A stretch of DNA of 64,000 bases, taken from Bacteroidota bacterium. Lineage in GTDB: Bacteria; Bacteroidota; Ignavibacteria; UBA10030; UBA6906. This document shows, one piece after another, positions 1 through 64,000 of the stretch. The notes under the pieces are model-generated. The model saw only the letters and a list, made by a program, of their open reading frames with translations. It did not search any database and was not told the origin of the DNA. How positions within the stretch are numbered: position 1 is the stretch's first letter; the number at the start of each line of letters is the position of its first letter. The stretch covers positions 9,584 through 73,583 of the forward strand of contig JADLEA010000197.1 in NCBI GenBank assembly GCA_020846365.1, given 5' to 3'. A program made the position numbers and the translations under genes.

Positions 1-2809
1 CAACCAGGATGGCGATCCAGCCGACATGCCGGATGTGGTGAACATGAGCCTGGGCTCGGATCTGGGCACACCGGACGATGCCATCTCGACCGCCGTTGAC
101 AACGCGGTGAAACTGGGAATCACCTTCTGTGTGTCGGCGGGCAATAGCGGAGGATACACCCCCGTGCAGGGGAAGGAGAACAACTACTACTACACGGGGA
201 TGGAGACGATCGGGAGTCCGGCTTCGGCGCAGTTGGCAATCACCGTGGGTGCCGTGGATTCAGTCGATGACAGCCCGCGATTCTCATCGAAGGGACCCGT
301 GCGTGGAACATTCGGCATCAAGCCGGACGTCATGGCTCCAGGCGTCGAGGTGCTGTCGCTCGCACCCGGAGGCGGGCTTGCGTCGAAATCCGGTACATCG
401 ATGGCTTCACCCATGGTCGCGGGAATCGCCGCCCTGCTGAAGAGCAGAAATAACGCCCTCACCCCGGCCGAAATAAAATCAGCAATCACAAACTCATCCC
501 TGGATCTCGGGATCTCTGCGATGCGGCAGGGAGCGGGCCGCGTAGATGCAGTCCGCGCCCTGGGACTCGCATCCAGTGCCACGCCCCAGGAACTCAGCTT
601 CGGGCTCGACGATCCGGCCCTGGGCGTGTGGGCAGAAGTTGACACGATCGTGATTGCCAACCATGACGACGTCGCCCAGACCTATGCGGTGGACTTTTCT
701 CCCGGGGCTGCTGGGATCACCCTTGCCGCTTCGCCCCAGACGTTTTCGATCGTGCCCGGTGGAACTCAACAAGTCCTCGTCACCCTCACAGTCAACAACG
801 CGGCCATCCCCATTGTGGACGAGGACATCCTCATCTTTGACGGGGCCATGCGCGTTAGCGGTGCGTCGGATACTCTCCGTATCCCGTGGGCCTTCGTCCG
901 GACCTCCCGGATGATGCTTTCGTTCAGCCACCCCGAGCCCATACTTCTCGGGGCCAGCAACAGCTACTACATCACTTCGCAGTACGCACGCTTTGCGTCC
1001 AAAGTGCGATGGATCGATACGCGGCATTTGGAAGTTGTGGGAGCATTCAACGGCACGTACGACTTCGCCGTGTATTTCCCCAGCACAGGTGCTCTGGTGA
1101 CCCGGGAACAGCTGGTCTTTCAAGGGAACGATGCGCTGCACTTCGATGCGAGCGAAGCAATCCACACGCTGCAGATAGCAGGAAGCGATGAACACGGTGT
1201 TCCGTTCCCGGCATCGGCCAAGACCAGGCGGACCCTTCGCGTGGAGTTGCCCGTGACCTTTCCCCTGTATGTGGCGCTTCCTGCCGGGGAATCATCGCTC
1301 TCGGTGTCGCCGACGTCGGCGCGATTCGGCTTTCACCCCACCGTGAGTTTTGTGGATATGGAGAGCGAACGGCGGGCAGTGCTCCCCCAGTACGCAGCGT
1401 TCAAAGGTATTTCAGGCAACATGACCGTGACGCCGGCCTCAGCGACCTATCTGACACAGGTCCTGCGATTCAGAGTCCCTCCGGGAACTCCTCAGCTCAA
1501 GCTCTATTCCGAGATCATCGCGGCATTGACGGACAAGGGGCAGGAGTACTACAACACCATTCAGGTAAGTGCCGATACGCTGGACGTGCAGCATGACGAA
1601 ATCTCGATCAGGCTCGCCCTGATGCAACCCGCAAACCTGGCGTACTTCGCATCCATTGCGTTCCACACGATTGCCCGTGACCTTGGCAGTCTTTACCTGG
1701 ACTCGTCAACCCGCTATTTCTCCGCGGTGGGAGACAGCATCATGGTCGGTCTCCCGTCGCAGCGGTCGCTGGTGTCGTACGCATTGCCGAGCGGGGACAC
1801 GTTGACATTCGGTGGCGCGCCGGTACACGTCGTCAACATCGGGTACAACAATTCCTTCGGCACGTCCGTCCATTTCGATTCCAGGTTCCGTGGGAGCATG
1901 TCCGAGGATCGTTTTGCCGACTACGATTCCGCAACCTATGCGATCTATGACGCTGGCGGACAGAAGCTGGCAGGCGGACCGCTCAACGTGTCGCGGTCGC
2001 CGCTGCCGGTGGCGCCGGCCCGCTATGTCATAGACGTGAACTCGGACAACTACTTTATTGCAGGAGGCAAAGGGCGCGTGCGCATCACAAACTGGGTAGA
2101 CCTGACGAAGCAGGTCGCCGACGCACCCTACATCACTGCCTACCGCGTCCTTGATAGAAGGGGGAAAGCGACAGACCAGGTGGCGCAGGGGGACTCTGCC
2201 ACGCTGCTTTTCTCAACGCGCATTCCTGCATTCCCCGGTGAACTGCCGGTGCATGACTCCACGCAGGCCTTCTACCGTGAACACGGGACTTCGAACTGGA
2301 CCCCGCTGCCGCTTCAGCTTCTGCATAGCGACACGGAGGGGATTGGCAGCGTGTTCGCGTCTGACCTGTCAGGTGCGACCCTGCACGATTCCACGGGGAT
2401 CGAGCTTCGTGTCCGGGTGGTGGACATAACGGGCAACGCGACCGACATGATCGTGTCACCCGCGTTTGCCGTGGGTTACTGGATCAACGACGGGCCTCTG
2501 GATGTGGGGGATGGGGATCGGCTCCCTGCGCAGTATGCGCTTCTGCAGAACTATCCGAATCCATTCAATCCTGCCACGAACATTTCTTATGCGCTGCCGG
2601 TTTCCAGTGTCGTGACGGTGGAAATATTCGACATGCTCGGCCGGAGGGTCGTCACCCTGCAGGAGGGAACAAAAGCCGCGGGAGTCCACACGCTGCGGTT
2701 CGATGGATCACCGTATGCCAGCGGCGTGTATTTCTACCGGCTGCACGCCCGGTCGGTTGCGGGTGGGGGAGAATTCATGCAGGCGAAAAAGCTCGTGCTG
2801 TTGCGTTAA
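1..2809 (+). CDS. Subtilisin-like (S8) serine peptidase, 5'-truncated at the window edge, with a C-terminal T9SS sorting domain
   Basis: The frame reads through from the first bases (NQDGDPADMPDVVNMSLGS) and shows the subtilisin Asn motif VVNMSLGS and the Ser motif GTSMASPMVAGIAALL. The C-terminus (NYPNPFNPATNISYALP...VEIFDMLGRRV...GVYFYRL...KKLVLLR) is a typical Por secretion tail. Confidence 0.85.
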   Translation, partial: NQDGDPADMPDVVNMSLGSDLGTPDDAISTAVDNAVKLGITFCVSAGNSGGYTPVQGKENNYYYTGMETIGSPASAQLAITVGAVDSVDDSPRFSSKGPVRGTFGIKPDVMAPGVEVLSLAPGGGLASKSGTSMASPMVAGIAALLKSRNNALTPAEIKSAITNSSLDLGISAMRQGAGRVDAVRALGLASSATPQELSFGLDDPALGVWAEVDTIVIANHDDVAQTYAVDFSPGAAGITLAASPQTFSIVPGGTQQVLVTLTVNNAAIPIVDEDILIFDGAMRVSGASDTLRIPWAFVRTSRMMLSFSHPEPILLGASNSYYITSQYARFASKVRWIDTRHLEVVGAFNGTYDFAVYFPSTGALVTREQLVFQGNDALHFDASEAIHTLQIAGSDEHGVPFPASAKTRRTLRVELPVTFPLYVALPAGESSLSVSPTSARFGFHPTVSFVDMESERRAVLPQYAAFKGISGNMTVTPASATYLTQVLRFRVPPGTPQLKLYSEIIAALTDKGQEYYNTIQVSADTLDVQHDEISIRLALMQPANLAYFASIAFHTIARDLGSLYLDSSTRYFSAVGDSIMVGLPSQRSLVSYALPSGDTLTFGGAPVHVVNIGYNNSFGTSVHFDSRFRGSMSEDRFADYDSATYAIYDAGGQKLAGGPLNVSRSPLPVAPARYVIDVNSDNYFIAGGKGRVRITNWVDLTKQVADAPYITAYRVLDRRGKATDQVAQGDSATLLFSTRIPAFPGELPVHDSTQAFYREHGTSNWTPLPLQLLHSDTEGIGSVFASDLSGATLHDSTGIELRVRVVDITGNATDMIVSPAFAVGYWINDGPLDVGDGDRLPAQYALLQNYPNPFNPATNISYALPVSSVVTVEIFDMLGRRVVTLQEGTKAAGVHTLRFDGSPYASGVYFYRLHARSVAGGGEFMQAKKLVLLR

Positions 2810-2953
2810 CATTGCGTAGCTGTCTCCGCACCTGATGTCCTGTCTGCCGGCGCATGAGCCGTCCACGTGCGCCGGCGGGCCCGGGGACTTCGAGTTGACT
2901 TTCTGCAAGGCCGGCAGTACTTTGGATGAGGATCACTTCCGAAGAGCCCTGCC

Positions 2954-4453
2954 ATGTGGACCTCAACTTCCCGCCTCCGTTTCTTCGTCTTCTGTCTTCT
3001 CTTTCTCGACTCGGCTGCGATTGCCGCGAGTGACCGCGTTCCGGCGGTAGCCGGACAATTCTACCCTGCATCACCGGTCGAATTGCAGGCGACGCTCAAA
3101 GACCTGTTCTCGCGGGCCGAACGAAGGACCGAGAACGCCTCCGTTCGGGCTCTGATACTGCCTCACGCGGGATATGTCTTCTCGGGGCAGGTGGCTGCAT
3201 CAGGCGTCAACCAGATTGATCCCCAACAATCTATAAGGGCAATCTTCCTGATCGGTGTCAGTCACAATGCCGCCTACGATGGGGCAGCTGTGTACACGGA
3301 AGGCGGCTTTCTCACGCCACTCGGCCGGGTTCCCGTGGATGTGGATCTGGGGAAGTCTCTGTTGGGCCACAGCGGACTTTTCCTCCAGCATTCCCGGGCG
3401 CATGCGGTGGAACACTCCCTCGAAGTTCAATTGCCGTTTCTGCAATACCATCTGAAGAAGCCCTTCAAGATCGTGCCGATTCTCCTCGGCACATCGGACC
3501 CCGCAATCTGCGAACGGATTGCGGAAGCGCTGCTTCCGCATTTTTCAAAAGAGAACCTCTTCATCGTCAGTACAGACCTGTCGCACTATCCATCCTACAA
3601 GGATGCAGTGACCACTGACAAGAGGACGATCGATGCCGTGTTGTCCGGTTCTCCGCAAGAGCTTCTGAAGACCGTGCGCCAGAACGAACGGTCGGGAGGT
3701 GGCCAGTTACTGACTTCCATGTGCGGCCTGGGCGGAGTCATGGTGTTGCAGGAGATCCTCGGGGCGGCGGGGAACGGGAAGTTCACGGTGGTGCAATATC
3801 GAAACTCCGGGGATGTTCCGGCAGGGGAGAAGGACCGCGTCGTGGGCTACGCAGCGATCAAAGTCACGCAGGCCGGACGCGAGACCTTCCTCCTCCGGTC
3901 TGAAGACAAGCGTCGCCTCCTGGAGATTGCGCGATCCTCGTTGGCGAAACACCTGGCGACAGGCCACGTCCCTGCTCTGGTTGAGGCCCAGCTCTCGGAA
4001 GCGCTCCGCACGCCGTGTGGCGCGTTCGTCACACTGAAAAAACGAGGCGAGCTTCGCGGTTGCATCGGGAACTTCTCGGGCACGGAGATGCTGGCCCGCA
4101 CAGTGCAGCGGATGGCACTTGCAGCAGCGACGGAAGATCCCCGTTTCGCCCCCGTCTCGGCCGGTGAACTCGCACACCTGGATATCGAAATCTCGGTCCT
4201 CTCGCCGATGCAGAAAGTGACTTCGCCGAAGGAGATTGCATTGGGAAGGCATGGCGTCTACATCCAGAAGGGGAACCGGGCCGGTACGTTCCTGCCTCAA
4301 GTAGCAAAAGAGACGGGATGGTCTCTGGAGGAATTCCTCGGTCATTGCGCACAGGACAAAGCGGGGATTGGGTGGGAGGGGTGGAGGGATGCTGACGTGT
4401 TCGTGTATGAGGCCATCGTGTTTGGCGAAAGTGACGATGGTTCCACGCGCTGA
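2954..4453 (+). CDS. AmmeMemoRadiSam system fusion protein: MEMO1-like (protein B) N-terminal half fused to an AMMECR1 (protein A) C-terminal half, behind an apparent N-terminal signal peptide
   Basis: The AGQFYP motif near the N-terminus and the LILPHAGYVFSG motif are Memo-family hallmarks. The C-terminal half carries AMMECR1 signatures (CGAFVTLKKRGELRGCIGNF). The N-terminus MWTSTSRLRFFVFCLLFLDSAAIAAS looks like a Sec signal peptide. Confidence 0.8.
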   Translation: MWTSTSRLRFFVFCLLFLDSAAIAASDRVPAVAGQFYPASPVELQATLKDLFSRAERRTENASVRALILPHAGYVFSGQVAASGVNQIDPQQSIRAIFLIGVSHNAAYDGAAVYTEGGFLTPLGRVPVDVDLGKSLLGHSGLFLQHSRAHAVEHSLEVQLPFLQYHLKKPFKIVPILLGTSDPAICERIAEALLPHFSKENLFIVSTDLSHYPSYKDAVTTDKRTIDAVLSGSPQELLKTVRQNERSGGGQLLTSMCGLGGVMVLQEILGAAGNGKFTVVQYRNSGDVPAGEKDRVVGYAAIKVTQAGRETFLLRSEDKRRLLEIARSSLAKHLATGHVPALVEAQLSEALRTPCGAFVTLKKRGELRGCIGNFSGTEMLARTVQRMALAAATEDPRFAPVSAGELAHLDIEISVLSPMQKVTSPKEIALGRHGVYIQKGNRAGTFLPQVAKETGWSLEEFLGHCAQDKAGIGWEGWRDADVFVYEAIVFGESDDGSTR

Positions 4454-6572
4454 AGGGTGGCGCAATGCCACCGTGCTAGCAGGCGCCATCACGGCCGGGA
4501 CACAGGTGGTGCTGCTGCGCGAAGTGCTCTCTGCCTTCCTGGGCAACGAGCTGATCATCGGGATCCTCTTCTTTGACTGGCTGCTCCTTACGGGAGTCGG
4601 CGCTGTCCTTGCGCATCGTTGGGTTCCGCGCCTTCCCTCGTCTGCGATGCTACCTGTTGCCCTGGGGTCGCTTCTCATCCTGCCCCCGCTGACCTTCGCC
4701 GGCTTCCGGATGATCCCTCTCCTGGTCAGTCCCCCCGGCAGCATGCTGGACATCTGGATGATCCTGGTTGGCGCCGGTCTCGCGTTGGGTCCGGTATGTC
4801 TGGTTTCCGGAGGGGTATTCTCTCTTCTGGTGCGGGCTGCGGCCTCCAGCGGTACGCCGGGCCCTGTGGGAAAAGTGTACGCCTGGGAAGCTGTGGGGAG
4901 CCTGATCGGCGGAGTGCTCTTCAGCGTACTCCTGTTTGATGTGATCGCGTCGCATGATGTGCTCGTTGCGCTCTGTGCGGCAGGTGGGATCGTCGGGGCG
5001 GTACATGCATACAGGTCTGGCTCCCGCCGTTCCGTCGCCGTCCTTGCCCTGTGTGTGCTTCTCCTCATCGTTGCCCGGCATGCAATGGATGCGGATGCAT
5101 GGACCCACGCACGGCGGTATCCTGGTCAGGACGTTCTGTCCCATCAGGAAACTCCCTTTGGGGTTCTGACTGCCACGCGATCCGGTGGGCAGACGTCGGT
5201 CTACACCAACAATGTTCCCTTGTATGTCAGCGGCGACATCGCAAAAGCAGAACAGATCGTTCATGTTGCCGTGATCCAGCGCCCCCATGCGCCGAGGGTG
5301 CTCGTGGCGGGAGGCAATCCGGCGGAGCTTGTGCCAGAAGTATTGAAGTATGCCGGCAGCACGCTCATCTGCATAGAGGAGAATCCATGGTTGAGGCGGC
5401 TCGAACAAAAGTATTTGCCGGTCCCCCAGGACTCCCGCGTATCCTTCATTACCGGCGATCTCAGGCGATTTCTCGTCGCCTCGGCAGGTGCATTTGACGT
5501 CATCATCGTTGCCGCCCCGGAGCCATCCACGCTGCAATCGAACCGGCTCTTCACTCGAGAGGCGCTGCAGCTCATGCGCAGATCCCTCACACCCTCGGGG
5601 GTGCTCTGTCTCTCGCTTCCCTCATCCGCGGAGTACGTGGGAGATGATGCAAGGAAGGTCCGCGCGATTTTGAAAAACACCCTTGCCGAATCGTTTGCCC
5701 ATACGCTGATCCTTCCCGTCGGAGACGATGTGTTTCTGGCGTCGGATTCCACGCTCAGGCCTGACGTGGGGGCGGGCATTGCGGAAGAAGGCCTGCACAC
5801 GGCATACGTGAATGCGCACTATCTGCAAGACGACCTGATCAGCTCCAGGGCGCAGGCGCTGTCTGCTTCGCTGGACTCCGGAGCCGGAGTGAACACGGAT
5901 GCGCGTCCGATCCTGATGCTTGCGCAGATCGGACACTGGCTTCGTCTCTTCTCCGTCGATATGTGGATTCCGGCGCTCGTCGGGCTCGCCGCCGTGGTCC
6001 TCCTGTTCATCCACAGCGACCGGATGTCGCTGGGCGTCGCGGCCGCGGGTTGTGGAGGCATCGTCCTGGAATTGATGATTCTTATGATTGTGCAGGTGGG
6101 GTTTGGCAACGTGTACCAGATGAGCGGTGGGCTCATCGGACTCTACATGGCCGGGATGGGAGGCGGGGCAATTCTGGCTGGACGGATCACGCATGCCTCA
6201 CGGTGGTATGCCGGAATGCAGAGCGGACTTGTGTTGGCACTGCTTCTGGCTGCTGCGCTCTCGGCCGGCGTGTTTGCGGGTGCTTCCGGCGCCGTGGCAG
6301 GATTGGTCATCTGTTTGATTGCCGGATCGTTCAGCGCCGGTGCCGTGTTTTCGCTGACCTCCCGGATACGATCTGAGAATCCCGTGGCCACGGGCTCGCG
6401 ACTGTATGGCGTGGACTTGATGGGTTCCGCCTTGGGGGCGTTGCTTGTCGGACCGGTGTTGCTGCCCTTGTGGGGTGTGTATGTCGTTGCATCTTCAACT
6501 GCTGCCGTCGTTGCAGCGGGTGCGATCGTGTCGCTCTCATCGCCGCTCTGGAGGACATATGAACAAACGTGA
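4437..6572 (+). CDS. Polytopic membrane protein with a central spermidine-synthase-like (class I methyltransferase fold) domain flanked by multi-TM regions
   Basis: It has about 7 predicted N-terminal and about 6 C-terminal hydrophobic helices. The central region (VLVAGGNPAELVPEVL...ICIEENP...ITGDLRRFL...FDVIIVAAPEPST...LFTREAL) resembles the SpeE fold, but the GGGDGG motif is degenerate. The start was chosen at ATG 4437 and alternatives exist in 4368-4437. The gene overlaps the upstream stop by 17 nt and the downstream start by 14 nt. Confidence 0.6.
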   Translation: MVPRAEGWRNATVLAGAITAGTQVVLLREVLSAFLGNELIIGILFFDWLLLTGVGAVLAHRWVPRLPSSAMLPVALGSLLILPPLTFAGFRMIPLLVSPPGSMLDIWMILVGAGLALGPVCLVSGGVFSLLVRAAASSGTPGPVGKVYAWEAVGSLIGGVLFSVLLFDVIASHDVLVALCAAGGIVGAVHAYRSGSRRSVAVLALCVLLLIVARHAMDADAWTHARRYPGQDVLSHQETPFGVLTATRSGGQTSVYTNNVPLYVSGDIAKAEQIVHVAVIQRPHAPRVLVAGGNPAELVPEVLKYAGSTLICIEENPWLRRLEQKYLPVPQDSRVSFITGDLRRFLVASAGAFDVIIVAAPEPSTLQSNRLFTREALQLMRRSLTPSGVLCLSLPSSAEYVGDDARKVRAILKNTLAESFAHTLILPVGDDVFLASDSTLRPDVGAGIAEEGLHTAYVNAHYLQDDLISSRAQALSASLDSGAGVNTDARPILMLAQIGHWLRLFSVDMWIPALVGLAAVVLLFIHSDRMSLGVAAAGCGGIVLELMILMIVQVGFGNVYQMSGGLIGLYMAGMGGGAILAGRITHASRWYAGMQSGLVLALLLAAALSAGVFAGASGAVAGLVICLIAGSFSAGAVFSLTSRIRSENPVATGSRLYGVDLMGSALGALLVGPVLLPLWGVYVVASSTAAVVAAGAIVSLSSPLWRTYEQT

Positions 6573-7704
6573 GTTTCTCAGGTGCTGTGCGCTCGGCACG
6601 GCGGCTGCCTGTACGTATTTCCCACTTCCTTCACTGCGATGGGCAGAGCGTGGCGGGTACAGCGAGCCGGAGCCGGTTGAGGAGCTCTGGAAATGGAGCA
6701 AGGAGGCTCTCTTCGTAGAGCCGGCGGGTGATGCCATACATTGTCTGAAGTGCCCGAACGGATGCGTCATCCCTGTCGGGGAGACCGGGCGCTGCAGGAA
6801 CCGCGTGAATGTCCGCGGAAAGCTCTACTCCAATGCCTACGGAAATCCCTGCGCGGTGCATATAGATCCGATCGAAAAGAAACCCCTCCTCCACTTCCTT
6901 CCGGGAACGCGTGCCTTTTCCATTGCCACGGCAGGCTGTAATCTCGCGTGCCTGAACTGTCAGAACTGGGAGATCTCGCAGGTCAGCCCCACGGAGACAG
7001 AGAACCAGGATCTCATGCCACGGGCGGTCGTGGATGCCTGCCTCCGGGGGCACTGTGCATCGATCGCATACACGTACTCCGAGCCAACGACTTTTTACGA
7101 ATACGCATTCGACACCGCAGAGATCGCCCATCAAGAAGGGATCCGGAATGTCTGGAAATCCAACGGGTACATAGAGGAGGTCCCGCTGCGGAAACTCTGT
7201 CGCGTCATCGACGCGGCCAATATCGACTTGAAGAGTTTTGATGAAGACGTGTACGCCCGGCTCAATGCCGGCAGTCTTGCTCCCGTCTTGCGTACACTCC
7301 GTGTGTTTCGCGAGATGGGCGTGTGGCTTGAGATCACAAACCTTGTCATTCCCGGTTGGACCGACGACCTGGACATGATCCGGCGGATGTGCAACTGGCT
7401 GTGCAATAACGGACTTTCAGATTCCCCCCTCCACCTGAGCCGCTTTGTCCCCCTGTACAAACTCAACCGCCTGGCACCTACCCCCGTCAAACGACTCGAA
7501 GAAGCCCATGCCGTGGCAGTGGCCGAAGGGATGCACTATGTGTATGTCGGCAACGTTCCAGCCCACCCGACCGAACACACCTACTGCCACAAGTGCAGGA
7601 AACGTGTCATTGAGCGGCGGGGATACGCGATCCTTTCCAATGACCTCGAAAACGGGCGTTGCCGGCATTGCGGAACCTCGATTCCGGGGGTCTGGCATAC
7701 ATAA
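6559..7704 (+). CDS. AmmeMemoRadiSam system radical SAM enzyme
   Basis: CNLACLNCQNWEIS is a CX3CX2C radical SAM cluster motif in the family-typical context (DPIEKKPLLHFLPGTRAFSIATAGCNLAC). A C-terminal Cys cluster is present (HKCRKR...CRHCG). GGAGGA lies 3 nt upstream of ATG 6559. The N-terminal KREFLRCCALGTAAAC is Tat-like. Confidence 0.85.
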   Translation: MNKREFLRCCALGTAAACTYFPLPSLRWAERGGYSEPEPVEELWKWSKEALFVEPAGDAIHCLKCPNGCVIPVGETGRCRNRVNVRGKLYSNAYGNPCAVHIDPIEKKPLLHFLPGTRAFSIATAGCNLACLNCQNWEISQVSPTETENQDLMPRAVVDACLRGHCASIAYTYSEPTTFYEYAFDTAEIAHQEGIRNVWKSNGYIEEVPLRKLCRVIDAANIDLKSFDEDVYARLNAGSLAPVLRTLRVFREMGVWLEITNLVIPGWTDDLDMIRRMCNWLCNNGLSDSPLHLSRFVPLYKLNRLAPTPVKRLEEAHAVAVAEGMHYVYVGNVPAHPTEHTYCHKCRKRVIERRGYAILSNDLENGRCRHCGTSIPGVWHT

Positions 7705-7919
7705 TACCTTCCTTCCATAGGAACATTTCCACCGGTCCATCCGTTAGCAGTATTCTGTAGGGGAAGACTTGGTGTCCCTCCCGCCTTGCGCAGACGACTG
7801 CATTCCCGGCGGCTTTATTGGATCGGCACGAGTTCTTTGCATATCCCTGAGCTACCGAGAGAGCTATCCCGGCTCTTGGCATAATTCGATTTGTTCCAGC
7901 AGAGACGCATACACGACGT

Positions 7920-9497
7920 ATGTCCTTTACCCGAACGCTTTTTTGCCTGACAGGATTGCTTCTCGGCTATGCCTTCAGCAGTCCGGCACAGATTCTCCAG
8001 CCTTTCAATCCGGACAGTGCTCTTCTCGACATCGTAGGTCAACTCGAAGGGACGCCGCTTACCCTGGATCAGGCGCGGCAGTATTCCGCACAAACCTCTC
8101 CCGCCGTGGCGGCAGCGGAAGCGGCCCTCGCGGCGGCGCGCGGTGCCGTAAGGAGGGAAGGAGGGACATTCGACCCGCAGCTTTCGCTCTCATGGCGCTA
8201 CACAGATCAGAAGCAGCCGACAGCGTCGTTCTTTGCGGGAGCATCAGTTCTCCACACACTCCAGGCCGACGGAGGTGCCGGCCTGCAGTGGACTCTCCCA
8301 TCCGGCACCATGCTTGGGGCATCCATCGACGCCTCACGCCTGAATACGAATTCCTCTTTCGCGTTTCTTACACCGCAGTACACCACTTCAGGGCAACTCA
8401 CGCTGCGCCAACCCCTGCTCCGCGGATTCACCGTATCCGCGCGAAAGAACCTTGTCAATGCGGAGCAACAGTTTGCGGCAGCCGAAGCACGGTTAGCCCA
8501 GGAACGCCTGGCTCTCGCCACCCTTGTGGATCTCGTCTACTGGGATCTCTACGCAGGAGAACGCGATTATGCCGTGCAGAAACTCACGCGCGATCGTGCG
8601 GCAGCGTTCTTGCGGGATACCGAGCTGAGGGCTCAGACCGGCCTCATCGGGCCGAGTCAGGTCGCAAACGCCCGCACGTTCCTCGCTGAACAGGAGATCC
8701 TTCTGCTGGACCGGGAGGAACAGCTCGACCGTCTTTCGGATCAGCTTGCGATCGTTGTCGGCGTGAGGCCGGCGGCAGGCCAGAAGCGTTTCAAATCGGC
8801 CGATCAGCCGCCGGATGCGTTTACCGTGGGAGAAGTTGACACGCTGGTCCGGGAGGCGTTAACCCGGAATCTGGACCTGCGTGCGGCGAAGGCGGAGTTG
8901 GATGCGCGCCGCACCATGGCCAGTGCCGCGTCCTGGGAAGCTCTCCCCAGCGTGGACCTCGTCGGATCCATCGGCGGCAGCGGACTTTCCGGAAGCCCGC
9001 ATGATGTGGTCTTCGGCAGCGACACGCTGCGAACGACGGTGAGCGGGGGGCTAAGCGATGCGCTGCGGCAGGCGGTGAATCGCGATTTCCCGAACTGGCA
9101 TGTCGGATTGGAAGTCCTCGTCCCCATCGGCTTCCGGACCGGACTGGGTGAGTCGGATCGCCTCGACGCGGAAGTTGCGATTGCCGAGCAGCGATATGTG
9201 CAGGCAGAACGGATCCTGGAAGCCGAGGTCCGGTCGAGTTGCCGCGAATTGATGCACGGCCAGCAACGGCTGAGTGCTGCGCGGGCCGGGGTCGCGGCGG
9301 CTCAGGAACAGGTGCGCATCGGCCTGATCGAATTTCAGAATGGACGCTCGACAGCTTTCGAACTCGTGCGTTTGGGTGCGGACTTTGCCGTTGCGCAACA
9401 ACGCTATTCACAGGCACTTGTCCGAAGCGCAAAAAGCGCGGCCACGCTGCGCCAATTGACCTCGGGCGCGTACGATCCGGCATTGTCACGGCAGTGA
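7920..9497 (+). CDS. TolC-like outer membrane efflux protein (outer membrane factor)
   Basis: It has a signal peptide (MSFTRTLFCLTGLLLGYAFSSPAQ) and an OEP-family two-repeat alpha/beta architecture. It is the first gene of an OMF-MFP-RND operon. Confidence 0.8.
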   Translation: MSFTRTLFCLTGLLLGYAFSSPAQILQPFNPDSALLDIVGQLEGTPLTLDQARQYSAQTSPAVAAAEAALAAARGAVRREGGTFDPQLSLSWRYTDQKQPTASFFAGASVLHTLQADGGAGLQWTLPSGTMLGASIDASRLNTNSSFAFLTPQYTTSGQLTLRQPLLRGFTVSARKNLVNAEQQFAAAEARLAQERLALATLVDLVYWDLYAGERDYAVQKLTRDRAAAFLRDTELRAQTGLIGPSQVANARTFLAEQEILLLDREEQLDRLSDQLAIVVGVRPAAGQKRFKSADQPPDAFTVGEVDTLVREALTRNLDLRAAKAELDARRTMASAASWEALPSVDLVGSIGGSGLSGSPHDVVFGSDTLRTTVSGGLSDALRQAVNRDFPNWHVGLEVLVPIGFRTGLGESDRLDAEVAIAEQRYVQAERILEAEVRSSCRELMHGQQRLSAARAGVAAAQEQVRIGLIEFQNGRSTAFELVRLGADFAVAQQRYSQALVRSAKSAATLRQLTSGAYDPALSRQ

Positions 9498-9631
9498 CCG
9501 GCCGGAGAACATCACCGGGAGTGGGATACGCCGGTAAGAAATCGCATCCCGACGCGCAATGCGCGACGCAGGGGTTGTCGAACAATACGCGTGGAAGACA
9601 CGCGCGCTAGAGAGAAGAGAGGAGTGCACGT

Positions 9632-10729
9632 ATGTTCAGTAAGAGAATGCCGCTCATAGGATTCGTTTCCGTTGTCGCCGCGGGAGCCGGACTGATGTTC
9701 CTGCAGGGATGCGGAGGATCCGCGGAAGGCCACGGGTTCTCCATGCCACCCATGCCCGTCGAAGTCAGTAACGTCGTCGTGGAAAAGGTGGAGGACAAGT
9801 TCGAGGCCATTGGAACGATCGAGGCGATCGAGGCGATTACCGTCGTGGGAGAAATCGACGCCGCGGTGAAGAGTCTACCCTTCAAAGAAGGGAGCACCAT
9901 TCCCAGGGGCGGCCTCATCGCCCAGCTCGACGATGCGCAGCTCGCCGCCGAGGTCGCGCGGGCTGAGGCACTCCGGGCGCAGAGCCAGGCCACCTACCAG
10001 CGGGTAAAGAGCGTGGTGGATCAGGGTGCCGGAGCGCCGCAGGATCTGGACGACGCGGCGGCCGCGCTGAAGGTGGCAGACGCAAACCTGGACGTAGCCC
10101 GGGCACGGTTTGACAAGACAAGAGTTGTGGCGCCGTTCCAGGGCATCATCGGTGCCCGCCGGGTCAGCGTCGGTACGTTTCTCAGAGCCGGACAGGTGAT
10201 TGCTGACCTCGCGGATATCAGTCAGATTCGCGTGATCTTTTCTGCACCGGAACGATTCCTCTCGAAACTCACCCCGGGAGCCACCGTCACAGTCTCCAGT
10301 CCGGCCTTCCCTGGCTCGCATCTCAACGGACGCATCACCGTGATTGAGCCGATCATAGACCCGACCACCCGGAGCGCACGCATCGTTGCACAAGTGCAGA
10401 ATGTCGGCCTCAAGTACCGTCCGGGCATGTCCGCGAACGTTTCCGCCGTCTTGGGCGCGCGCCCAGACGCCATGACGATCCCCAGCGAAGCGGTGTTCGG
10501 CAGCGGCGATCAGTCCTTTGCCTTCGTGGTGAACCCCGATAGCACCGTCGCCCGCGCCGTGCTGACACTGGGCACCAGGTCCGCGAAATCCGTGGAGGTG
10601 CTGGAAGGGCTCAAGCCCGGTATGGTCGTCGTGCGGGCAGGGCACCAGAAGCTGTTCGAGGGGGGGAAGGTCTTCCCGATGATGAGCGAGCCCCCTGCCG
10701 GGAACGGCACAACACCCAAGGGGAACTAG
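9632..10729 (+). CDS. Efflux RND transporter periplasmic adaptor subunit (membrane fusion protein)
   Basis: A lipoprotein-type signal is present (…LMFLQGCGGS). The protein has HlyD/AcrA-like coiled-coil and beta-barrel regions. A GGAG ribosome-binding site lies upstream. Confidence 0.85.
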   Translation: MFSKRMPLIGFVSVVAAGAGLMFLQGCGGSAEGHGFSMPPMPVEVSNVVVEKVEDKFEAIGTIEAIEAITVVGEIDAAVKSLPFKEGSTIPRGGLIAQLDDAQLAAEVARAEALRAQSQATYQRVKSVVDQGAGAPQDLDDAAAALKVADANLDVARARFDKTRVVAPFQGIIGARRVSVGTFLRAGQVIADLADISQIRVIFSAPERFLSKLTPGATVTVSSPAFPGSHLNGRITVIEPIIDPTTRSARIVAQVQNVGLKYRPGMSANVSAVLGARPDAMTIPSEAVFGSGDQSFAFVVNPDSTVARAVLTLGTRSAKSVEVLEGLKPGMVVVRAGHQKLFEGGKVFPMMSEPPAGNGTTPKGN

Positions 10730-10733
10730 CGTT

Positions 10734-13700
10734 ATGAAGATCAGCACCATATCCATTCAGCGTCCGGTCTTTGCGACCGTGATGAGCTTCGGCATCCTCC
10801 TGTTCGGCATCATCTCGTTCTCCCGGCTCCCCGTGCGCGAGTATCCGGACATCGATCCGCCTATTATCTCTGTCGTCACCTTCTACCGCGGCGCGAGTCC
10901 AAACGTCGTGGAAACCGAAATTACGAACGTCCTGGAAGAGCAGTTTGCGACCCTGGAGGGCGTCAAGACCATGACGTCGTCCAGTCGTGAACAGGGCTCT
11001 GTCATCACCATCGAGTTTGAATTGAACAGGGTGGTGGATGAGGCGGCGAATGACGTGCGGGACCGGGTATCACGTGTGCGCGGCAGCCTCCCGCGCGAGA
11101 TTGAAGATCCGGTGATCTCCAAGGTCGACGTCAATGCCCAGCCCATCGTCTGGCTCGCCCTTTCGAGTCCGGAACACAACGGACTGGAGCTCACCGACAT
11201 TGCGGACCGCGTGTTGAAGGAACGCATCCAGCGCCTCACCGGCGTGGGGTCGGTGTTTATCGGCGGTGAACGGCGCTATGCCATGCGCGTCTGGCTGGAT
11301 CCCTTGCGCATGGCTGCACACGGTCTCACGACGCAGGATATTGAGTCCTCGATCCGGAGAGAGAATGCCGAGATCCCCGGAGGACGCGTGGAAGGGGTGG
11401 AGCGCGAATTCTCCGTCCGCACGCGGGGAGAGCTGACCACACCCGAGGAATTCGGCGCGATCATCATCTCCCGGAACAACGATGATATTGTGCGGTTGCG
11501 CGATGTTGCGGAAGTGCAGGTGGGCGCCGAGGACGAACGGACCGTGGCACGGTACAACGGTCAGACTGCCGTAGGGCTCGGAATCGTGAAACAGTCCAAG
11601 GCAAGCACGGTGGATGTCGCGGCGGAAGTGCGGAAAGCGATGCCCGAGCTGGCGACGCTCCTTCCTGCGGGAATGCGATTGGATCTCGCATACGATTCCT
11701 CCACCTTCATCAACGAATCGATCAACGAAGTAGTCGAATCGCTCATCATCGCCGTCTGTCTCGTGGTCCTCGTCGTGCTGGCATTTCTGAAAAGCCTGCG
11801 GGCAACGGCTATTCCCACGGTGGCCATCCCCATCTCCATCATCGGCGCCCTGACGGTCGTGTACTTTGCAGGATTCACCATCAATATCCTGACGCTCCTG
11901 GCGCTCGTGCTCGCCATCGGTCTCGTCGTGGATGACGCGATTGTCGTGCTCGAGAATATCTACCGTCACATCGAACTGGGCAAGGACAGAAGGCGTGCGG
12001 CATTTGACGGGAGCAAGGAAATCGGCTTTGCCGTCGTCGCTACCACCATCACACTCGTCGCCGTCTTCGTGCCGCTGGCCTTCCTGACCGGCTCCGTGGG
12101 ACGGCTCTTCAACGAGTTCGGGATTACGCTTGCGGTCGCCGTTTTGATCTCGGGCTTCGTTGCGCTTACGCTCTCGCCGATGCTCTCGTCGAAGATCCTC
12201 CGACCGTTGCATGGCACGAGCGCACGATGGTCTTCGCGCTCCTTCGATGAGTTCTTTGACTGGCTCGACGACATCTACGGCAAGGCGTTGCGCTTCAGCC
12301 TGAGACACAAAGCTTTGATGATCACGGGAGGAGTTGCCACCATCGCGTTGAGCGTTTTGCTCTTCCGCATGCTCCCCAGCGAGCTCGTGCCTGTGGAAGA
12401 CCGCGGCGTGGGGTTCGGGATCGTCATCGCCCCTGAGGGCGCGACGCTCGAATACACCGACAAATACATGCGCCAGGTGGAACAGCGCGTGCTCGGACTG
12501 CCGGAACGCCGCGGGCTCTTTTCCGCCATTGGACTTTCGTTTGGCGGCCCGGGGCGCGTCACCAACGGCTTCATGTTTCTGGCGCTTAAACCGATGGGGG
12601 AGCGCGACAAGAGCCAGCAGCAAATCGTGCAGGAGCTGTTTCCTCAACTCCTGGCAATCCCCGGCGTCCTCGCTTTCGTCATCAATCCGCCCAGCCTGGG
12701 AGGATCCGTTAGCTTCAGTCCGGTGCAGTATGTGCTGCAGGCCGAGACATACGAAGAACTGAGCCAGGCAGTGGGAATCATGATGGGTGAGGCGTCCAAA
12801 CTCGGCTATCTGGTCAACATGGATACCGATCTGCGGCTGAACAAACCGCAGTTGGACCTGAACATTGACCGGGAACGTGCGGCCGGGCTCGGCGTTTCGG
12901 TGACCGATATCGGCACGACGCTCGAGACGATGCTGGGTGGCCGGGAAGTGACGACGTTCAAACGCGGGACCAAGCAGTATGACGTTGTCCTCCAGATGAC
13001 CCCATCCGCCCGCGCAACACCCGATGCCATCCGGGAGATCTATGTGCGCGGGACAGCCGGCCTCGTGCAGCTCGCAAATGTCGTCCACGTGGATGAAACG
13101 CTCGGCCCGAAAGAGCTCAATCACTACAACAGAGTGCGGTCGGCCACCCTGACGGCACAGCTTGTCCCGGGCGTGAGTCTGGGTCAGGCCCTCGACGATC
13201 TCGACCGCATCGTGGCGGAAAAGCTGCCCGCGGGCGTGAAGAGGGATTTTGCGGGCCAGTCACTCGAGTACAAGACCTCCAGCACAAGCCTGTACTTCAT
13301 GTTTGTGCTCGCCGTCATTTTCATCTACCTGGTGCTCGCGGCACAGTTCGAGAGCTTTGTCCACCCGTTCACCATCCTCCTGGCAGTCCCGTTGGCCGTG
13401 TTCGGAGCGTTGCTGACACTCTTCATCTTCGGACAGTCGCTCAACATCTACTCGCAGATCGGGCTGATCATGCTCGTGGGGCTCGTCACGAAGAACTCAA
13501 TCCTGATCGTAGAGTTCTCCAACCAGCTCCGAAGGCAGGGGAAGGCTCTCCTTGACGCCGTTATCGAGGCGGCGACAATCCGGCTGCGGCCGATCCTGAT
13601 GACCTCCTTCTCAACCACCTTCGGCGTTCTGCCCATTGCTCTGGGGCTCGGAGCGGGAGGTGAGTCGAGAACCCCCCTGGGCCTGGCCATCGTGGGCGGG

Positions 13701-13871
13701 GTGCTCTTTTCCACATTCCTGACACTTCTGCTCGTCCCCGTGTTGTACACGCTGCTCGCCCGCTTCACTCGGGCGTCGCATGTGGTTGACGAAGGCGCTG
13801 AGGAGGTCGAGAGGGAGGTCGCGGCAGACCGGCTCGTGAGAGTCCCCGTACCAGAGAAGGCCGGGGCGTAG
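10734..13871 (+). CDS. Efflux RND transporter permease subunit (AcrB/CusA superfamily), 1045 aa
   Basis: It shows 12-TM RND topology with the conserved VVDDAIVVLENIYRH motif and large periplasmic loops. It lies 5 nt downstream of the adaptor gene. Confidence 0.9.
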   Translation: MKISTISIQRPVFATVMSFGILLFGIISFSRLPVREYPDIDPPIISVVTFYRGASPNVVETEITNVLEEQFATLEGVKTMTSSSREQGSVITIEFELNRVVDEAANDVRDRVSRVRGSLPREIEDPVISKVDVNAQPIVWLALSSPEHNGLELTDIADRVLKERIQRLTGVGSVFIGGERRYAMRVWLDPLRMAAHGLTTQDIESSIRRENAEIPGGRVEGVEREFSVRTRGELTTPEEFGAIIISRNNDDIVRLRDVAEVQVGAEDERTVARYNGQTAVGLGIVKQSKASTVDVAAEVRKAMPELATLLPAGMRLDLAYDSSTFINESINEVVESLIIAVCLVVLVVLAFLKSLRATAIPTVAIPISIIGALTVVYFAGFTINILTLLALVLAIGLVVDDAIVVLENIYRHIELGKDRRRAAFDGSKEIGFAVVATTITLVAVFVPLAFLTGSVGRLFNEFGITLAVAVLISGFVALTLSPMLSSKILRPLHGTSARWSSRSFDEFFDWLDDIYGKALRFSLRHKALMITGGVATIALSVLLFRMLPSELVPVEDRGVGFGIVIAPEGATLEYTDKYMRQVEQRVLGLPERRGLFSAIGLSFGGPGRVTNGFMFLALKPMGERDKSQQQIVQELFPQLLAIPGVLAFVINPPSLGGSVSFSPVQYVLQAETYEELSQAVGIMMGEASKLGYLVNMDTDLRLNKPQLDLNIDRERAAGLGVSVTDIGTTLETMLGGREVTTFKRGTKQYDVVLQMTPSARATPDAIREIYVRGTAGLVQLANVVHVDETLGPKELNHYNRVRSATLTAQLVPGVSLGQALDDLDRIVAEKLPAGVKRDFAGQSLEYKTSSTSLYFMFVLAVIFIYLVLAAQFESFVHPFTILLAVPLAVFGALLTLFIFGQSLNIYSQIGLIMLVGLVTKNSILIVEFSNQLRRQGKALLDAVIEAATIRLRPILMTSFSTTFGVLPIALGLGAGGESRTPLGLAIVGGVLFSTFLTLLLVPVLYTLLARFTRASHVVDEGAEEVEREVAADRLVRVPVPEKAGA

Positions 13872-14192
13872 GGTAAGAGGAAGACGCATACGCACGCGTG
13901 CTGTGTGGCGAAAGGAAATGAACATGCCGGCTTCGCTGATCAAGTGGCGCGGCCGGCATGAGTGTTTTTGCCCGCCTTCATGCCAAAACGCCTGGCGGAA
14001 CGGTCAGCTGCACGGCCCTCGTGCCCTATACAAACGATGTGAATGCCTCCATGGCAAACCCCTCAGCCCCAGACCTCTCACATGGCGGGGATGTGCGCGC
14101 ACCCTTGCCGCCTGCCCCTGTTGCGCAGAAGAACGGATGTCCGTACCTTTTGAACACACTTCCTATCGCACAACGTTCTCATCCGGCGCAGT

Positions 14193-14855
14193 ATGAAACC
14201 TGAGTCCACGTCATTGCGCACTCGCCCTGATCGCCGACCGCCCCAACCCGCAACAACGACCCTGCTCGTACGGAATATGGTATGCGACCGGTGCATCAAG
14301 GTTGTCCGCGATGAGCTTCAACGTCTGGGTCTGGATGTTCGCAGCATCACTCTCGGGGAAGTCGTTGTGACGGGAACGTTGGATTCCCGCAGAACGGGGG
14401 AGGTGAAAGAAGTGCTGCGGCAGAACGGGTTCGAACTCATCGAGGACAAGAGGACCAAAACAATCGAGCGGATCAGACACGCGGTGCTGAAGCTCGTCAG
14501 GGAAGAGCGGCAGACGAACGACCAACCGGCCAAGACCTCGGCCTTCATCGCCCGTGAACTCGGGCAGGAGTACCAGAGTCTGAGCGCGCTCTTTTCCACG
14601 ATGGAAGGCATGACGATTGAACAGTATGCCATCCTGCAACGCATCGAGCTGGTCAAAGAACTCCTGAAGTACGGAGAGCTTACCCTCAGCGAGATCTCCT
14701 ACAAAGTCGGTTATAGCAGTGTCCAGCACCTTTCGAACCAGTTCAAGAAAGTTACAGGTCTGACTCCCAGCCAGTTCAAACAGCTGGTCAGGAACACGCG
14801 TAAACCGCTGGACAGGGTTTCCTCCTCTTCAGAAACCTCCCGCGACCCGCAGTAG
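14193..14855 (+). CDS. AraC-family transcriptional regulator with an N-terminal HMA-like metal-binding domain
   Basis: The N-terminal TLLVRNMVCDRCIKVVRDELQRLGLDV has an MxCxxC ferredoxin-like HMA signature. The C-terminal half has the two AraC HTH motifs (LSEISYKVGYSSVQHLSNQFKKVTGLTPSQFK). Confidence 0.7.
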   Translation: MKPESTSLRTRPDRRPPQPATTTLLVRNMVCDRCIKVVRDELQRLGLDVRSITLGEVVVTGTLDSRRTGEVKEVLRQNGFELIEDKRTKTIERIRHAVLKLVREERQTNDQPAKTSAFIARELGQEYQSLSALFSTMEGMTIEQYAILQRIELVKELLKYGELTLSEISYKVGYSSVQHLSNQFKKVTGLTPSQFKQLVRNTRKPLDRVSSSSETSRDPQ

Positions 14856-14951
14856 CTCTCCGAACGGGTATTAAAGAATCCTGAAATTGTATAACGCCTT
14901 CGGGGCTTGCCGACCGTATATTGGTGGTGTAACCATCAATGAGGAGAGAGT

Positions 14952-17219
14952 ATGAAGGCGGCGACACAAGAGAAAGCGAAAACCATCAGCCTCCCGGTGG
15001 AAGGGATGACGTGCGCCAGCTGCGTATTGCGCGTGGAAAAAGCCCTGAAAGAGGTGGAGGGGGTCCAGGACGCGGCAGTTAACCTTGCGTCCGAAAAAGC
15101 CAGGATCACCTACGACCCCTCGATTGCGTCGGTTCAGGCCCTCCGGAAGGCGGTTGAGGATAAGGGATACACCCTCGTTGTTCCGGATGAGAGCCCCGGG
15201 GCCGGCAAGGAACGCCCGGGGGGCACTCCCGATACCGTCTCGGCTTCCAAAGGGGAGGCGTTCAAGAAGCTGAGATCCGACACGATCCTGAGCGCAGCCC
15301 TGGCGCTGCCGATCATGGTCCTGAGCATGGTCAGCATGACCGACTGGTACATGCGCCAGGCACCGCTCTCCATGGAGACCACCAACAGGATTCTGTTTCT
15401 GCTCACCTCTGTCGTCATGTTCGTTCCTGGCAGGAGATTCTTCAAGAGTCTCTGGACGAACGTTCGCCATCGCACGGCCGACATGAACACGCTGGTCGCC
15501 GTCGGCACGGGCGCAGCGTACCTGTATAGCACGCTGGTAGTTCTTTTCCCTGAGGTTCTGGGCTCGTTCGGAAATGCGCACGAGGTGTACTTCGACACCG
15601 CGGCAACCATCATCACGCTGATCCTTTTCGGCAAGTTGATGGAGGCATCGGCGAAGCGGCGCGCCTCCGACGCAATCCGGAAACTGCTTGCCCTGCAACC
15701 GAACGTCGCGCGGGTACTCAGGGACGGGATCGAAACGGAGATTCCCATCGCGGATGTCGCTGTTGGCGATGTGATCCTGGTGCGCCCGGGAGAACGTATT
15801 CCTGTGGACGGCGTCATCACCAGGGGATTCTCCGTCATCGACGAATCGATGATGACAGGAGAGAGTCTTCCCGTCGAGAAGAAGGCAGGGGAGCGAGTGG
15901 TGGGCGGGACTGTGAATCTGAACGGCAGCATGGAGTTCAGGACAACCGCAATCGGCAAGGATTCTGTTCTTGCCCGCATCATCAGCCTGGTGGAAGACGC
16001 GCAGGGATCCAAGGCTCCCGTGCAGGGCCTTGCTGACAAAATTGCTTCGGTGTTTGTCCCTGCCGTCATCGCGATTGCGGCAATCACCTTCGTGCTCTGG
16101 TACACCGTGGGCGGGCTTCCGTTCACGCCCGCGCTCATCAACTTCATCGCGGTGCTCATCATTGCGTGTCCCTGTGCACTCGGGCTGGCGACTCCGACGG
16201 CAATCATGGTTGGGACGGGCGTGGGTGCGCGGATGGGAATTCTCATCAGGGATGCGGAAAGCCTCGAACGCACCCGCGAGGTCCGTACCGTGGTGTTCGA
16301 CAAAACCGGAACGCTTACCATGGGCAAACCCGAAGTGACCGGCGTCATCCCGCTGAACGGAACCACAGCGTCGCACCTTCTCACCATGGCCGCGTCAGCG
16401 GAGCGCCTGTCCGAGCATCCGCTCGCCCGTGCGATCGTCCGGTCGGCGGAACGCGATGGGATTCAACTCGAAGAAGCCGGCGCATTTCAGTCCATCACCG
16501 GCCTCGGCGTTGCGGCAGACATTCATGGAACGCCCGTGCTTGTCGGTAATCTCCCCTTCATGAAGGAGTATGCCATTCGGAGCGGTCCCGAAGTGGAAGC
16601 GGAAGTGATGCGCGCCGCGGCCCGAGGGGAAACTTCGGTGGTGGTCGCCATTGATGGCACCGTTGCGGGAGTGATTGCGATGGGAGACACGCTCCGGCCG
16701 ACATCCCCTGAGGCCATTCGCGCGCTTCAGGCTATGGGCCTGGAAACCGTGCTCCTTACCGGCGATAACGAGACGGCGGCGAAGGTCATAGCTGCAGGGG
16801 CCGGGATCGACACGGTGATTGCGGGAGTCCTGCCCGAGCAGAAGGCCGGGCATATCAAGGCACTCCAGAGCCGCGGAAAGATCGTGGCCATGGTGGGAGA
16901 TGGCATCAATGACGCGCCCGCGCTGGCGCAGGCAGACATCGGGATAGCGATCGGAACCGGGACCGACGTGGCCATGGAGACAGCGGGGATTACGCTCATG
17001 AACGGAGATCTCAGCGGGGTCGCCCGCGCATTCCGGCTCTCAGGCCGCACACTGCGGACGATCAAGCAGAATCTCTTCTGGGCCTTTATCTACAACGTCA
17101 TCGGGATTCCTCTTGCGGCCCTGGGAATGCTGAACCCCATGCTCGCTGCGTTCGCCATGGCATTCAGCTCCGTGAGTGTCGTCAGCAACTCGCTCCGCCT
17201 GAAGCGGTTAGGGGGTTGA
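14952..17219 (+). CDS. copA: Copper-translocating P1B-type ATPase
   Basis: The N-terminal HMA domain reads [15 protein letters not shown]. The CPC transmembrane motif is [12 protein letters not shown]. The phosphorylation site is DKTGTLT and the hinge is [21 protein letters not shown] ribosome-binding site is present. Confidence 0.9.
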
Positions 17220-17225
17220 GACCCC

Positions 17226-17264
17226 GGGCCCGCAACGGTGAAGCGTGCTCTCCCGATGCGGGCC
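17226..17264. terminator. GC-rich inverted repeat (GGGCCCGCA ... TGCGGGCC, 22-nt loop) between the convergent copA and GH92 genes; possible bidirectional terminator
   Basis: The stems are perfectly complementary and are visible in the sequence. There is no U-tract, so an intrinsic terminator function is uncertain. Confidence 0.25.
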
Positions 17265-17308
17265 ATGCTTGTGCTTGCAAGATGTGCTCGTGCGGCATGC
17301 TCGTCGCG

Positions 17309-19543
17309 TTACTGCCGGCGGTCACCTGGAATCAGGAACTCGAGTGTTCCACCCTGTACAAGCTGTTCATGCCGGACAGCGGGTACCGGCAGCGGAGTGC
17401 CGTTCCAGATCGCCGCCGCGCCGGTTACGGGTGAATCGGGTCGTATCGCCTTGTGTATTCTCAGCGTATGCTGCCCGCCGTGCTGGTCCATGAGATCGAG
17501 TTCCACGGATTCGAAGAGCGGCACGCCGAGTCTATATTCATTTGAAGCCGGACAAGCGGGGTAGATCCCGAGCGCTGAAAAGACGAACCATGCGGAAATT
17601 GCCCCCGCATCATCATTCCCCGGCAGGCCGTCCGGGCCGATGCCGAAAGCAGTTCTGCAGAGATTGTCGACGATCTCCTGCGTGCGATGCTCCCAGCCCG
17701 GGAAATAGGTGAAGAGGTACGGATATGCGATATCCGGTTCATTGTTGATGGTGAAATGGTTGAGCCGGAAACAGGAATCCAGTTTCGACGCACACCGGTC
17801 TGTGCTGCCGAAGAGGTTGGCGAGGCCGGCAACGTCATGGGGAACAAACCATGTGTATGTCCACGCGTTTCCTTCGACATATCCAGGGCCTCCCGACCCT
17901 TCCCAGCTGCCGGATCCCTCGGTGGCGAGCGGATTAAACGGTACGAGCCAGGAACCGTTGCGAAGGCGTGGACGCAGGAACCCTGTTTCGTGATCGAAGA
18001 GATTCACATACAGGCCCGAACGCCGGTCCAGTGTCCCGGCCTGCTTCTGCTTGCCCATCGCATCTGCGACGCGCGCTGCGCTCCAATCGGCAACGCAGTA
18101 TTCCAGCATCGTTGAAACCGGCCCCCAGGTCCACCACGTCTGTGAAGTATCCTGATCGACGGGAATGAAACCCAATCGGACCATGTCATCGTAGCCCGGG
18201 CGGATGGAATCGGCTCCGGGTGTTGTCCCCTTCCAGAGAGCCGCGAACACGGCGGCTGTGTCGACACTGCGTAATCCCTTCATATAGGAGTCGGCGATCA
18301 CCGGCACGGCCGGATCGCCGACCATCATAGAGGTCTCGTTTCCACCCAGTTCCCATTTGGGCAGCCAGCCGGACTCAGTGTACATGTCCAGCATGGTCTG
18401 CACGATTGCAGTCTGACGCTCTGGATACAGAAGCGTGAGCAGAGGATGAAGGGTCCGATAGGTATCCCACAGGGAGAACACCGTATACCGGTTTCTCTGC
18501 CGGTATGTGCCGATCCCCTGGCGTCTCATCCTGGGGAATTCGCCGTTGACGTCGTCGATGATGTTCGGATGAATGCAGGAATGGTAGAGCGCGGTGAAGA
18601 GCTTGACGCGCGCTTCGCGGGAGCCACCGTGCGGTCTTACACGGTTCAGGACCGTGTTCCACGCCTGGCGGGATTCTGCGCGAACCTCGTCGAACGGTGT
18701 GTCGCCGATTTCTGTTTCCCTGTTCAGGCGGGCGTTTTGGGTGCTGACATAGGAGATGCCTGTGCGGACCTCGACGCTTTCTCCCTGTTTCAAAGAAAGC
18801 CGGAGCCAGGCACCGACCGGGCGTCCGTCGGCTGAAGCGGCGGGGTCGGGGAAAATTGTGGAATCAATCCATGTGCCTCTCGCGAGCGGAGTGGCTGAGA
18901 TGCGTACGGAGAAGAAAATGTCGTGACGGTTTGCTTCACCGCAGAAACCACCTCCGCGGTTCAAGCCCTCGAGGAGGGTCGTGTCCAGCCACGCAACGCT
19001 CCCGCCGCCAAGCAGACTCAGGCTCCGCCCGGCGTCAAGGAGGATGAAGACGTCGCCGTCAGTTTCCGCCTCAAACCGCGTTATCCCCGCTCTTTCGCTT
19101 GCCGTTGCAGAAACCCTGAGGTGCAGTCCGGGGAGACGCGCGGCATAGAACCCCGGCTCTGCGTGTTCATCCTCCATGGGTGTACGGTACATCTCGGGCG
19201 ACGTGCGAACCTGCCCCCGGGCGGCAGTGACGAGGACGCTGCCGAGATCTGCGCATCCGGTGCCGCTGAGGTGGACATGCCCCATGCCGTAGAACCAGGA
19301 CTCCCCATAGGTGTACCCCGAAGGGGTGAAGAGGTCGGTGTGCGGACTCACGGACACCATCCCCCATGGCCGCACCGCGCCGGGAAACGTGTTGCCGCCG
19401 CTCGTTGTCCCGACAAAAGGATTCACGTACTGGGACGGGTCTGCGGGATCGTGGGCCGAAGCGGGAAACAGGATGAAGAGGAGGACGATGCCGACCAGCA
19501 CAAGCGGGCCGGCGAACACAAAGGAAATGCCGCGTTGTTTCAT
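17309..19543 (-). CDS. Glycoside hydrolase family 92 (alpha-1,2-mannosidase-like), secreted
   Basis: The N-terminal VNPFVGTTSGGNTFPGAVRPWGMVSVSP matches the GH92 signature. A signal peptide follows the start MKQRGISFVFAGPLVLVGIVLLFILFPASA at 19543. An alternative start at 19558 is possible. Confidence 0.85.
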   Translation of the reverse strand: MKQRGISFVFAGPLVLVGIVLLFILFPASAHDPADPSQYVNPFVGTTSGGNTFPGAVRPWGMVSVSPHTDLFTPSGYTYGESWFYGMGHVHLSGTGCADLGSVLVTAARGQVRTSPEMYRTPMEDEHAEPGFYAARLPGLHLRVSATASERAGITRFEAETDGDVFILLDAGRSLSLLGGGSVAWLDTTLLEGLNRGGGFCGEANRHDIFFSVRISATPLARGTWIDSTIFPDPAASADGRPVGAWLRLSLKQGESVEVRTGISYVSTQNARLNRETEIGDTPFDEVRAESRQAWNTVLNRVRPHGGSREARVKLFTALYHSCIHPNIIDDVNGEFPRMRRQGIGTYRQRNRYTVFSLWDTYRTLHPLLTLLYPERQTAIVQTMLDMYTESGWLPKWELGGNETSMMVGDPAVPVIADSYMKGLRSVDTAAVFAALWKGTTPGADSIRPGYDDMVRLGFIPVDQDTSQTWWTWGPVSTMLEYCVADWSAARVADAMGKQKQAGTLDRRSGLYVNLFDHETGFLRPRLRNGSWLVPFNPLATEGSGSWEGSGGPGYVEGNAWTYTWFVPHDVAGLANLFGSTDRCASKLDSCFRLNHFTINNEPDIAYPYLFTYFPGWEHRTQEIVDNLCRTAFGIGPDGLPGNDDAGAISAWFVFSALGIYPACPASNEYRLGVPLFESVELDLMDQHGGQHTLRIHKAIRPDSPVTGAAAIWNGTPLPVPAVRHEQLVQGGTLEFLIPGDRRQ

Positions 19544-19775
19544 CAGGGGGTGCTCCATGCGGATGTGCGCGAGCTCCGGGAACCGTGCAACATCAGGGCG
19601 GTTTGCACGATCGCGACGGCCAGCGAATGGTCTTCCGGTCGCCGGCACCGGTTCCCGGCGCAAAGCCCGTTGTGTGTCCGAGTGTAGAAGAAAGAAAACA
19701 GAAAGTCAAACGAACGGTTGCTTGTGACGTGATTGCGTGATACCATACGGGCGTTTCTACGGACAGGAGGTATGC

Positions 19776-20936
19776 ATGCAACGAGCAACGGATGCATCAC
19801 GTCAACGGGTGGATTCGCTGGATGTTTTCCGAGGGGTGACAATCGCCGCCATGATCCTGGTGAACAACCCGGGATCGTTCGAAGACTCCTTCACCCAGCT
19901 GCGCCATGCGGCATGGCACGGTTGCACGCTGACCGATTGGATATTTCCGTTCTTCCTCTGGATCGTCGGTGTCTCAATGGTGTTCTCTTTTGCGAGGCGC
20001 TTGGAGCGGGGGGAAGACCGGACTGCGCTCTTCTTCCACGTCGTGCGGCGATCCGCAATTCTGATCATGCTGGGCCTGGTGGTGAACGGATTTCCTTTCG
20101 GGCTCTTCGGTGACGCTCCCTTCTCCTGGTCCACAATCCGGCTCCCCGGTGTGTTGCAGCGCATCGCGGTCTGCTACGCTGTTGCCGGCGCAATGCTCAT
20201 TCTGAGAGCAGGCAGGGGCGCGCGAATATGGACCATCGCTGCGTTACTGATCGGATACTGGCTCGCTATGATCCTGATACCGGTTCCCGGCCACGGGAGT
20301 GGACTCCTGGAGCCGGCGGGCAATCTTTGCTGGTACATTGATTCCTCGTTATTGGGTTCGCACACCTGGACTTATGCTCCCGCCGAGGGTTTCGATCCGG
20401 AAGGGATCCTGAGTACGCTTCCGGCGATTGCCACGACGCTGCTTGGAACTCTCGGAGGAGACTGGCTCCGCACGGAGCGCGAAGGCGTGGAGAAGACACG
20501 CCGGTTTCTGGTCACGGGAGCGGTGCTGATCGCCGGAGGATTACTGGCCAACACATGGTTTCCGATCAACAAGAACCTCTGGACCAGTTCGTACGTCCTC
20601 TACACGGGAGGGTGGGCCTTCGGTTGTTTCGGTGTTCTGTACTGGCTCGTGGACATCCGGAGGTGGAAAGCGCCGGTGACTCCCTTCCGCGTGTACGGCA
20701 GCAACGCGATCACGGTGTTCGTCGTCTCCGAGCTTCTCGCGACGGTGCTGTGGATACTCCCTGCTAGTCTGAGGGAAGGACAACAGCTGTCGCTTCACGA
20801 TGAGATCTACGAGAGAGCATTTCTTCCGCTGACTTCTCCCCCGGTTGCCTCGTTGTTGTTCGCGCTGGCTTTCGTTCTTGCCCTGTACATCCTTGCGTTG
20901 GTCATGTGGCGCAACAAGTGGTTTGTCAAAATCTAG
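19776..20936 (+). CDS. Polytopic membrane acyltransferase-like protein (HGSNAT / DUF1624-DUF5009 family)
   Basis: SLDVFRGVTIAAMILVNNPG and the multi-TM body resemble heparan-alpha-glucosaminide N-acetyltransferase-like proteins. AGGAGG lies 6 nt upstream of ATG 19776. Confidence 0.6.
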   Translation: MQRATDASRQRVDSLDVFRGVTIAAMILVNNPGSFEDSFTQLRHAAWHGCTLTDWIFPFFLWIVGVSMVFSFARRLERGEDRTALFFHVVRRSAILIMLGLVVNGFPFGLFGDAPFSWSTIRLPGVLQRIAVCYAVAGAMLILRAGRGARIWTIAALLIGYWLAMILIPVPGHGSGLLEPAGNLCWYIDSSLLGSHTWTYAPAEGFDPEGILSTLPAIATTLLGTLGGDWLRTEREGVEKTRRFLVTGAVLIAGGLLANTWFPINKNLWTSSYVLYTGGWAFGCFGVLYWLVDIRRWKAPVTPFRVYGSNAITVFVVSELLATVLWILPASLREGQQLSLHDEIYERAFLPLTSPPVASLLFALAFVLALYILALVMWRNKWFVKI

Positions 20937-21020
20937 TCTGGAGGTGCATCCGTAATGCCTTATTATTCATCATGTTACGGAGCGTTTTGACACCGTTGTC
21001 ACGATTTTGTGCGAAATGTC

Positions 21021-21049
21021 TTGACAACGGGAGATAGATGTCGTATAAT
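21021..21049 (+). promoter_or_regulatory. Consensus sigma70-type promoter: TTGACA, 17-nt spacer, TATAAT, upstream of the LacI-family regulator gene
   Basis: The sequence ttgacaacgggagatagatgtcgtataat is an exact match to both consensus hexamers with a 17-nt spacer. Confidence 0.5.
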
Positions 21050-21050
21050 A

Positions 21051-21070
21051 GCGCAAACGTTTGTGCGCAT
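21051..21070 (+). promoter_or_regulatory. LacI-family operator-like palindrome (TGCGCAAACGTTTGTGCGCA; core CAAACGTTTG) at the predicted transcription start of the LacI gene
   Basis: It has a perfect 10-bp palindrome core with extended, imperfect GCG/CGC arms. It resembles the PurR-type box ACGCAAACGTTTGCGT. It lies immediately downstream of the -10 hexamer. Confidence 0.4.
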
Positions 21071-21093
21071 TTGCCTGTAATCGGCTTGGAGGG

Positions 21094-22146
21094 ATGTTGC
21101 CGGCGACCTTGCACGACATAGCCAGGAAATCAGGGCTGTCAGTTTCCACCGTCTCGCGGATCCTGAATAAGAAATCTGCGAAGTACAGGATCAGCGAGGC
21201 GACGGAGAAGCTTGTGCAGAAGACTGCGAGGGAACTGAACTACAGACCAAACCAGCTGGCGAGGGGGTTGCGGCTGAAGCGAACGCACACGATCGGGCTG
21301 GTCGCGCCCGATCTGTCAAATCCGTTCTTCGCCTCAATCATGAAGAGCGCACAAGTGGTTGCGCACGGACTCGGGTACAGTCTGATCGTGTGCGACACCG
21401 ATGAAAATGTGCAGATGGAGGTCGAGCATGTCAACCTCCTGTACAGCAAAGGCGTGGACGGCATGATTGTCCTGCCTGTCGGACAGAAGAACAGTCACCT
21501 TGGTTTTTTTGTAGAACATGCCGTTCCCCTTGTGCTCGTCGATCGTGTATTCAATGACCTCACCGCCAACACGGTTCTCATCGACAACTATGGCGGCGCT
21601 CGGGAAGCCGTGGAGTTTCTGATCTCGCGGGGGCACAGCCGTATCGCCATAATTCAAGGTCTACCAAGCACTTACACGAGCAACGAGCGCTTGCGCGGTT
21701 ACACCGACGCGCTCTCGCACCACAATATCCCTGTTGACGAATCGCTGATACTCGGGAAGGATTTCCGGAAACAGAATGGTTACATCGAGACAAAGTTCCT
21801 GCTCCGTCGAAGTGAACGGCCGACCGCAATCTTCACCACAAGCGATCTGATCACGCTCGGCGCGCTGGAAGCTATATTCGAGGAAGGCCTCGAAGTCCCC
21901 ACAGATATCTCCGTCATTGCCTTCGATGAAGTCGAATCGGCGGACTTTTTCCGATGCCCCATAACCGTCATCGCCCAACCCAAGGAGACCATCGGCGAAA
22001 TAGCCGTGAAGCTTCTCATTGAGCAGATCCGGAGTCCGAAAAAGCTAGACCCCCGGCAGATTGTCCTCAAGCCACACCTGATCGTTCGTGAGTCTGTGGC
22101 CCGGGTAGATGTTCACTCCGCTGCTGATCTTGCAGCTGTTCCGTAA
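21094..22146 (+). CDS. LacI-family transcriptional regulator
   Basis: The N-terminal HTH is ATLHDIARKSGLSVSTVSRILN. A periplasmic-binding-protein-like effector domain follows (THTIGLVAPDLSNPFF...). GGAGGG lies upstream of ATG 21094. Confidence 0.9.
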   Translation: MLPATLHDIARKSGLSVSTVSRILNKKSAKYRISEATEKLVQKTARELNYRPNQLARGLRLKRTHTIGLVAPDLSNPFFASIMKSAQVVAHGLGYSLIVCDTDENVQMEVEHVNLLYSKGVDGMIVLPVGQKNSHLGFFVEHAVPLVLVDRVFNDLTANTVLIDNYGGAREAVEFLISRGHSRIAIIQGLPSTYTSNERLRGYTDALSHHNIPVDESLILGKDFRKQNGYIETKFLLRRSERPTAIFTTSDLITLGALEAIFEEGLEVPTDISVIAFDEVESADFFRCPITVIAQPKETIGEIAVKLLIEQIRSPKKLDPRQIVLKPHLIVRESVARVDVHSAADLAAVP

Positions 22147-22253
22147 CTCAAGACATATCCAGGACTAGTACCACCACGCATGTTTCTGAACGAATGCCCT
22201 TCGTCTCCAAAAATGTCCCTTTCATGCACAAACGATTGTGCAAAGGCACTTTG

Positions 22254-23624
22254 ATGAACATCCCCCCGCTCTCAGCGCATACCTGCTCGCTGCGCATCGC
22301 GCGCAACCTGCATCTTCTGCTCATCACGACCCTCATCACGGGAATGAGCATTCTCCTGCCCGCATGCGGAGGAAAGGAAGAAGACCGGTCGGGAAAGGTG
22401 GAGATCACCTTCTGGCACAGCCTGGTGTCTTCGACCGTGCCGGCGCTGCAGGACCTGATCAAGAAATTCGAGGAGGAGCATCCCGGTATCACCGTCAAAG
22501 CGCAATACGTGCCCACAGGGGATGCCCTGATCCAGAAGCTTGTCACCGCCGTGCACAGCAACACAGCTCCCGACGTCTCGTGGATCCACGCCAACTTTAT
22601 GCAGGATCTCATTGAAGCCGATGCGATCTATACCATGGAAGAGTTCATCCGCGGTCCGGACAGTCTCCCGCAGGCCGACCTCCAGGATATATACCCCGCC
22701 CTCATGGAGCAGGCGAAATGGCGCGGGGTGCTCTACAGCATGCCGATGGAGGCCACTGCGCTGGGACTTCTGTGCAATCGTGAGCTCTTCAGAAACGCAG
22801 GTTTGGATCCGGATCAGCCGCCCCGGGACTGGAACGAGCTTCGCGCGATGGCGCGCAAGCTCACGCTGGACAAGAACGGCGACGGAAAGTTCGAGCAGAT
22901 GGGCCTCTTCATCCCCATTTTCCCGTACTCCGGTCCGTACGGCGATTGGATGGTGTGGCAGTGGTATCCGTTCCTGTTCCAGGCGGGTGGAAATGTCATC
23001 ACCCTCGACCAGTCTCGCGTGTTGTTCGACAGTCCTGAGGCAATCACGGCGCTCACGCTCTGGAAAGAGATCTACAATGATCTCAACCTCTCCTCCTTTA
23101 CAATCGATTACGAGGTGGCCTTCGCTTCCAAAACGCTGGCGATGGCGATCGATGGCCCCTGGAATATTCCCCGGTGGAGGAAGATGAAGAATCTCGATTG
23201 GACGGTTGCCCCGCTGCCTGCGGGTCCTGCGCGCAACGCCACGGTTGCCGGCGGTGAGTATCTTTCCATCTTCAAGCAGAGCCGCCACCCGAAGGAGACC
23301 TGGATGTTTGTCAAATGGATGCTCCGGCCGGACGTGCAGGCGTTCTGGTCGATGCGATCGGGATATCTGCCGGTCCGCCATGCGGTCCGCTCGGTCAAGG
23401 AGTACAACGACTACCTGGAGACGGATCCCCCTTTGCGGGCCTATGTGGAATCAATGGAGTTCGCCGTTGCCCCGCGCCCGATCGACTACCACAGCCTGAG
23501 GATCAGCAGACACCTTGCCGAGGCGTTGGAGCAGGCAACGCTGGGGCGGAAGGACCCGGCGACGGTCCTGCGTCGCGCAGCGGCGGAATCCAATCGCCTG
23601 TTGGAATCAGTCGTCCGAAAGTAA
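22254..23624 (+). CDS. ABC transporter substrate-binding protein (carbohydrate, family 1), lipoprotein or secreted
   Basis: The signal or lipobox region is LLITTLITGMSILLPACGG. Family-1 solute-binding protein features follow (VEITFWHS..., KW...YSMPME...). The start is uncertain; 22194 and 22224 are also in frame. Confidence 0.75.
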   Translation: MNIPPLSAHTCSLRIARNLHLLLITTLITGMSILLPACGGKEEDRSGKVEITFWHSLVSSTVPALQDLIKKFEEEHPGITVKAQYVPTGDALIQKLVTAVHSNTAPDVSWIHANFMQDLIEADAIYTMEEFIRGPDSLPQADLQDIYPALMEQAKWRGVLYSMPMEATALGLLCNRELFRNAGLDPDQPPRDWNELRAMARKLTLDKNGDGKFEQMGLFIPIFPYSGPYGDWMVWQWYPFLFQAGGNVITLDQSRVLFDSPEAITALTLWKEIYNDLNLSSFTIDYEVAFASKTLAMAIDGPWNIPRWRKMKNLDWTVAPLPAGPARNATVAGGEYLSIFKQSRHPKETWMFVKWMLRPDVQAFWSMRSGYLPVRHAVRSVKEYNDYLETDPPLRAYVESMEFAVAPRPIDYHSLRISRHLAEALEQATLGRKDPATVLRRAAAESNRLLESVVRK

Positions 23625-23663
23625 GCATTTACACCAGGGAGAACGCGCATCACCGGTCACCAT

Positions 23664-24587
23664 ATGGTCAAAGCAACTCCACACGCCGATCAGCACCAGC
23701 AGTCCCGCCGCGCCCGGGAGCGAAAAGACATCATTGCGGGAGTGTTGTTTCTCTCCCCGACGCTACTGGTCTTCTCCCTGTTTGTCGTGTTCCCCGTCGT
23801 GTTCTCGTTCTTTCTGAGCTTCCACAAATGGAATATGTTCAGCGCGGAGCAGGCTTTTGTCGGGTTTGACAACTATGCGGCAATCCTTGTGAACCCGGAG
23901 TTCTGGTCCGTCCTTTCCAATACGGCTCTGTACACTCTGGGCACCGTCCCGCTCAATATGGTTATCGCTCTTGCCGCGGCTTACGTGTTGAACAAGAAGA
24001 TCATCGGCCGGCGGATTCTGCGCACCGCCTTTTTCCTTCCCGTCGTAATGTCTCCGGTCGCGGCTGCCGTCATCTGGCGGTGGGTGTACGAGCCGAACTT
24101 CGGCCTGCTCAATTACGGGTTGAGTGTGTTCGGTATCCCGTCTGTCAACTGGCTCAACGACCCGACGGCCGCGATGTTTGCGCTGATCCTGATGGGAGTT
24201 TGGAAATCCTTCGGTGTCAACCTGGTCCTGTTCTCCGCCGGCCTGCAGGGCATTCCGGAGCAGTACTACGAGGCGGCACAGATCGACGGCGCGGGGAAGG
24301 TGCGGCAGTTCTGGAACATCACGCTGCCGTTGCTCAGCCCGACGACATTCTTCATTCTTGTCATGTCGATCATCAGTTCGTTCCAGGTCTTCGACACAGT
24401 GTACGTGCTCACGTCCGGCGGACCGCTGGGTTCGACGAAGGTTCTGGTCTTCTACCTGTACGAAAACGCATTCAAGTACTTTGAAATGGGATACGCCTCC
24501 GCGGTGGCGTACCTGCTGTTTGCGATTGTCTTTGTCTTGACCCTCGTGCAGGTGAAGTACCTGCGCGGAAGCGTACACTACGGATAG
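23664..24587 (+). CDS. Carbohydrate ABC transporter permease (MalF/UgpA-like)
   Basis: It has 6-TM topology and the EAA-type loop region GIPEQYYEAAQIDGAG. Confidence 0.85.
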   Translation: MVKATPHADQHQQSRRARERKDIIAGVLFLSPTLLVFSLFVVFPVVFSFFLSFHKWNMFSAEQAFVGFDNYAAILVNPEFWSVLSNTALYTLGTVPLNMVIALAAAYVLNKKIIGRRILRTAFFLPVVMSPVAAAVIWRWVYEPNFGLLNYGLSVFGIPSVNWLNDPTAAMFALILMGVWKSFGVNLVLFSAGLQGIPEQYYEAAQIDGAGKVRQFWNITLPLLSPTTFFILVMSIISSFQVFDTVYVLTSGGPLGSTKVLVFYLYENAFKYFEMGYASAVAYLLFAIVFVLTLVQVKYLRGSVHYG

Positions 24588-24593
24588 GCGTAC

Positions 24594-25439
24594 ATGCCAG
24601 CAGCGAAAAAACGGACCGTGTTGACCCTCAGCGGAAGCGTGCTGCTGCACGTGGTGGTGTACGGGCTTGCGCTCGCGACCATTGCGCCGTTTCTCTGGAT
24701 GGTGCTGACATCGGTCAAGGATCTGCCGGAGATTCTGACCTATCCTCCCCGATGGATTCCCGAGCGGGCGACGCTGGACAATTTCGTGAATGCCTTCGAG
24801 GCCGCGCCGTTCGGACGGTACTACTTCAACAGCCTGTTTGTAGCATTCAGCGTGACCGCGGGCCAGCTAATCACCTGTTCGATGGCGGCGTATGCTTTCG
24901 CAAGGCTGCAGTTCCGGGGGAGGGATGTGCTGTTCTACCTCTTCCTCGGGACGATGATGATCCCCGGACAGGTCACGATGATTCCCAGCTTCATGGTGCT
25001 GCATTGGCTCGGGTGGGTTGACAGCTACTATGCGCTGATCGTTCCAGGGCTCGCGTCGGCGTTCGGGACCTTTCTGCTGCGCCAGTTCTTCCTTACGATT
25101 CCCCGTGATCTGGAGGATGCGGCGAGTCTGGACGGGTGCAGCAGATTCGGCGTGCTGTGGCGGATCATCCTTCCGCTCTCGCGGCCCGCCCTCGCCACCC
25201 TCGCGATCTTCACGTTCATGGGCGTGTTCAATGATTTTCTCTGGGCGTTGATTGTCGTCAGCTCTGACGAGATGAAAACGGTCCAGCTTGGACTCGCCAT
25301 TTTCCGGGACCGCTACCAGACGGATTGGGGGCAGCTTATGGCGGCGTCTGTGACAGCGACCCTGCCGATTATCATCGTGTTCTTTGCCGCCCAGAAGTAC
25401 TTCATCAGGGGGATCACGCTGAGCGGGATGAAAGACTAA
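24594..25439 (+). CDS. Carbohydrate ABC transporter permease (MalG/UgpE-like)
   Basis: It has the permease EAA motif region (PRDLEDAASLDGCSRFGVLWRIILP). It lies 7 nt after the preceding permease gene. Confidence 0.85.
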   Translation: MPAAKKRTVLTLSGSVLLHVVVYGLALATIAPFLWMVLTSVKDLPEILTYPPRWIPERATLDNFVNAFEAAPFGRYYFNSLFVAFSVTAGQLITCSMAAYAFARLQFRGRDVLFYLFLGTMMIPGQVTMIPSFMVLHWLGWVDSYYALIVPGLASAFGTFLLRQFFLTIPRDLEDAASLDGCSRFGVLWRIILPLSRPALATLAIFTFMGVFNDFLWALIVVSSDEMKTVQLGLAIFRDRYQTDWGQLMAASVTATLPIIIVFFAAQKYFIRGITLSGMKD

Positions 25440-25465
25440 TGTTCCATTCTCAGGAAGAGAGAGCC

Positions 25466-26434
25466 ATGAAGCGCAAGAATCTGGAATCGACGGCGTCGCT
25501 GACGCTGTTCCTCCTGGCGTTCCTCCTGATGGGGGGATGTGCCTCTGACGAGGACACGGCCCTCGCGCCGTACACCGAACGTCCCACACGGCTGTCGAAG
25601 GTGGCAATACAGGACAGCACGTTCACGCCGAAGGTCACCTGGGTAGGCGGGTACGTGGCGGCATTCGGCGTCAACACCGGTTCCCGAGCGGCGCTGGATG
25701 CCTCGCTTGCCTGGCTGGTTGCGCAGAGCGGCAACACGCTCCGCTATCCCATCACCATCGGACAGCTCCCGTCAGGTGCGCAGGATCTGACGGCACAGTT
25801 CGGAGGCACGCCCCGGTCCCAGTTGACGGAAGACTCCACGTACACGTACTGGGTGATGACCGCCGATGCGTGGGATCTGGTGCGCCAGCTGCCGGAGGCC
25901 TCGCGGAGGACGCTTACAGTGGACACCTCCGCCACCGCCATCGTCCAGTCGCGCAACGACACCGCCTTTGTCCGGGCTGCAAGCTGCGCGATCATGACCC
26001 GCCGGACCGACGTGTTTATCAACATCGACGACTTCCGCCCTTATGGGAGGCTGGCGACGCTGGGACTGATACACACCGGCACGTCGAACAACCCGACGAT
26101 CACATGGCAGATCCGGGATGCGGGAGTCGACACGGCGATCTCCGCCATCGGCATTGTGCGGGGCCAGACGTATGAAGTCGCCAATGTGGTCTGGGAAATG
26201 ATCTCCGCCATCGAGCTTCCCGATACGACGATCTACTGGGTGAACAATGTCATCAGGGGCCCGATCGTGGCCGGGACGCAACTCCCGAACACCCAGACCT
26301 TCACGGAATACCCGGCGGGCGGGCTCGAACGCGGGTACAGCTACATGCTCTGGATCGCCAATAAGGATTGGGACCGCGAAGGGAGGCTTCGCTCCACGCC
26401 GAACTATGCGTACGCGCTTTTCACTGTCTGGTGA
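25466..26434 (+). CDS. Hypothetical lipoprotein with an internal two-fold repeat; last gene of the ABC transporter cassette
   Basis: The lipobox is LLAFLLMGGCASDED. An AGGAAGAGAGAG ribosome-binding site is present. Two homologous halves end in ...YTYWVMTADAWD and ...YSYMLWIANKDWD. No recognisable catalytic motif was found. Confidence 0.55.
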   Translation: MKRKNLESTASLTLFLLAFLLMGGCASDEDTALAPYTERPTRLSKVAIQDSTFTPKVTWVGGYVAAFGVNTGSRAALDASLAWLVAQSGNTLRYPITIGQLPSGAQDLTAQFGGTPRSQLTEDSTYTYWVMTADAWDLVRQLPEASRRTLTVDTSATAIVQSRNDTAFVRAASCAIMTRRTDVFINIDDFRPYGRLATLGLIHTGTSNNPTITWQIRDAGVDTAISAIGIVRGQTYEVANVVWEMISAIELPDTTIYWVNNVIRGPIVAGTQLPNTQTFTEYPAGGLERGYSYMLWIANKDWDREGRLRSTPNYAYALFTVW

Positions 26435-26479
26435 CGTCAAAAGCACTCAACGAAGGGAGGTGAACGTCTTCTAGAAGAG

Positions 26480-26498
26480 GTACACAGTCTGTACACAG
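26480..26498 (+). promoter_or_regulatory. Direct repeat GTACACAG (TCT) GTACACAG (two TGTACA palindromes 11 bp apart) 55-70 nt upstream of the CBM9-like T9SS gene; candidate regulator binding site
   Basis: It is exactly repeated in the sequence. No function can be assigned. Confidence 0.2.
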
Positions 26499-26552
26499 CT
26501 GCAAACCACGTTTCATCAGTATGCTCCGTACACAATCCCAAGGAGGATTGAG

Positions 26553-28532
26553 ATGAAAAGACAACTTCTGCTTCTGCTGGTGGCCCTCACGGTTGTGGCG
26601 ATGGGAGCGTTTGCGCAGGACTACCAGCGCAAGGTGGTGGATGTACCGAAAGTGGACCCTACCGCAATCACGATCGACGGGGTGATGGACGAAGCGGCCT
26701 GGAACACCGCAGCGAGGGCGAACCTTGTGACCTCGACGGGTTTTGACATGTTTGCGTACTACTACGGGCGCGAGCTGGCCGAGCCGGATTTTGATGAGTA
26801 TGTCGGTCGCATGCTGTGGGCACAGGACACGTTGTTCGTCTTCATACACATCGACGAAATGGTCAATGATTCCACGGACCTCTACTGGCGCGGCAAATGG
26901 TCTGCCGATCAGCTGTTCGTGAGCATCTCCAGCCGGTTGGGCATTGACATGAAAGGATGGTATGACGGGAACGTGTACGCTGCGCCGGACGGACCCTACC
27001 ATTTCCTGATCCTTGCCGATAGCGTCACGCTGAACAACACGGAAGTCACGGGGATACCGGATGAATTCATGCGCTTCCCCGAGGACACGCAGCGCGTATT
27101 CCAGGCGTCGGACGTGGCGCGCTGGGGCATCGCCATCAATCCGACCACCGGCGTGTGGGATGTCGAAATGGCTATCTACAACCCCCATATCGCGGCCGGC
27201 AGCTCGATCGGCTTCAACATCGGGGGGAGCGTGGGTTCGACGAAGGGATTCGAGGCTGACTCCGATGCCTACGCGTACTACACCTGGCAGCCAAGCGTCA
27301 TCGATTCCCCCTACGCCCAGCCGCCGAACGTGCCCATTCCCTCGTGGGGCACGGATCCCGGCTCGTACAACCTCGCCACGTCAGTCACCTGGGCAATACT
27401 GCAGTTCACTCCGGGCATGGATGATCTCTACCTCCGGAGGCAGGTGGACGTGCCGCGGGTTGCGCCCGAGGCAATCACCAGCGATGGTCAGATGACGGAA
27501 CCGGAATGGACGGACGCGGCTACAGCGGAGATGGCTTCGCCGACCGGCTTCGATATGTTCGCGTATTACTATGGGCGCGAACTGGCCGAACCGGATTTCG
27601 ACGAACTCACCGGCCGGTTGCTGTGGTCGAAGGAAACCCTGTATGTCTTCATGCACATCGATGAGATCGTCAACGACTCGACCGACCTCTACTGGCGCGG
27701 GAAATGGTCCGCAGACCAGCTGTTCATCAGCCTGTCGAACCGGCTGGGCATCGATATGAAGGGCTGGTACGACGGCAACGTCTACGCGGCGCCGGACGGA
27801 CCGTATCACTTCCTCGTGCTGGCTGACAGCGTCACGCTGAACAATACCGAAGTCACCGGGATTCCGGATGAGTTCATGCTGACGGAGACCGATACCCAGC
27901 GGGTCTTCTATGCATCGGATGTGGCGCGTTCGGCGATCACGATCAATCCAACGACGGGCGTGTGGGATGTCGAAATGGCCATCTACAATCCCAACGTGAA
28001 CCTGGGCACCAGAATAGGGTTCAACGTGGGCGGCAGCGTCGGTTCGACGTATGCATTCGATGCCGATAGTGACGCATATGCCTACTGGACATGGCAGCCG
28101 AGTGTGCTCGACTCTCCGTACGCGCAGCCCCCGAATGTTCCCGTACCGTCGTGGGGAACGGATCCCGGCTCCTACAACCTTGCGACATCCGTCACGTGGG
28201 CCGTTCTCAACTTCAAGGCGACAACCGGCCCGTCCGACGTTTCCGACATGGGAACCGGAATTCCGGCGGCCTACGCGTTGAGCCAGAACTACCCCAATCC
28301 GTTCAACCCATCCACCCGGATCCGGTTTGCTCTTCCCCAATCCGGCCTGGTCACCCTCACCGTGCATAATCTGCTCGGACAGGAGGTCGCCCGGCTTGCG
28401 AATGAAGTCCGTGCGGCGGGTTCGCATGAGGTATCGTGGAATGCCAAAAACCTGGCAACCGGCCTGTATTTCTACCGGCTGAAGGTGGATAACCGCGTAA
28501 TCGAAACGAAGAAGATGGTTCTCCTTAAGTAG
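26553..28532 (+). CDS. Secreted T9SS cargo protein with two tandem CBM9-like carbohydrate-binding modules
   Basis: It has a signal peptide and an AGGAGG ribosome-binding site. Two ~265-aa modules, each beginning VDVP(K/R)V.P.AIT.DG.M.E..W (a CBM9-type opening), are about 80 % identical. The C-terminal tail is ...LSQNYPNPFNPSTRIRFALP...LTVHNLLGQEV...GLYFYRL...KKMVLLK. Confidence 0.7.
   Translation: MKRQLLLLLVALTVVAMGAFAQDYQRKVVDVPKVDPTAITIDGVMDEAAWNTAARANLVTSTGFDMFAYYYGRELAEPDFDEYVGRMLWAQDTLFVFIHIDEMVNDSTDLYWRGKWSADQLFVSISSRLGIDMKGWYDGNVYAAPDGPYHFLILADSVTLNNTEVTGIPDEFMRFPEDTQRVFQASDVARWGIAINPTTGVWDVEMAIYNPHIAAGSSIGFNIGGSVGSTKGFEADSDAYAYYTWQPSVIDSPYAQPPNVPIPSWGTDPGSYNLATSVTWAILQFTPGMDDLYLRRQVDVPRVAPEAITSDGQMTEPEWTDAATAEMASPTGFDMFAYYYGRELAEPDFDELTGRLLWSKETLYVFMHIDEIVNDSTDLYWRGKWSADQLFISLSNRLGIDMKGWYDGNVYAAPDGPYHFLVLADSVTLNNTEVTGIPDEFMLTETDTQRVFYASDVARSAITINPTTGVWDVEMAIYNPNVNLGTRIGFNVGGSVGSTYAFDADSDAYAYWTWQPSVLDSPYAQPPNVPVPSWGTDPGSYNLATSVTWAVLNFKATTGPSDVSDMGTGIPAAYALSQNYPNPFNPSTRIRFALPQSGLVTLTVHNLLGQEVARLANEVRAAGSHEVSWNAKNLATGLYFYRLKVDNRVIETKKMVLLK
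26630..28230 (+). repeat. Tandem in-frame duplication of about 800 bp (two copies, about 26630-27420 and about 27440-28230) encoding the CBM9-like modules
   Basis: The protein-level repeat is obvious (FDMFAYYYGRELAEPDFDE...DSTDLYWRGKWSADQLF... occurs twice). The boundaries are approximate. Confidence 0.8.
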
Positions 28533-28728
28533 GTACCGCGGTATCCGGAAAGGCGTCGCCCAACCGTACCGACGCTTCAGCCGGATGCTCCGGGATAGAG
28601 ACGGCGACCGGAGGTGGTCAGCAGTCAAGTCCTCCTCCGGCGCCGCTTCCGGGATCCGCAGCAGGGAACAGCGGGTCTCAGCAGCGGCGAGTGGGCAGGG
28701 GTGATGCACATGAGAATCAGGACACCAA

Positions 28729-29691
28729 ATGACAAAGATGATGACAGTAGCTCTTCTCCAGGGGCCCCACCGCTTCTCGCTGGAAGAGCGTCCCATTCCC
28801 GTCCCCGGTCCGGATGAGATCCTTGTCCGGACGACATCCTGCGGGATTTGCACGTCAGAGATAGAAATCTGGAAGGGAAAGCTTCCCGATCTGGAATACC
28901 CCCGGTTCATCGGTCATGAACCATCCGGAATCGTGGAACATGCAGGCGCTGAGGTCAGCGGATTCGCTCCCGGTGATCATGTGGCCGTCTGGTCGGAAGG
29001 GAAAGCGTACGCTGAATACTTTGTATCGAAGGCCGACTACGCCTTCAGGCTCCGTCACGAGACAAACCTGGAGGAGGCGCTCGGAGAGCCCATCGCGTGC
29101 TCGGTAAATGGCGTGCGCAAGCTAGATCCCCAGCTCAATGATAGCGTGTGCATCGTAGGGTGCGGGTTCATGGGGCTCATCATGGTTCAGATCTTCCGGG
29201 CGCGGGGAGCGGGCACCGTCATCGCCGTCGACACCCGGAAGAGCATCCGGGATCTCTCGCTGCGGCTGGGTGCGACTCACGCGATGGACCCGGCAGAGAC
29301 GGACGTAGCCGCTGCGGTGAAGGACCTCACAGGCGGGCGCGGCGTGGATATTGGTGTGGAGGCGGCCGGCCTTCAGGCGACGCTCGACCTCACGGGGCAG
29401 GTCGTCCGCATGGAAGGGAAACTGGAGGTCTTCGGTTTTCACGTCGGCGAACCCCGCGCGGTACCATGGGGATTCTGGAACTGGATGGCATTCACCATCG
29501 TGAACGGCCCTGTGCGCAGTCCGCGCATGTACGTCGAGGGCATGACCACCGGGTTGACGATGCTCGAAGCGGGAACGTTGAAGATGGGGCCGCTGGTCAC
29601 ACACCGGTTCCCCCTTCGAGAGATCGATCGCGCATTCCAGGTCGCGGCTGCGAAAGACGAAGGTTTTGTCAAAGGCATCATCACGGAGTGA
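28729..29691 (+). CDS. Zinc-dependent alcohol dehydrogenase family (MDR) oxidoreductase
   Basis: The catalytic-zinc region is CGICTSE...GHEPSGIVEHAG. The Rossmann motif is VGCGFMGL. Confidence 0.8.
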   Translation: MTKMMTVALLQGPHRFSLEERPIPVPGPDEILVRTTSCGICTSEIEIWKGKLPDLEYPRFIGHEPSGIVEHAGAEVSGFAPGDHVAVWSEGKAYAEYFVSKADYAFRLRHETNLEEALGEPIACSVNGVRKLDPQLNDSVCIVGCGFMGLIMVQIFRARGAGTVIAVDTRKSIRDLSLRLGATHAMDPAETDVAAAVKDLTGGRGVDIGVEAAGLQATLDLTGQVVRMEGKLEVFGFHVGEPRAVPWGFWNWMAFTIVNGPVRSPRMYVEGMTTGLTMLEAGTLKMGPLVTHRFPLREIDRAFQVAAAKDEGFVKGIITE

Positions 29692-29753
29692 GAGTTCACC
29701 GTCAACGATACTCAGCTGTGTTTGCGAAGCTCAACTTGAGACGGAGGTGCACC

Positions 29754-32624
29754 ATGGATCGATCGCCGAGAATTGTGGCTCTCACCGTTCTCGTGCTGGC
29801 GTTCTCCGCGCTGGTCTTTCTCCCGGGTACTCCCGCGGCCAGGGCACAGGGCAACACCGGGAAGATTTCGGGAAGGGTCAGCGACGCGAAGACCAGAGAG
29901 CCCCTGGTCGGAGTGAACGTCCTCGTCCAGGGCACCAGCCGCGGAGGGGCGACGGATGTGCAGGGCGACTTCTTCATCGCCAACCTCCCGCCGGGCGTGT
30001 ACGTGTTAAAAGCCCGGCAGGTGGGGTACAGGGACGTCACGGTGACCGACGTCCGCGTGCGCGTGGATGCGACCACGGAGGTGAATTTCGCAATGGAGGA
30101 GACGGTCCTGGATATCGGCCAGGAGGTGGTCATCACGGCACAACGGCCGCCGGTGCAAAAGGATAATACTGCCACCCGCGTGTTTATCGAATCCAGCGAC
30201 ATCATCAACCGCCCCGCCACCGGCGTCTCGGAAGTGGTGACGACGCTGCCGAGCATCAACTTCGAAGGGGGCGGCGTCAGAGTGCGCGGAGGAGCCCTGA
30301 ATGAAGTGTCATTCCTGGTGGACGGCGCGCGGGCAAGGAATCCGATGAACCAGGAGGCGTACACCAACATCAACCTGAGCTCCATTCAGGAATTGGAGGT
30401 CATCACGGGCTCGTTCAATGCCGAGTACGGCGAAGCCCGTTCGGGGGTTTTCAACGTCATTACGAAAGAGGGAGGCGATCAATACCAGTTCTACCTCGAT
30501 GCACGCTACACTCCTCCGGGAGTGAAACACTGGGGACCTTCCCTCTATGACACCGAAACCCCCGTCTACTGGGAAAACTCGCACGCCCGGCATCTCCAGT
30601 GGTGGATCGACAACCCGGATCAATGGGTGGATGCGGCAGGCAGATACGGCAACGACCCCAACTGCGCGCTGTCGCCCGAACAGGCCCACCAGGAATACCT
30701 CTCAACCCATCAGCCGCTCACAGAGTACGACAAGATTCCCAGCTACCTCGCAGAGGCCAGCTTCGGAGGTCCCGTGCCGGGCGTCGATGCCATGCGCTTC
30801 TTTGTGTCCGGAAAGTACCGGAGCGAAGCGCCGTTGATGGGGAACGCCTATCGCGACAGGGGGACCTTCTTTGACGGCACCGCCAAGCTCTCGTACAATC
30901 TCGACGCCGGCACCAAGATCCTGCTCTCGGGATTCCTCGGTACGGAACGGACATCCTGGGGCGTGGACTGGTACAACATCGATGACTGGGCACGGAACAT
31001 GGCCCTCGATTCACGGTATGCGTACATGGATTACTATGGCCTTCCCACGTCGCAAACCGACGGGCAGAGCCTCAAGCTCACCCACGTCGTCGATGAGGCC
31101 ACCATGTGGGAGGTGAAAGTCTCCCGCGTGTTTGCTCTCCGGCGCGTGGAGCCGTTCCCGGACGACCCGATCGGATGGGAAGCCACGGAAGCGACACGGG
31201 ACAATCTGCGGGGGTACGAAACATACGTCGACGCTTCCGGGCAGTCGTATGTCCGTGATGCCATCGGCGGCAATCAGAACAGGGTGGGCTTCCATACGCT
31301 CGGCTACTACTACAGGTTCGACAGTAAGAACACCGACTGGACGCTCTCCGGTTTTTATTCGAGCCAGATCAACAAGAACTGGCAGCTGAAATCCGGCGCA
31401 GAGTTCACCTACTACGTGCTGGATCAGTACAATGAGTCCAAACTGCCTCCCCGGACCGACGACAATACGTACAATCCGTTCCAGGGCGCAGTGTACGTAC
31501 AGAACAAACTGGAATTCGGCGGGTTCGTCATGAATGCCGGCATCCGCCTGGATTTCTACAATCCCAATGATGTCACGTATCTCGACCTCTTCGATCCACT
31601 CGGCGGCGCGACCGGCACAACCAAGATGTTTGCGCAGGTCAGCCCCCGTCTGGGCATCTCCCATCCCATCGACGAAAACACCGTCCTTCATTTTTCCTAC
31701 GGCCACTTTTTCGAGCGGGGTCCGTTCGGTGACTACGGGGAAGGCACGGATGATTCTGAGGCGCTGGGGAGCCTCACGTCCTTCATCGTCACAGGCACGG
31801 CCAGCCCATGGGTGCTCGGGAACCGGAACACAAAGCCCGAGAAGACCGTCTCCTACGAGCTCGGCATTGAGCGGAACTTCTTTGATGAGTTCATTCTCGG
31901 CGTGACCGCATACTACAAAGACATCCGGAACACCCTCCGCGTCGTGACAATTGAGAGCCCCATCGGGATCTACCGGACCAACGGCAACGGGAACTACGGA
32001 GATGTGCGGGGGATCGAGCTCTCCCTCCGGAAGCAACCGACCAGGCACAGCTGGGGGACCATGTGGGGGTATGTCAATTTCACCACCCAGATCGGCATCT
32101 ATGGCCGTGGCGGCGATCCGCTCTCCATCTCCCCAACGCGCGTCACCTATGGCACCAGCGGGGATGACATCGCCTACAACAACCCGCGTCTGAAGGCCGG
32201 TCTCTACTACGAAACGCCCGAGTCGCAGTTCCTGGGAGGCGCCTTTGACAACCTCAGCGTGTCCTTTGACTACATCGCGGTGTTTCCGAATGAGAAACTC
32301 CTCGGGGACGCCTTCGAGAACGGCGGGAACCGGTATCTGCGCCCCGTTGACCAGAACACCAACATGAAAGTCCGCAAGGATTTTGTGATCGCAGGTGCCT
32401 CGATGCGGGTGGGGGTCTACATGGAGGTGCGGAATCTCTTCAACGCCAGAATGCTGAACTTCCCGACGTTCACCGGCGCATCCACGGAAGACCAGGCACG
32501 CTTCGCGACGAGCGGATTCAGCTACATCCCATCCGTGACAGCCACGGGTGCTCCGATACTGGAATTCGCGAAGTACAGAAATCTCCCCCGCCTGATTGTG
32601 TTCGGCGCAACGCTCGAATTGTGA
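29754..32624 (+). CDS. TonB-dependent outer membrane receptor with an N-terminal carboxypeptidase-regulatory-like domain
   Basis: A signal peptide is present (MDRSPRIVALTVLVLAFSALVFLPGTPAARAQG). A CarbopepD_reg-like beta-sandwich (GKISGRVSDAKTREPLVGVNVLV...) precedes a plug region (VRVRGGALNEVSFLVDG) and a large beta-barrel with a C-terminal Phe region. The upstream part of the ORF-finder frame (29148-29753) overlaps the ADH gene in another frame and is not coding. Confidence 0.75.
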   Translation: MDRSPRIVALTVLVLAFSALVFLPGTPAARAQGNTGKISGRVSDAKTREPLVGVNVLVQGTSRGGATDVQGDFFIANLPPGVYVLKARQVGYRDVTVTDVRVRVDATTEVNFAMEETVLDIGQEVVITAQRPPVQKDNTATRVFIESSDIINRPATGVSEVVTTLPSINFEGGGVRVRGGALNEVSFLVDGARARNPMNQEAYTNINLSSIQELEVITGSFNAEYGEARSGVFNVITKEGGDQYQFYLDARYTPPGVKHWGPSLYDTETPVYWENSHARHLQWWIDNPDQWVDAAGRYGNDPNCALSPEQAHQEYLSTHQPLTEYDKIPSYLAEASFGGPVPGVDAMRFFVSGKYRSEAPLMGNAYRDRGTFFDGTAKLSYNLDAGTKILLSGFLGTERTSWGVDWYNIDDWARNMALDSRYAYMDYYGLPTSQTDGQSLKLTHVVDEATMWEVKVSRVFALRRVEPFPDDPIGWEATEATRDNLRGYETYVDASGQSYVRDAIGGNQNRVGFHTLGYYYRFDSKNTDWTLSGFYSSQINKNWQLKSGAEFTYYVLDQYNESKLPPRTDDNTYNPFQGAVYVQNKLEFGGFVMNAGIRLDFYNPNDVTYLDLFDPLGGATGTTKMFAQVSPRLGISHPIDENTVLHFSYGHFFERGPFGDYGEGTDDSEALGSLTSFIVTGTASPWVLGNRNTKPEKTVSYELGIERNFFDEFILGVTAYYKDIRNTLRVVTIESPIGIYRTNGNGNYGDVRGIELSLRKQPTRHSWGTMWGYVNFTTQIGIYGRGGDPLSISPTRVTYGTSGDDIAYNNPRLKAGLYYETPESQFLGGAFDNLSVSFDYIAVFPNEKLLGDAFENGGNRYLRPVDQNTNMKVRKDFVIAGASMRVGVYMEVRNLFNARMLNFPTFTGASTEDQARFATSGFSYIPSVTATGAPILEFAKYRNLPRLIVFGATLEL

Positions 32625-32643
32625 GACCATGGAGAATAGAACC

Positions 32644-34854
32644 ATGAGAGTAGACCGGATTACCCCTGCATGGATCCTCCTTGCATTGCTCGCAATCTTC
32701 CCCGGCATCGCGATGAGCCAGCCGGGCGCCGAACTGCAGCATACGAGGGGACGGCTATGGGAGAATCTTGTGAACGACGGGATGATCGGAAGTCTTGCAG
32801 CGTGGGATTTCGAGGTGTATGCCCCGCTCGGGTTCTTCCCGGGATTTGCAGGATGGACCCATCCGATCGGCAACGAGAACAAGGCCGTCAACACTTTCTC
32901 CAATGCGAACTTCCACAATTTCCGTTCGGGGTGCTGGATCGTGGCGAAAGATGTGATCACGGTTGGCCAGCCGCCCACCTACCTGCAGGCGCCGCACGCG
33001 TTCGAGAGTTCGACGACCGGTTTGCAGGATGGTTCGTACGGGCTGGAGAACGCGCTTCAACCTCTGGTGAGAGTGGAGAATTTCAGCGATCGACCCGGTT
33101 TCGATCCGCTCCTGCCGGAAGAGTTGATTACGGCGCAGTGGAACACCAATCTGGGCATTACGGTGACCCGGCGCTCCTACACATGGAGTTTCCCCGGATA
33201 CAGGGACTTCATCATCTACGACTACGTCTTCAGGAACACCGGTCTCATCGTCTGCACATACACGAGCGCTCTTCCGCCTGATTCTCTGCTCCCCCGGTTC
33301 CGCCAGACCATCAAGGACGCGTATTTCGTCTTCCACTCGGGCATCTCCGTCTCCACCAAGAGCCAGATCAACTTCTATGACGACGTCTATGCGATCATGG
33401 CGGGCGGATTCGGATGGGATCAGAAAGCGTATCACGACTACTACCATATTCATGACGATGGGGAGCTGGTCTTCTCGACGAACTTCGACGGCGGCAAGTA
33501 TCCGCCTCACTTCAATACCTATGCCGAGAAGACCCCCTCGGAATGGCAGACGCGATTCGGTTCGGAGCTTATGAGCCCGTCCGCCTTCGGATGGGTTGCA
33601 TTGTATGCAAGCCCCAGGACTGGCGGCGGACCCCGGCTCACGCCAAAGCCGGATGTGTTGCGCGTGGATTCCCATAAAGGGGGAAAGCTGAACAACCAGT
33701 CCTTGGACCTCGAGAAGTTTGTCCATTTGATGCGCGGCCACCGAGATTTCTACACATTCGCGACGACCGCCGACACGCAGGCGGCGCTTGGTAACTCCGG
33801 TAACAGGGAGAATTTCTACACCTTCTCCTACGGACCGTACACGATTGCGCCGGGGGATTCTGTCCGGGTGATTGTGGGGGAGATCGCCGGCGTCATGGAC
33901 ATGCACGAAGCTATCAACGGGGATCCCCAGGGGCACTTCCCGGACAGCTCGATTGCCGCAATCCGGAGAAACGCGGCTTTTGCGCGTCAGGCGGTGGCTT
34001 GGGGAGTGGGCGGCACAGCCGGCGGCATGCCGATTGCCGCGGACGTCCCCGAACCTCCGCCTCCGCCCACGTGTGACGCGGTGAATGCATCCTTCGGCAC
34101 CGACGTCCCCATCATCTCGGTCGTGTGGGAGAAACAGGCCGAAACGGCGCAGATCCTTGATGCGTCGGGGCAAACCTTCTACTCCGGTGCAACGGACCTT
34201 GCAGGGTACCGGATTTACCGTTCCACGGATTTCCAGTACTCCAGCGAAAGTGAACTCCCCGCTTTTCGCGGGGAGGCATGGGAACTCGTCGGAGACATCC
34301 CCATTGGCACTGCCCCCCAGTACTTTGACACTCAGGAAGGGCGATACCGCTACAACGACAGCACCGTGACCTTCGGATTCCGGTATGGCTACTACGTCTC
34401 GGCATATCGGAGCGCAAATCCGGCCAAGACTTGGACGTCGGCGAACGGCACGGTTATTACCGGCATCCCCGAGCTCGAGAGCGGAAGCGTGAACAAGACG
34501 CTCCCGACGAGTGCGGCACCCGGGCCTGTCCCCACGATGGACATTTTCGTTGCTCCGAATCCCTACGTGTACGGCGACCCGGAACGGAGCTTCGGACGTG
34601 CCAACCCCTTCGGTCTGGAGTTCCGGAACCTGCCCGAAGCGTGCACGATCAAGATCTACACGCTCGTCGGTGACCTGGTCCGGACTCTGGAACACAAGCC
34701 CGACGCCCGGGGCGGTGTGTACGGCAGCGAAGGGTGGGATAAAAAAAGCGACTCCGGTCTGCTTGTGGCTCCCGGACTGTACGTGTACCACGTCATTTCC
34801 ACGACGCCGGGACTGGACCGCACGCTGACCGGCAAACTCGTGATCATCCGCTGA
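32644..34854 (+). CDS. Hypothetical secreted protein (736 aa) with a C-terminal divergent T9SS-like / FlgD-Ig-like sorting domain
   Basis: A signal peptide is present (MRVDRITPAWILLALLAIFPGIAMSQ). The last ~110 aa (FVAPNPYVYGDP...CTIKIYTLVGDLVRTLEH...GLYVYHVIS...GKLVIIR) follow the beta-sandwich pattern of T9SS C-terminal domains. No catalytic motif was recognised in the N-terminal 600 aa. Confidence 0.55.
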   Translation: MRVDRITPAWILLALLAIFPGIAMSQPGAELQHTRGRLWENLVNDGMIGSLAAWDFEVYAPLGFFPGFAGWTHPIGNENKAVNTFSNANFHNFRSGCWIVAKDVITVGQPPTYLQAPHAFESSTTGLQDGSYGLENALQPLVRVENFSDRPGFDPLLPEELITAQWNTNLGITVTRRSYTWSFPGYRDFIIYDYVFRNTGLIVCTYTSALPPDSLLPRFRQTIKDAYFVFHSGISVSTKSQINFYDDVYAIMAGGFGWDQKAYHDYYHIHDDGELVFSTNFDGGKYPPHFNTYAEKTPSEWQTRFGSELMSPSAFGWVALYASPRTGGGPRLTPKPDVLRVDSHKGGKLNNQSLDLEKFVHLMRGHRDFYTFATTADTQAALGNSGNRENFYTFSYGPYTIAPGDSVRVIVGEIAGVMDMHEAINGDPQGHFPDSSIAAIRRNAAFARQAVAWGVGGTAGGMPIAADVPEPPPPPTCDAVNASFGTDVPIISVVWEKQAETAQILDASGQTFYSGATDLAGYRIYRSTDFQYSSESELPAFRGEAWELVGDIPIGTAPQYFDTQEGRYRYNDSTVTFGFRYGYYVSAYRSANPAKTWTSANGTVITGIPELESGSVNKTLPTSAAPGPVPTMDIFVAPNPYVYGDPERSFGRANPFGLEFRNLPEACTIKIYTLVGDLVRTLEHKPDARGGVYGSEGWDKKSDSGLLVAPGLYVYHVISTTPGLDRTLTGKLVIIR

Positions 34855-34865
34855 GGAGAGTACCC

Positions 34866-35849
34866 ATGAAACGACATCTGGCACTATGCGCATGTGTCCT
34901 TGCCCTGGGTACGAGTGGTGCTCTCGGCGAGGATTTCAACAAAGCTGGCCGGACTGTGATGCAGTTTTTGAAGATCGGCATCGGCGGGCATCAATCCGCG
35001 CTCGGAGAGTGCGGCGTGGTGGCGGTCCGCGACGTGAACTCCATGTTCTGGAACCCCGCAGGCATATCGGGCATCCAAAACGTTGAGGCCTCGTTCTCCT
35101 ATAACAACTGGTTTGTCGACTTGAAGTATTTAGCCGGCGCGGCCGGCGTCCGGATTCCCGACGTCGGCATTGTCAGCGTTGGGTTCGCCTCCCTGGACTA
35201 CGGCAACATCCAGGAAGCGCTTGTCCGCGGCCAGGGAACTTCCAGCGACACGCGCACGGGCGGAACGTTCGGCGGGGGAGACATGATGGTGAGTCTCAGC
35301 TTCGCACGAGAGTTCAGCGATCAGCTGGCCATCGGTCTCACCGGCAAATATGTTCGCGAAAAGCTCTTCAACTATTCGGCCGGTGCATTCGCCTTCGATG
35401 TGGGAACGTACTACAACACGGGTTTCAAGGGGATCCGGTTCGGCATGAGCTTCCAGAATTTCAGCGAATCGGTCAAGTTCCTCGATCAGGGCGCGAGAGA
35501 GGAAGGGTACGACCTCCCGCTGGTCTTCCGGCTGGGGGCATCCTTTGATCTCGTGGAAGAGAAAGACGGCTTCATCCCTCTGGGAGATGATCATCGGGTA
35601 GTCATGTCCTTTGAAGCGCTGAATACGAACGACTTCGGCGAACGCTATCACGTGGGCGCGGAATACTCCTTCATGGACTTCATCCATCTCAGAGGGGGAT
35701 ATCGCTTCAACTACGCCGAAGGGAACCTTTCGTTCGGCGTCGGCCTGCAGAAACAACTTTCGTCCATCTTCGTTTCGGTCGACTATTCGTTCGTCAGTTA
35801 CGAGTTTCTCGAATCTCCTCACCGTGTCACGCTGACCGTCGCCTTCTGA
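34866..35849 (+). CDS. Outer membrane beta-barrel protein of the PorV/PorQ/FadL-like family
   Basis: A signal peptide is present (MKRHLALCACVLALGTSGALG). The N-terminal FLKIGIGGHQSALGECGVVAVRDVNSMFWNPAGIS matches the FL.IG.GARA.GMGGA..A..DDA.A..WNPAG motif of PorV/PorQ/FadL-like barrels. Alternating beta-strand patterns run to a C-terminal aromatic residue. Confidence 0.5.
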   Translation: MKRHLALCACVLALGTSGALGEDFNKAGRTVMQFLKIGIGGHQSALGECGVVAVRDVNSMFWNPAGISGIQNVEASFSYNNWFVDLKYLAGAAGVRIPDVGIVSVGFASLDYGNIQEALVRGQGTSSDTRTGGTFGGGDMMVSLSFAREFSDQLAIGLTGKYVREKLFNYSAGAFAFDVGTYYNTGFKGIRFGMSFQNFSESVKFLDQGAREEGYDLPLVFRLGASFDLVEEKDGFIPLGDDHRVVMSFEALNTNDFGERYHVGAEYSFMDFIHLRGGYRFNYAEGNLSFGVGLQKQLSSIFVSVDYSFVSYEFLESPHRVTLTVAF

Positions 35850-35904
35850 CGCCGGGTGACCTGGAGAACGCCATCACGACCATAAGCATGAGAGGTTGAT
35901 TCCC

Positions 35905-38900
35905 ATGGCATTTGCCGAACACGTCCGCAACGGTGTTCCCCTGACCCGCGAGAATTTTGCCGAGCCCCCGGGCTCGATGGGCATTATCCCCTTCTGGTTC
36001 TGGAACGGGGACATGGATGAGCAGGAGATGATGTGGCAGCTGAAGGAGTACAAGGCGAAGGGAATCGACGCAATCTTCATCCACGGACGTTTCGGGCTCA
36101 CTGTGCCGTATGTCTCCGATGCGTGGTTTGAGAAGGTGAAGGCTGCCGTGAACATGGCAAAATCCATCGGGATTGACGCCTGGGTGTACGATGAAATGAA
36201 CTGGCCCAGCGGCACAGCCCAAAGGAAAGTTCCGACCCGGTATCCGCATCTCAGGCAGAAATACCTCGAACTGGTGGCACTGAACGTCGACGGCCCTCTT
36301 TTCACCTTCCTCGAAGCGACGGACAACCGCTACGTCAATACGGGGGATTCATGGCCGGTGGCAGCATTCGGGTGTACGGAGGAGGAATTTCAGACCGCCA
36401 TCACCCATCCCATCGATCTCACGCAGAACCTCTCGTTCGAAAAGGTCCTCCCCTGGGAAGCCCCGGCGGGCAAATGGCGGCTCCTGTATTTTCTCCAGAA
36501 GGAAATCCCCTATTACATCGACACGCTGAACCCCGAATCCACACAGAGGTTCATCGAACTGACGCACGAGCGCTACCGGCAGGCGGTCGGCGGGCACTTC
36601 GGAGGGACTGTCCCTGGATTCTACACCGATGAGCCGGCCATGCACTACTATCACGTCGGCATCGACAACTACGTCATTCCCTGGACGAGCCAGATGTTCA
36701 AGATCTTCCGTGAACGTCGCGGGTATGATCTGCGTCCCTGGCTCCCGGCGCTGTATCTGGACATGGGCCCCCGCACGGCCTCCGTCCGCTATGATTTCTG
36801 GCGCACGCTCACCGAGCAGTATGCGGAGACCTACTACGGACAGATCCGGGAATGGTGCGACAGAAACAACGTGCTCTTCACCGGGCATCTTCTTTTTGAG
36901 GAGTGGATGCGCATGCATGCGCGCTGCGAAGGAAACATCTTCCGCTACCTCGAAAAGATGCACATCGTCGGCGTGGACCATCTCTATCCCAAGATCGGCA
37001 CGGAACAGGAGCCGGATCAGCACGTCGCCCTCAAGCTCGCCAGCTCCGCGGCGCACCACTTCGGCAGCGCGCGGCTGTTGTGTGAATCCATGGGGGGGTC
37101 GTACTGGGATTGCACGCTCCAGCGGATGAAATGGATGGCGAACTGGGAATACGTGCTCGGGGTGAACCTGTTCAACAACCACGGCTATCACTACTCCATC
37201 GAAGGCGAGCGCAAACGGGATTGGCCGCCTTCGCAGTTCTACCATCACACATGGTGGAAGCACTATCCCGCCTTCACGTCGTACATGGCGCGCATCAGCC
37301 ACCTGTTGTCCGGAGGGAGACACGTCGCCAAGGTTCTGGTCCTGTATCCCCTGAACAGCATCTGGGCCAATTATGTGCCTCAGAAACGAACCGAAGTCGG
37401 CAATCTTACGGAATTCGATTTCAACTACCTGACCGATACGTTGCTGCGCCTCCACTACGATTTTGATTTCGTGGACGAAGATGTCCTGGCCGAAGCGACA
37501 ATAGGGAAGGGAGGCATCGGCATCCGGGATGAGAAATTCGAAGTCCTGATCCTGCCCCCGGTGACGCATATGAAAGGGTCCACGCTGAAGGTCATCAGGA
37601 AGTTCATCCGGGCCGGAGGTACCGTGATCGCCGACACCCTTCTTCCCGTCGAACTCCTGGAAACTCCGCGTCCGGATGCAACGCGAGAAGTGCAGGAGAT
37701 CTTCGGCGTTGATCCCCGCAAACTCCTCGCGGAGTTTTCCGCAAAAGGCCCTGTGCGTGTTGCAGTGCAGAGCAAGAACAGCACCGGCCACGTGCATCTG
37801 TTGCGGGGGAAGGGTCTGCATCACGGAACCGGACGTAAACAACTCGAACAGGTGTTGAGAAAGTCCTGCGTTCCGGACGTGACCATCAGCGAAGGGGATG
37901 TGTTCTACCTTCACCGCGTGAAGGATGGCTTTGATATCTACTTCCTGGCCAACACCAGTCAGGAAGAGAAACGGAACGTCCGGGTAACCTTCGAGAAAAT
38001 CGGGACGCCGGAGCTCTGGGATCCCAACACCGGAGCCATTCATCCTCTCCACCAGTTCGAAATCGCGCAGGGACGGCCCGCCCTGGTGCTGGATTTTGCG
38101 CCTGCCGACGCTCGTGTCATCGTACTCCGGAAAAAAATCGACGCCCCGTATGTTTCCGATGCTAACATCACAGTGACCGGCGTTTCCGCAACCGCGGTTC
38201 AAGGGTACGGAAATCCCGCCGGAAAGACGGCCCGCGCAGTGCTGGTGAACGGAAGGCAGCGCATACGATTGACTTCGCCGGCCAGAAAACCACTGCCCCC
38301 TGTTCTTCTTCCGCAGAAATGGGAGTTCAGATGTGACGGCGACAACGCGCTCCTGCTGTCACAGTGGCGCATGAGCATGGTCGGCGGTTTCGGTATGGAG
38401 TGCGCAGAGGCCGCCCCTGACATTGATGACACTTCCTGGCTGAGCGTGACTCAGGGGGCGTGGGAGATGCAGTTGCCTCAGGAGCGCGATGAAATGACAT
38501 ATCCGGTCTCGCTCTGGTACCGTACCTCGTTCGAGGCGGAATACATACCCTCCGATCTCCGCGTGATGATCGACGGGTTCAGCGGCAGCGCATACCGTCT
38601 GTTCGTCAACGGAACGGAAATTGTCGACAAGGGAAAACGCAGCACGTTGGATGCCGAGATCAAAGAAGTCCCTATCGCGCGGCATGTTCGCCAGGGCCGG
38701 AATGTCATTGCCGTTGCGCTTACCGCGCGCAAACGCACCGATGGCATGCTGGACCCGCTGAAGCTCGTGGGCGCATTCTCCCTGAAACCGGTGCAACACG
38801 GTCTTTCGATCTCCCGGCCCGCGGAATCGATGCGCGTAGGCGACTGGTGCATGCAAGGATATCCGTTCTTCTCGGGGACCGGGAGGTACATCGCCGATGT

Positions 38901-39198
38901 GCAGGTGCCCGAGCGATATTGTAACGGACGGCTCCAGCTGGAGGTACCATGCGGCCAGGATGTGCTCGAAGTTCTTGTCAACGACGCGCCCGCACCTCTG
39001 GTTCCATGGAGCCCGTACGCGGTAGACCTCACAGGTCTCGTGCGGCCGGGGATCAATCGGCTGGAGTTGCGCGTCACCAACACGCTGATCAATCTTCTGG
39101 AGGGTGTCAGAAAGGAATCGGGTGTTCTTGCCCGTCCCTCTCTCCGCCATTTCCACAACTACGAACTCCCGGTACATAGGACGAAGGGCGACGCATGA
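35905..39198 (+). CDS. Large glycoside hydrolase (about 1100 aa): N-terminal TIM-barrel of GH106-like type with C-terminal galactose-binding-like beta-sandwich domains
   Basis: The N-terminal pattern IIPFWFWNGDMDEQEMMWQLKEYKAKGIDAIFIH resembles rhamnosidase-type (GH106-like) barrels. The C-terminus has a jelly-roll like GH2 sugar-binding domains (SLWYRTSF...RLFVNGTEIV...GRNVIAVAL). An AGAGG ribosome-binding site lies 9 nt before ATG 35905; the ORF-finder start at 35896 is TTG. No signal peptide is evident. Confidence 0.6.
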   Translation: MAFAEHVRNGVPLTRENFAEPPGSMGIIPFWFWNGDMDEQEMMWQLKEYKAKGIDAIFIHGRFGLTVPYVSDAWFEKVKAAVNMAKSIGIDAWVYDEMNWPSGTAQRKVPTRYPHLRQKYLELVALNVDGPLFTFLEATDNRYVNTGDSWPVAAFGCTEEEFQTAITHPIDLTQNLSFEKVLPWEAPAGKWRLLYFLQKEIPYYIDTLNPESTQRFIELTHERYRQAVGGHFGGTVPGFYTDEPAMHYYHVGIDNYVIPWTSQMFKIFRERRGYDLRPWLPALYLDMGPRTASVRYDFWRTLTEQYAETYYGQIREWCDRNNVLFTGHLLFEEWMRMHARCEGNIFRYLEKMHIVGVDHLYPKIGTEQEPDQHVALKLASSAAHHFGSARLLCESMGGSYWDCTLQRMKWMANWEYVLGVNLFNNHGYHYSIEGERKRDWPPSQFYHHTWWKHYPAFTSYMARISHLLSGGRHVAKVLVLYPLNSIWANYVPQKRTEVGNLTEFDFNYLTDTLLRLHYDFDFVDEDVLAEATIGKGGIGIRDEKFEVLILPPVTHMKGSTLKVIRKFIRAGGTVIADTLLPVELLETPRPDATREVQEIFGVDPRKLLAEFSAKGPVRVAVQSKNSTGHVHLLRGKGLHHGTGRKQLEQVLRKSCVPDVTISEGDVFYLHRVKDGFDIYFLANTSQEEKRNVRVTFEKIGTPELWDPNTGAIHPLHQFEIAQGRPALVLDFAPADARVIVLRKKIDAPYVSDANITVTGVSATAVQGYGNPAGKTARAVLVNGRQRIRLTSPARKPLPPVLLPQKWEFRCDGDNALLLSQWRMSMVGGFGMECAEAAPDIDDTSWLSVTQGAWEMQLPQERDEMTYPVSLWYRTSFEAEYIPSDLRVMIDGFSGSAYRLFVNGTEIVDKGKRSTLDAEIKEVPIARHVRQGRNVIAVALTARKRTDGMLDPLKLVGAFSLKPVQHGLSISRPAESMRVGDWCMQGYPFFSGTGRYIADVQVPERYCNGRLQLEVPCGQDVLEVLVNDAPAPLVPWSPYAVDLTGLVRPGINRLELRVTNTLINLLEGVRKESGVLARPSLRHFHNYELPVHRTKGDA

Positions 39199-40115
39199 AG
39201 CGCCAGGCATGCATTGTCGTAGGCAGTGCCAACATGGACCTTGTGGTGACCACGGACCGGTTTCCGTTCCCTGGGGAGACCATCATGGGACACACGTTCA
39301 CCGCCATTCCGGGGGGCAAAGGAGCGAACCAGGCGGTGTGTTGCGGCAAACTCGGTGGCAGGGTGGAATTCATGGGGAAGATGGGGAACGACCGGTTCTG
39401 CGACCAGCTCCGGAAGAGCATGAAGCACGATGGGGTAAAGCTCGGGCACGCGCTGACTGACCCCCGGCACTCCACAGGGATCGCCATGATTACCGTGGAC
39501 GCGTCAGGCCAGAATGAGATCGTGGTGATTCCCGGGAGCAACATGGCATTGACTCCGGGCGACATTGACGCGCACCGGTGCGTGTTCGAGCGCGGCGGGG
39601 TCCTCCTGCTCCAGCTTGAAATCCCACTGCGGACCGTCAGCCGGGCCGCGACGCTGGCGAAGCACGAAGGGCTCCGTGTCATCCTGAACCCGGCGCCGGC
39701 GCGGGTTCTTCCGGATTCGCTGTTGCGCTGCGTGGATATCCTCACCCCGAATGAAATTGAGGCGGAGATTCTGACGGGAGTGAAGGTGAACTCGCTTCGG
39801 GCCGCAGAAAAGGTCGCGCGCCTTCTTCTGGGACGCGGTGTTGGCAGCGTGGTGGTCACGCTGGGTGCGAAGGGAAGTCTTCATGTGCAGCACAAGGGCG
39901 CGCGCCTCTATCCGGCAAAACGGGTGCATGCCGTTGACACGACGGCCGCCGGCGACGCATTTAACGGCGCACTCGCCTTTGCGCTCTCGGCAGGTCGGGA
40001 GGTGGAAGAGGCGATACCGTTTGCCAATGACGTCGCCTCGCTCTCCGTCACGCGGTTCGGCGCCCAGTGCTCCATGCCTACGCTTGCGGAAGTCGAGCGT
40101 TTTCGCCGGAAATGA
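39195..40115 (+). CDS. rbsK: Ribokinase (PfkB family)
   Basis: The N-terminal VVGSANMDLV...GGKGANQA is typical. The C-terminal DTTAAGDAFNGALA carries the anion-hole/GAGD motif. The start overlaps the upstream stop (ATGA). Confidence 0.85.
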   Translation: MKRQACIVVGSANMDLVVTTDRFPFPGETIMGHTFTAIPGGKGANQAVCCGKLGGRVEFMGKMGNDRFCDQLRKSMKHDGVKLGHALTDPRHSTGIAMITVDASGQNEIVVIPGSNMALTPGDIDAHRCVFERGGVLLLQLEIPLRTVSRAATLAKHEGLRVILNPAPARVLPDSLLRCVDILTPNEIEAEILTGVKVNSLRAAEKVARLLLGRGVGSVVVTLGAKGSLHVQHKGARLYPAKRVHAVDTTAAGDAFNGALAFALSAGREVEEAIPFANDVASLSVTRFGAQCSMPTLAEVERFRRK

Positions 40116-40196
40116 CATACGGGAAAAGGGGCACGATGGTTGTGCCAGGAGGTGTCCGGGCCTCCGCAGTTTTCAACTTTGTGCAGAGAGGGGCAT

Positions 40197-40604
40197 ATGA
40201 AAAGAACTGGTATCTTGAACGCGGGGCTGTCACGACTGGTTGCGGCAATGGGACACACCGATCGGCTCGTCGTCTGCGACAGTGGCCTACCCATTCCACG
40301 ATCCGCTGAGACGATCGATATTGCGCTCACGCGGAACGTCCCGCGTTTTGTCGAAACGCTTTCGGTCATCCTCAGCGAGGCAGTCGTCGAAAGCGTCATC
40401 ATCGCGGACGAAATGAAAGCCGCCAATCACGGGTTGTTTGATGAGCTCTCCGTCATGCTGAAGGGTATCCCGATCCGCAGCGTGCCCCATGAGGAGTTCA
40501 AGCGCATAACAAGAGAAGGCGAAGGGAACACGGCATTTGTGCGCACCGGAGAATCGACCCCTTATGCCAATGTCATCCTGATTGCCGGAGTGGCATTTGA
40601 TTGA
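40197..40604 (+). CDS. rbsD: D-ribose pyranase / RbsD-FucU family sugar mutarotase
   Basis: The sequence LSRLVAAMGHTDRLVVCDSGLPIP is the RbsD/FucU signature. The protein is about 135 aa. Confidence 0.8.
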   Translation: MKRTGILNAGLSRLVAAMGHTDRLVVCDSGLPIPRSAETIDIALTRNVPRFVETLSVILSEAVVESVIIADEMKAANHGLFDELSVMLKGIPIRSVPHEEFKRITREGEGNTAFVRTGESTPYANVILIAGVAFD

Positions 40605-40699
40605 GCGGCCTGCCGGCGAGGGAGAAACGGGTTGTCCTCCGGTCCCCCTTCCAGAGGGCTTCGCAATTGCTCCTGACGACGAACCAAAGGAATAACGCA

Positions 40700-42145
40700 A
40701 TGACCAGAATGGTGCACACCCTTTCCATCCTCACCCTGCTGGCAGCCAGCATGATGGCCCAAACGCAACCCGGCAAGGGAATGTACGATCAGCTCTTCCG
40801 CCCGCATGATGCTCCTTTGTACAGGGTCCCGATCGGCCTGTGCGAGGATTATCCCGAAGAGACCACCACGATGGCGATAGTCAGGGCCGACATGGAGCTT
40901 CTGAAGAGATCCGGTATCTCTTTGTTGCGCATTTCGTTCGGCTGGGACGGCATCGAGACCGCGCCGGGAGTCTACAACTGGCTCTTCTGGGACGACTATG
41001 TAAAAACCGCTGTGGAGGAGTACGGGATCACCCTGATTCCGTATGTGTGTTACACACCGGCATGGAACTCCACTGGTGACACCTCAAATTTCTGGAACCA
41101 CACCCCCAGGGATTATGAGGCCTTCGGGCGGTTCATGGAGGCGATCGTCACGCGGTACAAGCCATGGATCAAAACATGGGAGTTGTGGAACGAACCAGAC
41201 ATCGACGCGTACTGGTCGGGCACCGCCGGCCATCTGGCACGGCTCACGAAAATCGGTTCTGTCGCCGTGCGCAAAGCAGATCCGACGGCCAAAGTCGTTC
41301 TGGCCGGACTGGCACACCGGACGGAATTCCTGCGAGAGCTCTTTCGCGACCACGGCATCAGTCCCTACGTCGATGTGGTGAACTGCCACTCCTATTTCGA
41401 GACCTGGAGCGGAGACCCCCTGGAAAGAATCCCCGAGTACGTGAATACCATCGCCGGAATCATTGCACAGTACGGCAACCACCAATCGCTCTGGATGGCT
41501 GAGGTCGGGTACAGCACTTTCCGCAGGCCTGACGGTTTTATCTCGGATTCGTATCATGCCACATACGACTACGAACACACGCCCGGGTATCAGGCGGTCG
41601 CCCTCTGGCGAACCGTGTCCCTCCTCCTCGCCACAGAGAAGATTGCCGCCATTGCCTGGTACGAGATCAAAGACCTTCCGCCGGCTGAAAACGTCATCGG
41701 CGACGTCAACAACCGCAATCTGGGAGTCGCAGGCATCAACCACACGGCCAAGCCGGCGGAGAAGGCCCTGACAGCCGTCGACCGGTTCTTCCGGCCTGAG
41801 TACCGATCGCTGGACAAGGAAACGCTTGTGCGGAAGTCCGCGGCTTCCGAAAGCGTTGTTCATGCGTTTTCCTTCAGCGATGGGAGCGTTGCTCTTGTTG
41901 CCTGGTTGAAAACACACATCAAGGGTAAAATGGTGCAGGGAGTCCGGGGGAATCTCAAGGACCTGCGCGAGGAAAAGCTGACGATCGCTTTGCCCTGCCC
42001 CGCTCCGGCTTCCATTACGCGGTACAACGAGCTCGGGCAGAGCATCGGAGCCGTCGAGGGAACGTTCGACCGGGGAACTCTGACGCTCCCGGAGGTCGTC
42101 CTGAAAGGCGGCGAAATCACGATCATACGCACGTCTCCGAAATGA
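40700..42145 (+). CDS. Secreted clan GH-A glycoside hydrolase (GH5/GH39-like)
   Basis: A signal peptide is present (MTRMVHTLSILTLLAASMMAQTQ). WELWNEPD is the NEP acid/base motif, and ISFGWDGIE...YNW is the (beta/alpha)8 N-terminal pattern. The ORF-finder start at 40601 is TTG and overlaps rbsD. Confidence 0.65.
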   Translation: MTRMVHTLSILTLLAASMMAQTQPGKGMYDQLFRPHDAPLYRVPIGLCEDYPEETTTMAIVRADMELLKRSGISLLRISFGWDGIETAPGVYNWLFWDDYVKTAVEEYGITLIPYVCYTPAWNSTGDTSNFWNHTPRDYEAFGRFMEAIVTRYKPWIKTWELWNEPDIDAYWSGTAGHLARLTKIGSVAVRKADPTAKVVLAGLAHRTEFLRELFRDHGISPYVDVVNCHSYFETWSGDPLERIPEYVNTIAGIIAQYGNHQSLWMAEVGYSTFRRPDGFISDSYHATYDYEHTPGYQAVALWRTVSLLLATEKIAAIAWYEIKDLPPAENVIGDVNNRNLGVAGINHTAKPAEKALTAVDRFFRPEYRSLDKETLVRKSAASESVVHAFSFSDGSVALVAWLKTHIKGKMVQGVRGNLKDLREEKLTIALPCPAPASITRYNELGQSIGAVEGTFDRGTLTLPEVVLKGGEITIIRTSPK

Positions 42146-42627
42146 CAATTCCTATGACTCTTCGACCGATACGCGCAACACCGGATTCCGTCTCCCGCTT
42201 CGGAATGCTGGCGGGGGCCCCGGCAGGTGCGCCGACATCGGAGGGGCCGGACTACCGATTCTGGTCCGACATGGCTCACTACGCCATTGAGGGTGAAACG
42301 GAAATTGGCGTGTGCACCGTCTTCCGGCAGCCGGGAAATTCCGTCGGGACGGTAGAACGACATCGTGCGACACCGGAAATCCTCATTCCCATCGACGCCC
42401 CGTTCCTGGTCCCGCTCCTGCTCGAAGGCGAACACCCATCTGCCATGCAGGTCTTCCAGGTGAACCTCGGCGAGGCGATCGTCATCAATCCCGGCGTCTG
42501 GCACGGGGCATGCCTCCCCGCGGAGGGAGACACATCATCGTACTTCGTCATCTTCCGCCGGGGCACGCCACGGATGGATGTGGAGAAGACACAGTTTGAT
42601 CCGGTCGGGATCGCGATTGACCGGTAG
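42142..42627 (+). CDS. Cupin-fold protein of the ureidoglycolate-lyase (AllA-like) family
   Basis: VERHRATPEIL ... AIVINPGVWHGA matches the ERH...G.WH pattern of PF04115-type proteins. The start overlaps the upstream stop (ATGA). Confidence 0.45.
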   Translation: MTIPMTLRPIRATPDSVSRFGMLAGAPAGAPTSEGPDYRFWSDMAHYAIEGETEIGVCTVFRQPGNSVGTVERHRATPEILIPIDAPFLVPLLLEGEHPSAMQVFQVNLGEAIVINPGVWHGACLPAEGDTSSYFVIFRRGTPRMDVEKTQFDPVGIAIDR

Positions 42628-42637
42628 CCAACGATCC

Positions 42638-44302
42638 ATGAAGACGCGCCAACTCCGAACCGAACGCATTGCCGTCACGTACGGTAACAACCCGTTGTCG
42701 ATCGGAGAGATCCGCCTCCGGGAAACCGGCCAGAGTATCGCCAGGAACGCGAGGCAGTCGTTTCTGATCCGTACTCCCGAACGGATTTCCGATCCGACGT
42801 TTCTCACCGAAGTGGTGGCCTTCGAAATTGCGGATGGCTCGATGCGCGCGCGCCTGGAAGACCCGACCGGAGCGTATAGCATTGAACTGGTTTGCGCTCC
42901 CGGGGTGTGCGGCATGGTGTTCACGATGACGGCCAGGGCCCCGGTTCCGATATGGATGGTGGAGTGGAAACTCACGGGTCTGGACTTCGAAGAAGTCATC
43001 CTTCCGGCCCTGGGCGGACAGGCGCTTAAACGGACCATGCCTCCGGAGACGACGCTCAGTTACAAATACCCCTTCTGGTGGAACGCCCAATTCCTGATCG
43101 GTGTGGGAAGCGGAGGCGGGGTGTTGATCTCCACGCGGGATGCAGAGCCGAAGTTCAAGCTCGTGCGCGTACGCAGGGAACAGGACCGCTTCGGCCTGTC
43201 GCTCGGGTTCGAAGCGGACGGTCCTCTTGGCGCGAAGGATCTGACAGCGGAATGGTCTCTGGACGGATATGCGGGTTCATGGAAGGCGGCGGCTGAGCGG
43301 CACAGGGAGTGGATGGAGAAGGCATTTGCACTGACACCGCTTCCATCCCATCCGTCGAATCCTCCGTGGGCTGGAGAGATCAACTTCGTCCTGGAGCTAT
43401 GGGGGATGGCGAAGGATAGGCCCACGCCGCTCCATACGTTCAAGCAGATGGAGGGCCGGATCAAGGCATTCTCGCGGATGCACGACCCGCATGCGACACT
43501 GCTCTATCTTCCTGGCTACGCGGAGCACGGGATAGACTCCCGGGCTCCATCGTACGCCCCCAGCCCCCACCTCGGCGGCGAGAGCGGTTTCGCTTCCCTG
43601 GTAGCTCTTGCTCATGGGCTGGGCTACCGCGTTATGATCCACACGAATGTTCTCTGCATGACGTTTGATCATCCGCTCTTTTCGCAGTTCAGAGAACATC
43701 AGGTGGTGGACGTCTTCGGGAGAGCGCAGGGATGGGGACTGGATATTGACGGAGACTGGTTGCCGGAGCCGTACTTCGCGTACATCAATCCGGGCGTCAA
43801 GGCATGGGGAGATGTTATCGAAGGGGTGCTCGCCGATCTCATCAGGAAGTTTGGCATCGACGGCGTATTTCTTGATCAGACGCTCCTGGCATTTAATCTG
43901 CAGCGGGGACCCAATTTCCAAACGGGCATGCGGGAACACATTCTTCGTCTCCAGCGGGCATTTCCCGGGATTCTCTTTGCAGGTGAGGGATTCCACGAAC
44001 TTGTGGCGGCGGCTCTCCCCATGGCCCAGATCCATGGCATCGACAGCATTGCAGAAGTCCATGGGATGGAAGGGCGGGCAAAGTGGAGAGTCCCGCACCC
44101 GGTGTCCGCGCATGTGTTCGGAAGATACACGAGGTTCACCGCGCACCTTCTCACCCGGCATCCCTCGCATCCGCTCTTCGCCATGCAAGAAGGGGCATAC
44201 GCACGGCTGGGTGTGATACCTGCCTTGTGTCTCTATAATAACACCCAACCGCTTGACACGCCGGCCACCCGCCGGATGATCCGACGTGCTACAACTCTGT
44301 GA
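42638..44302 (+). CDS. Hypothetical protein (554 aa), probably a TIM-barrel glycosidase-like enzyme of unknown family
   Basis: The ORF is long and conserved-looking, with alternating beta/alpha character (VMIHTNVLCMTF, GVFLDQTLLAF). No signal peptide is present. No diagnostic motif was recognised. Confidence 0.5.
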   Translation: MKTRQLRTERIAVTYGNNPLSIGEIRLRETGQSIARNARQSFLIRTPERISDPTFLTEVVAFEIADGSMRARLEDPTGAYSIELVCAPGVCGMVFTMTARAPVPIWMVEWKLTGLDFEEVILPALGGQALKRTMPPETTLSYKYPFWWNAQFLIGVGSGGGVLISTRDAEPKFKLVRVRREQDRFGLSLGFEADGPLGAKDLTAEWSLDGYAGSWKAAAERHREWMEKAFALTPLPSHPSNPPWAGEINFVLELWGMAKDRPTPLHTFKQMEGRIKAFSRMHDPHATLLYLPGYAEHGIDSRAPSYAPSPHLGGESGFASLVALAHGLGYRVMIHTNVLCMTFDHPLFSQFREHQVVDVFGRAQGWGLDIDGDWLPEPYFAYINPGVKAWGDVIEGVLADLIRKFGIDGVFLDQTLLAFNLQRGPNFQTGMREHILRLQRAFPGILFAGEGFHELVAAALPMAQIHGIDSIAEVHGMEGRAKWRVPHPVSAHVFGRYTRFTAHLLTRHPSHPLFAMQEGAYARLGVIPALCLYNNTQPLDTPATRRMIRRATTL

Positions 44303-44310
44303 GGACAGGT

Positions 44311-45471
44311 ATGGAACGAATCGGGGCAGCCGTCATCGGGACAGGGTTCATCGGGCCGGCCCATCTTGAAGCGCTTCGCCGGATTCCCTGGGTCGACATC
44401 CGCGCCATTGCGTCCAATGAACCGGCGCGGGCACGAGAACTCGCCGATCGGTTGGCCGTGCCAACGGTGTACGACGACTGGCGCGACGTTCTCCGGGACG
44501 CATCCGTGCAGGTCATTCACAACTGCACGCCCAACAATCTCCACTTCGCCATCAACAAGACGGCGATTGCTGCCGGAAAGCATGTGCTCTCCGAGAAGCC
44601 GCTCACGCTGACGTCACGTGAATCGGCGGAGCTCATCGCGCTGGCGAAGCGCGCGGGTATCGTGCATGCGGTGAACTACAACTACCGGTTCTATCCGTTG
44701 ATACAGCACGCGCGCCAGATGGTTCTTGCCGGAGAAACCGGCGATATCAGACTGGTGCACGGGCACTATCTGCAGGACTGGCTCTTCTTTGATACCGACT
44801 ACAACTGGCGGCTGGACCCCGGGATCAGCGGCGCCTCGCGCGCCGTCGCGGACATCGGCTCGCACTGGTGCGATCTCGTGCAATTCATCACCGGCCTACG
44901 CATCACGGCGGTGTGCGCGAACCTCCGCACGGTGTACCCCAAACGCAAGAAGCCCCGCGAGACCAGGGTGACATTTTCCGGGAAAGCTGGCGGCAAGGAC
45001 AGTTCCGTTTCCGTGAGCGTCGAGACTGAAGACACCGGAACGATCATGTTTGAGTTGAGCAATGGCGCCGCCGGCTCCTGTGTTGTATCGCAGGTGAGTG
45101 CCGGCCGGAAAAACCGGGAGTGGTTCGAAATCGACGGCTCCAGGTGCGCGCTTTCCTGGGACCAGGAAGAGCCAAACCAGCTCTGGATCGGAAGAAGGGA
45201 CGGTCCCAACGAAGTGTTGATCAAAGATCCATCGTTGCTTCAGCCCGACGCACGGCGCTACGCGCACTATCCCGGCGGACACCCCGAAGGGTACCCCGAC
45301 GGGTTGAAAAACCTGTTCTTGGACTTCTACACCTATCTTGGAAATCTGGAAGCATCGCGCAAAGAGCCGCCGCCGTTTCCCACCTTCGAGGACGGGCACT
45401 GGGAAAACCTCGTCGTGGAAGCCGTGCTGCGCAGCAACAAGAAACGCGGATGGGTTCGCGTGCAACCCTGA
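44311..45471 (+). CDS. Gfo/Idh/MocA family NAD(P)-dependent oxidoreductase
   Basis: The N-terminal Rossmann region is IGAAVIGTGFIGPAHLEAL. The family-typical EKPL is present. A GAGGACAGG ribosome-binding site is present. Confidence 0.85.
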   Translation: MERIGAAVIGTGFIGPAHLEALRRIPWVDIRAIASNEPARARELADRLAVPTVYDDWRDVLRDASVQVIHNCTPNNLHFAINKTAIAAGKHVLSEKPLTLTSRESAELIALAKRAGIVHAVNYNYRFYPLIQHARQMVLAGETGDIRLVHGHYLQDWLFFDTDYNWRLDPGISGASRAVADIGSHWCDLVQFITGLRITAVCANLRTVYPKRKKPRETRVTFSGKAGGKDSSVSVSVETEDTGTIMFELSNGAAGSCVVSQVSAGRKNREWFEIDGSRCALSWDQEEPNQLWIGRRDGPNEVLIKDPSLLQPDARRYAHYPGGHPEGYPDGLKNLFLDFYTYLGNLEASRKEPPPFPTFEDGHWENLVVEAVLRSNKKRGWVRVQP

Positions 45472-45537
45472 GCGCGTACCGCGTGCTCCTGAAAGCTCGT
45501 ACATCTGATACTGACATTTCGCAGAAGGACTAAGGAC

Positions 45538-46464
45538 ATGAAACTCGGATTTCTCACGGCCTGTGTTCCTCAACTCGGCCTGGCGGACGTCGTGACGTGG
45601 GCATCAGAGCAGAAGTTTCAGGCGATAGAGCTTGCGGCATGGCCGGTCAAGTCCAACCGGGATTTTCAGGCCCGCCAGATCAATGCTGCCCGGTTTTCGC
45701 GCGACGACGCTGCAAGGGCGAAGGAATTGCTGCAACGTCACGGCATAGTCATCTCGGCGATGGCATACTATGACAACAACCTTGATCCGGATCTCAAGAA
45801 GCGCAAGTACTATTTGGAGCACGTGCGTGCCGTGGTCAGAGCCGCGGAGCTCCTCGGCGTCCCGCTCGTCGGCACCTTCGTCGGCGGGCGTCCCGACAAG
45901 TCTCCCGGAGAGAACATGAAGGAAATCGGAAAACTCTTCCGCGAACTGGCGTCATTCGCGGCAGACCACGGTGTCCGGCTCATGATTGAAAACTGTCCCA
46001 TGGACGGCTGGCAGCGATTCGGACTCCCGGGGAACTTCGCTTACAGCCCGGAGCTCTGGGATGCGCTGTTCAGTGAAGTTCCCGCCAAGAATTTCGGACT
46101 CAATTTCGACCCCTCCCATCTCACGTGGCTTGGTATAGACTATATCAGGGCGGCGAGGGAATATGCCTCGAAGATATTCCATATGCACGCAAAGGACACC
46201 GAGTTTTTGCCGGATGGACAATACCGGTACGGCGTGTTCGGGCGGCAGATTGAACCCATCCCATGGCAGTCAGGGATCTGGCGCTACAGGATTCCCGGCA
46301 TGGGCGTCATCGACTGGGGACGTCTGATTGCCACGGTGCAGGAGGGTGGATATGACGGCGTGCTCTCCATTGAGCATGAGGATCCGGTGTGGTCGGGGAG
46401 CGAGGAAAAAGTCAAGAACGGCCTCCTCCTCGGCCGCAAGCACCTGGCGCAATTCATTCTCTGA
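45538..46464 (+). CDS. Sugar phosphate isomerase/epimerase (xylose isomerase-like TIM-barrel)
   Basis: The MHAKD and IEHED motifs of the AP-endonuclease-2 / xylose-isomerase-like barrel are present. Confidence 0.8.
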   Translation: MKLGFLTACVPQLGLADVVTWASEQKFQAIELAAWPVKSNRDFQARQINAARFSRDDAARAKELLQRHGIVISAMAYYDNNLDPDLKKRKYYLEHVRAVVRAAELLGVPLVGTFVGGRPDKSPGENMKEIGKLFRELASFAADHGVRLMIENCPMDGWQRFGLPGNFAYSPELWDALFSEVPAKNFGLNFDPSHLTWLGIDYIRAAREYASKIFHMHAKDTEFLPDGQYRYGVFGRQIEPIPWQSGIWRYRIPGMGVIDWGRLIATVQEGGYDGVLSIEHEDPVWSGSEEKVKNGLLLGRKHLAQFIL

Positions 46465-46473
46465 GGCAGCGGC

Positions 46474-48612
46474 ATGCGCTCCCTTCTCGGCGGTGAATAC
46501 ATACCTTTCGGGACCCAATACTACCGGGCACCATCTCCGGCGCCGAGCGAGTGGGAACGCGACCTCGCCACGATTGCCCGGCTGGGTCTGAATACCGTGA
46601 AGTTCTGGATTCAATGGCGATGGAATACCCCCGGTGAGGACGAGTACGAATTCTCCGATATCGACCGGCTCATGGGTATCGCGGATCGCAACGGCCTCCG
46701 GGTGATGCTGAACACCATCGTGGACGTGGCCCCCGTCTGGATCTACCGGAAGTACCCGGATGCATCGATGGTGACGCTGGATGGCCGCAGGATCGGGCCG
46801 CAGGTGCAGCCGCACCGGCAGATCGGAGGGCTCGGACTCTGCTTTAACCATGAGCCGGCCGTAGGCCACATGATGGATTTCCTCCGCACGTCCTTTCGGC
46901 GCTACGCAGATCATCCTGCCCTTGCCATGTGGAATGTGGGGAGTGAGCCCGAGCTGACGAGCAGCATGGCTGAGCTGCGCCTCTACGCCGAAAACGCGGA
47001 ACGGATGGGAGACATGCTCTGCTATTGTCACCGGTGCGCAGCCGCATTCAAGGTCTGGCTTTCGAAGAAATATGCCACCGTCGACGCTCTGAACCGGTCC
47101 TGGAACCGCCGGTACAAGGATTTCGATGAAGTGGAACTCCCCCTGACCCGGAACAGCTTCAACGATATGATCGACTGGCGGATGTTCTTCGTCCACACGT
47201 TGGGGGAGAACGTCCGGCAACGCTTCGCTGCCGCTCAGGAAATCGACAAGGGGAAGCATCCCTTGCTCTGCCATCATGTGTTTGTTCAGGGTTTTCCTGT
47301 CACCTCTACCGCGAGTGATCCCTGGAATGTCGGCCGGTTCGGCGATCTTCATGGCATCACGCAGATGGACGATCCCATGATGTGCGACGTCGTGCGTTCC
47401 TGCGCACAGGGACGGCCCGTCATTTCCGCAGAAATGCTCATGCAGTACGGCTACACGCTGGATCTTCCCCATGCTGCCACATTCGACGATGTAAAACGCT
47501 TTGTCTTCACAGGAGTCGGAGCGAATCTAAAGGGGTTCATCTTCTGGCAATACCGTCCCGAAACTCTTGCGCGGGAAGCCCCGGCATGGGGATTGACCCA
47601 TCTGGACGGTTCCGAGACGCCGATGTTGAAGGGGTTTTGCGAGGTCAACAAGGTGTTGCAGCGAAATGCCGGGTTCCTCCTGGATGCATCACCGCGGCCG
47701 GCCGAAGTCGCGCTCCTCTACCATCCGGAGAACCAGATCTTCGGGTGGATCGCCACGGGAAACGAGAAATTCGTCACAGACTCTCTCATGGGGGCACACA
47801 GCGCCTGGTACACGGACAATTTCGGGGTGGATTTTCTCCATCCCGGCGAGATCTCCGCGGGCCTCCTGAAACGGTACAAGGTGATCGCCCTTCCCTTCCC
47901 CTACGTCCTTGGCGCGTCTCTCTGTGTGACGCTCTCCGACTGGGTGGCGGAGGGCGGGGTGTTGATCGCCGAGGCATACTGTGGCGGATGGGATATGGAG
48001 AATGGAAGGCATCACATCACGATACCGGGGTACGGACTGCACAGCGTGTTCAAGGTCCGGCAGCATACGGCTCTTCCGCCCGATCATCATGGCCGGGTGG
48101 AGATTGCTCTGACGTCGGATCTCCCGGGTCTCCCGCGCGGAACAACCCTGACCGGGTCACTCGTGCGCGAGAGCTACATTCTGGAAGGTGCGGAGGCCAT
48201 CGCCGCATATCCCGATGGAGCACCGGCGATCACCCACGCAGAACATGGAAAGGGGCATGCTTTCGCGATTGGTTCCTACATCGCACGCCCCGTCTTCCGC
48301 GACAAACACACCGCCAATGCAGCGCTGCTGGCCGCGCTTGCCGGCTGGAAGACCTCCATATCCCGGCCCCGGGTCACCGGCGATGGAAAGGTGCGAGTCG
48401 ACATATTGACCGATGCCCGGGGCGCCGCGATGATCATCATCAGAAATCTGGAGGTGGCTGCCGTTCGGGCACAGACTACTTTGCCGGGTCTGCGTCCGGG
48501 AAGAATGACCGAGCAGTTTTCCGGTGCCACCGTCGAAGCGACACACGCCGGCGGCGAGACCGTAATGCCGCTGAACCTGGCCCCGGGAGAGGTGCAGGTG
48601 TTCTGTGGCTGA
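46474..48612 (+). CDS. Beta-galactosidase, glycoside hydrolase family 42
   Basis: The N-terminal GTQYYRAPSPAPSEWERDL...GLNTVKFWIQWRWNTPGEDEYEF is the GH42 signature. The 712-aa length is typical for the family. Confidence 0.8.
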   Translation: MRSLLGGEYIPFGTQYYRAPSPAPSEWERDLATIARLGLNTVKFWIQWRWNTPGEDEYEFSDIDRLMGIADRNGLRVMLNTIVDVAPVWIYRKYPDASMVTLDGRRIGPQVQPHRQIGGLGLCFNHEPAVGHMMDFLRTSFRRYADHPALAMWNVGSEPELTSSMAELRLYAENAERMGDMLCYCHRCAAAFKVWLSKKYATVDALNRSWNRRYKDFDEVELPLTRNSFNDMIDWRMFFVHTLGENVRQRFAAAQEIDKGKHPLLCHHVFVQGFPVTSTASDPWNVGRFGDLHGITQMDDPMMCDVVRSCAQGRPVISAEMLMQYGYTLDLPHAATFDDVKRFVFTGVGANLKGFIFWQYRPETLAREAPAWGLTHLDGSETPMLKGFCEVNKVLQRNAGFLLDASPRPAEVALLYHPENQIFGWIATGNEKFVTDSLMGAHSAWYTDNFGVDFLHPGEISAGLLKRYKVIALPFPYVLGASLCVTLSDWVAEGGVLIAEAYCGGWDMENGRHHITIPGYGLHSVFKVRQHTALPPDHHGRVEIALTSDLPGLPRGTTLTGSLVRESYILEGAEAIAAYPDGAPAITHAEHGKGHAFAIGSYIARPVFRDKHTANAALLAALAGWKTSISRPRVTGDGKVRVDILTDARGAAMIIIRNLEVAAVRAQTTLPGLRPGRMTEQFSGATVEATHAGGETVMPLNLAPGEVQVFCG

Positions 48613-49867
48613 GTGGAAGCGGAGAGAAGGAACGGGTGAAGGCGATGTCAACCGGCGGAACTTCATCGCAAATATCCTGGATGGCGCGCTGTTTGCCTTT
48701 GCCATGAGTTTCGTGTCGGTCCACACGATCCTTCCGATCCTCGTGAAGAACATCGGCGGCGACAATATCGCCGTGGGGCTCGTTCCGGTGGTGTGGGTCG
48801 TCGGGTTCAATGTTCCCCAGGTGTTCGTGGCAGAGCTGACGCAGCGTCAGGCCTTCAAGAAACGCCTTGTGCTGCAGACTGCCATGTGGCAGCGTCTACC
48901 CTGGCTGCTGCTTGCCGGGATCGCGCTCTGGGCGCTGAATTACCTGAGCGCGGGCGTGTCTCTGACGTTGTTCTTCGTCGTTTTCGCTCTGGCAGCCGTT
49001 GGAGGGAGCGTGAATCTTCCGGGTTGGTTTGATCTTGTCGCCAAGCTCACGCCGGTGACGAGGCGGGGGAGGCTCTTCGGGATACGAATGCTGCTGGGCT
49101 CGGTTCTGGGCGTTGTGGGGGGAGGCCTCTCTGCTTTCATCCTCTCTTCGATCGCTTACCCGGAGAACTACGCGGTTCTCTTTCTCGCTGCATTCGCTGC
49201 AATGTTGGCCTCCTACGTTTGCCTCCTCAGCTTGCGTGAGGAGACGCCAAGCAAGCCGTCAGACCGGCAGACTCTTTCGTTCGCAGCGGTGTCCGAAGTT
49301 CTCAGGACTCAAAAGACCTTCCGGACATTTCTCATCGGTGACAGCCTGTTGATCATCTCGACGATGGGAGCGGCGTTTTATGCCGTCGTCGCGTTTCAGC
49401 GGTTTACGCTCTCGGATGCTTATGCGGGGACGTTCACGATGGTGATGATGGCTGCGACGATCGCGGCGAGCGTGGTTCTCGGCATCGCGGCAGACAGGTT
49501 CGGTCACAAGGTCAATCTGCTGGTGTCCTCCGCAGCGGTGCTCATCGGTAGCATAGGAGCGCTCATCTTTGCGACCGTGGAGCTCTATATGTTCGTATTT
49601 GTTTGTGCGGCGATCGCCGTTACGACCTCACAGATCTCCCGCCTGCCATTCCTGGCCGAGATTGCACCGGAGGCCGAGCGGCCCAAGCTCATCGCCATTG
49701 CGAACCTGGTGACGGCCCCGTGGGCGCTCTCATGGATCGGGGCCGGCTGGCTGGCGGATGTTGCAGGATACACGCCGGTCTACGTCCTGGCCGCCCTCTT
49801 TGCCGCCTCGGCATTTGCCTGGATTCACCAGATGGTACACGAGCCGCGCAGGCGTCTCGCGGCATGA
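48605..49867 (+). CDS. MFS transporter
   Basis: The ~12 hydrophobic segments suggest an MFS fold. The only in-frame start near the 5' end is GTG 48605, which overlaps the upstream stop, so the start is uncertain. Confidence 0.65.
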   Translation: MAEWKRREGTGEGDVNRRNFIANILDGALFAFAMSFVSVHTILPILVKNIGGDNIAVGLVPVVWVVGFNVPQVFVAELTQRQAFKKRLVLQTAMWQRLPWLLLAGIALWALNYLSAGVSLTLFFVVFALAAVGGSVNLPGWFDLVAKLTPVTRRGRLFGIRMLLGSVLGVVGGGLSAFILSSIAYPENYAVLFLAAFAAMLASYVCLLSLREETPSKPSDRQTLSFAAVSEVLRTQKTFRTFLIGDSLLIISTMGAAFYAVVAFQRFTLSDAYAGTFTMVMMAATIAASVVLGIAADRFGHKVNLLVSSAAVLIGSIGALIFATVELYMFVFVCAAIAVTTSQISRLPFLAEIAPEAERPKLIAIANLVTAPWALSWIGAGWLADVAGYTPVYVLAALFAASAFAWIHQMVHEPRRRLAA

Positions 49868-49884
49868 CCCGAAAGGACTCTCTT

Positions 49885-51246
49885 ATGATGCGTCTGTTCG
49901 CATTCTTCTTCATCCTTGGCCTTGCGGTCCCGGCCATTGCCCAACCGGAAGCAGGCCAGTGGCACGGTCCGGAGGAGCGATGGAAAACAGATATCCTCCT
50001 CGTGGTCGCACATCCCGACGACGAAACTGCGGTGGGTGCGTACCTTGCCCGGGCGGTCTTTGATGAAGGCAAAAGCGCGGCGATCGTCTACTGCAACAAA
50101 GGAACCGGAGGCGGAAACTCGCGCGGGGTCGAACAGGCCTCTGCCATGGGCCTGATCAGGGAGATCGAAGCCCGCCGCGCAACGGCGTTCCTGGGGATCG
50201 ACAGGGTCTGGTTTTTGAACGGCCGGGATACGCCCGGTCAGGACGTGATGCGCTCTCTGCAGGAATGGCGGCACGGGGCCTTGCTCGAAGAACTTGTCCG
50301 CATCATCCGGCTCACGCGCCCGGAAGTGATCTTCACCTGGCTCCCGCATTTCGTTGCCGGGGAAAACCATGGGGACCACCAGGCGGCTGGGGTCATCGCC
50401 ACAGAAGCGTTCGACCTGGCGGGAAACCCGACGGCGTTTCCCGCACAGATCACGCCGCCTCGAGAACCACTGGACATCGGCAACGCCACCGAGGGTTTGC
50501 GTCCCTGGCAACCCAAGAAGCTCTACTTCTTCTCCGATGCTTCACATCCTGTCGAAGGGGACGGACCTGCGTTTGATCTGGCGGCGGAGTCTCCGTCGAA
50601 GAATGTGTCGTACCTGGAACTCGGACTGCGCCTCGGGCTGCCCCACGAAACGCAAAGCGACGTGTCGGAGGTGTCGGAGGACGCACTCCGCCAGGAAGAT
50701 CCGAGATCGGTTCCCGGATATCAGCAGCGCTTCCGGCTGCTGTTTGGCAAGTCGGTGATGCGGTGCTCTCCCCGCGGGGATGTGTTCGAAGGCATTCGCT
50801 CCGGTCCCGCGGCATTTGTGCCTCCTCCGGGCTATCAGCTCCCGGATGAGATTCCGGCCCCGCTCACGCTCGGCGGTCCCTTTGCTTTCTACAGGGATTT
50901 CTGGCCTGCCCATGGAATCGAAAGGGTTGCCGATCTGGTGTCTCCCGAAATCGAGGTGAGCGCCGGAAGTTACCTGCACATTCCGCTCCTCCTCTACAAT
51001 CCATCATCGGACACCGCAACCTACAACCTGAAAGGCCGCGTTCCCGAGGGGTGGAGCATCGCAGCCGGGGAGGGGGTTGTCCGCGTACCGCCGCGGGAAC
51101 TCATGCCCGTGCAGGCATTTGTCGATTGCCCCGGCGAGCCCACGCCTGCTCCATCACTCCTCCGATGGGAGGTCCGAAAGGGAAAGGAATCGCTGGGATC
51201 GGTGAGGTTAAACGTCTCTCTTGTTGAATGGGCTTTGCCGCAATGA
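49885..51246 (+). CDS. PIG-L / LmbE family (carbohydrate esterase family 14) N-acetylglucosaminyl deacetylase, secreted, with an extra C-terminal domain
   Basis: A signal peptide is present (MMRLFAFFFILGLAVPAIAQ). VVAHPDDE is the PIG-L metal-binding motif. An AAAGGA ribosome-binding site is present. Confidence 0.75.
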   Translation: MMRLFAFFFILGLAVPAIAQPEAGQWHGPEERWKTDILLVVAHPDDETAVGAYLARAVFDEGKSAAIVYCNKGTGGGNSRGVEQASAMGLIREIEARRATAFLGIDRVWFLNGRDTPGQDVMRSLQEWRHGALLEELVRIIRLTRPEVIFTWLPHFVAGENHGDHQAAGVIATEAFDLAGNPTAFPAQITPPREPLDIGNATEGLRPWQPKKLYFFSDASHPVEGDGPAFDLAAESPSKNVSYLELGLRLGLPHETQSDVSEVSEDALRQEDPRSVPGYQQRFRLLFGKSVMRCSPRGDVFEGIRSGPAAFVPPPGYQLPDEIPAPLTLGGPFAFYRDFWPAHGIERVADLVSPEIEVSAGSYLHIPLLLYNPSSDTATYNLKGRVPEGWSIAAGEGVVRVPPRELMPVQAFVDCPGEPTPAPSLLRWEVRKGKESLGSVRLNVSLVEWALPQ

Positions 51247-53606
51247 GATCGCATTCGAGATCTTTCGGCGTGCTTGCCTTGCTCCTTCTCTCCGCATGTG
51301 GAGCCGGCACCCTCATCGGTCAGATGATCGATCCTGCCATCGACCGCGCCGACGAGCCGTTCTCGTACTTTAGTCATCCGACGGATGTGATCGGCGTGAT
51401 GGACGGGCAGGAGGCGACGCTGGTAACACCCGAGGGGTATCTCTATACGGGCTTTGGTGAGCTGATGTTCTTCGCGGGAAATCCCTTGGCCCCCATTGCC
51501 CAGAGAGTGAAGACTCTCGAGAAAGGATACCTGCCCATCCTCCGCTATGCGTACGCGTGCGACGGGATTCGATACGAAGCCTGCATGTTTGCAGCGACGC
51601 TGGATGGCAGGCCCGAGAGCCCATTGATGAACTTCATACGGTTTACGGTGATCAACCAGACTCCTCATCGCCGGCGGGCGTTCTTTGCAGCCGCGGTACG
51701 GCATCAGAACGAGGAAAACACGGACTGGGGGTTTGGCGACCACCGCTTCGCCCGCCCCGTGAAAACCGGCGTGCTCGGCGGACACGAACAGGCCGGCGTG
51801 GCGTTCAGCCCTGAGTGGGTCTATACGTTTCAGAACGATGCGTTCATCAGGGACGGCAAAGTGATGTACCTTTTCCCCCGGAACCCGTCTCCCTCCAGGA
51901 TGATGACGCTCAGGAACGGCGGGAACGAAATTCCTCCGACAGGCCCGCAGCAGATACCGTGTCTACCTTCAACTCCAGTGGGTGTCGTGGCATACGATCC
52001 GGTGCTCTCGCCCGGAGAGCACGTGGAGTTCATCTTCAAGATGCCGTATGCGCCTATTGATTCTTCCGACCGCCTCGCCGGAGAACTCCGGTATGCGACG
52101 TTCGGCGAGTACCATAAGCGCACGGTGGAATTCTGGGAAGACCTTCTCGCGCCCGGATTGGAGATCACGCTTCCTGAACCAAAGGTGATAGAGACGTTCA
52201 AGGCGAATCTGGTGTATTCTCTAATTGCCAGAAACAAGCAGGAGGGACACTTGATCCAGAAGGTCAATGAGTTTCAATACGATGCCTTTTGGATCCGGGA
52301 CGCGTCATACTTCATCCGCATGTACGATCTCTCCGGCTATCACACGATTGCGGGGGAGTGCCTGGCGTTCCTGTTGCGGTGGCAGAAGGAGGATGGGAAC
52401 TTCCTCTCACAGGGGGGGCAATTTGACGGTTGGGGACAGGCGCTTTGGGCGTACGGACAGCATGTTCGCATCACGCGCGACACCGCGTTTGCGGCCGCGG
52501 TGTATCCGGCGATGCGCCGCGCGTTTCAATGGCTTCAGACTGCCCGGCAGGGGGATCCCTACCGGCTCATCCCCACTACGACGCCTGGCGATAATGAAGA
52601 CATCACCGGGCATGTCACCGGCCACAATTTCTGGGCATTAGCCGGACTCAGGAACCTGATTTCCGTGGCGCGGGACCTCGGGAAACAGGAGGATGTGATC
52701 GAATTTTCCTCCGAATACCAGGACCTTCGTTCAGCCCTGCTCGAACGCTTGAAACTCCTGGCGCCTCTCACCGGTGGGGCCATCCCTCCGGGGCTCGATT
52801 CCCCCGGAGGACAGGACTGGGGGAACATGATGTCGGTCTACCCCGAGCAGATTCTGGATCCATTCGATTCGCTCGTCACTGCTACGCTTGAGGCGACGCG
52901 GAAGAAGTATCAGGAAGGCATTATGACGTATGGCTCCGGGAGATATCTTCATCATTATCTTACCATGAAGAACACCGAAACGGAGGTCATACGGGGAGAT
53001 CAAGAAACCGCCCTGGAGGAGTTCTACGCGGTCCTGCTTCACACGAGTTCGACACACACCGGGTTCGAGTTCTATGTCCTGCCGTGGGGCACGAGGGATT
53101 TCGGGATGAATCTCGCCCCCCACGGGTGGTTCTCGGCGAAGTTCAGGGCGTTGATGCGCAACATGCTCATTCGCGAAGAGGAGAACACGCTCCACCTGTT
53201 TTCCGTGCTTTCGCCGGCATGGATTGAGCCGGGGAAGGTCGTCGCGGTGCGGAAGGCGCCTACCACGTTTGGGACCGTGCATGCCGAACTGGCGTGCGGT
53301 CCGGGAAATGCAACGTTAACCTTGGAACCCTCCTGGCAACACGAGCCAGACGCGATCGTCATCCATGTGCCGTGGTTCATGCAGGTGGATGGCGTGAGCG
53401 CGCCGGTGGCTGACGGCGGAACCGCTGTGCTCCGTGGCGACCGGATCATTTGCGGTCCGGGAGTCAGCCGGATCGATATCGCGTGGTCCCCTTTGCCACA
53501 GCCCGCGCAGCATAGCTTTACCGCGACAGTGGAGAAGTACAAGGCAGAGTACCGCGAACGTTACGATGCATGGATGTCGGGAAGCGAACGGGGGAGTGAA
53601 CAATGA
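51243..53606 (+). CDS. Six-hairpin (alpha/alpha)6-barrel glycoside hydrolase-like lipoprotein
   Basis: The lipobox is LLLLSACGAG. The central region DAFWIRDASYFIRMYDLSGYH...EDGNF...DGWGQALWAYGQH is typical of six-hairpin glycosidases (GH15/GH63/GH78-like). The start overlaps the upstream stop (ATGA). Confidence 0.6.
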   Translation: MRSHSRSFGVLALLLLSACGAGTLIGQMIDPAIDRADEPFSYFSHPTDVIGVMDGQEATLVTPEGYLYTGFGELMFFAGNPLAPIAQRVKTLEKGYLPILRYAYACDGIRYEACMFAATLDGRPESPLMNFIRFTVINQTPHRRRAFFAAAVRHQNEENTDWGFGDHRFARPVKTGVLGGHEQAGVAFSPEWVYTFQNDAFIRDGKVMYLFPRNPSPSRMMTLRNGGNEIPPTGPQQIPCLPSTPVGVVAYDPVLSPGEHVEFIFKMPYAPIDSSDRLAGELRYATFGEYHKRTVEFWEDLLAPGLEITLPEPKVIETFKANLVYSLIARNKQEGHLIQKVNEFQYDAFWIRDASYFIRMYDLSGYHTIAGECLAFLLRWQKEDGNFLSQGGQFDGWGQALWAYGQHVRITRDTAFAAAVYPAMRRAFQWLQTARQGDPYRLIPTTTPGDNEDITGHVTGHNFWALAGLRNLISVARDLGKQEDVIEFSSEYQDLRSALLERLKLLAPLTGGAIPPGLDSPGGQDWGNMMSVYPEQILDPFDSLVTATLEATRKKYQEGIMTYGSGRYLHHYLTMKNTETEVIRGDQETALEEFYAVLLHTSSTHTGFEFYVLPWGTRDFGMNLAPHGWFSAKFRALMRNMLIREEENTLHLFSVLSPAWIEPGKVVAVRKAPTTFGTVHAELACGPGNATLTLEPSWQHEPDAIVIHVPWFMQVDGVSAPVADGGTAVLRGDRIICGPGVSRIDIAWSPLPQPAQHSFTATVEKYKAEYRERYDAWMSGSERGSEQ

Positions 53607-53652
53607 TCAATGGGCAATGGATAATGGAAAACATGAAGGACAAACAGACCCT

Positions 53653-55332
53653 ATGACCCGGATTACGAGACGGCGGTTTCTCACATCGGCGGCTTTCGCG
53701 GGTCTTGGTGCCGCGGTCGGCTCCGCGTCGGCCTTCCCCTCTCCCTCGATTCTGACACGCCCACGGACTATCCGCTCGACCGCTGCGGGGAATCTCGAGT
53801 TTCGTCCGTATCCGGTTCAAAGGGCCCGCGGACCTCACCTGCTCGATTGGGCATATGCGAGTGATGTGCGAGGTGACGCCTTTCACTCCAACATCACCGC
53901 ATCGGCGGCAGGCGTGACAATTTCCGATACAGAAGGGAAAGACGAGTTTGCGGTCGAGGTGCGGTGGAATGTGGAAGGGTTTGGCTATCTGTTCCTCACG
54001 GCGGACAATGGCGGGGAGTTCTACCGGCTTCCGCATGCGGGAAGAACCACGACGCTGCACCTTGGATTTGAACTGGCACGTAGCAGGGTCTCGCGCAATC
54101 AGCGCCGTTTGCGTCACCACACGGCCCACGGCTACCAGCCGTCGCGTGAGACCCGTGCCCTCTTGGACCTGTCCGAAGGCCTGCTGGAGGAGGCAACGAA
54201 GAGCCGGGGAGATGCCGAACGATGCGCAGCGATCTCCCAAAGGGCGCTGTTGCATGCCCTTCATGCCAGCGAACTGCTGGAACTGGAGAAATGTCGCCAC
54301 GATATCGGAATGCAAAATCCGCGAAAGGAATTCCTCTTCGGTTGCGATGCCCGGGCGTTCTACGAAATGGACAAGGATCACTTCCTCGAGCTCTTCAGCC
54401 GCGCGTTCAACTACGCGACCATCACGCACGTATGGACAGACTCGGACAACCTTGAGGACTTTGAGCCGGCAGAAGGCCAGTTCCAGTTTGGTATGCGCGA
54501 TCTGATGCTGGGCGAGCTCCGCCGCAAAGGGATCACGGTGGAAGGAAGGCCGCTCTTCTGGTTTCACACGTGGGTGACCCCCGGGTGGCTCAAGACCAAA
54601 TCCTATGACCAGCTGCTCTCCTATGTAGAGCGGACGACCCGGCAGGTGGTGCAGCACTACGGCGACTCGATGTATGCCTGGGAGATCGTGAATGAACTCC
54701 ACGATTGGGCCAACGAGTGCGGCCTCAGGCCCGAACAGACCGTCGAGCTCACCCGGTTGGCATGCGACGTTGCCAAAGCTGTCGCGCCGAACGTGCACCG
54801 GCTAGTGAACAATTGTTGTCCGTTCGCCGAATACGTCCAGCTCGGCAAATGGTCCGGACAACCGGCCCTCTATCCACAACGAACCCCCTGGCAGTTTACG
54901 CGGGATCTGGTGGATGCGGGCGTGGACTTTACCTTGCTGGGCCAGCAGATGTACTTCCCTTATCGGGATATTCAGGATATCGCTCTCTCCCTTGAACGTC
55001 TGGAACAGTTCAAGAGGCCGGTGCAGATCTCCGAAATAGGCGCGCCTGGAGGGCCGACAGAGTACTCGATCAAGCTCGGGAAGTACTCCTGGCCGAAAGA
55101 ACCTTATGCGTGGCGCAGACACTGGGATGAGGAACTGCAGGCCGATTGGCTGGAGGGAGTGTTTACCGTCGCCTACAGCAAATCGTGGATCGAGGCGGCC
55201 AACTGGTTCGACTTTGTTGATCCCTACCACTACATCGAAAACGGGGGGCTTCTGCGGTCGCCAAAGGGAGAGACCAAGGCCGCCTACGACCGCCTCCTGG
55301 CGCTCAGGGAAAAATGGAACCGCCGGGTGTGA
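53653..55332 (+). CDS. GH10-like (clan GH-A) glycoside hydrolase with a Tat signal and an N-terminal domain of unknown function; paralog 1 of 3
   Basis: The Tat motif is MTRITRRRFLTSAAFAGLGAAVGSASA. The catalytic-region motifs are HTWVTPGWL, YAWEIVNELHDWAN, LVNNCCPFAEY and VQISEIGAPG. Confidence 0.65.
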   Translation: MTRITRRRFLTSAAFAGLGAAVGSASAFPSPSILTRPRTIRSTAAGNLEFRPYPVQRARGPHLLDWAYASDVRGDAFHSNITASAAGVTISDTEGKDEFAVEVRWNVEGFGYLFLTADNGGEFYRLPHAGRTTTLHLGFELARSRVSRNQRRLRHHTAHGYQPSRETRALLDLSEGLLEEATKSRGDAERCAAISQRALLHALHASELLELEKCRHDIGMQNPRKEFLFGCDARAFYEMDKDHFLELFSRAFNYATITHVWTDSDNLEDFEPAEGQFQFGMRDLMLGELRRKGITVEGRPLFWFHTWVTPGWLKTKSYDQLLSYVERTTRQVVQHYGDSMYAWEIVNELHDWANECGLRPEQTVELTRLACDVAKAVAPNVHRLVNNCCPFAEYVQLGKWSGQPALYPQRTPWQFTRDLVDAGVDFTLLGQQMYFPYRDIQDIALSLERLEQFKRPVQISEIGAPGGPTEYSIKLGKYSWPKEPYAWRRHWDEELQADWLEGVFTVAYSKSWIEAANWFDFVDPYHYIENGGLLRSPKGETKAAYDRLLALREKWNRRV

Positions 55333-55359
55333 TTTGAAAAACGATCGGAGACTCAAGAT

Positions 55360-56949
55360 ATGACGTCAACGCAACGCGGTGAACTTGTTTTTGTCCCCAC
55401 CTTCGTTCAGAGCGGACGAGGACCACACCTTCTTGATTGGGCGTATGCCTCGGACACGCACTGGGACGCTTTCCATTCGAACATTGCCGTTACGAAGGAA
55501 GGGGTGGCCATTTCGGACACGGAAGGGAGGGAGAAGTTCGGCATTGACGTCCGCTGGAATGTCGAGGGCTTCGGATATCTCTATATTACCGCGGACAACG
55601 CGGGTGAATACTACACGCTTCCTCCGCCGGGCGAGACACGGAAGCTCAGTCTGAATGTTGAGCTTGCCCGGAGCCGGGTGACGCGCAACAAACGGCGCCT
55701 CGCGCTCCATCAAACGGACGGTTGGCTGCCGTCGCGCGAAACACGAACATTTGTAGATCTCTCCGAAGGATTGTTGCAGGGCGGCATGAACATTCGCGGA
55801 GACGAAACGAGACGCGCGGATCTCGCCCAACAGGCGCTCCGGTATGCGATGTGGGCAGGCGAGATGATTGAGCTGGAGAAGGCACGCGCGACCATCCTTC
55901 GCCAGGGACGCCGCGATCGGTTCTTCACGGGATGTGACGCCCGGGGGTACTATCAAATGGACGTGGAATTGTTCCTTAAGAACTTCACAGAGCTCTTCGA
56001 CTACGCCACCATCACGCACTACCTCATCGCCGGGGTGTTCGAGGATTTCGAGCCGGAAGAGGGGAATAAGCAGTACGGCCTCCGAGATGTCCTGTTCAAG
56101 GAACTCCGGAAACGAAACATCGTCGTGGAAGGAAGGCCGCTCTGGTGGTCGTACCGCACGACAACGCCCGACTGGCTCCGGCGGAAATCCTATGACGAGG
56201 TGCGGAAGTACGTCGAGCAGCATGTCCGGGAGGTGGTGGGCCACTATGGCGACGGCATGTATGCTTGGGAAGTGGTCAACGAATTCCATGACTGGGCGAA
56301 CGAATGCCAGTTGACGCCCGACCAGATCATCGAAGTCACGCGGCTGGCCTGTGACGTCGCCCGGGATACCAATCCCAAAGTCCACCGGCTCATAAACAAC
56401 TGCTGCCCCTTTGCGGAATATGTGCAGCTCAAGAAGTGGACGGAACTGGATGCAAAGTACCCGCAACGAACCCCATGGCAGTTCATGAAGGCCCTGACTG
56501 ACGCGGGGGTGGACTACACGATTGCCGGACAGCAAATGTACTTTCCGTACCGGGATATGGCAGACACGATCATTCTGGTCGACCGGCTGGAGCAGTTCGG
56601 GCGACCGGTGCAACTCACGGAGGTGGGGGCTTCGGCGGGACCTTCTCCGGAATCGCTGCAGTCGGGAAAACTTCCGCTGTCCTTCGAGCCGTATCAGTGG
56701 CACCGCCCCTGGGACGAAGAGCTTCAGGCCGACTGGATGGAGCAGCTCTACACGCTTGCGTATGCGCGCCCGTTCATTGAGGCAGTGAACTGGTATGACT
56801 TCGTCGACCCGTTCTCCTGGATCCCGAATGGCGGCTTCCTCCGTTCGCCCAAAGGGGAACCGAGGGCTATCGTGGACCGCCTGCTCAAACTCCAGGCCGA
56901 ATGGAAGGCCCTGCCTCCGGCAGGTCAGACGCAGGGAAAACGGAAATGA
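55360..56949 (+). CDS. GH10-like glycoside hydrolase paralog 2 of 3, with no signal peptide
   Basis: It has the same domain order as paralog 1: the N-terminal GPHLLDWAYASD domain, then YAWEVVNEFHDWAN ... VQLTEVGASAGP. It starts directly at the mature-like sequence MTSTQRGELVF. Confidence 0.65.
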   Translation: MTSTQRGELVFVPTFVQSGRGPHLLDWAYASDTHWDAFHSNIAVTKEGVAISDTEGREKFGIDVRWNVEGFGYLYITADNAGEYYTLPPPGETRKLSLNVELARSRVTRNKRRLALHQTDGWLPSRETRTFVDLSEGLLQGGMNIRGDETRRADLAQQALRYAMWAGEMIELEKARATILRQGRRDRFFTGCDARGYYQMDVELFLKNFTELFDYATITHYLIAGVFEDFEPEEGNKQYGLRDVLFKELRKRNIVVEGRPLWWSYRTTTPDWLRRKSYDEVRKYVEQHVREVVGHYGDGMYAWEVVNEFHDWANECQLTPDQIIEVTRLACDVARDTNPKVHRLINNCCPFAEYVQLKKWTELDAKYPQRTPWQFMKALTDAGVDYTIAGQQMYFPYRDMADTIILVDRLEQFGRPVQLTEVGASAGPSPESLQSGKLPLSFEPYQWHRPWDEELQADWMEQLYTLAYARPFIEAVNWYDFVDPFSWIPNGGFLRSPKGEPRAIVDRLLKLQAEWKALPPAGQTQGKRK

Positions 56950-56956
56950 GGACCCC

Positions 56957-58606
56957 ATGAGCAGATTGACCCGCCGAACATTTCTGCAATCGGGCGCAAC
57001 AGTTGCCGCAGCCGCTGTCGGGGCGCCCCTGTTCACCCCGTTGCGGCCTTTGTTTGCAGGGACGTCGGAGGATATGCTCTTCCGCGTGCACACCGATTCG
57101 ACCGCCCCGGCACCCGACTTCGTCTATGCGACGGACGATCTCGAGGATCCGTTCCGCTCGGCGATCCGGCTCACCAGAGATGGCGTTGTCGTTCCGCAGG
57201 AATTCGGCGACCGGCGCTTTTCGGTGCATACCCGCTGGTACGTGAAGGATTTTGGTTGGGTATGGCTTGCGGCGGACAACGCCGGCGAGCTTTACAGCCG
57301 TTCGGATCTTCCTTCAGGACGGACGCTTGACCTGAATGTGGAGTTTGCCCGCAGTCGTGTGTCACGGAACCGGGACGTGCGCAAGCGGTACGAACAGGAC
57401 GGGACAGTCTTCTCTCCCGAGGTGATCAACCTGACGGAGGCCTCGGAGGAGCTTCTTGCGTCCTGCCTGAAGGCAGAGGGGAGAGGAGACAAGGCGTTGC
57501 GGTCCGCCGACCGGGCTCTGGCGAACGCCATGTGGGCAGGGGAAAAGATTGAACTGGAACGCGCTCAGGATATCATCGCGAGACGTAAGCGGGCAGACAG
57601 AGTCTGGTTCGGCTGCGAAACCCGCCAGTTCATCTGGGGGAAATCGGAAGACACCATCAACAGGTTCATGGAGCTGTTCAATTTCGCCACCGTCACACAC
57701 TACGTTTGGGACACCTGGTACGAGCTGTTCGAGCCGAAGGAGGGATACTACAACTGGGGGATCAAAGACAATATCGTACACTGGCTCTCTCAACACGGCA
57801 TTACCCTTGAAGGCCGGCCGCTGTACTGGCCACACCCCAGCGTAACACCCGATTGGCTGACGCAGAAAGACTTCGACGGCGTCAGGAAGTACCTTGACCG
57901 CCATGTGCGTGACCTGGTGCTGCACTATGGGGACAAGGTCTTGCAGTGGGAAGTTGTAAATGAAATGCACGACTGGGCGAATGTGCATCATTTTTCGCCC
58001 GACCAGATCACGCAACTGGTCCGGCTCGCATGTGACACGACGCGTGCAACACATCCCGGTGTCGTACGGATCATCAACAACTGCTGCCCCTTCGCGGAAT
58101 ATGTTGCCCGCGGGCGTCAGTCGAGGGCTGATGCAAAACGCCCGTTGCGGTCCCCACGGAGGTTCGTGCAGGACCTTCTGGATGCAGGCGTGGAGTTCGA
58201 CGTTCTCGGGATCCAGATCTACTTTCCTCAGCGCGACCTGTCGGATATCGTCCGCCTGCTCGAGCGGTTCGAGAAGTTCAAGAAGCCCTTGTACATTACG
58301 GAGATCGGAGCGAGTTCGAACCTCCACGCTCCTTCCGCCACCGGCGCCGTGACGGGAAACCCCGCGGACCCGTATGGCTGGCACCGACATTGGGATGAGG
58401 GTCTTCAGGCGGACTGGCTGGAGCAAGTGTACACGCTGTACTATAGCCGTCCTTCGGTGAAGGCGATTAACTGGTATGACTTCTCTGATTTTCGACCCTT
58501 TATCATCAATGGGGGGTTGGTCCGTGAGGATGCGACCACCAAGCAGTCGTATCACCGGCTGAAGCAGCTCCTCGCATCATGGGGTGCACTTCCGCCTCAA
58601 CTTTGA
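56957..58606 (+). CDS. GH10-like glycoside hydrolase paralog 3 of 3, with a Tat signal
   Basis: The Tat motif is MSRLTRRTFLQSGATVAAAAVGAPL. The catalytic motifs are LQWEVVNEMHDWAN ... LYITEIGASSN. The start at 56957 is placed 8 nt after the upstream stop. Confidence 0.65.
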   Translation: MSRLTRRTFLQSGATVAAAAVGAPLFTPLRPLFAGTSEDMLFRVHTDSTAPAPDFVYATDDLEDPFRSAIRLTRDGVVVPQEFGDRRFSVHTRWYVKDFGWVWLAADNAGELYSRSDLPSGRTLDLNVEFARSRVSRNRDVRKRYEQDGTVFSPEVINLTEASEELLASCLKAEGRGDKALRSADRALANAMWAGEKIELERAQDIIARRKRADRVWFGCETRQFIWGKSEDTINRFMELFNFATVTHYVWDTWYELFEPKEGYYNWGIKDNIVHWLSQHGITLEGRPLYWPHPSVTPDWLTQKDFDGVRKYLDRHVRDLVLHYGDKVLQWEVVNEMHDWANVHHFSPDQITQLVRLACDTTRATHPGVVRIINNCCPFAEYVARGRQSRADAKRPLRSPRRFVQDLLDAGVEFDVLGIQIYFPQRDLSDIVRLLERFEKFKKPLYITEIGASSNLHAPSATGAVTGNPADPYGWHRHWDEGLQADWLEQVYTLYYSRPSVKAINWYDFSDFRPFIINGGLVREDATTKQSYHRLKQLLASWGALPPQL

Positions 58607-58616
58607 AAGGGTGTGC

Positions 58617-60068
58617 ATGACCGGCAAAGAACGTCTGATGGTGACATTCCGGGGGGGCAAGGCGGATCATGTCCCGGCATGTCCGGATATCTCCGTTATG
58701 GTTCCTGCGAAGCTCACCGGAAGACCGTTCCATGAATTGTTCCTCGATGGCCGCGAGCATTCCGGCTGGACCTCTGCGACGTATGCGGAAGCTTACGTGA
58801 AGGCAGTGGAGTACTTCGGGATCGATGGCTGGTACATCTATGGAGGCCTCAAAGAACTCCGGCCTGAGGGCTCGCCGCAGTGGAAAGACCTGGTCACCGA
58901 ACGGGGAGACGCGAAGTTGGTGACACGATCCTGCGAGACGCCTCTCGGCCCTCTCGCGGAGTCCGAAATCTATTTTGCCGATGAACCTCCCTGGCGGGAA
59001 TCCAAGCCGGTGAAAGATCTGCGCGTCGACTTCCCCAGATTGACACAGCTGATGGGATTGGGGCCCTGGGAATGGTCGAAGTCATACACCGATCGTCATC
59101 TGATAGGTGACCGCGGCGTCTATGTGGGGATGGTACCCGTGTTTCAGGATTGGTGGTTCAACTACAGGAACGGGGGATTCGATCAGGTCCTTCAGGACTT
59201 TGTCGACGAGCCGGAGTACATGGACGAAGTCCACGAGTTCTGGATGGAGTGGGCTCTGACGTATACAAAGGCCATGATCGCTGCGCGGCCGGACGAGATC
59301 ATGCTGGGAGGTTCGAGCGCCAGCTTGAGTATCAGCTCGCCCGGACTCTTCCGCAAGTATGAGCTGCCCTTTCTCCAGCGAGCGTCCCGTCTCTGCAAAG
59401 AAGCAGGCATCATCTCGCACTTGCATATCTGCGGAAAGTCATGGAGGCTGGTGGAGATCGTCGCCGAACAGACGGATGTGGATGTCATGGAACCGATGGA
59501 AGAGCCACCCGGAGGGGACGTGGACCTGGCGGAAGCCAAACGGCGGGTGGGAAACAAGCTCTGTATCAAAGGAAACATCAACACGTTTGATTTCATGTTG
59601 AACGCAACTCCGGACCAGGTAAAGGAGAAGTGCAAGAGGGCCATTGATGCGGCAGGGGCAGACGGCGGCTTCGTGCTGTCCACGGGCGACCAGTGCGGAA
59701 GGGATACTCCCCACGCAAACCTCTTTGCGATGGTCGAAGTAGCACACACATACGGGAACTACGGATGCGCATTGTGTCCGTTGGTGCCACGCTCCTTGTT
59801 TCAACGCTCATGGCGGCTGCACAGTCCGTCACGCTTCTCCACGATGATGCGGTGGTCTGGTCCCGCGCCCAGACCATTCGCGGTGTTGCCTCGTTCGTGC
59901 CCACGCAGGATGGCATACTGTATGTCAACGGCACCGGCATACCACTCCAATTTGCCAGTGCGGTGGACACATTCAGCATCTCCGTTACACTCTCGGACGG
60001 CGTCAACACGGTGTGGGCAGTTCTGGACAGCGCGGGAACCACGGTATCGTCGGATACCCTCTTTCTGA
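58617..60068 (+). CDS. Uroporphyrinogen decarboxylase (URO-D) / MtaA-CmuA family protein; the 3' end is uncertain because there is no stop until 60068 and the tail overlaps the next gene
   Basis: Family-like sequence runs from MTGKERLMVTFRGG through ...DGGFVLSTGDQCGRDTPHANLFAMVEVAHTYGNY (about 380 aa, ending near 59760). The following ~100 aa are Arg/Ser/Pro-rich and overlap the amylase gene's signal peptide and N-terminus in another frame. Confidence 0.55.
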   Translation: MTGKERLMVTFRGGKADHVPACPDISVMVPAKLTGRPFHELFLDGREHSGWTSATYAEAYVKAVEYFGIDGWYIYGGLKELRPEGSPQWKDLVTERGDAKLVTRSCETPLGPLAESEIYFADEPPWRESKPVKDLRVDFPRLTQLMGLGPWEWSKSYTDRHLIGDRGVYVGMVPVFQDWWFNYRNGGFDQVLQDFVDEPEYMDEVHEFWMEWALTYTKAMIAARPDEIMLGGSSASLSISSPGLFRKYELPFLQRASRLCKEAGIISHLHICGKSWRLVEIVAEQTDVDVMEPMEEPPGGDVDLAEAKRRVGNKLCIKGNINTFDFMLNATPDQVKEKCKRAIDAAGADGGFVLSTGDQCGRDTPHANLFAMVEVAHTYGNYGCALCPLVPRSLFQRSWRLHSPSRFSTMMRWSGPAPRPFAVLPRSCPRRMAYCMSTAPAYHSNLPVRWTHSASPLHSRTASTRCGQFWTAREPRYRRIPSF

Positions 60069-62152
60069 CGATGGGGTATCGCATCCGCCCGGACATCGAA
60101 GCGGTCGCCGCGGTCAACGGGCGCAATGTGCTGCTGACTGCCTCCGTGCTCGAAAACCCCGACAGCGTCCAGATGTCCATGCACTGGACGCAGCACCCGG
60201 GCAATCCCATGCCCCTTGCGCTGTCCGGTCAGGATGCCTCGGAATGCACGGCGGTCTTTCCCCCTGAAGCTCCTTCGGGCGACTACAGCTTTTCCGTAAC
60301 GACGGCGTGTTCAGATGGCGACACTGTTTTGGCGGGGGCCCTCGTGAGGGTGGATGGGGATTCCGTTCGCGCGTTCGTTCCACAGACGGATCATGCCCGC
60401 TGGATTGACAGTGCCATTGTGTACGGCGTCACGCCGTACATTTTCGTGGAGGACGGGAGATTCCCGCACATCACGGCAAAGATCCCCGAGCTTGCACAAC
60501 TCGGCATCACGGCGCTCTGGCTCCAGCCTGTGTACATGACTCATGGGGGAGGGCAGGGGTACGATGTCACTGACTATTTCCGGATCCGCCCTGACCTCGG
60601 CACGGAGGCGGAGCTTCGGGAGCTTGTTCAGACCGCCCATGCACACGGCCTGCGCGTCCTGTTGGACTTCATACCCAATCACAGCTCCATCTACCATCCC
60701 TATGCGGTTCATGCTGCGGAATACGGCACGGCGTCACACTACTATCATTTCTATCAACGCACGCCTGACAGCGCGCCGTACTCACAGCACTATCATACCT
60801 ATCAGGGATTCATCAACTACTTCTGGAACGAACTTCCCAATTTCAACTATGACCACCCGGAACTCCAACGAATGGTGCTGGAGGCCGGAAAGCACTGGAT
60901 TGAGAAACTCGATATCGACGGATACCGCATAGACGCTGCCTGGGGAGTCAACGCGCGCAAACCGGAATTCATGAAGTCGTGGCGGCTGGCATTGAAACGG
61001 GTCAAGCCATCGGTGTTTCTGCTCGGGGAGGACAAGGCCTCATGGGCTTCCGTCTTTGACGAACGCGTTGACGCCGCGTATGACTGGGCTCCGGATATCA
61101 GCTGGGTTTCGGAGTGGGTCTGGCAGACCGATTACAGCACATCCAGTAACCCCACGATCTTCAATTCCGTATCTCAGGGCTCCCGTGTTGGCGCATTGCG
61201 GTCGGCGATGACAAACCGCGGCACGGGATACGCCCCGACGGCGAAGATTCTCCGGTTCATGGAGAACAACGACACGTTCAGGTTCCTCGCGACGCACGAT
61301 CTGGCCCGCACGAAAATGGTTGCGGCGATGATGTTTTCGATTGCCGGAGTTCCGCTGCTCTTCAACGGACAGGAAACAGGAGTCTCGGCACACCCATACG
61401 ACGCGTTTCAAATCTTTGTGCCGCATCGGACGATTGCCTCCCTCGACCAATTCGGACTTTTCCCGTACTACCGGCTTCTCTGCACCATGCGCAAGCGCCT
61501 CCCTGCGCTGTGGGGCCGGAACTTTGAAGAAGTTCCGGTCGGATCGGGACCCAATGTCTATGCATACCGGCGGTGGGAAGGGAGAGAAAATATTCTGGGA
61601 GTGGTGAACCTCGGGTCTTCCCCGGCCTCCATCAAGACGCTCCTGCCGGTCTCCCGTATGGACCTGGATTCGCTGAAGGCGTATTTCCTCACCGATCAGA
61701 TCACGAACGAGGTGGTGCAGACGACAGCGGGGCAAATGGATTCGCTCGCGCTCCAGATTCCGGGTTACACCACCAGGGTGTACGTGATCGATACCACGAC
61801 GGTTACCGGGATCTTCGAAACGCCCGCAATGGCAGAAATCCCCGGAAAATTTGCGCTGGAACAGAACTTCCCCAATCCATTCAATCCCGTCACCGGCATC
61901 ACGTATCAGGTGCCGGGCTATGCGGGCAGGGCCGAAGGGGGAAGCGCTGTGCGGCTTGTCGTGTACGATCTGCTCGGGAGGGAGATTGCCGTGCTGGTCG
62001 ACGAGTATAAACCGCCCGGGGTTTACATTGCACAGTTCGATGGGCGGGGCCTGGCGAGCGGCGTCTACTTCTACCGGCTCTCCGCCGGCAACGAAACGGC
62101 TCCATCGACCCGGAATCTGATACAGATACGCAAGATGGTCCTGCTCAAGTGA
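59765..62152 (+). CDS. Alpha-amylase family (GH13) enzyme with N-terminal accessory domains and a C-terminal T9SS sorting domain
   Basis: A signal peptide is present (MRIVSVGATLLVSTLMAAAQS). The GH13 regions are GLRVLLDFIPNHSS, DGYRIDAAWGV, FLLGED and FMENNDTFR. The T9SS tail is LEQNFPNPFNPVTGITYQVP...LVVYDLLGREI...GVYFYRL...KMVLLK. Confidence 0.8.
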   Translation: MRIVSVGATLLVSTLMAAAQSVTLLHDDAVVWSRAQTIRGVASFVPTQDGILYVNGTGIPLQFASAVDTFSISVTLSDGVNTVWAVLDSAGTTVSSDTLFLTMGYRIRPDIEAVAAVNGRNVLLTASVLENPDSVQMSMHWTQHPGNPMPLALSGQDASECTAVFPPEAPSGDYSFSVTTACSDGDTVLAGALVRVDGDSVRAFVPQTDHARWIDSAIVYGVTPYIFVEDGRFPHITAKIPELAQLGITALWLQPVYMTHGGGQGYDVTDYFRIRPDLGTEAELRELVQTAHAHGLRVLLDFIPNHSSIYHPYAVHAAEYGTASHYYHFYQRTPDSAPYSQHYHTYQGFINYFWNELPNFNYDHPELQRMVLEAGKHWIEKLDIDGYRIDAAWGVNARKPEFMKSWRLALKRVKPSVFLLGEDKASWASVFDERVDAAYDWAPDISWVSEWVWQTDYSTSSNPTIFNSVSQGSRVGALRSAMTNRGTGYAPTAKILRFMENNDTFRFLATHDLARTKMVAAMMFSIAGVPLLFNGQETGVSAHPYDAFQIFVPHRTIASLDQFGLFPYYRLLCTMRKRLPALWGRNFEEVPVGSGPNVYAYRRWEGRENILGVVNLGSSPASIKTLLPVSRMDLDSLKAYFLTDQITNEVVQTTAGQMDSLALQIPGYTTRVYVIDTTTVTGIFETPAMAEIPGKFALEQNFPNPFNPVTGITYQVPGYAGRAEGGSAVRLVVYDLLGREIAVLVDEYKPPGVYIAQFDGRGLASGVYFYRLSAGNETAPSTRNLIQIRKMVLLK

Positions 62153-63165
62153 AAACGCTCGTTCTTGGCGGAACCGGATTTCTCAGCGGCGCGCTTGTGC
62201 GTCATTTGCTGAGGGAAGGGCATGCCGTCACTATCGTCACGCGGGGAACGATTCCTCCCGACCCCGCCTGCGAGTCGATAGCCGCTGATCGCAGTGATGC
62301 CACGGTCCTGGCAGCCGCGGTGGCGGGGAGAAGGTTCGATGCCGTCTACGACATGATCGCCTACGAGCCCGAGGCCAGCAAAGCTGCGGCCAGAATCTTC
62401 AGAGGTTCAATAGGGAGGTTTATTCACTGCAGCACAATCTCCGTCTATATGGTCTCCCGGGACGTGCAGTGTCCCATCACGGAAGACCAGGCACATGCAC
62501 CGCTCATGGAGCACTGGCCACGGAATCCGTTCGGGATGGACTATGGCATCAAGAAGCGGCAGTGCGAAGAAACACTCTGGAACCATCATGACTCGCGGCT
62601 CTTTCCGGTTAGCATCCTGAGACCGACGTTTATTAGCGGTCCGGCCGATCCCGCAAAACGGGACTGGTTCTGGATCAAGCGGCTGTTGGACGGGCGCCCG
62701 CTTCTTATTCCGGGTTCAGGGGACTATGCATTCCAGCAGGCGTACGTCGATGATGTTGCGCGCATGTTTGTCCGGTTGCTCACCTGTCCGGAAAGCATCG
62801 GGAAGGCCTACAACGTCGCGGCGGAGGAAGTGTTTTCGTTCAGGGAGTATCTGGATATGCTTTCCGCGCTCCTGGGAAGGAAGCCGGCGTGTGCCCATCT
62901 CCGCCAGGAGGAGTTTGACCGTCTCCCGATAAGTTCGTCCCACGAAGGGGACGTCTTTCCCTTCAACGTGCGGCGGACTGCGGTGTTCAGTCTGGACCAG
63001 ATCAAGCAGGATCTTGGCTATCGTTCAACTCCTTGGAAGGTCTGGATGCAAGAGACCATTCGCTGGTGGTCCGCCCCGGGTCGGGGTGACGGCTACGGCT
63101 GGTCGAATCGTGAGGAAGAGGTCCGGATCGCGACCCAACTACTTGACACAAAGGTGACCGGATGA
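62149..63165 (+). CDS. NAD-dependent epimerase/dehydratase family (extended SDR) protein
   Basis: The N-terminal motif is LVLGGTGFLSGALVRHLL. The start is GTG and overlaps the amylase stop (GTGA). Confidence 0.75.
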   Translation: MKTLVLGGTGFLSGALVRHLLREGHAVTIVTRGTIPPDPACESIAADRSDATVLAAAVAGRRFDAVYDMIAYEPEASKAAARIFRGSIGRFIHCSTISVYMVSRDVQCPITEDQAHAPLMEHWPRNPFGMDYGIKKRQCEETLWNHHDSRLFPVSILRPTFISGPADPAKRDWFWIKRLLDGRPLLIPGSGDYAFQQAYVDDVARMFVRLLTCPESIGKAYNVAAEEVFSFREYLDMLSALLGRKPACAHLRQEEFDRLPISSSHEGDVFPFNVRRTAVFSLDQIKQDLGYRSTPWKVWMQETIRWWSAPGRGDGYGWSNREEEVRIATQLLDTKVTG

Positions 63166-64000
63166 AAAGACGCTTTCTCGGCAACAGCGGCCTTGAGGTA
63201 TCCTCTCTGTGCTTCGGGGCAATGATGTTTGTCGGCGATTCGGGGTGGCGGCATCTCAGTGCGCTCGGTCCCGCCGACGCGAAAGGCATGGTGAACATCG
63301 CGCTGGACAGCGGGGTGAATTTCTTCGACACCGCCGACATCTATTCCGGCGGAGCATCCGAATCGCTCCTCGGGGATGCGCTCGGTTCCCGGCGGAAGGA
63401 AGCGATCATCGCGACCAAGGTCGGGTTCCGCACGGGCGAGGGGACACATGACGTCGGTCTCTCCCGCCAGCATGTACTCGAAGCGTGCCATGCGAGCCTG
63501 AGACGTCTTCATACGGACTACATCGATCTCTACCTGCTGCACACGTACGACCCGATGGTTCCGCTTGAGGAAACACTTCGCGCCCTTGAGGATCTGGTCC
63601 ATGAGGGCAAGATCCGCTATCTCGGATGCTCGAACTTCATGGCGTGGTATCTCATGAAGGCGTTGGCGGTTGCAGATTCTCGCGGATGGAGCCGCTTCGT
63701 GGCTCTTCAATCGCTGTACGCGCTGACCAACCGCGATATCGAAACTGAAATCATCCCGGCCTGCATTGATCAGGGAGTGGGCATCATGGTCTGGGGTCCG
63801 CTTGCCGGCGGCTTCCTTACCGGCAAGTACCGGAAGAACCAACCGTGGCCGGGTGGCACCCGGATTGCTTCGCCATCGGATCATCTTCCGTTTGACGAAG
63901 ACCGTGCCTATCGCACGCTGGAGGTGCTGGATGGCATCGCGTGTGAACACCGGGCAACCATCGCACAGATCGCCCTGCGCTGGGTTCTCGACCAGCGCGG
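63162..64000 (+). CDS. Aldo/keto reductase, 3'-truncated at the window edge
   Basis: The start MKRRFLGNSGLEVSSLCFGAMMF, the YIDLYLLHTYDP motif and the IRYLGCSNF motif are aldo-keto reductase hallmarks. The ATG overlaps the upstream stop (ATGA). The gene is absent from the ORF track because it has no stop within the window. Confidence 0.8.
   Translation, partial: MKRRFLGNSGLEVSSLCFGAMMFVGDSGWRHLSALGPADAKGMVNIALDSGVNFFDTADIYSGGASESLLGDALGSRRKEAIIATKVGFRTGEGTHDVGLSRQHVLEACHASLRRLHTDYIDLYLLHTYDPMVPLEETLRALEDLVHEGKIRYLGCSNFMAWYLMKALAVADSRGWSRFVALQSLYALTNRDIETEIIPACIDQGVGIMVWGPLAGGFLTGKYRKNQPWPGGTRIASPSDHLPFDEDRAYRTLEVLDGIACEHRATIAQIALRWVLDQR

Follow-up and report, generated by a model that had tools for sequence, protein, structure and literature searches.

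Memo and AMMECR1 occur as conserved proteins in organisms that range from archaea to humans, and both have been linked to human disease. Together with a radical SAM partner they make up the AmmeMemoRadiSam system, which has been described as a three-gene set. To our knowledge, no location or function has been assigned to this set, and we know of no reaction assigned to any of its components. A literature search yielded no functional paper on the system and no paper of relevance on a periplasmic radical SAM enzyme; a description of an exported variant was not found either, which does not exclude that one exists. The arrangement reported here is likeliest to have been met by Burroughs et al. 2019, who are said to have extended the gene contexts of Memo. 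A fusion of AMMECR1 to a homologue of Memo-type dioxygenases and its radical SAM neighbourhood were described in 2007 (PMC2034487), and thus the Memo-AMMECR1 fusion itself is already known.

The membrane component described below resembles SpeE and other aminopropyltransferases (PDB 1uir, 1inl, 2o06). In spermidine synthase, the aspartate of the glycine loop binds the amine of dcSAM and excludes SAM. MFS-type helices and a SpeE-fold domain are also found together in the fused MFS/spermidine synthases (NF037959, PRK03612 (NF002956)); no paper on this family was found, and no function has been established. The Tat pathway exports folded proteins with bound cofactors, and we know of no radical SAM enzyme that has been established as a Tat substrate.

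The locus lies in a stretch of 64,000 nucleotides from a Bacteroidota bacterium (GCA_020846365.1 JADLEA010000197.1:9584-73583), which is called the window. It qualifies as an AmmeMemoRadiSam system, because it matches TIGR04335, TIGR04336 and TIGR04337 above the cut-offs, the genes are clustered, and the CX3CX2C, RGCIG and DPRF motifs are present. In contrast to the canonical system, it contains a conserved fourth component, a membrane protein, and both soluble proteins carry predicted export signals.

Gene organization and conserved linkage

The three genes form one overlapping string at 2954-7704 (Table 1), and the gene order of fusion, membrane and radical SAM gene as well as the overlaps of 17 nt and 14 nt were found exactly as the earlier note had given them. 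The start of the membrane gene was set at the ATG at 4437, and not at the TTG at 4368 of the mechanical ORF list, because the homologues and a 100%-identical database protein (P0001) begin there. The gene overlaps recur, with 14 and 8 bases, in L004, which is among the closest relatives. Scanning of the region 2600-8100 for sigma-70 promoters and terminators revealed nothing informative.

Table 1. Features of the locus, with positions counted from the first nucleotide of the window
Feature	Position	Strand	Details
Memo-AMMECR1 fusion gene	2954-4453	+	499 aa; TIGR04336, TIGR04335, Pfam Memo and AMMECR1
Sec-type signal peptide of the fusion (predicted)	2954-3025	+	aa 1-24, MWTSTSRLRFFVFCLLFLDSAAIA, followed by AS
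Memo domain	3035-3862	+	aa 28-303; TIGR04336, Pfam
AMMECR1 domain	3914-4423	+	aa 321-490; TIGR04335, Pfam
AMMECR1 motifs	RGCIG 4055-4069, DPRF 4136-4147	+	in AMMECR1 domain
Overlap of fusion gene and membrane gene	4437-4453	+	17 nt, ATGGTTCCACGCGCTGA
14-helix MFS/SpeE-like membrane protein gene	4437-6572	+	711 aa, ATG start
MFS N-half, helices 1-6	4458-5015	+	aa 8-193; AlphaFold2, hhalign, fold search
Extra helix 7	5025-5084	+	aa 197-216; takes the chain to the outer face (model, K+R)
Spermidine-synthase-like domain, periplasm-facing (predicted)	5091-5942	+	aa 219-502; PF01564, Foldseek
SpeE-like domain, glycine/acid motifs	GGNPAE 5310-5327, IEEN 5373-5384, GDLRRF 5454-5471	+	
SpeE-like domain, C-terminal motifs	AAPEPST 5511-5531, NR 5541-5546	+	
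Extra helix 8	5964-6014	+	aa 510-526; brings the chain back to the cytoplasmic face (model, K+R)
MFS C-half, helices 9-14	6021-6536	+	aa 529-700; AlphaFold2, hhalign, fold search
Overlap of membrane gene and radical SAM gene	6559-6572	+	14 nt, ATGAACAAACGTGA
AmmeMemoRadiSam radical SAM gene	6559-7704	+	381 aa, ATG start; TIGR04337
Tat-like signal of the radical SAM enzyme (predicted)	6559-6642	+	aa 1-28, MNKREFLRCCALGTAAACTYFPLPSLRW; KR replaces RR
Radical SAM core	6730-7698	+	aa 58-380; TIGR04337
Radical SAM CX3CX2C	6937-6960	+	CNLACLNC, aa 127-134
Additional Cys motifs	N-terminal CX2CX3C 6742-6765; C-terminal CX2C...CX2C 7585-7671	+	

The family assignments of the earlier note withstood the HMM check. 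The fusion protein matched TIGR04336 (protein B, Memo type) with 254.6 bits (cut-off 26, residues 28-303) and TIGR04335 (protein A, AMMECR1 type) with 166 bits (cut-off 99, residues 321-490), and both the Memo and the AMMECR1 model of Pfam passed. The radical SAM enzyme matched TIGR04337 with 344.4 bits (cut-off 220), and the Pfam model Radical_SAM passed on the 381-aa protein. The Memo domain matched structures of human MEMO1 (E 4e-19) and contains the candidate metal-site motifs PHAGY, VSH, DLSHY and MCG. The RGCIG and DPRF motifs of the AMMECR1 domain correspond to the RGChG and DxRa signatures, the proposed active site of AMMECR1 (PMC2034487).

To assess the conservation of the arrangement, one genome per species was scanned, which revealed 400 relatives of the membrane protein. 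The best 80 were analyzed, all of which belonged to Bacteroidota/Ignavibacteriota. Among these 80, the Memo-AMMECR1 gene was found upstream of the membrane gene in 60 of 60 assessable loci, the radical SAM gene was found downstream in 58 of 61, and all three genes were together in 47 of the 50 loci from distinct species with sufficient flanking sequence. The fusion of Memo and AMMECR1 was present in essentially all related loci. Around the locus, conservation was restricted to the families of the three genes (in 81, 70 and 66 loci), while no other neighbour occurred in more than 13. The membrane gene truly belongs with the AmmeMemoRadiSam genes: linkage to both of them in 47 of 50 loci rules out a chance neighbour, and also the stray insertion that would have refuted the earlier note.

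An MFS-fold transporter with an inserted SpeE-like domain

The AlphaFold2 model of the 711-aa membrane protein (pLDDT 88.9, pTM 0.89) contains seven helices, a soluble domain, and another seven helices. The helix count of about 13 given in the earlier note has to be raised to 14. The N-terminal half of the helices is homologous to the C-terminal half (hhalign probability 98.5%, E 2.8e-15), and a fold search identified the MFS fold, which was not detected by a Pfam sequence search of the window protein. With two homologous six-helix bundles and this fold match, the criterion for an MFS fold was met. In this MFS-fold transporter, the two bundles of six helices (6+6) are separated by an insert consisting of a helix, the SpeE-like domain, and a second helix. 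The fold leaves the transported substrate undetermined, and its identity can only be inferred; the fold search matched lipid transporters no better than amine or drug transporters. The lipid or polyamine-like substrate suggested in the earlier note has been neither demonstrated nor ruled out.

The numbers of lysines and arginines alternate between successive loops in 64 homologues, with values of 0.7-2.6 for inside and 0-0.17 for outside loops; the weakest point of the alternation is the loop between helices 8 and 9, counted as inside, with 0.34. Because of this alternation, both termini are assigned to the inside and the SpeE-like domain to the outside, and canonical MFS topology likewise demands N-in, C-in, and a central insert outside. 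The SpeE-like domain, which the earlier note had regarded as membrane-embedded, is therefore placed on the periplasmic side of the transporter, as predicted from the sequences and the model.

The Pfam model Spermine_synth (PF01564) matched the membrane protein with 43.3 bits (cut-off 22.9, residues 271-394), and Foldseek aligned the domain with 1uir at a TM-score of about 0.7, fulfilling the criterion of an aminopropyltransferase domain and fold. However, the equivalog models failed: TIGR00417 yielded 45.6 versus 249.55 bits, PRK00811 49 versus 260, and PRK03612 90.1 versus 472. In an alignment with AtSPDS1, the plant spermidine synthase motif GGGDGG corresponds to GGNPAE, which bears out the degenerate glycine motif noticed before and lacks the loop aspartate that binds the aminopropyl amine of dcSAM. 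EID is changed to EEN, GDG to GDL, and DSSDP to AAPEP, the latter followed by an invariant NR. The catalytic aspartates of DSSDP are thus absent, and the first of these positions varies across the family. A family-wide comparison revealed GGGAxG or variants thereof at the glycine loop and PEPS..NR.YT motifs.

According to this comparison of motifs, the adenosine-binding acids are retained, whereas the dcSAM-specific and the catalytic aspartates have been lost. Because of this loss, the domain is not an aminopropyltransferase, and a genuine polyamine synthase can be ruled out. We infer, from a reading of the motifs alone, that it binds or uses an adenosyl compound, most simply SAM. In contrast to SpeE, it is inserted in a transporter and is predicted to face the periplasm.

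The window protein scored 27.1 bits with NF037959, below the cut-off of 40; two relatives that adjoin Tat-type radical SAM genes passed, with 80.7 bits (L086) and 41.1 bits (L087). In comparison to the NF037959 and PRK03612 proteins, it is a member of a separate subfamily, whose proteins have about 710-725 aa and are tied to AmmeMemoRadiSam genes. The more distant family members L082 and L083 had no AmmeMemoRadiSam neighbours.

Predicted export of the two soluble proteins

The N-terminus of the fusion protein contains a basic n-region, a hydrophobic core, and an A-x-A site, and precedes position 1 of the TIGR04336 model, which corresponds to residue 28. All related fusions have a hydrophobic N-terminus before the Memo domain, and often it ends in a cysteine, similar to lipoproteins. 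Export of the fusion via a Sec signal peptide is thus predicted.

In the radical SAM enzyme, the match to TIGR04337 begins only at residue 58. The N-terminus reads N-K-R-E-F-L-R and did not match the Tat model TIGR01409. Every radical SAM protein of the clade carries [ST/N]-K-R-x-F-[LI]-K and a weakly hydrophobic stretch, and this signal was less hydrophobic than the Sec signal of the partner in 54 of 54 loci (p 1.6e-10). The class is large: of 104 non-fused radical SAM representatives close to the window enzyme, 26 have twin-arginine-type (RR) N-termini, and the N-termini of a further three are hydrophobic. Five of the tested RR relatives, which stem from other phyla, passed TIGR01409 (16.9-19.0 bits, cut-off 16.7); the short Pfam model TAT_signal gave only sub-threshold matches. 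Signal-bearing proteins clustered by their core sequences (nearest-neighbour concordance 0.94 versus 0.59 after permutation). The relatives' S/T-R-R-x-F-L-K signals resemble those of Tat-exported iron-sulfur proteins, whereas the signal in the window has KR. A Tat-like signal is predicted for the window enzyme, and both its export and the dependence on Tat are inferred.

The nearest solved relatives of the enzyme are pyruvate formate-lyase activating enzymes (E 5e-10). The CX3CX2C motif is shared with glycyl-radical activating enzymes (pyruvate formate-lyase activase, 3c8f / 8fo0), whereas the additional N- and C-terminal Cys motifs and the predicted export signal are not. The equivalog model PFLA failed (52.2 versus 231.75 bits), and no glycyl-radical enzyme was found among the conserved neighbours of the related loci.

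The export signals on the two soluble proteins, which were absent from the earlier note, are ranked here as the most telling feature of the locus.

Related loci in other phyla

In several gene orders, MFS/SpeE-like genes adjoin Tat-type radical SAM genes also in L081, L086 and L087; 34 of 80 loci from metagenomes show the same neighbourhood. Domain scans showed that the membrane protein is fused to FMN_bind and a NapH/NosR-like iron-sulfur module in L088, L141 and L160; for L153, the same fusion is indicated only by a full-length tblastn match. The FMN_bind and Fer4_5 modules of the fusions match the models of NosR, NapH and RnfG. P0208, P0211 and P0217 carry the FMN_bind and NapH/NosR-like module on the radical SAM enzyme itself, as a direct fusion. 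These adjoining genes and electron-module fusions in other phyla argue for a machinery by which the enzymes are supplied with something from across the membrane. Conduits of the NosR/NapH/RnfG type are fused in the relatives, whereas the cassette of the window has no electron-conduit module.

The radical SAM protein of the NosR-fused subtype has no signal, and therefore the membrane side of the enzyme may differ between subtypes. Of the 19 signal-type loci that were assessable in the strict sense, 7 had no membrane gene nearby, and neither had L084 and L085; the gene is therefore dispensable there or encoded elsewhere in the genome. Two signal-less radical SAM relatives and a stand-alone signal-less group, a small control, had no MFS/SpeE-like neighbour. 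A Fisher test of signal type versus membrane gene in the metagenome loci gave p = 1 but carries no meaning: the classifier mislabelled several RR proteins, and loci with a match were counted as assessable by construction. Descriptive counts for the strict subset are therefore given instead.

Proposed function and alternatives

The odds seem to us roughly even that the locus encodes an extracytoplasmic variant of the AmmeMemoRadiSam system, to which the cytoplasm is connected by the MFS partner, possibly through export of SAM. While gene structure, families, linkage, and the MFS and SpeE folds were established, the role of the outer domain, like the identity of the cargo, is inferred, and none of the evidence is experimental. 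The three genes with their four modules would form a self-contained cassette. A Sec signal peptide would export the Memo-AMMECR1 fusion, and a Tat-type signal the radical SAM enzyme, which has to fold beforehand around its iron-sulfur cluster. The SAM-fold domain of the MFS protein would lie on the periplasmic face, adjoining the other two enzymes. The MFS half may carry a small, positively charged molecule of the cytoplasm through the membrane; we favour SAM, of which the periplasm is otherwise devoid. The outer SpeE-like domain might capture SAM on behalf of the radical SAM enzyme, or itself employ it in a transfer reaction belonging to the pathway; the chemistry on a substrate of the cell envelope might be finished by Memo and AMMECR1.

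We are more doubtful about the complete version, i.e., a whole radical SAM pathway outside of the cytoplasm with a Tat-exported enzyme, SAM export and hand-over by the MFS protein and, in sister lineages, electrons from NosR/NapH-like modules. We know of no SAM-dependent enzyme or SAM exporter in the periplasm, nor of a low-potential reductant there that could serve radical SAM enzymes, and the prior for periplasmic turnover is therefore low. If the complete version was true, it would represent the first periplasmic SAM supply and the first periplasmic radical SAM catalysis, and it would place the unknown substrate of Memo and AMMECR1 in the cell envelope. The reading of the Tat signal, if true, would by itself challenge the assumption that radical SAM enzymes work only in the cytoplasm, where SAM and low-potential reductants are available. 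The predicted location in the cell envelope narrows the search for the substrate, the transporter-like partner brings a ligand-binding domain that is open to purification and testing, and the relatives add a fused electron conduit as a further handle.

In a possible, albeit not a probable, alternative, the cargo that the MFS half exports or flips would be the substrate of the pathway (amine, lipid, or lipid-linked intermediate), and the outer domain would be a true transferase, which would transfer a methyl or a 3-amino-3-carboxypropyl group from SAM, with the remaining steps left to the other enzymes. SAM would still be required outside of the cytoplasm, and thus the main difficulty stays; moreover, the position of the catalytic aspartate is not conserved in the family, and the fold matches do not favour lipid transporters.

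It appears improbable that Tat exports the radical SAM enzyme preloaded with its cluster and SAM and that the enzyme then acts once, or with regenerated SAM, installing a radical or a modification on Memo-AMMECR1 or another envelope target, while the membrane protein does something else, e.g., transports a substrate. Glycyl-radical activating enzymes are indeed the closest characterized relatives, some Tat-type loci are devoid of the membrane gene, and Tat carries cofactor-bound proteins. However, a single turnover per exported enzyme would be costly, and the tight, overlapping linkage to a SAM-fold membrane protein would not be accounted for.

Even less support exists for the view that the N-terminal hydrophobic segments are merely anchors and that the SpeE-like domain and all other catalytic domains lie on the cytoplasmic side, in a membrane complex. 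Neither SAM nor a reductant would then be required outside of the cell, and the signal-less enzyme of the NosR-fused subtype would fit. P0278, a protein truncated at both ends, may be a radical SAM-MFS read-through; this is unverified, and if it were real, the enzyme would sit at the N-terminal, cytoplasmic end of the MFS protein. The charge distribution and the MFS topology, however, put the SpeE-like domain outside, the A-x-A cleavage site and the lipoprotein-like cysteines of relatives speak against anchors, the RR motifs of relatives pass a curated Tat model, and the basic residues before the hydrophobic segments indicate an N-in, C-out orientation.

An ordinary membrane-bound spermidine synthase that lies between two AmmeMemoRadiSam genes by chance would agree with the Spermine_synth match and with the label "spermidine synthase" that some sources give to relatives, but is hardly tenable and already contradicted by the evidence at hand, as TIGR00417 and PRK03612 fail widely, the dcSAM-selecting and catalytic aspartates are missing, and the linkage extends over species and across phyla in varied gene orders.

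A conserved cassette around a membrane gene

The cassette consists of three genes on one strand, spanning positions 2954-7704 of the window, and HMM searches established the family membership of its products. Residues 28-303 of the fusion protein matched AmmeMemoRadiSam protein B (Memo; TIGR04336, 254.6 bits), residues 321-490 matched AmmeMemoRadiSam protein A (AMMECR1; TIGR04335, 166 bits), and the radical SAM protein exceeded the cut-off of 220 of TIGR04337 with 344.4 bits. Spermine_synth (PF01564) matched residues 271-394 of the membrane protein with 43.3 bits; on every spermidine synthase equivalog model the protein remained far under the cut-off. The three family assignments of the earlier note, which had been made without database searches, were thus confirmed, and the gene overlaps of 17 nt and 14 nt were exactly as it had claimed.

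Features of the cassette, of the surrounding window and of related loci
Feature	Position	Strand	Remarks
S8 peptidase (subtilase) with type IX secretion C-terminal sorting domain	26-2809	+	upstream of cassette
Memo-AMMECR1 fusion gene	2954-4453	+	499 aa; TIGR04336 and TIGR04335 matches
Membrane gene	4437-6572	+	ATG start; 711 aa; PF01564 Spermine_synth
Radical SAM gene	6559-7704	+	ATG start; 381 aa; TIGR04337
Efflux operon: TolC-like outer-membrane protein, periplasmic adaptor, RND permease	7920-13871	+	directly downstream of cassette
AraC-type regulator, then heavy-metal (HMA domain) P-type ATPase	14193-17219	+	
Esterase-like protein	56957-58603	+	textbook twin-arginine N-terminus MSRLTRRTFLQSGATV; weak xylanase/feruloyl esterase model match
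MtaA/CmuA / uroporphyrinogen-decarboxylase-like methyltransferase family	58584-60068	+	weak match, ~90 bits, under cut-off
Extended MFS/SpeE-like protein	L088:1255-4887		
Extended MFS/SpeE-like protein	L160:10784-14698		
Extended MFS/SpeE-like protein	L141:3275-6631		
Extended MFS/SpeE-like protein	L153:3680-6709		

Linkage was surveyed with one genome per species, using the membrane-protein alignment as query. This search yielded 400 relatives, and the best 80, all from Bacteroidota or Ignavibacteriota metagenome-assembled genomes, were examined. Among these 80, Memo/AMMECR1 directly preceded the membrane gene in 60/60 loci that had 2 kb or more of upstream sequence. The radical SAM gene followed the membrane gene in 58/61 loci with at least 3 kb on the downstream side, and 47 of 50 assessable loci had both partners. 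Memo and AMMECR1 formed a single reading frame in essentially all related loci, and the gene overlaps were retained in the nearest relatives. Clustering of all ORFs in these loci showed that conservation is limited to the three cassette genes: the membrane protein recurred in 81 loci, the fusion in 70 and the radical SAM enzyme in 66, and the next commonest neighbour family in 13. Therefore, the cassette is a self-contained module found in varied genomic contexts. The membrane gene, which the earlier note had described as inserted, is a conserved partner of the Memo-AMMECR1 and radical SAM genes and recurs beside them in other genomes. More distant members of the membrane family showed no linkage to the AmmeMemoRadiSam system.

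Architecture of the membrane protein

An AlphaFold2 model generated from 64 homologues was confident (pLDDT 88.9, pTM 0.89) and placed a soluble domain (residues 219-502) between two sets of seven helices. Helices 1-6 are homologous to helices 9-14 (hhalign probability 98.5%, E 2.8e-15). From this repeat homology and the model, the order of elements is a major facilitator superfamily (MFS) half, extra helix 7, the spermidine-synthase-fold (SpeE-like) domain, extra helix 8, and the second MFS half. MFS proteins have cytoplasmic termini and a cytoplasmic central loop; with one extra helix on each side, the inserted domain should thus lie outside the cell. The number of Lys and Arg residues per loop in the 64-sequence alignment alternated between successive loops (0.7-2.6 inside, 0-0.17 outside; the TM8-9 loop was the weakest inside loop with 0.34). 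These counts independently support the predicted topology, with both termini inside and the SpeE-like domain in the periplasm.

Comparison with plant spermidine synthase revealed that aminopropyltransferase residues were lost. The GGGDGG motif is replaced by GGNPAE, which lacks the loop aspartate, and DSSDP is replaced by AAPEP, which lacks the catalytic aspartate. Retained are the ribose-binding acid of EID (EEN in the window protein; E314, nearly invariant) and D341 of GDG (GDL; nearly invariant, with 90% or more conservation across the 64 aligned sequences). A conserved Asn-Arg follows AAPEP (R370 invariant, N369 nearly so), and the wider "fused MFS/spermidine synthase" family has the same pattern (GGGAxG and xxPEPS..NR.YT). 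In spermidine synthase, the GGGDGG aspartate binds the amine of decarboxylated SAM (dcSAM) and excludes SAM, and its loss lets enzymes of this fold, e.g. putrescine N-methyltransferase, take SAM and not dcSAM. From these residues alone, we infer that the SpeE-like domain has kept the ability to bind an adenosyl compound, probably SAM, and that it makes no polyamines. A genuine polyamine synthase is poorly supported, as both aspartates are lost and all equivalog models failed.

Predicted export signals

The fusion protein starts with MWTSTSRLRFFVFCLLFLDSAAIA, followed by AS, a basic, hydrophobic A-x-A signal peptide ahead of position 1 of the Memo model. Such N-termini were present on the fusions of all relatives; in many versions from Bacteroidales, they terminate in a Cys resembling that of lipoproteins (...C-N-S-Q). 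The radical SAM enzyme starts with MNKREFLRCCALGTAAAC and has about 50 residues before the family model begins. Its counterparts in related loci carry [S/T/N]-K-R-x-F-[L/I]-K and then a short Gly/Ala/Cys-rich stretch, which was less hydrophobic than the Sec signal of the partner in 54/54 loci (1.72 versus 2.78, p 1.6e-10). Weaker hydrophobicity is the classical feature distinguishing Tat from Sec signals. The export signals of both proteins had been missed in the earlier note.

A HMMER search of 1.84 billion representative proteins returned 1310 radical SAM relatives at E < 1e-30. N-termini like DRRRFLKVCGLSALAAG or TGRREFLARAAGLLAATAG were found in 26 of 104 non-fused representatives. Five of the tested twin-arginine (RR) N-termini passed the NCBI Tat-signal model (16.9-19.0 bits, cut-off 16.7); the Lys-Arg (KR) version of the window enzyme was not detected by this model. 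Signal-bearing enzymes grouped by core sequence (nearest-neighbour concordance 0.94 versus 0.59 permuted), and therefore the signal is an inherited trait, not gene-calling noise. Judged from the sequences, the KR motif of the window clade appears to correspond to the true twin-arginine motif of other relatives. The RR N-terminus of the esterase-like protein of the window suggests that RR Tat signals are in use in this organism, while KR is found on its radical SAM enzyme.

Occurrence in other lineages

A metagenome scan seeded with RR-type radical SAM enzymes returned 80 loci, about 50 of which had an RR or KR radical SAM N-terminus. The MFS/SpeE-like gene adjoined the radical SAM gene in 34 of the 80, in several gene orders and on either strand, and adjacent Memo-AMMECR1 proteins had a hydrophobic N-terminus in every case. 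In the strict subset of signal-type loci with at least 4 kb on both sides, the membrane gene was present in 12/19 and absent in 7/19. A Desulfatibacillaceae locus encodes a Tat-type radical SAM enzyme and a signal-bearing fusion without a membrane gene nearby. In one Verrucomicrobial locus, the membrane gene occurs together with a small membrane ORF and a radical SAM gene of the RR-Tat type, and in two loci of unknown phylum RR-Tat radical SAM genes accompany proteins of 731 and 788 aa that pass the "fused MFS/spermidine synthase" model. Signal-less radical SAM relatives were standalone genes. One such group (loci L150, L156, L159, L161, L162, L165, L166 and L168) starts with M-x-x-L-K-I-L-Q-K-T-x-x-L-H; as far as its flanks were available, they contained neither Memo nor AMMECR1 nor a membrane gene.

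In two distant lineages, the membrane and radical SAM genes are separated by small ORFs (L081:7199-7462, 87 aa; L088:4890-5141, 83 aa) for which one or two membrane helices are predicted and which, by eye, have no obvious similarity to one another. Another locus (L085:6001-7873 and downstream to 10898) has an RR-Tat radical SAM gene without Memo/AMMECR1 in its vicinity; next come a gene for a signal-bearing protein of 226 aa with apparent internal repeats and no family match, and then flavodoxin-like, rubredoxin and flavo-diiron-like genes.

Fusions to electron-transfer modules

On four independent contigs (L088, L141, L160, L153), the MFS/SpeE-like protein reaches 1210-1304 aa through two additions, an RnfG-like FMN_bind domain and an iron-sulfur membrane module of the NapH/NosR type (Fer4_5). 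L153 was included solely on a full-length tblastn match to the library protein P0066, and its domains were not scanned. These proteins occur in another lineage, and their neighbours are a signal-less TIGR04337 enzyme and a membrane-anchored Memo-AMMECR1. In three proteins of the representative library (P0208, P0211, P0217), the same NosR/NapH-like module, with two CX3CP motifs and 5-13 helices, is fused directly to the radical SAM N-terminus. NosR, NapH and RnfG are trans-membrane electron carriers. As far as sequence can tell, the conduit fusions suggest that the general job of the membrane partner is to link AmmeMemoRadiSam enzymes to cytoplasmic resources; the working side of the radical SAM enzyme may differ between subtypes.

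Several further arrangements were observed. P0205, P0209 and P0211 start with a multi-helix module with paired Cys (GLSLGxxC..xC), which may be a thiol-based membrane electron carrier. In P0207, P0212, P0214 and P0228, the radical SAM core is preceded by a single signal-anchor helix and an unassigned stretch of 250-550 residues, apparently another extracytoplasmic route. P0278 is a 523-aa sequence with both ends missing, in which the radical SAM core continues into the first five MFS/SpeE-like helices. Either the fusion is genuine, and the enzyme would then sit at the cytoplasmic N-terminus of the MFS, or the short contig contains a frameshift or read-through. A Tat-signal-like 54-aa ORF (L088:6115-6279, containing ARRRFLLAVMSLLALPALA) overlaps the Memo-AMMECR1 start in a different frame and may be its true N-terminus, split off by a frameshift; if so, the radical SAM enzyme, which has no signal here, could travel with it as a co-exported passenger.

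Proposed function

A periplasmic location is predicted not only for the SpeE-like domain but also for the fusion and, by way of Tat, for the radical SAM enzyme; all statements on location and mechanism are computational. We infer that the MFS half would export a small cationic molecule from the cytoplasm. SAM is the favoured cargo, because all SAM-dependent readings require it outside the cytoplasm and a SAM-fold domain is built into the transporter. Once exported, SAM would be passed by the outer SpeE-like domain to the radical SAM enzyme, or that domain would itself consume it within the pathway. In the main rival model, the exported molecule is the pathway substrate, and the outer domain acts as a transferase of methyl or aminocarboxypropyl groups. 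Alternatively, the radical SAM enzyme might be exported pre-loaded with SAM and act as an activase. An assembly at the cytoplasmic face is poorly supported.

The AmmeMemoRadiSam triad and the Memo-AMMECR1 fusion were already known (NCBIfam; PMC2034487). In the searched literature, which lacked the likeliest place, Burroughs et al. 2019, neither the export signals nor the MFS/SpeE-like fourth component nor the fusions to electron conduits were found described.

Genes surrounding the cassette

The genes flanking the cassette are unrelated to the system, and the TolC/RND efflux operon is not conserved beside it in other genomes. The subtilase gene is probably truncated by the window start, as its match sets in only at profile position 112. 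A second protein with a type IX secretion tail is encoded at 26553-28532, and a PorV-like gene is located at 34866-35849; these type IX secretion features are consistent with a source in the Bacteroidota/Ignavibacteriota group. The methyltransferase-like gene lies within a carbohydrate-utilisation neighbourhood.

What the first reader, a model, noticed from the sequence alone, without database searches (positions are those of the whole stretch)
2954..6650. Apparent export signals on the Memo-AMMECR1 fusion and the radical SAM enzyme
The fusion protein begins MWTSTSRLRFFVFCLLFLDSAAIAAS, with a positive n-region, a hydrophobic core and an AxA site. This occupies about 30 residues before the AGQFYP motif that normally lies within ~10 residues of the Memo N-terminus. 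The radical SAM enzyme begins MNKREFLRCCALGTAAACTYF, resembling a (degenerate, KR) Tat motif followed by a hydrophobic stretch. Memo, AMMECR1 and radical SAM proteins are normally cytoplasmic. Export or membrane anchoring of this system next to a polytopic membrane partner would be unusual.
Basis: inference. Interest (0 to 1): 0.55.

Follow-up and report, generated by a model that had tools for sequence, protein, structure and literature searches.

The report
Radical SAM operon carrying export signals
Both soluble enzymes of a Memo-AMMECR1 / radical-SAM operon carry conserved N-terminal export signals, and their membrane partner is predicted to face outwards, so this normally cytoplasmic system, including an iron-sulfur radical SAM enzyme, probably works outside the cytoplasmic membrane, which would be unprecedented for this enzyme class.

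Summary
The Memo-AMMECR1 fusion (2954-4453) starts with a 26-residue Sec-type signal. No alternative start is possible. About 200 orthologs keep a signal at the same position, either signal-peptidase-I type or with a lipoprotein-style cysteine.

The radical SAM enzyme (6559-7704) starts with N-K-R-E-F-L-R, a weakly hydrophobic stretch and a basic c-region. In its Ignavibacteriota/Bacteroidota clade the first basic residue is K in 95% and the second R in 99%. More distant orthologs carry true RRxFLK signals that pass the TIGR01409 cut-off.

The middle gene encodes a 14-helix, MFS-like membrane protein. Its spermidine-synthase-fold domain is predicted to face the periplasm.

Relatives fuse the radical SAM domain or the membrane protein to extracytosolic FMN-binding, NapH-like and DsbD-like electron-transfer modules.

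Best reading: a periplasm-facing variant of the AmmeMemoRadiSam system (confidence 0.58).

Main caveats:
- K-R is a weak Tat motif.
- No SAM supply is known in the periplasm.
- One subclade has a signal-less radical SAM enzyme.

I found no paper that discusses this.

The parts
2954..4453 (+). Gene for the Memo-AMMECR1 fusion protein (499 aa; AmmeMemoRadiSam proteins B + A)
   Evidence: TIGR04336 scores 254.6 bits (cut-off 26) on aa 28-303. TIGR04335 scores 166 bits (cut-off 99) on aa 321-490. Pfam Memo and AMMECR1 also match. A 98%-identical protein, P0121, is in public data.
2954..3031 (+). Sec-type signal peptide, aa 1-26 (n: MWTSTSRLR; h: FFVFCLLFL; c: DSAAIAAS). Probable cleavage after AIA or AAS, just before DRVPAVAGQFYP.
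   Evidence: There is no alternative start. Orthologs keep an extension of the same length, either AxA-type or with a Cys at the h/c boundary. The signal region is 35% identical among close homologs, against 69-75% for the domains.
3035..3862 (+). Memo domain (aa 28-303)
3914..4423 (+). AMMECR1 domain (aa 321-490)
4437..6572 (+). Gene for a 711-aa polytopic membrane protein. Two homologous six-helix bundles (MFS-like) have helix 7, a SpeE-fold domain and helix 8 inserted between them. It overlaps the fusion gene by 17 nt.
   Evidence: P0391 is 100% identical over 711 aa, which supports ATG 4437. The AF2 model has pLDDT 88.3 and pTM 0.88, with 7 helices before the domain and 6-7 after it. An internal repeat and conserved polar residues are seen. 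The gene is conserved next to the radical SAM gene in 108 of 160 loci.
5130..5870 (+). Spermidine-synthase-fold (class I SAM-binding Rossmann) domain, aa 232-478, predicted to be periplasmic
   Evidence: Pfam PF01564 matches. Foldseek finds SpeE structures at E 1e-10 with TM-score 0.71 on the target. G293, E314, D341 and D354 are conserved in more than 90% of 89 sequences. Positive-inside counts put it outside. Helix parity in the AF2 model agrees.
6550..6554 (+). GGAGG Shine-Dalgarno sequence, 4 nt before the radical SAM start codon
6559..7704 (+). Gene for the AmmeMemoRadiSam radical SAM enzyme (381 aa). It overlaps the membrane-protein gene by 14 nt.
   Evidence: TIGR04337 scores 344.4 bits (cut-off 220) on aa 58-380. 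The closest solved relative is PFL-activating enzyme.
6559..6645 (+). Tat-like signal or anchor, aa 1-29: MN-KREFLR-CCALGTAAACTYF-PLPSLRWA
   Evidence: Motif statistics: K 95% and R 99% at the two basic positions, F 98%, Cys at +7 in 92%. The h-region is weakly hydrophobic (1.7-1.8 against 2.8-3.1 for Sec-type) and 84% have a basic c-region residue. AF2 shows a lone helix at 3-19 followed by a disordered stretch at 24-39. An in-silico K3R change scores 16.3 bits on TIGR01409, whose cut-off is 16.7.
6562..6582 (+). N-K-R-E-F-L-R, the K-R variant of the S/T-R-R-x-F-L-K twin-arginine consensus
6937..6960 (+). CxxxCxxC radical SAM cluster motif (C127, C131, C134)
   Evidence: These columns are invariant in alignment A1.

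Best explanation
The three overlapping genes encode a periplasm-facing version of the AmmeMemoRadiSam system.

Shown from sequence:
- The Memo-AMMECR1 fusion begins with a classical cleavable Sec signal.
- The radical SAM enzyme begins with a peptide that has every feature of a twin-arginine (Tat) signal except that the first arginine is lysine.
- The middle gene is a 14-helix, MFS-like membrane protein with a spermidine-synthase-fold, SAM-type nucleotide-binding domain inserted between helices 7 and 8.

Inferred:
- Memo-AMMECR1 is exported unfolded by Sec and folds in the periplasm.
- The radical SAM enzyme receives its Fe-S clusters in the cytoplasm. It is then moved folded across the membrane by Tat. 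It is either released or, as with Rieske proteins, kept tethered by the uncleaved, unusually conserved helix.
- The SpeE-fold domain of the membrane protein sits on the same, outer side.

Speculative:
- The membrane protein supplies or presents the adenosyl cofactor or the substrate.
- Electrons reach the enzyme through transmembrane conduits of the kind that relatives have fused to these proteins.
- The enzymes then act on each other or on an envelope substrate.

The chemistry of the system is unknown.
For: Identity and operon:
- All three system models score above their curated cut-offs. The genes overlap by 17 and 14 nt.

Fusion signal:
- No alternative start exists.
- About 110 of 120 homologs have n/h/c extensions of 27-34 residues. 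About half have a Cys at the h/c boundary followed by a polar linker. The rest are AxA-type.
- The same holds in 96 loci.
- The region evolves faster than the domains (35% against 69-75% identity) but keeps its character.

Radical SAM signal:
- The motif [ST]-K-R-x-F-[LIM]-[KR] is near-invariant.
- h-region hydrophobicity is 1.73 (KR) and 1.82 (RR), against 2.8-3.1 for Sec-type signals. A basic residue follows the h-core in 84%.
- RR-bearing orthologs score 18.5-22.7 bits on TIGR01409, whose cut-off is 16.7.
- 45 of 80 distant metagenomic loci, and 22 of 150 clusters at 50% identity, carry RRxFL signals.
- Changing K to R in silico brings two relatives to 18.8 and 19.3 bits, and the window peptide to 16.3 bits.
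- AF2 gives an isolated N-terminal helix, a disordered linker and then the domain.

Host:
- Two GH10-like proteins in the same window have canonical Tat signals (21.9 and 18.9 bits), so a Tat pathway is likely present.
- A T9SS-type sorting domain (read from the sequence) and what reads as a TolC/RND operon point to a diderm.

Co-occurrence:
- In every locus with a Tat-like radical SAM enzyme where the N-terminal region of the Memo gene is present, that N-terminus is hydrophobic and signal-like.

Membrane partner:
- It is present in 108 of 160 loci.
- Positive-inside counts over 62 and 89 sequences, together with the AF2 helix count, put the SpeE-fold domain outside.
- Fusions P0456 and P0457 place one helix between its C-terminus and an FMN_bind domain, which fits a C-terminus-in topology.

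Independent fusions that place the radical SAM domain outside:
- P0252: RR-helix, FMN_bind, radical SAM domain, with no helix in between.
- P0247: signal, beta-propeller, radical SAM domain.
- P0254: signal, CBM11, radical SAM domain.
- P0251 and P0257: FMN_bind, six NapH-like helices, radical SAM domain.

Literature:
- FMN_bind and NapH-like modules are established extracytosolic electron-transfer parts (PMC8238504).

Further partner:
- In RR-type loci, a DUF362 protein with its own RR signal sits just upstream of the radical SAM gene in 27 of 80 loci.
Against: - The window's peptide has K-R, not R-R. It gets no Tat HMM hit even at E = 10. Lysine substitutions are reported to be poorly tolerated by Tat (PMC5539426). 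The K-R peptides are not more hydrophobic in compensation.
- The best c-region site in the window has R at position -3 (LRWA|E), a poor signal-peptidase site.
- The h-region is unusually conserved for a cleaved signal: Cys at +7 in 92%, Gly at +10, +13 and +17.
- Radical SAM chemistry needs SAM and a low-potential electron donor. Neither is known in the periplasm (my own knowledge).
- A subclade with a truly short, signal-less radical SAM enzyme (MxKTVQCEL) still has a hydrophobic N-terminus on its Memo-AMMECR1. The two enzymes therefore need not share a compartment.
- Six loci and the fusion P0253 put the Fe-S enzyme behind a Sec-like, non-RR signal. This is hard to reconcile with cluster insertion, unless Tat accepts such peptides, as has been shown for OmpA and DsbA signals (PMC5539426).
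- No tatA or tatC lies in the window.
- No dedicated predictor was run and no experiment exists.
Confidence: 0.58

Rival explanations
1. Only Memo-AMMECR1 is exported. The radical SAM enzyme stays in the cytoplasm. Its K-R peptide is a disabled or vestigial Tat signal that docks the enzyme at the membrane (on TatBC, on the membrane partner or on a chaperone). There it modifies the unfolded Memo-AMMECR1 precursor before Sec export, in the way anaerobic sulfatase-maturating enzymes act on sulfatases.
For: - K replaces the first R in 95% of the clade, and the HMM does not recognise the peptide.
- Lysine substitutions impair Tat targeting.
- The h-region is more conserved than expected for a cleaved signal.
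- A subclade pairs a signal-less radical SAM enzyme with a signal-bearing Memo-AMMECR1.
- SAM and reductants are cytoplasmic (my own knowledge).
Against: - All other Tat features are kept under selection: F at +2, L/I/M at +3, K/R at +4, low hydrophobicity and a basic c-region.
- Sister clades have fully canonical RR signals.
- Domain fusions place the radical SAM domain next to extracytosolic FMN_bind, CBM and propeller domains with no helix between them.
- The partner's SpeE-fold domain is predicted to lie outside.
Confidence: 0.25
2. Nothing is exported. Both N-terminal helices are tethers that hold the cytoplasmic enzymes on the inner face of the membrane, around the polytopic protein, whose SpeE-fold domain would then also be cytoplasmic.
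For: - Cofactor logic: SAM, dcSAM, Fe-S assembly and flavodoxin are all cytoplasmic (my own knowledge).
- SpeE-type domains normally use cytoplasmic dcSAM.
- AF2 merges the last two predicted helices of the membrane protein (649-700), so helix counting is not fully secure.
Against: - The positive charges sit N-terminal to both hydrophobic stretches. This gives an N-in, C-out orientation.
- About half of the fusion orthologs have a lipoprotein-style Cys at the end of the h-region, and others have AxA sites.
- The radical SAM h-region is too weakly hydrophobic for a stable Sec-inserted anchor: the best 19-residue window averages 1.2.
- Positive-inside counts from both halves of the membrane protein put the domain outside, and this does not depend on helices 13 and 14.
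Confidence: 0.1
3. The extensions are artefacts of mis-called start codons, or chance resemblances to signals.
For: No RBS is evident before ATG 2954.
Against: - No in-frame ATG/GTG/TTG exists between either start and its conserved domain.
- A GGAGG precedes ATG 6559.
- The extensions are conserved in length and character in hundreds of orthologs from several phyla.
Confidence: 0.02

Closest known systems
AmmeMemoRadiSam system (NCBIfam TIGR04335 protein A / AMMECR1, TIGR04336 protein B / Memo, TIGR04337 radical SAM enzyme)
   Same: All three models are matched above their curated cut-offs, and the genes are clustered in one operon. The chemistry is equally unknown.
   Different: - The canonical proteins start at the conserved domains. 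The model boundaries show this, and 87 of 150 representative radical SAM clusters have short N-termini.
- Here A and B are fused behind a Sec signal.
- The radical SAM enzyme carries a Tat-like signal.
- A 14-helix SpeE-fold membrane protein is a conserved extra component.
Tat-exported Fe-S proteins, in particular Rieske proteins with an uncleaved Tat signal-anchor (Pfam PF10399)
   Same: An Fe-S protein sits behind an S/T-[RK]-R-x-F-L-K motif with a weakly hydrophobic helix. RR-bearing orthologs give weak PF10399 hits (E 0.02). A conserved helix suggests an anchor that is retained. Natural K-R Tat signals are known, for example chloroplast Rieske and Salmonella TtrB (my own knowledge).
   Different: The passenger is a radical SAM enzyme, which needs SAM as a co-substrate. 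As far as I know and could find, no radical SAM enzyme has been described as a Tat substrate.
Pyruvate formate-lyase activating enzyme and other glycyl-radical activases (PDB 3c8f, 8fo0)
   Same: This is the closest solved relative of the radical SAM core (E 5e-10, aa 115-282). TIGR02493 also matches weakly.
   Different: PFL-AE is cytoplasmic and has no N-terminal extension. Here there are extra Cys motifs at aa 62-79 and 343-371. Scores lie far below the activase cut-offs.
Anaerobic sulfatase-maturating enzymes (radical SAM enzymes acting on exported proteins)
   Same: A radical SAM enzyme is genetically paired with a partner that carries a Sec signal. This is the model for the rival in which modification precedes export.
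   Different: anSMEs carry no signal peptide themselves and belong to the SPASM group (my own knowledge). No sequence relationship was seen here.
Membrane-bound polyamine aminopropyltransferase (PRK03612) and fused MFS/spermidine synthase (NF037959)
   Same: These are the best family hits of the middle gene. The SpeE fold is confirmed by Foldseek. Sources name homologs 'spermidine synthase' or 'fused MFS/spermidine synthase'.
   Different: - Scores are far below the cut-offs: 90.8 against 472, and 27 against 40.
- The GGGDG box reads AGGNPA.
- The catalytic DxxD region reads AAPEPS.
- The domain is inserted between two six-helix bundles and is predicted to be periplasmic.
Extracytosolic flavinylated electron-transfer modules (FMN_bind PF04205 with NapH-like PF12801, and DsbD-like), Meheust et al. 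2021, PMC8238504
   Same: Relatives fuse exactly these modules to the radical SAM domain (P0248, P0251, P0252, P0257, P0245, P0249) and to the membrane protein (P0456, P0457).
   Different: The window's own three genes carry no such module. The paper's main text mentions neither Memo nor AMMECR1, and the library search counted no occurrence of 'radical SAM' in it.

Membership tests
AmmeMemoRadiSam system | Protein B (Memo) matches TIGR04336 above its cut-off | tested here: met
   254.6 bits against a cut-off of 26, on aa 28-303
AmmeMemoRadiSam system | Protein A (AMMECR1) matches TIGR04335 above its cut-off | tested here: met
   166 bits against a cut-off of 99, on aa 321-490
AmmeMemoRadiSam system | The radical SAM enzyme matches TIGR04337 above its cut-off and has a CxxxCxxC motif | tested here: met
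   344.4 bits against a cut-off of 220. C127, C131 and C134 are invariant.
AmmeMemoRadiSam system | The three components are encoded together | tested here: met
   One operon with overlapping genes. The arrangement is conserved in related loci.
Twin-arginine (Tat) signal peptide (TIGR01409 / S-R-R-x-F-L-K) | Consecutive arginines in the n-region; HMM score at or above 16.7 bits | tested here: not met
   The window has K-R and gets no hit at E up to 10. An in-silico K3R change gives 16.3 bits. RR-bearing orthologs score 18.5-22.7 bits.
Twin-arginine (Tat) signal peptide (TIGR01409 / S-R-R-x-F-L-K) | F at +2, L/I at +3 and K/R at +4 after the basic pair | tested here: met
   The window reads K-R-E-F-L-R. 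In the clade, F is 98%, L/I/M 88% and R/K 77%.
Twin-arginine (Tat) signal peptide (TIGR01409 / S-R-R-x-F-L-K) | An h-region less hydrophobic than in Sec signals, and a basic residue in the c-region | tested here: met
   Best 12-residue window 1.73-1.82, against 2.8-3.1 for Sec-type. A basic residue follows the h-core in 84%. The window has R27 and R31.
Twin-arginine (Tat) signal peptide (TIGR01409 / S-R-R-x-F-L-K) | TatABC-dependent export of the folded passenger | not testable with these tools
   This needs reporter or fractionation experiments. Host Tat is inferred only from two canonical Tat signals in the window.
Sec signal peptide, signal-peptidase-I type | A positive n-region, a hydrophobic h-region of 7-15 residues, and small residues at -3 and -1 | tested here: met
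   R7 and R9; FFVFCLLFL; A-I-A|A or A-A-S|D. The SignalP score itself was not obtainable.
Sec signal peptide, signal-peptidase-I type | The signal is conserved in orthologs at the same position | tested here: met
   About 110 of 120 homologs, and 96 loci
Spermidine synthase / polyamine aminopropyltransferase (SpeE) | Equivalog-level HMM score and the GGGDG / DxxD catalytic boxes | tested here: not met
   TIGR00417 scores 45.6 against a cut-off of 249.55, and PRK03612 scores 90.8 against 472. The boxes read AGGNPA and AAPEPS. The fold itself is SpeE-like.
Fused MFS/spermidine synthase (NF037959) | HMM score at or above 40 bits | tested here: not met
   27 bits. A 6+6 internal repeat is consistent with an MFS-like core. 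A structural comparison of the membrane part could not be run.

The most novel reading that the evidence does not exclude
This operon and its many relatives are the first radical SAM system that works outside the cytoplasm.
- The Fe-S enzyme is exported by Tat. It acts in the periplasm together with Sec-exported Memo-AMMECR1.
- An MFS-like membrane protein exports or presents the adenosyl cofactor through its outward-facing SpeE-fold domain.
- Electrons arrive through transmembrane FMN_bind / NapH-like / DsbD-like conduits. These are fused to the enzymes in some lineages.

If so, SAM-dependent radical chemistry, and therefore a SAM pool, exists in the bacterial periplasm. The enigmatic Memo and AMMECR1 proteins would then act on an envelope substrate.
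Probability: 0.4. Interest if true: 0.9.

Novelty: new variant of a known kind. Interest (0 to 1): 0.72.

Why it matters
- Radical SAM enzymes are taken to be strictly cytoplasmic, because they need SAM, a low-potential reductant and oxygen-sensitive clusters. A large and phylogenetically wide branch that carries Tat signals would overturn that assumption. Here that branch makes up 45 of 80 distant loci, and 24 of 150 representative clusters carry the short-extension form of the signal. Its partners carry Sec or lipoprotein signals and its membrane partner faces outwards.
- It would imply that adenosyl cofactor and electrons are delivered across the membrane.
- It gives a concrete handle on Memo and AMMECR1. 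Both are conserved from bacteria to humans and linked to human disease, yet their molecular function is still unknown. An envelope location and a fixed membrane partner narrow the search for a substrate.
- Cultured carriers exist (Mangrovibacterium marinum DSM 28823), so the question can be tested directly.

Tried and rejected
- SignalP, TatP and DeepTMHMM are not available here. I replaced them with HMMs (TIGR01409, PF10399), hydrophobicity and charge statistics, ortholog surveys and AF2.
- The window's K-R peptide and two K-R orthologs gave no TIGR01409 or Pfam Tat hit.
- The one paper most likely to have treated these gene contexts is not held, so prior description there cannot be excluded (Burroughs et al. 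2019, J Biol Chem 294:10211, PMC6664185).
- Literature searches found nothing relevant. I searched for AmmeMemoRadiSam, for AMMECR1 with Memo and radical, for periplasmic, exported or Tat-dependent radical SAM, for AMMECR1 with Tat, signal peptide or spermidine synthase, and for flavinylation with radical SAM.
- A 24-sequence alignment of RR-type enzymes was too divergent for the metagenome scan, so I used a 6-sequence one.
- I searched the window and 161 loci for tatA and tatC, using E. coli sequences written from memory. Only L158 has them, so the window gives no direct evidence for Tat genes.
- Clustering of neighbouring genes found no further component conserved with the window-type loci. 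Most extra 'families' were antisense shadow ORFs. DUF362 is limited to RR-type loci and is absent from the window.
- I rejected the idea that a lipobox explains the conserved Cys in the radical SAM h-region. The Cys lies at the start of the h-region (+7), not at its end.
- I considered compensation of K-R by higher hydrophobicity. It is not seen (1.73 against 1.82).

Full report
**1. What is in the window**

Three co-directional, overlapping genes occupy 2954-7704.
- Gene 1 (2954-4453, 499 aa) is a fusion of Memo (aa 28-303) and AMMECR1 (aa 321-490).
  - It matches AmmeMemoRadiSam protein B (TIGR04336) at 254.6 bits, cut-off 26.
  - It matches protein A (TIGR04335) at 166 bits, cut-off 99.
- Gene 3 (6559-7704, 381 aa) matches the system's radical SAM enzyme (TIGR04337) at 344.4 bits, cut-off 220.
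- Gene 2 (4437-6572, 711 aa) is a polytopic membrane protein with a central spermidine-synthase-like domain (PF01564). It lies far below every SpeE equivalog cut-off.
- The genes overlap by 17 and 14 nt.

The host is probably a diderm of the Ignavibacteriota/Bacteroidota group. An upstream peptidase has what reads as a T9SS-type C-terminal sorting domain. A gene set that reads as a TolC/RND efflux operon lies downstream (neither was scanned against a family library). The closest loci come from MAGs of those phyla.

**2.

Both N-termini read as the finder wrote them.

For the fusion:
- ATG 2954 is the only ATG/GTG/TTG between the upstream stop (2927) and the AGQFYP motif.
- The Memo model starts at residue 28. 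Human MEMO1 structures align from residue 31 to chain residue 7-8.

For the radical SAM enzyme:
- ATG 6559 follows a GGAGG by 4 nt. No start codon lies between it and the conserved core.
- The family model aligns from residue 58 to profile position 10. About 48 residues are therefore extra.

**3. The fusion's extension is a Sec signal**

- The window peptide has an n-region with R7 and R9, the h-region FFVFCLLFL and the c-region DSAAIAAS. The mature protein then starts at DRVPAVAGQFYP.
- About 110 of the 120 closest homologs (51-98% identical) have an extension of 27-34 residues with this architecture.
- The nearest relatives have AxA-type sites (ASA|ED).
- About half of the others end the h-region in a cysteine followed by a polar Q/S/N-rich linker (for example LLFVSVC|NSQNRSEDRQPAVAGQFYP). 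This is a lipoprotein-style signal.
- Interchange of the two signal types at one position is what exported proteins do.
- The signal region is 35% identical among close homologs, against 69-75% for the two domains.

**4. The radical SAM extension is Tat-like, with lysine in place of the first arginine**

Statistics for the window protein and its 120 closest homologs, 107 of which were anchored on the motif:

| Position | Residues |
|---|---|
| -1 | T/S 73% |
| first basic | K 95%, R 4% |
| second basic | R 99% |
| +2 after the pair | F 98% |
| +3 | L/I/M 88% |
| +4 | R/K 77% |

- Of the 14 sequences the scan did not anchor, six show the motif by eye. The other eight start inside or after the hydrophobic stretch and look like truncated gene calls.
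- The hydrophobic stretch is weak. Its best 12-residue Kyte-Doolittle window is 1.7-1.8, against 2.8 for the fusion's signals and 3.1 for the few Sec-like radical SAM N-termini.
- 84% have a basic residue just after the hydrophobic stretch. This is a Sec-avoidance feature.
- The motif region is 65% identical, the h-region 27%, the linker 16% and the core 71%.
- AF2 predicts a lone helix (aa 3-19), a disordered stretch (aa 24-39, pLDDT below 50) and then the domain.

HMM results:
- The window's peptide gets no TIGR01409 hit.
- The single in-silico change K3R gives 16.3 bits, against a cut-off of 16.7.
- The same change in two relatives gives 18.8 and 19.3 bits.
- Naturally RR-bearing orthologs score 18.5-22.7 bits.
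- Two GH10-like proteins encoded in the same window have canonical Tat signals (21.9 and 18.9 bits). The host therefore very probably has a Tat pathway that reads RR.

**5. The feature is family-wide**

A search of 1.84 billion representative proteins returned 150 clusters:

| N-terminus of the radical SAM protein | Clusters |
|---|---|
| Short, starting at MKEALFY... (16 of these also carry C-terminal fusions) | 87 |
| Extension of 40-55 residues with RRxFL | 22 |
| Extension with K-R | 2 |
| Hydrophobic extension without the motif | 3 |
| Long N-terminal fusion behind a helix or signal | 9 |

- In 80 genome loci of the window's clade, 72 radical SAM genes are K-R type and 2 are RR type.
- In 80 more distant metagenomic loci, 45 are RR, 8 K-R, 6 Sec-like and 15 short.
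- Wherever the N-terminal region of a Memo-AMMECR1 gene is present next to a Tat-like radical SAM gene, it has a hydrophobic, signal-like N-terminus. The few cases my classifier scored otherwise are signal-like on inspection, for example L095 and L115.

**6. The membrane partner belongs to the system and probably faces out**

- It clusters with the radical SAM gene in 108 of 160 loci. The gene order and orientation vary.
- No other family is comparably conserved. The exception is DUF362, a protein with its own RR signal. It sits just upstream of the radical SAM gene in 27 of the 80 RR-type loci and is absent from the window.
- AF2 (pLDDT 88.3, pTM 0.88) gives seven helices, a domain at aa 232-478, and then helices at 510-525, 529-556, 560-581, 588-613, 617-644 and 649-700.
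- Conserved motifs show that helices 1-6 and 9-14 are homologous repeats. Q23 corresponds to Q553, and YxxExxG at 148-154 corresponds to YxxDxxG at 657-663. This is an MFS-like 6+6 core, with helix 7, the domain and helix 8 inserted.
- K+R counts over 62 and 89 sequences:
  - The arginine-rich loops at 58-73, 130-152, 194-199 and 575-594 carry 1.9-3.0 K+R per sequence. In the AF2 model the loop itself is aa 582-587. They all lie on one side.
  - The loops at 32-36, 172-174 and 557-559 carry 0-0.1 K+R per sequence and lie on the other side.
  - With this arrangement the domain is outside from both directions.
- Fusions P0456 and P0457 add one helix and then an FMN_bind domain after the C-terminus. 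This fits a cytoplasmic C-terminus.
- The domain has the full SpeE fold (Foldseek E 1e-10, TM-score 0.71 on the target).
- It keeps the motif-I glycine (G293), the ribose-binding acid (E314), D341 and D354 in more than 90% of sequences. The dcSAM-specific GGGDG box and the catalytic DxxD box are changed.

**7. Independent support from domain fusions**

Among representative relatives:
- P0252: RR-helix, FMN_bind, radical SAM domain, with no helix between them.
- P0247: signal, beta-propeller, radical SAM domain.
- P0254: signal, CBM11, radical SAM domain.
- P0251 and P0257: FMN_bind, six NapH-like helices, radical SAM domain. P0248 has the same domains, but only five helices were detected.
- P0245 and P0249: DsbD_2, radical SAM domain.

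FMN_bind with NapH-like or DsbD-like membrane parts are established modules for carrying electrons to extracytosolic enzymes (PMC8238504). These fusions suggest how an exported radical SAM enzyme could be reduced. They also place its domain on the outer side in several lineages.

**8. Mechanism, with its status**

- Shown: the sequences, their conservation, the gene linkage, the fold of the membrane protein's domain, and canonical Tat signals in sister clades and in the host.
- Inferred:
  - Sec export and cleavage of Memo-AMMECR1.
  - Tat-type export of the cluster-loaded radical SAM enzyme. Its helix may be retained as an anchor. I take the conservation of Cys at +7 (92%) and of Gly at +10, +13 and +17 as a hint for this.
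  - An outward-facing SpeE-fold domain.
- Speculative: cofactor or substrate delivery by the membrane protein, and the nature of the reaction.

**9. What argues against**

- K-R is a weak Tat motif. Lysine substitutions are poorly tolerated (PMC5539426), and the K-R peptides are not more hydrophobic in compensation.
- The window's best cleavage site has R at -3.
- SAM and low-potential donors are not known in the periplasm (my own knowledge).
- A subclade has truly short radical SAM enzymes (MxKTVQCEL) next to Memo-AMMECR1 proteins with hydrophobic N-termini. This fits a model in which modification precedes export.
- Six loci and the fusion P0253 put the Fe-S enzyme behind Sec-like signals. 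This is puzzling unless Tat accepts such peptides, as it does for OmpA and DsbA signals (PMC5539426).
- No tat genes are in the window.

**10. Comparison and novelty**

- The system is a member of the computationally defined AmmeMemoRadiSam family. All defining features tested were met.
- It is a distinct variant:
  - A and B are fused.
  - Both soluble enzymes carry export signals.
  - A fixed membrane partner is added.
- The radical SAM signal fails the strict Tat membership test (RR, HMM cut-off) while meeting every other Tat feature. I therefore file it as Tat-like, not as a proven Tat signal.
- Seven full-text searches found no paper that links AMMECR1, Memo or this radical SAM family to signal peptides, Tat or the periplasm.
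- The one paper that may have touched on these contexts could not be read (Burroughs et al. 2019).

**11. Verdict**

- Confidence that the system is targeted to the outer face of the cytoplasmic membrane is 0.58. It is higher for the fusion alone (about 0.85, my estimate) than for the radical SAM enzyme (about 0.55, my estimate).
- Interest is 0.72. An extracytoplasmic radical SAM system would surprise specialists, and cultured carriers make it directly testable.

Noticed in passing
window 26-2809 (+): A subtilase-like peptidase ORF runs off the 5' end of the window. Read by eye, it ends in a T9SS-type C-terminal sorting domain (LLQNYPNPFNPATNISY...). This points to an FCB-group diderm host. 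It was not scanned against a family library.
   Followed up: no
window 7920-13871 (+): Directly downstream lie three ORFs that read as a TolC-like outer-membrane protein (7920-9497), an RND adaptor (9632-10729) and an RND pump (10734-13871). They were identified by eye only. They are not next to the triad in the related locus L001, so they are probably unrelated.
   Followed up: partly
window 53650-55332 (+) and 56957-58606 (+): Two GH10-like glycoside hydrolase ORFs have N-termini (TRRRFLTSAAFAGLGAAVG and TRRTFLQSGATVAAAAVG) that pass the TIGR01409 Tat-signal cut-off, at 21.9 and 18.9 bits. Tat-type signals on glycoside hydrolases are of some interest in themselves.
   Followed up: partly
window 4437-6572 (+), aa 8-193 against aa 529-700: The membrane protein contains an internal repeat of two six-helix bundles. 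Strictly conserved polar residues lie in the helices (Q23, R28, E29, N37, E38, Y148, E151; Q553, Y560, Y657, D660). This looks like a transporter-type binding path.
   Followed up: partly
L083, L085, L088, L093 and 23 further loci, just upstream of the radical SAM gene: A DUF362 (PF04015) protein of about 330 aa, usually with its own RRxFLK signal, is a fourth conserved component of the RR-type systems. It is absent from the window and almost absent from the K-R clade.
   Followed up: partly
P0245, P0248, P0249, P0251, P0252, P0257 (radical SAM relatives); P0456, P0457 (membrane-protein relatives): FMN_bind, NapH-like Fer4_5 and DsbD_2 modules are fused to the radical SAM domain or to the SpeE-fold membrane protein. 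This links the family to extracytosolic flavin-based electron transfer.
   Followed up: partly
P0253; loci L101, L113, L124, L129, L141, L159: Some radical SAM orthologs sit behind strongly hydrophobic, non-RR, Sec-like or lipobox-like signals, for example MFKEKLFLIAIIIFLIDGVC|FSQEKEALY. P0253 is a triple fusion: signal, Memo, AMMECR1, radical SAM domain. An Fe-S enzyme behind a Sec-type signal is unexplained.
   Followed up: partly
L111, L114, L128, L133, L142, L149 (also L084, L147): In one subclade the radical SAM enzyme starts at MxKTVQCEL, shorter even than the canonical form. The adjacent Memo-AMMECR1 still has an N-terminal hydrophobic helix with a very short linker. The two enzymes may lie on opposite sides of the membrane there.
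   Followed up: partly
L158, about 2086-3132: tatA and tatC lie immediately upstream of a short-type radical SAM gene. This is the only one of 161 loci that has Tat genes nearby.
   Followed up: no
P0247 and P0254: Here the radical SAM domain is fused behind a signal to a Reg_prop/PorZ-like beta-propeller or to a CBM11 carbohydrate-binding module. This hints at an envelope or polysaccharide-related substrate in some lineages.
   Followed up: no

Follow-up and report, generated by a model that had tools for sequence, protein, structure and literature searches.

Organization of the g1-g2-g3 trio and of the surrounding locus

The window analysed in this work (the term being used for the whole 64-kb stretch of DNA) contains three co-oriented genes on the + strand, designated g1, g2 and g3, whose coordinates and domains are listed in Table 1. 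The intergenic gaps of 19 and 11 nt reported in an initial annotation of this DNA were borne out by the ORFs, their translations and the DNA coordinates. A Shine-Dalgarno-like GGAG precedes each of the three genes, and no convincing terminators were found in the intergenic DNA within the trio; the three genes constitute a tight operon. Hereafter, T indicates the g1-type receptor, X the g2-type protein and P the g3-type barrel, the trio being written as T-X-P.

The trio represents the core of a sugar-utilisation locus of approximately 20 kb which is conserved as a whole. The ABC sugar-binding protein and the permeases are syntenic (53-84% identity), the 659-aa T9SS-tailed protein, for which no PDB match was obtained, also precedes the trio at the majority of the orthologous loci, and the Zn-dehydrogenase (51-72% identical) is located directly upstream of g1 in all of them. 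Directly downstream of g3, the orthologous loci carry the GH106-like gene, the product of which matches the PDB GH106 rhamnosidases 6q2f (E 1e-29) and 5mqm and is probably cytoplasmic, since no signal peptide is evident. A GH39-like enzyme is also part of the glycan locus of the window.

Table 1 Features of the trio, of its locus and of further T9SS-tailed proteins, with positions counted from the first nucleotide of the window
Feature	Position	Strand	Basis
S8 peptidase, canonical type A T9SS tail	26..2809		
LacI regulator, ABC sugar-binding protein and two permeases (upstream part of locus)	21061..25439	+	Pfam
659-aa protein, canonical type A T9SS tail, unannotated N-terminal part	26553..28532	+	TIGR04183 38.6 bits, cutoff 23
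Zn-dependent alcohol/polyol dehydrogenase	28729..29691	+	ADH_N and ADH_zinc_N
g1 (T), TonB-dependent receptor, 956 aa: signal peptide (aa 1-32), N-terminal extension, TonB-box-like motif, plug, barrel	29754..32624	+	Pfam
g1, CarboxypepD_reg-like N-terminal extension, aa 38-126	29865..30131	+	Pfam
g1, TonB-box-like motif QEVVITA, aa 123-129	30120..30140	+	inspection of sequence
g1, plug domain, aa 136-229	30159..30440	+	PF07715 41.6 bits, cutoff 23.9
g2 (X), 736-aa secreted non-lipoprotein, unannotated superfamily	32644..34854	+	no Pfam/NCBIfam family
g2, N-terminal all-beta body, ~aa 29-468: beta-supersandwich with long helix (434-454) and PEPPPPP linker at its end	32728..34047	+	AF2 secondary structure
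g2, FN3/Ig-like domain, ~aa 477-625	34072..34518	+	AF2 strands
g2, C-terminal beta-sandwich, divergent type-A-like T9SS CTD, ~aa 630-736	34531..34851	+	hhalign; PorU, PorZ and FlgD_ig matches
g3 (P), PorV/PorQ-family 14-strand outer-membrane barrel, 327 aa	34866..35849	+	NF033709, AF2
GH106-like glycoside hydrolase, 1097 aa, no evident signal peptide	35905..39198	+	PF17132 155 bits
Ribokinase-family sugar kinase, syntenic	39195..40115	+	TIGR02152 353 bits, cutoff 299.65
Alpha-amylase, canonical type A T9SS tail	59693..62152		

The receptor and the barrel

The description of g1 as a plug-containing TonB-dependent receptor was upheld by Pfam matches which all exceed their cutoffs, i.e. to CarboxypepD_reg (66.6 bits), to Plug (PF07715) and, for the large beta-barrel after the plug, to OMP_b-brl_3 (PF14905, 39.4 bits against a cutoff of 27). 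The CarboxypepD_reg-like extension is present in each of the receptors of complete trios (66/66). The putative TonB box, recognized by inspection, is situated N-terminal to the plug, and comparable motifs (EVVVLAQRP, EIVVTATRP and EVRVTAEKP) follow the extension in sampled receptors of paralogous modules, among which a strict TonB-box pattern was matched by only 20 receptors. When scored as a SusC/RagA protein (TIGR04056), g1 obtained 83.5 bits versus a cutoff of 368.25, with only the N-terminal third being covered, and its PDB sequence matches are restricted to the plug (YncD, PqqU) and the N-terminal extension. Judged from these profile matches, g1 is a TonB-dependent receptor and not a SusC.

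The product of g3, previously proposed to be a barrel of the PorV/PorQ/FadL type, passes the PorV/PorQ family model NF033709 with 190.9 bits (cutoff 90), as do all ten paralogous P proteins tested (144-187 bits). Its AF2 model (pLDDT 80.5) consists of 14 strands, and the top PDB match in Foldseek is PorV of F. johnsoniae (8gl6_F, E 3e-15, TMq 0.69; 6h3i_F, E 3.4e-12), entry 8gl6 being a T9SS complex assembled with the CTD of RemA as substrate; PorV (6h3i_F, E 2e-7) is also the sole match in a PDB sequence search. The FadL component of the proposal fared less well, as g3 misses the Pfam cutoff for FadL/OMPP1/TodX (PF03349, 15.1 versus 29.7 bits) and FadL and TodX, although of related fold, rank below PorV as structural matches; a weak Toluene_X match was also recorded. 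Scores against the equivalog models of PorV, PorQ and PorV2 remained below the respective cutoffs (NF033710, 80 versus 250 bits; NF033711, 100 versus 220 bits; NF052325, 43.5 versus 325 bits), which likewise applies to the paralogous P proteins. The PorP/SprF models (TIGR03519 and PF11751) gave no match to g3 at E<=1, and one paralogous P scored 19 bits (cutoff 90.55). By these model scores, P is a member of the PorV/PorQ family and not an orthologue of PorV, PorQ or PorP/SprF.

The secreted protein X

An NCBI MAG encodes a ‘hypothetical protein’ that is 100% identical to the g2 protein, and homologues of the latter share 53-85% identity, a very high degree of conservation across phyla. Searches of Pfam and NCBIfam retrieved no family above threshold, the weak matches obtained being confined to residues 652-734 (FlgD_ig and the C-terminus of the PorU model), and no glycoside hydrolase or lyase family match was found for the body. 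The AF2 model (pLDDT 85.5, pTM 0.84) predicts a beta-supersandwich followed by an FN3-like domain and a C-terminal beta-sandwich; X paralogues carry the UniProt name ‘Fibronectin type-III domain-containing protein’. The best PDB matches of the model in Foldseek are phosphorylases of the GH94, GH65 and GH15 types and the polysaccharide lyase 5no8 (E 6e-7 to 1e-4, TMq ~0.2), and we read the part held in common as the N-terminal supersandwich of these enzymes, which in GH94, GH65 and GH15 enzymes we take to be a non-catalytic domain. Neither an (alpha/alpha)6 nor a TIM catalytic domain was found in the g2 model or its Foldseek matches.

Invariance among 41 diverse X paralogues is limited to Gly, Pro and Tyr residues and one Asp; a catalytic pair is not among them, and within the supersandwich every acidic or basic position varies. 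Invariant Asp, Glu, His, Arg and Lys positions are numerous within the X orthogroup itself and include H91, E159, E160, D193, H231, K239, R340, D342 and D419. In its predicted fold, X looks like a binder, being all-beta, with a supersandwich like those of carbohydrate-active enzymes and without a catalytic domain. A lipobox is absent from 76 of 80 family members, and X would therefore need an anchor other than a lipid.

The C-terminal tail of g2 had been noted as resembling a sorting domain and yet as clearly divergent from the canonical type A tails of three other window proteins, these being the S8 peptidase, the 659-aa protein and the alpha-amylase. Both halves of that statement were confirmed. 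An hhalign comparison of the X-tail profile with 52 canonical type A tails of the same genomes returned a probability of 98% (E 1.9e-13, 79 columns), and the motif order PNP ... G.Y ... K-hydrophobic-R of g2 is that of the canonical tails in the window, from which it differs by an insertion of ~10 residues after PNP. Across the superfamily, the tail has the consensus NLP..C.IRI[YF]..GDLV and terminates in TGK[LF][MV]II[RK]. Among 40 family members, the CTD part of the PorU model was matched by 39, PorZ by 27 and FlgD_ig by 27, although the PorU and PorZ matches do not discriminate, since the canonical window tail that was tested also matches the PorU model. The curated type A models TIGR04183 and PF18962 matched none of the 40 members at E<=0.01, nor g2 at E<=1, and recognition of the X tail by the T9SS is therefore not assured. 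The type B model TIGR04131 likewise matched none of the 40 members, nor g2, and CHU_C (PF13585) was weakly matched by two of the 40 (best E 6.6e-4) and by one second-copy X. At the level of profiles, the X tail and the T9SS tails of type A are homologous. With the tail homologous in this manner and the barrel accepted by NF033709, both elements are connected to T9SS-associated models, as the initial annotation had anticipated. No T9SS core genes lie within the window; the host probably possesses a T9SS, given the canonical T9SS cargo encoded in the same window.

Conservation and co-diversification of the trio

Orthologues were analysed at 41 loci in genomes of Ignavibacteriota, KSB1, Calditrichota, Rhodothermales, Kryptoniota and Neomarinimicrobiota (Marinimicrobia). 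At all but one of those loci where the contig extends far enough, T, X and P are immediate neighbours with a common orientation. The T-X-P order recurs around distant paralogues of X (22-46% identity), and one contig can bear two or several such modules. Synteny elsewhere, on which the initial proposal had been made to depend, is thus widespread: 66 complete trios, belonging to 12 X clusters and at least eight named lineages, maintain the same order and orientation. Such recurrence, seen with an unchanged gene order at dozens of independent loci and spread over many little-studied relatives of Bacteroidetes, exceeds chance. X copies without their own T and P were encountered as tandem or second copies in marine loci and at locus L013, while locus L046 has P and no full-length receptor.

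Pairwise distances of the three proteins are strongly correlated (Mantel r of 0.98 for T-X, 0.97 for X-P and 0.98 for T-P, with 0/2000 permutations as high; 0.85-0.91 among distant pairs only), a correlation which is no proof of physical interaction, because any operon passed on as a whole would show it. The neighbours of the trio are always catabolic or import genes, i.e. the ABC importer and GHs in the window, and DUF6785 membrane proteins, a GDPD and a ceramidase-like gene, or an esterase in the paralogous modules.

A candidate TonB-dependent uptake unit and its alternatives

The reading that we favour, at a probability of roughly 0.55, is that the trio represents a TonB-dependent uptake unit, the capture component of which is delivered by the T9SS and held by its uncleaved tail on a dedicated PorV-like barrel. 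X would be exported by Sec and then, by means of its C-terminal tail, by the T9SS across the outer membrane; the tail would remain uncut and docked on P, as the uncleaved tails of PorU and PorZ are bound to PorV and PorQ, respectively (PMC10202324), cognate PorV-like barrels having been proposed to shield tails from cleavage (review, PMC10202324). The supersandwich and FN3 body of X would thereby be held at the cell surface beside g1, acting as a TonB-energised transporter, to which the captured substrate would be handed over. Contact between X, P and T is suggested by synteny and by analogy, for instance with BamG, a FadL-like barrel whose loops hold the surface protein BamH (PMC12578637). 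In the glycan locus of the window, the trio and the surface protein with the canonical T9SS tail would make up the outer-membrane stage, following which the ABC importer would move the product across the inner membrane for processing by the GH106-like and GH39-like enzymes, the ribokinase-family kinase and the Zn-dehydrogenase. The earlier reading, which saw in the trio a module for capture at the surface and import whose middle component is uncharacterised, agrees with all of the evidence, with barrel, tail and synteny in its support.

The T-X-P unit shares with SusC/SusD (RagA/RagB) systems and utilisomes the CarboxypepD_reg-like extension and TonB-box-like motif of the receptor, as well as a surface accessory gene directly after it in a regulated glycan locus with GHs and an inner-membrane importer. 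In contrast to these systems, g1 fails the SusC/RagA model, X is an all-beta non-lipoprotein without a SusD match in the Pfam search, and a third gene, for the PorV-like barrel, is added. The initial annotation had likened the arrangement to type B CTD cargo with PorP/SprF partners (e.g. SprB-SprF), which holds as an analogy in that a dedicated barrel gene, one per cargo, lies directly downstream, PorP/SprF proteins being grouped with PorV-like barrels in a review (PMC10202324); it does not hold for the components themselves, as the tail is type-A-like, the barrel belongs to the PorV/PorQ family and a gliding-adhesin context is lacking. On account of tail and barrel, PorZ-PorQ and PorU-PorV are the closer precedents, each pairing a CTD-tailed protein with a barrel of that family, and the CTD parts of the PorU and PorZ models find matches in the X tails; unlike these pairs, P scores below the equivalog cutoffs, X has neither the PorU peptidase nor a PorZ-like body, and X-P adjoins and co-diversifies with a TonB-dependent receptor, in several modules per contig in some cases. 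BtuB-BtuG is a complex of a classical TonB-dependent transporter with a non-SusD surface protein (PMC10404256), a pairing which T-X would resemble, and BamG-BamH combines a FadL-like 14-strand barrel with a surface protein held by its loops (PMC12578637). The surface partners in BtuB-BtuG and other lipoprotein-capped transporters and in BamG-BamH are, however, lipoproteins or BAM components, and none of these systems is known to combine a T9SS tail with a PorV-family barrel. X would take the role of SusD, of surface glycan-binding proteins or of BtuG lipoproteins, to all of which it is unrelated, with a barrel instead of a lipid as anchor. No uptake unit of the T-X-P type was found described in the literature open to search; if the proposal is true, the unit would be a non-homologous counterpart of SusCD and an apparently undescribed type of outer-membrane nutrient uptake.

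A role for X as an enzyme at the cell surface, for instance a lyase or glycan depolymerase belonging to a new fold family, is unlikely, though worth retaining; X would then cut the polymer for the receptor instead of binding or capturing it, and P would still be its anchor. The invariant charged residues of the X orthogroup, the strong conservation across phyla and the listing by Foldseek of a polysaccharide lyase and GH-associated supersandwich domains would agree with such a function, whereas the presumably non-catalytic nature of the matched GH domain, the lack of an (alpha/alpha)6 or TIM domain and the variability of charged supersandwich residues among diverse paralogues argue against it; moreover, the separate T9SS-tailed protein of the locus could be the surface enzyme. 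Also unlikely is an arrangement of ordinary cargo with a dedicated shuttle, in which P does no more than carry X from the translocon, PorU then cleaves the tail, X becomes LPS-linked or released, and no stable X-P-T complex is formed. Type A tails, to which the X tail is homologous, meet this fate by default (PMC10202324), but every module retains its own P, diverging in step with X and T, for which a generic shuttle acting transiently would have no need, and the uniformity across the superfamily of the X tail, which the canonical tail models do not match, goes beyond what a signal for export alone would require.

We regard as very improbable a reading in which P serves as a channel of the FadL type, passing a hydrophobic or amphipathic portion of the substrate, and X is no T9SS substrate, its likeness to a CTD reflecting nothing more than a shared Ig-like fold. 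The FadL/TodX fold and the Toluene_X match of P would be in keeping with this, as would the GDPD and ceramidase-like genes which follow one abundant marine paralogue module and point to lipid-derived substrates, but P passes the PorV/PorQ model and fails that of FadL, PorV is well ahead structurally, the X tail has type A sequence motifs beyond its fold, and the window locus has a context of glycan catabolism. That the adjacency is incidental operon packing of three independently acting proteins is hardly credible: the basis of the proposed X-P-T interaction in synteny and analogy and the X copies without T or P leave some room for it, against which stand the complete trios of constant order and orientation in divergent clusters and lineages.

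Organization of the trio and its receptor

The trio consists of a TonB-dependent receptor (g1, designated T), a 736-aa all-beta protein (g2, designated X) and a PorV-like barrel (g3, designated P), the three genes being separated by 19 nt (g1/g2) and 11 nt (g2/g3), and each being preceded by a GGAG-type ribosome-binding site in a window with a G+C content of ~60%. No paralogues of g1, g2 or g3 were found elsewhere in the window. A promoter and terminator scan of the region returned counts, those of promoter-like sites included, that did not exceed shuffled expectation. A perfect sigma-70 consensus (TTGACA, 17 nt, TATAAT; 12/12) is located at 21021-21049, 12 nt upstream of the start (21061) of a LacI-family regulator.

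The receptor specified by g1 comprises, from N- to C-terminus, a signal peptide, a CarboxypepD_reg-like N-terminal extension (aa 38-126), a TonB-box-like sequence QEVVITA (aa 123-129), a Plug domain and an OMP_b-brl_3-type barrel. Its resemblance to solved structures, as assessed by a PDB sequence search, is limited to the plug and the N-terminal extension. Assignment to SusC/RagA was ruled out (TIGR04056, 83.5 bits versus a cutoff of 368).

Coordinates of the trio and associated features (window positions, unless amino acids of g2 or a numbered locus of another genome or metagenome are indicated)
Feature	Location	Strand	Length	Remark
g1	29754-32624	+	956 aa	TonB-dependent receptor
g2	32644-34854	+	736 aa	X
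g3	34866-35849	+	327 aa	PorV-like barrel
g2 all-beta body	about aa 29-468			AlphaFold2 model; ends in long helix and PEPPPPP linker
g2 FN3/Ig-like domain	about aa 477-625			AlphaFold2 model
g2 C-terminal beta-sandwich	about aa 655-736			AlphaFold2 model
S8 peptidase	26-2809			canonical type A tail
659-aa protein	26553-28532		659 aa	canonical type A tail
Alpha-amylase	59693-62152			canonical type A tail
DUF6785/DUF6784 protein	L042 4938-6965			paralogous module
DUF6785/DUF6784 protein	L043 7736-9691			paralogous module
DUF6785/DUF6784 protein	L047 7561-9588			paralogous module
DUF6785/DUF6784 protein	L054 8598-10649			paralogous module
DUF6785/DUF6784 protein	L095 9327-11357			paralogous module

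X carries a divergent type A tail

A 'hypothetical protein' that is 100% identical to the g2 product is encoded in an NCBI MAG labelled Bacteroidetes bacterium. None of the Pfam and NCBIfam families was above threshold for g2, and a PDB profile search performed with the X family returned nothing except a marginal FlgD match. The g2 product possesses a type I signal peptide without a lipobox, the latter also being absent in 76 of 80 family members. The AlphaFold2 model (pLDDT 85.5, pTM 0.84) is divided into three parts, the last of which is the C-terminal domain (CTD), or tail.

The canonical type A tails of three other proteins in the window have in common the pattern YPNPFNP...G.YFYRL...KK[LM]VLL[KR], and the C-terminus of g2, which reads ...APNPYVYGDPERSFGRANPFGLEFRNLPEACTIKIY..GDLV...APGLYVYHV...TGKLVIIR, presents the same motif order with ~10 extra residues inserted after PNP. 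The type A models TIGR04183 and PF18962 and the type B model TIGR04131 matched neither g2 nor any of 40 X relatives (0/40), FlgD_ig matched 27 of these relatives, and within the PorU and PorZ models it was the CTD portion that matched, in 39 and 27 relatives, respectively. The PorU and PorZ matches are by themselves non-discriminating because the PorU model is also matched by the canonical tail of the window that was tested, and a 'PorU/PorZ-type tail' was for that reason downgraded as an argument for tail retention. When X tails were compared, profile to profile, with 52 canonical tails drawn from the same genomes, the probability was 98% (E 1.9e-13). Based on motif order, model matches and the profile-profile result, the g2 tail belongs, as judged from sequence, to the type A CTD class as a divergent member, and the likeness to type B cargo drawn in the initial annotation is an analogy only.

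g3 belongs to the PorV/PorQ family

The g3 product passes the PorV/PorQ family model NF033709 (190.9 bits, cutoff 90) and lies far below the equivalog cutoffs of PorV (80 versus 250) and PorQ (100 versus 220), and likewise of PorV2. Of the PorV/PorQ/FadL-type affinity that had been suspected from an N-terminal motif, the PorV/PorQ part is thereby upheld at family level; no PorP/SprF model matched g3, and the likeness to PorP/SprF partner pairs is an analogy only. F. johnsoniae PorV is its sole PDB relative by sequence, and the AlphaFold2 model, for which 40 homologues were used as input, has 14 strands (pLDDT 80.5), its top structural matches being the PorV chains 8gl6_F (E 3e-15, TMq 0.69) and 6h3i_F. 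The 8gl6 entry represents a T9SS complex containing PorV, assembled with the RemA CTD as bound substrate.

Conservation of the trio at orthologous loci

X homologues of 53-85% identity are present in MAGs labelled Ignavibacteriales, Caldithrix, Marinimicrobia and Rhodothermales/Rubrivirga, and a genome scan identified 41 X loci from Ignavibacteriota, KSB1, Calditrichota, Rhodothermales, Kryptoniota and Neomarinimicrobiota. When synteny was scored on per-locus gene maps, T, X and P were found to be adjacent and co-oriented in orthologous loci wherever the contig was long enough, with a single exception in a Calditrichaceae MAG (L013, 6824-13054), where X is located between a LacI gene and GH92 fragments without receptor or barrel. 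This MAG also contains a normal T-X-P copy, split across two other contigs (L033 and L041), and the exceptional arrangement reflects either a rearrangement or chimeric assembly. At another locus (L036, 4986-10188) several overlapping reading frames stand in place of intact receptor and X genes, for which we suspect sequencing frameshifts rather than pseudogenes.

The conserved region extends over a ~20-kb locus (window 21061-42145), the order of which is maintained across phylum-level lineages at 50-84% amino-acid identity: a binding protein, two permeases, (a 369-aa hypothetical protein), a canonical-tail protein, a Zn-dehydrogenase, T, X, P, a GH106-like enzyme, a ribokinase-family kinase and a GH39-like enzyme.

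Paralogous modules and co-diversification

The X family served as query in an exhaustive HMMER search. Counted in 50%-identity clusters, 5294 representatives were retrieved at E<=1e-3, a number that falls to 1395 at E<=1e-10 and to 43 at E<=1e-30. Only two full-length representatives fall within the X orthogroup; the remaining full-length matches listed are paralogues of 600-850 aa which have both the N-terminal and the C-terminal half in common with X, and the weakest matches may share just the FN3 domain and the tail. The genomic contexts of paralogues were obtained through exact look-up and through scanning metagenomes with a narrower alignment (A3), the named sources including Fidelibacterota/Marinimicrobia (a complete 3.1-Mb genome), Handelsmanbacteria, WOR-3 and Stahlbacteria.

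The T-X-P order is kept around these paralogues, with 66 complete trios spanning 12 X clusters (below about 40% identity) and, in some cases, two modules on a single contig (L050 and L084; L061). All 66 trio receptors possess the N-terminal extension, followed by a TonB-box-like motif in those sampled, and ten of ten paralogous P proteins passed NF033709, none reaching the PorV, PorQ or PorV2 cutoffs (0/10). The pairwise-distance matrices of T, X and P correlate with one another (r 0.97-0.98; 0.85-0.91 for distant pairs), a value that was equalled in 0 of 2000 permutations; duplication and divergence thus affect the three genes as a unit. Shared inheritance alone would give the same correlation. 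Exceptions are second or tandem X copies in marine loci without their own T and P.

X-X tandems devoid of T or P were observed at three loci (L074, L101 and L103). The complete Fidelibacterota genome CP070787.1 contains a Marinimicrobia X-P pair (L046, 5527-9220) with no full-length receptor adjoining, where a 140-aa gene recovered upstream by the receptor search is possibly an isolated N-terminal-extension-like domain.

A proposed surface capture module and its alternatives

We infer that X would be exported by Sec and cross the outer membrane through the T9SS by means of its tail, which would remain uncleaved and keep X on its private PorV-like barrel P; the beta-sandwich body would thereby come to lie at the cell surface next to the receptor and would there bind and capture substrate. 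Such a mechanism is supported by the PorU-PorV and PorZ-PorQ pairs, whose tails are uncleaved and stay barrel-bound, cognate PorV-like barrels having been suggested in the same review to shield tails from cleavage (PMC10202324), by PDB entry 8gl6, and by BamG-BamH, in which a surface protein is held by a FadL-like barrel (PMC12578637). SusCD and BtuBG would be functional parallels to the trio, from which X differs in having no relation to SusD and no lipid modification.

A surface enzyme is an unlikely identity for X. Foldseek comparison of the g2 model with the PDB did retrieve PorU, a polysaccharide lyase and enzymes of the GH94, GH65 and GH15 types, the match covering one domain only, with a TMq of about 0.2; we read the element common to g2 and the matched enzymes as their N-terminal supersandwich, and a catalytic domain is absent from X in the predicted structure. 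That X is ordinary cleaved cargo, P serving as a transient shuttle, is compatible with the type A class of its tail and is judged improbable, each module keeping a P of its own that diverges in step with X and T. A FadL-type channel function of P is very improbable: FadL, TodX and TbuX follow the PorV chains among structural matches of the g3 model, and g3 did not reach the FadL Pfam threshold. Incidental adjacency of the three genes is effectively excluded by synteny.

The individual parts of the trio are of known kinds. We give a probability of about 0.45 to the reading that TonB-dependent capture of nutrients has in T-X-P a third general architecture, besides classical receptors and SusCD-type lipoprotein-lidded transporters, in which the lid or capture protein would be a T9SS substrate of a large unannotated superfamily, permanently docked by its uncleaved tail on a private PorV-family barrel. 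No published description of the T-X-P combination or of the X superfamily was found in the literature searched, the coverage of which is incomplete, and a 2026 review of glycoside transporters mentions neither PorV nor the T9SS.

Most of what is understood about TonB-dependent uptake involving a surface partner comes from the Bacteroidia, from SusCD and related lipoprotein systems. The trio-bearing lineages (among them SAR406/Marinimicrobia, Ignavibacteriota, Calditrichota, Rhodothermales and Kryptoniota) are abundant in ocean, sediment, soil and hot-spring environments; to our knowledge, almost none has been cultured. If the proposed architecture is correct, the role of the T9SS would extend from secretion and gliding to the building of import machines, and the many unexplained, dedicated PorV/PorQ paralogues would be assigned a function in assembling them, across Marinimicrobia, Ignavibacteriota, Calditrichota, Rhodothermales, Kryptoniota, KSB1, WOR-3 and Handelsmanbacteria. 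X would then be a partner family marking uptake loci, as susD marks PULs, making substrate loci predictable in metagenomes.

Genomic context of the modules

The trio is surrounded in the window by genes for a LacI regulator, an ABC sugar importer, a canonical-tail protein and a Zn-dehydrogenase. Also present are genes for a GH106-like enzyme in which no signal peptide is evident, a kinase of the ribokinase family (TIGR02152 at 353 bits, which exceeds the cutoff) and a PslG-like GH39, with further GHs nearby. As to substrate, the GH106-like, PslG-like GH39, nearby GH92 and ribokinase-family genes do no more than hint at a rhamnose-, mannose- or pentose-containing glycan. The 659-aa protein with a type A T9SS tail lies upstream of the trio in most orthologous loci, and this conserved position makes it a candidate surface enzyme of the locus; its N-terminal ~570 aa matched nothing in Pfam, NCBIfam or the PDB. 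A 369-aa ORF without family match (25325-26434), which lies between this protein and the ABC permease, has counterparts of 36-49% identity in several orthologous loci.

Among paralogous modules, a DUF6785/DUF6784 membrane protein (about 650-680 aa) follows P in five loci, in most of them immediately but in L043 with a short LRR gene intervening, and may be the inner-membrane partner of those five modules. In others, P is followed by GDPD and ceramidase-like genes, or by an esterase. Given the varied genes downstream of P in the window and in paralogous modules, the trio looks like a portable outer-membrane step joined to differing downstream genes.

A common marine paralogue locus (L068, 8229-13884) has the order T-X-P, GDPD phosphodiesterase, neutral-ceramidase-like gene and a second X without its own receptor or barrel, the tail of this second copy matching the type B CHU_C model weakly (E 1e-4); loci of the same type are L064, L069, L073, L075-L079, L088-L090, L094, L096, L104, L119 and L125. 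Within the window, three consecutive genes at 53434-58606 each contain a divergent GH10-like domain (49-67 bits).
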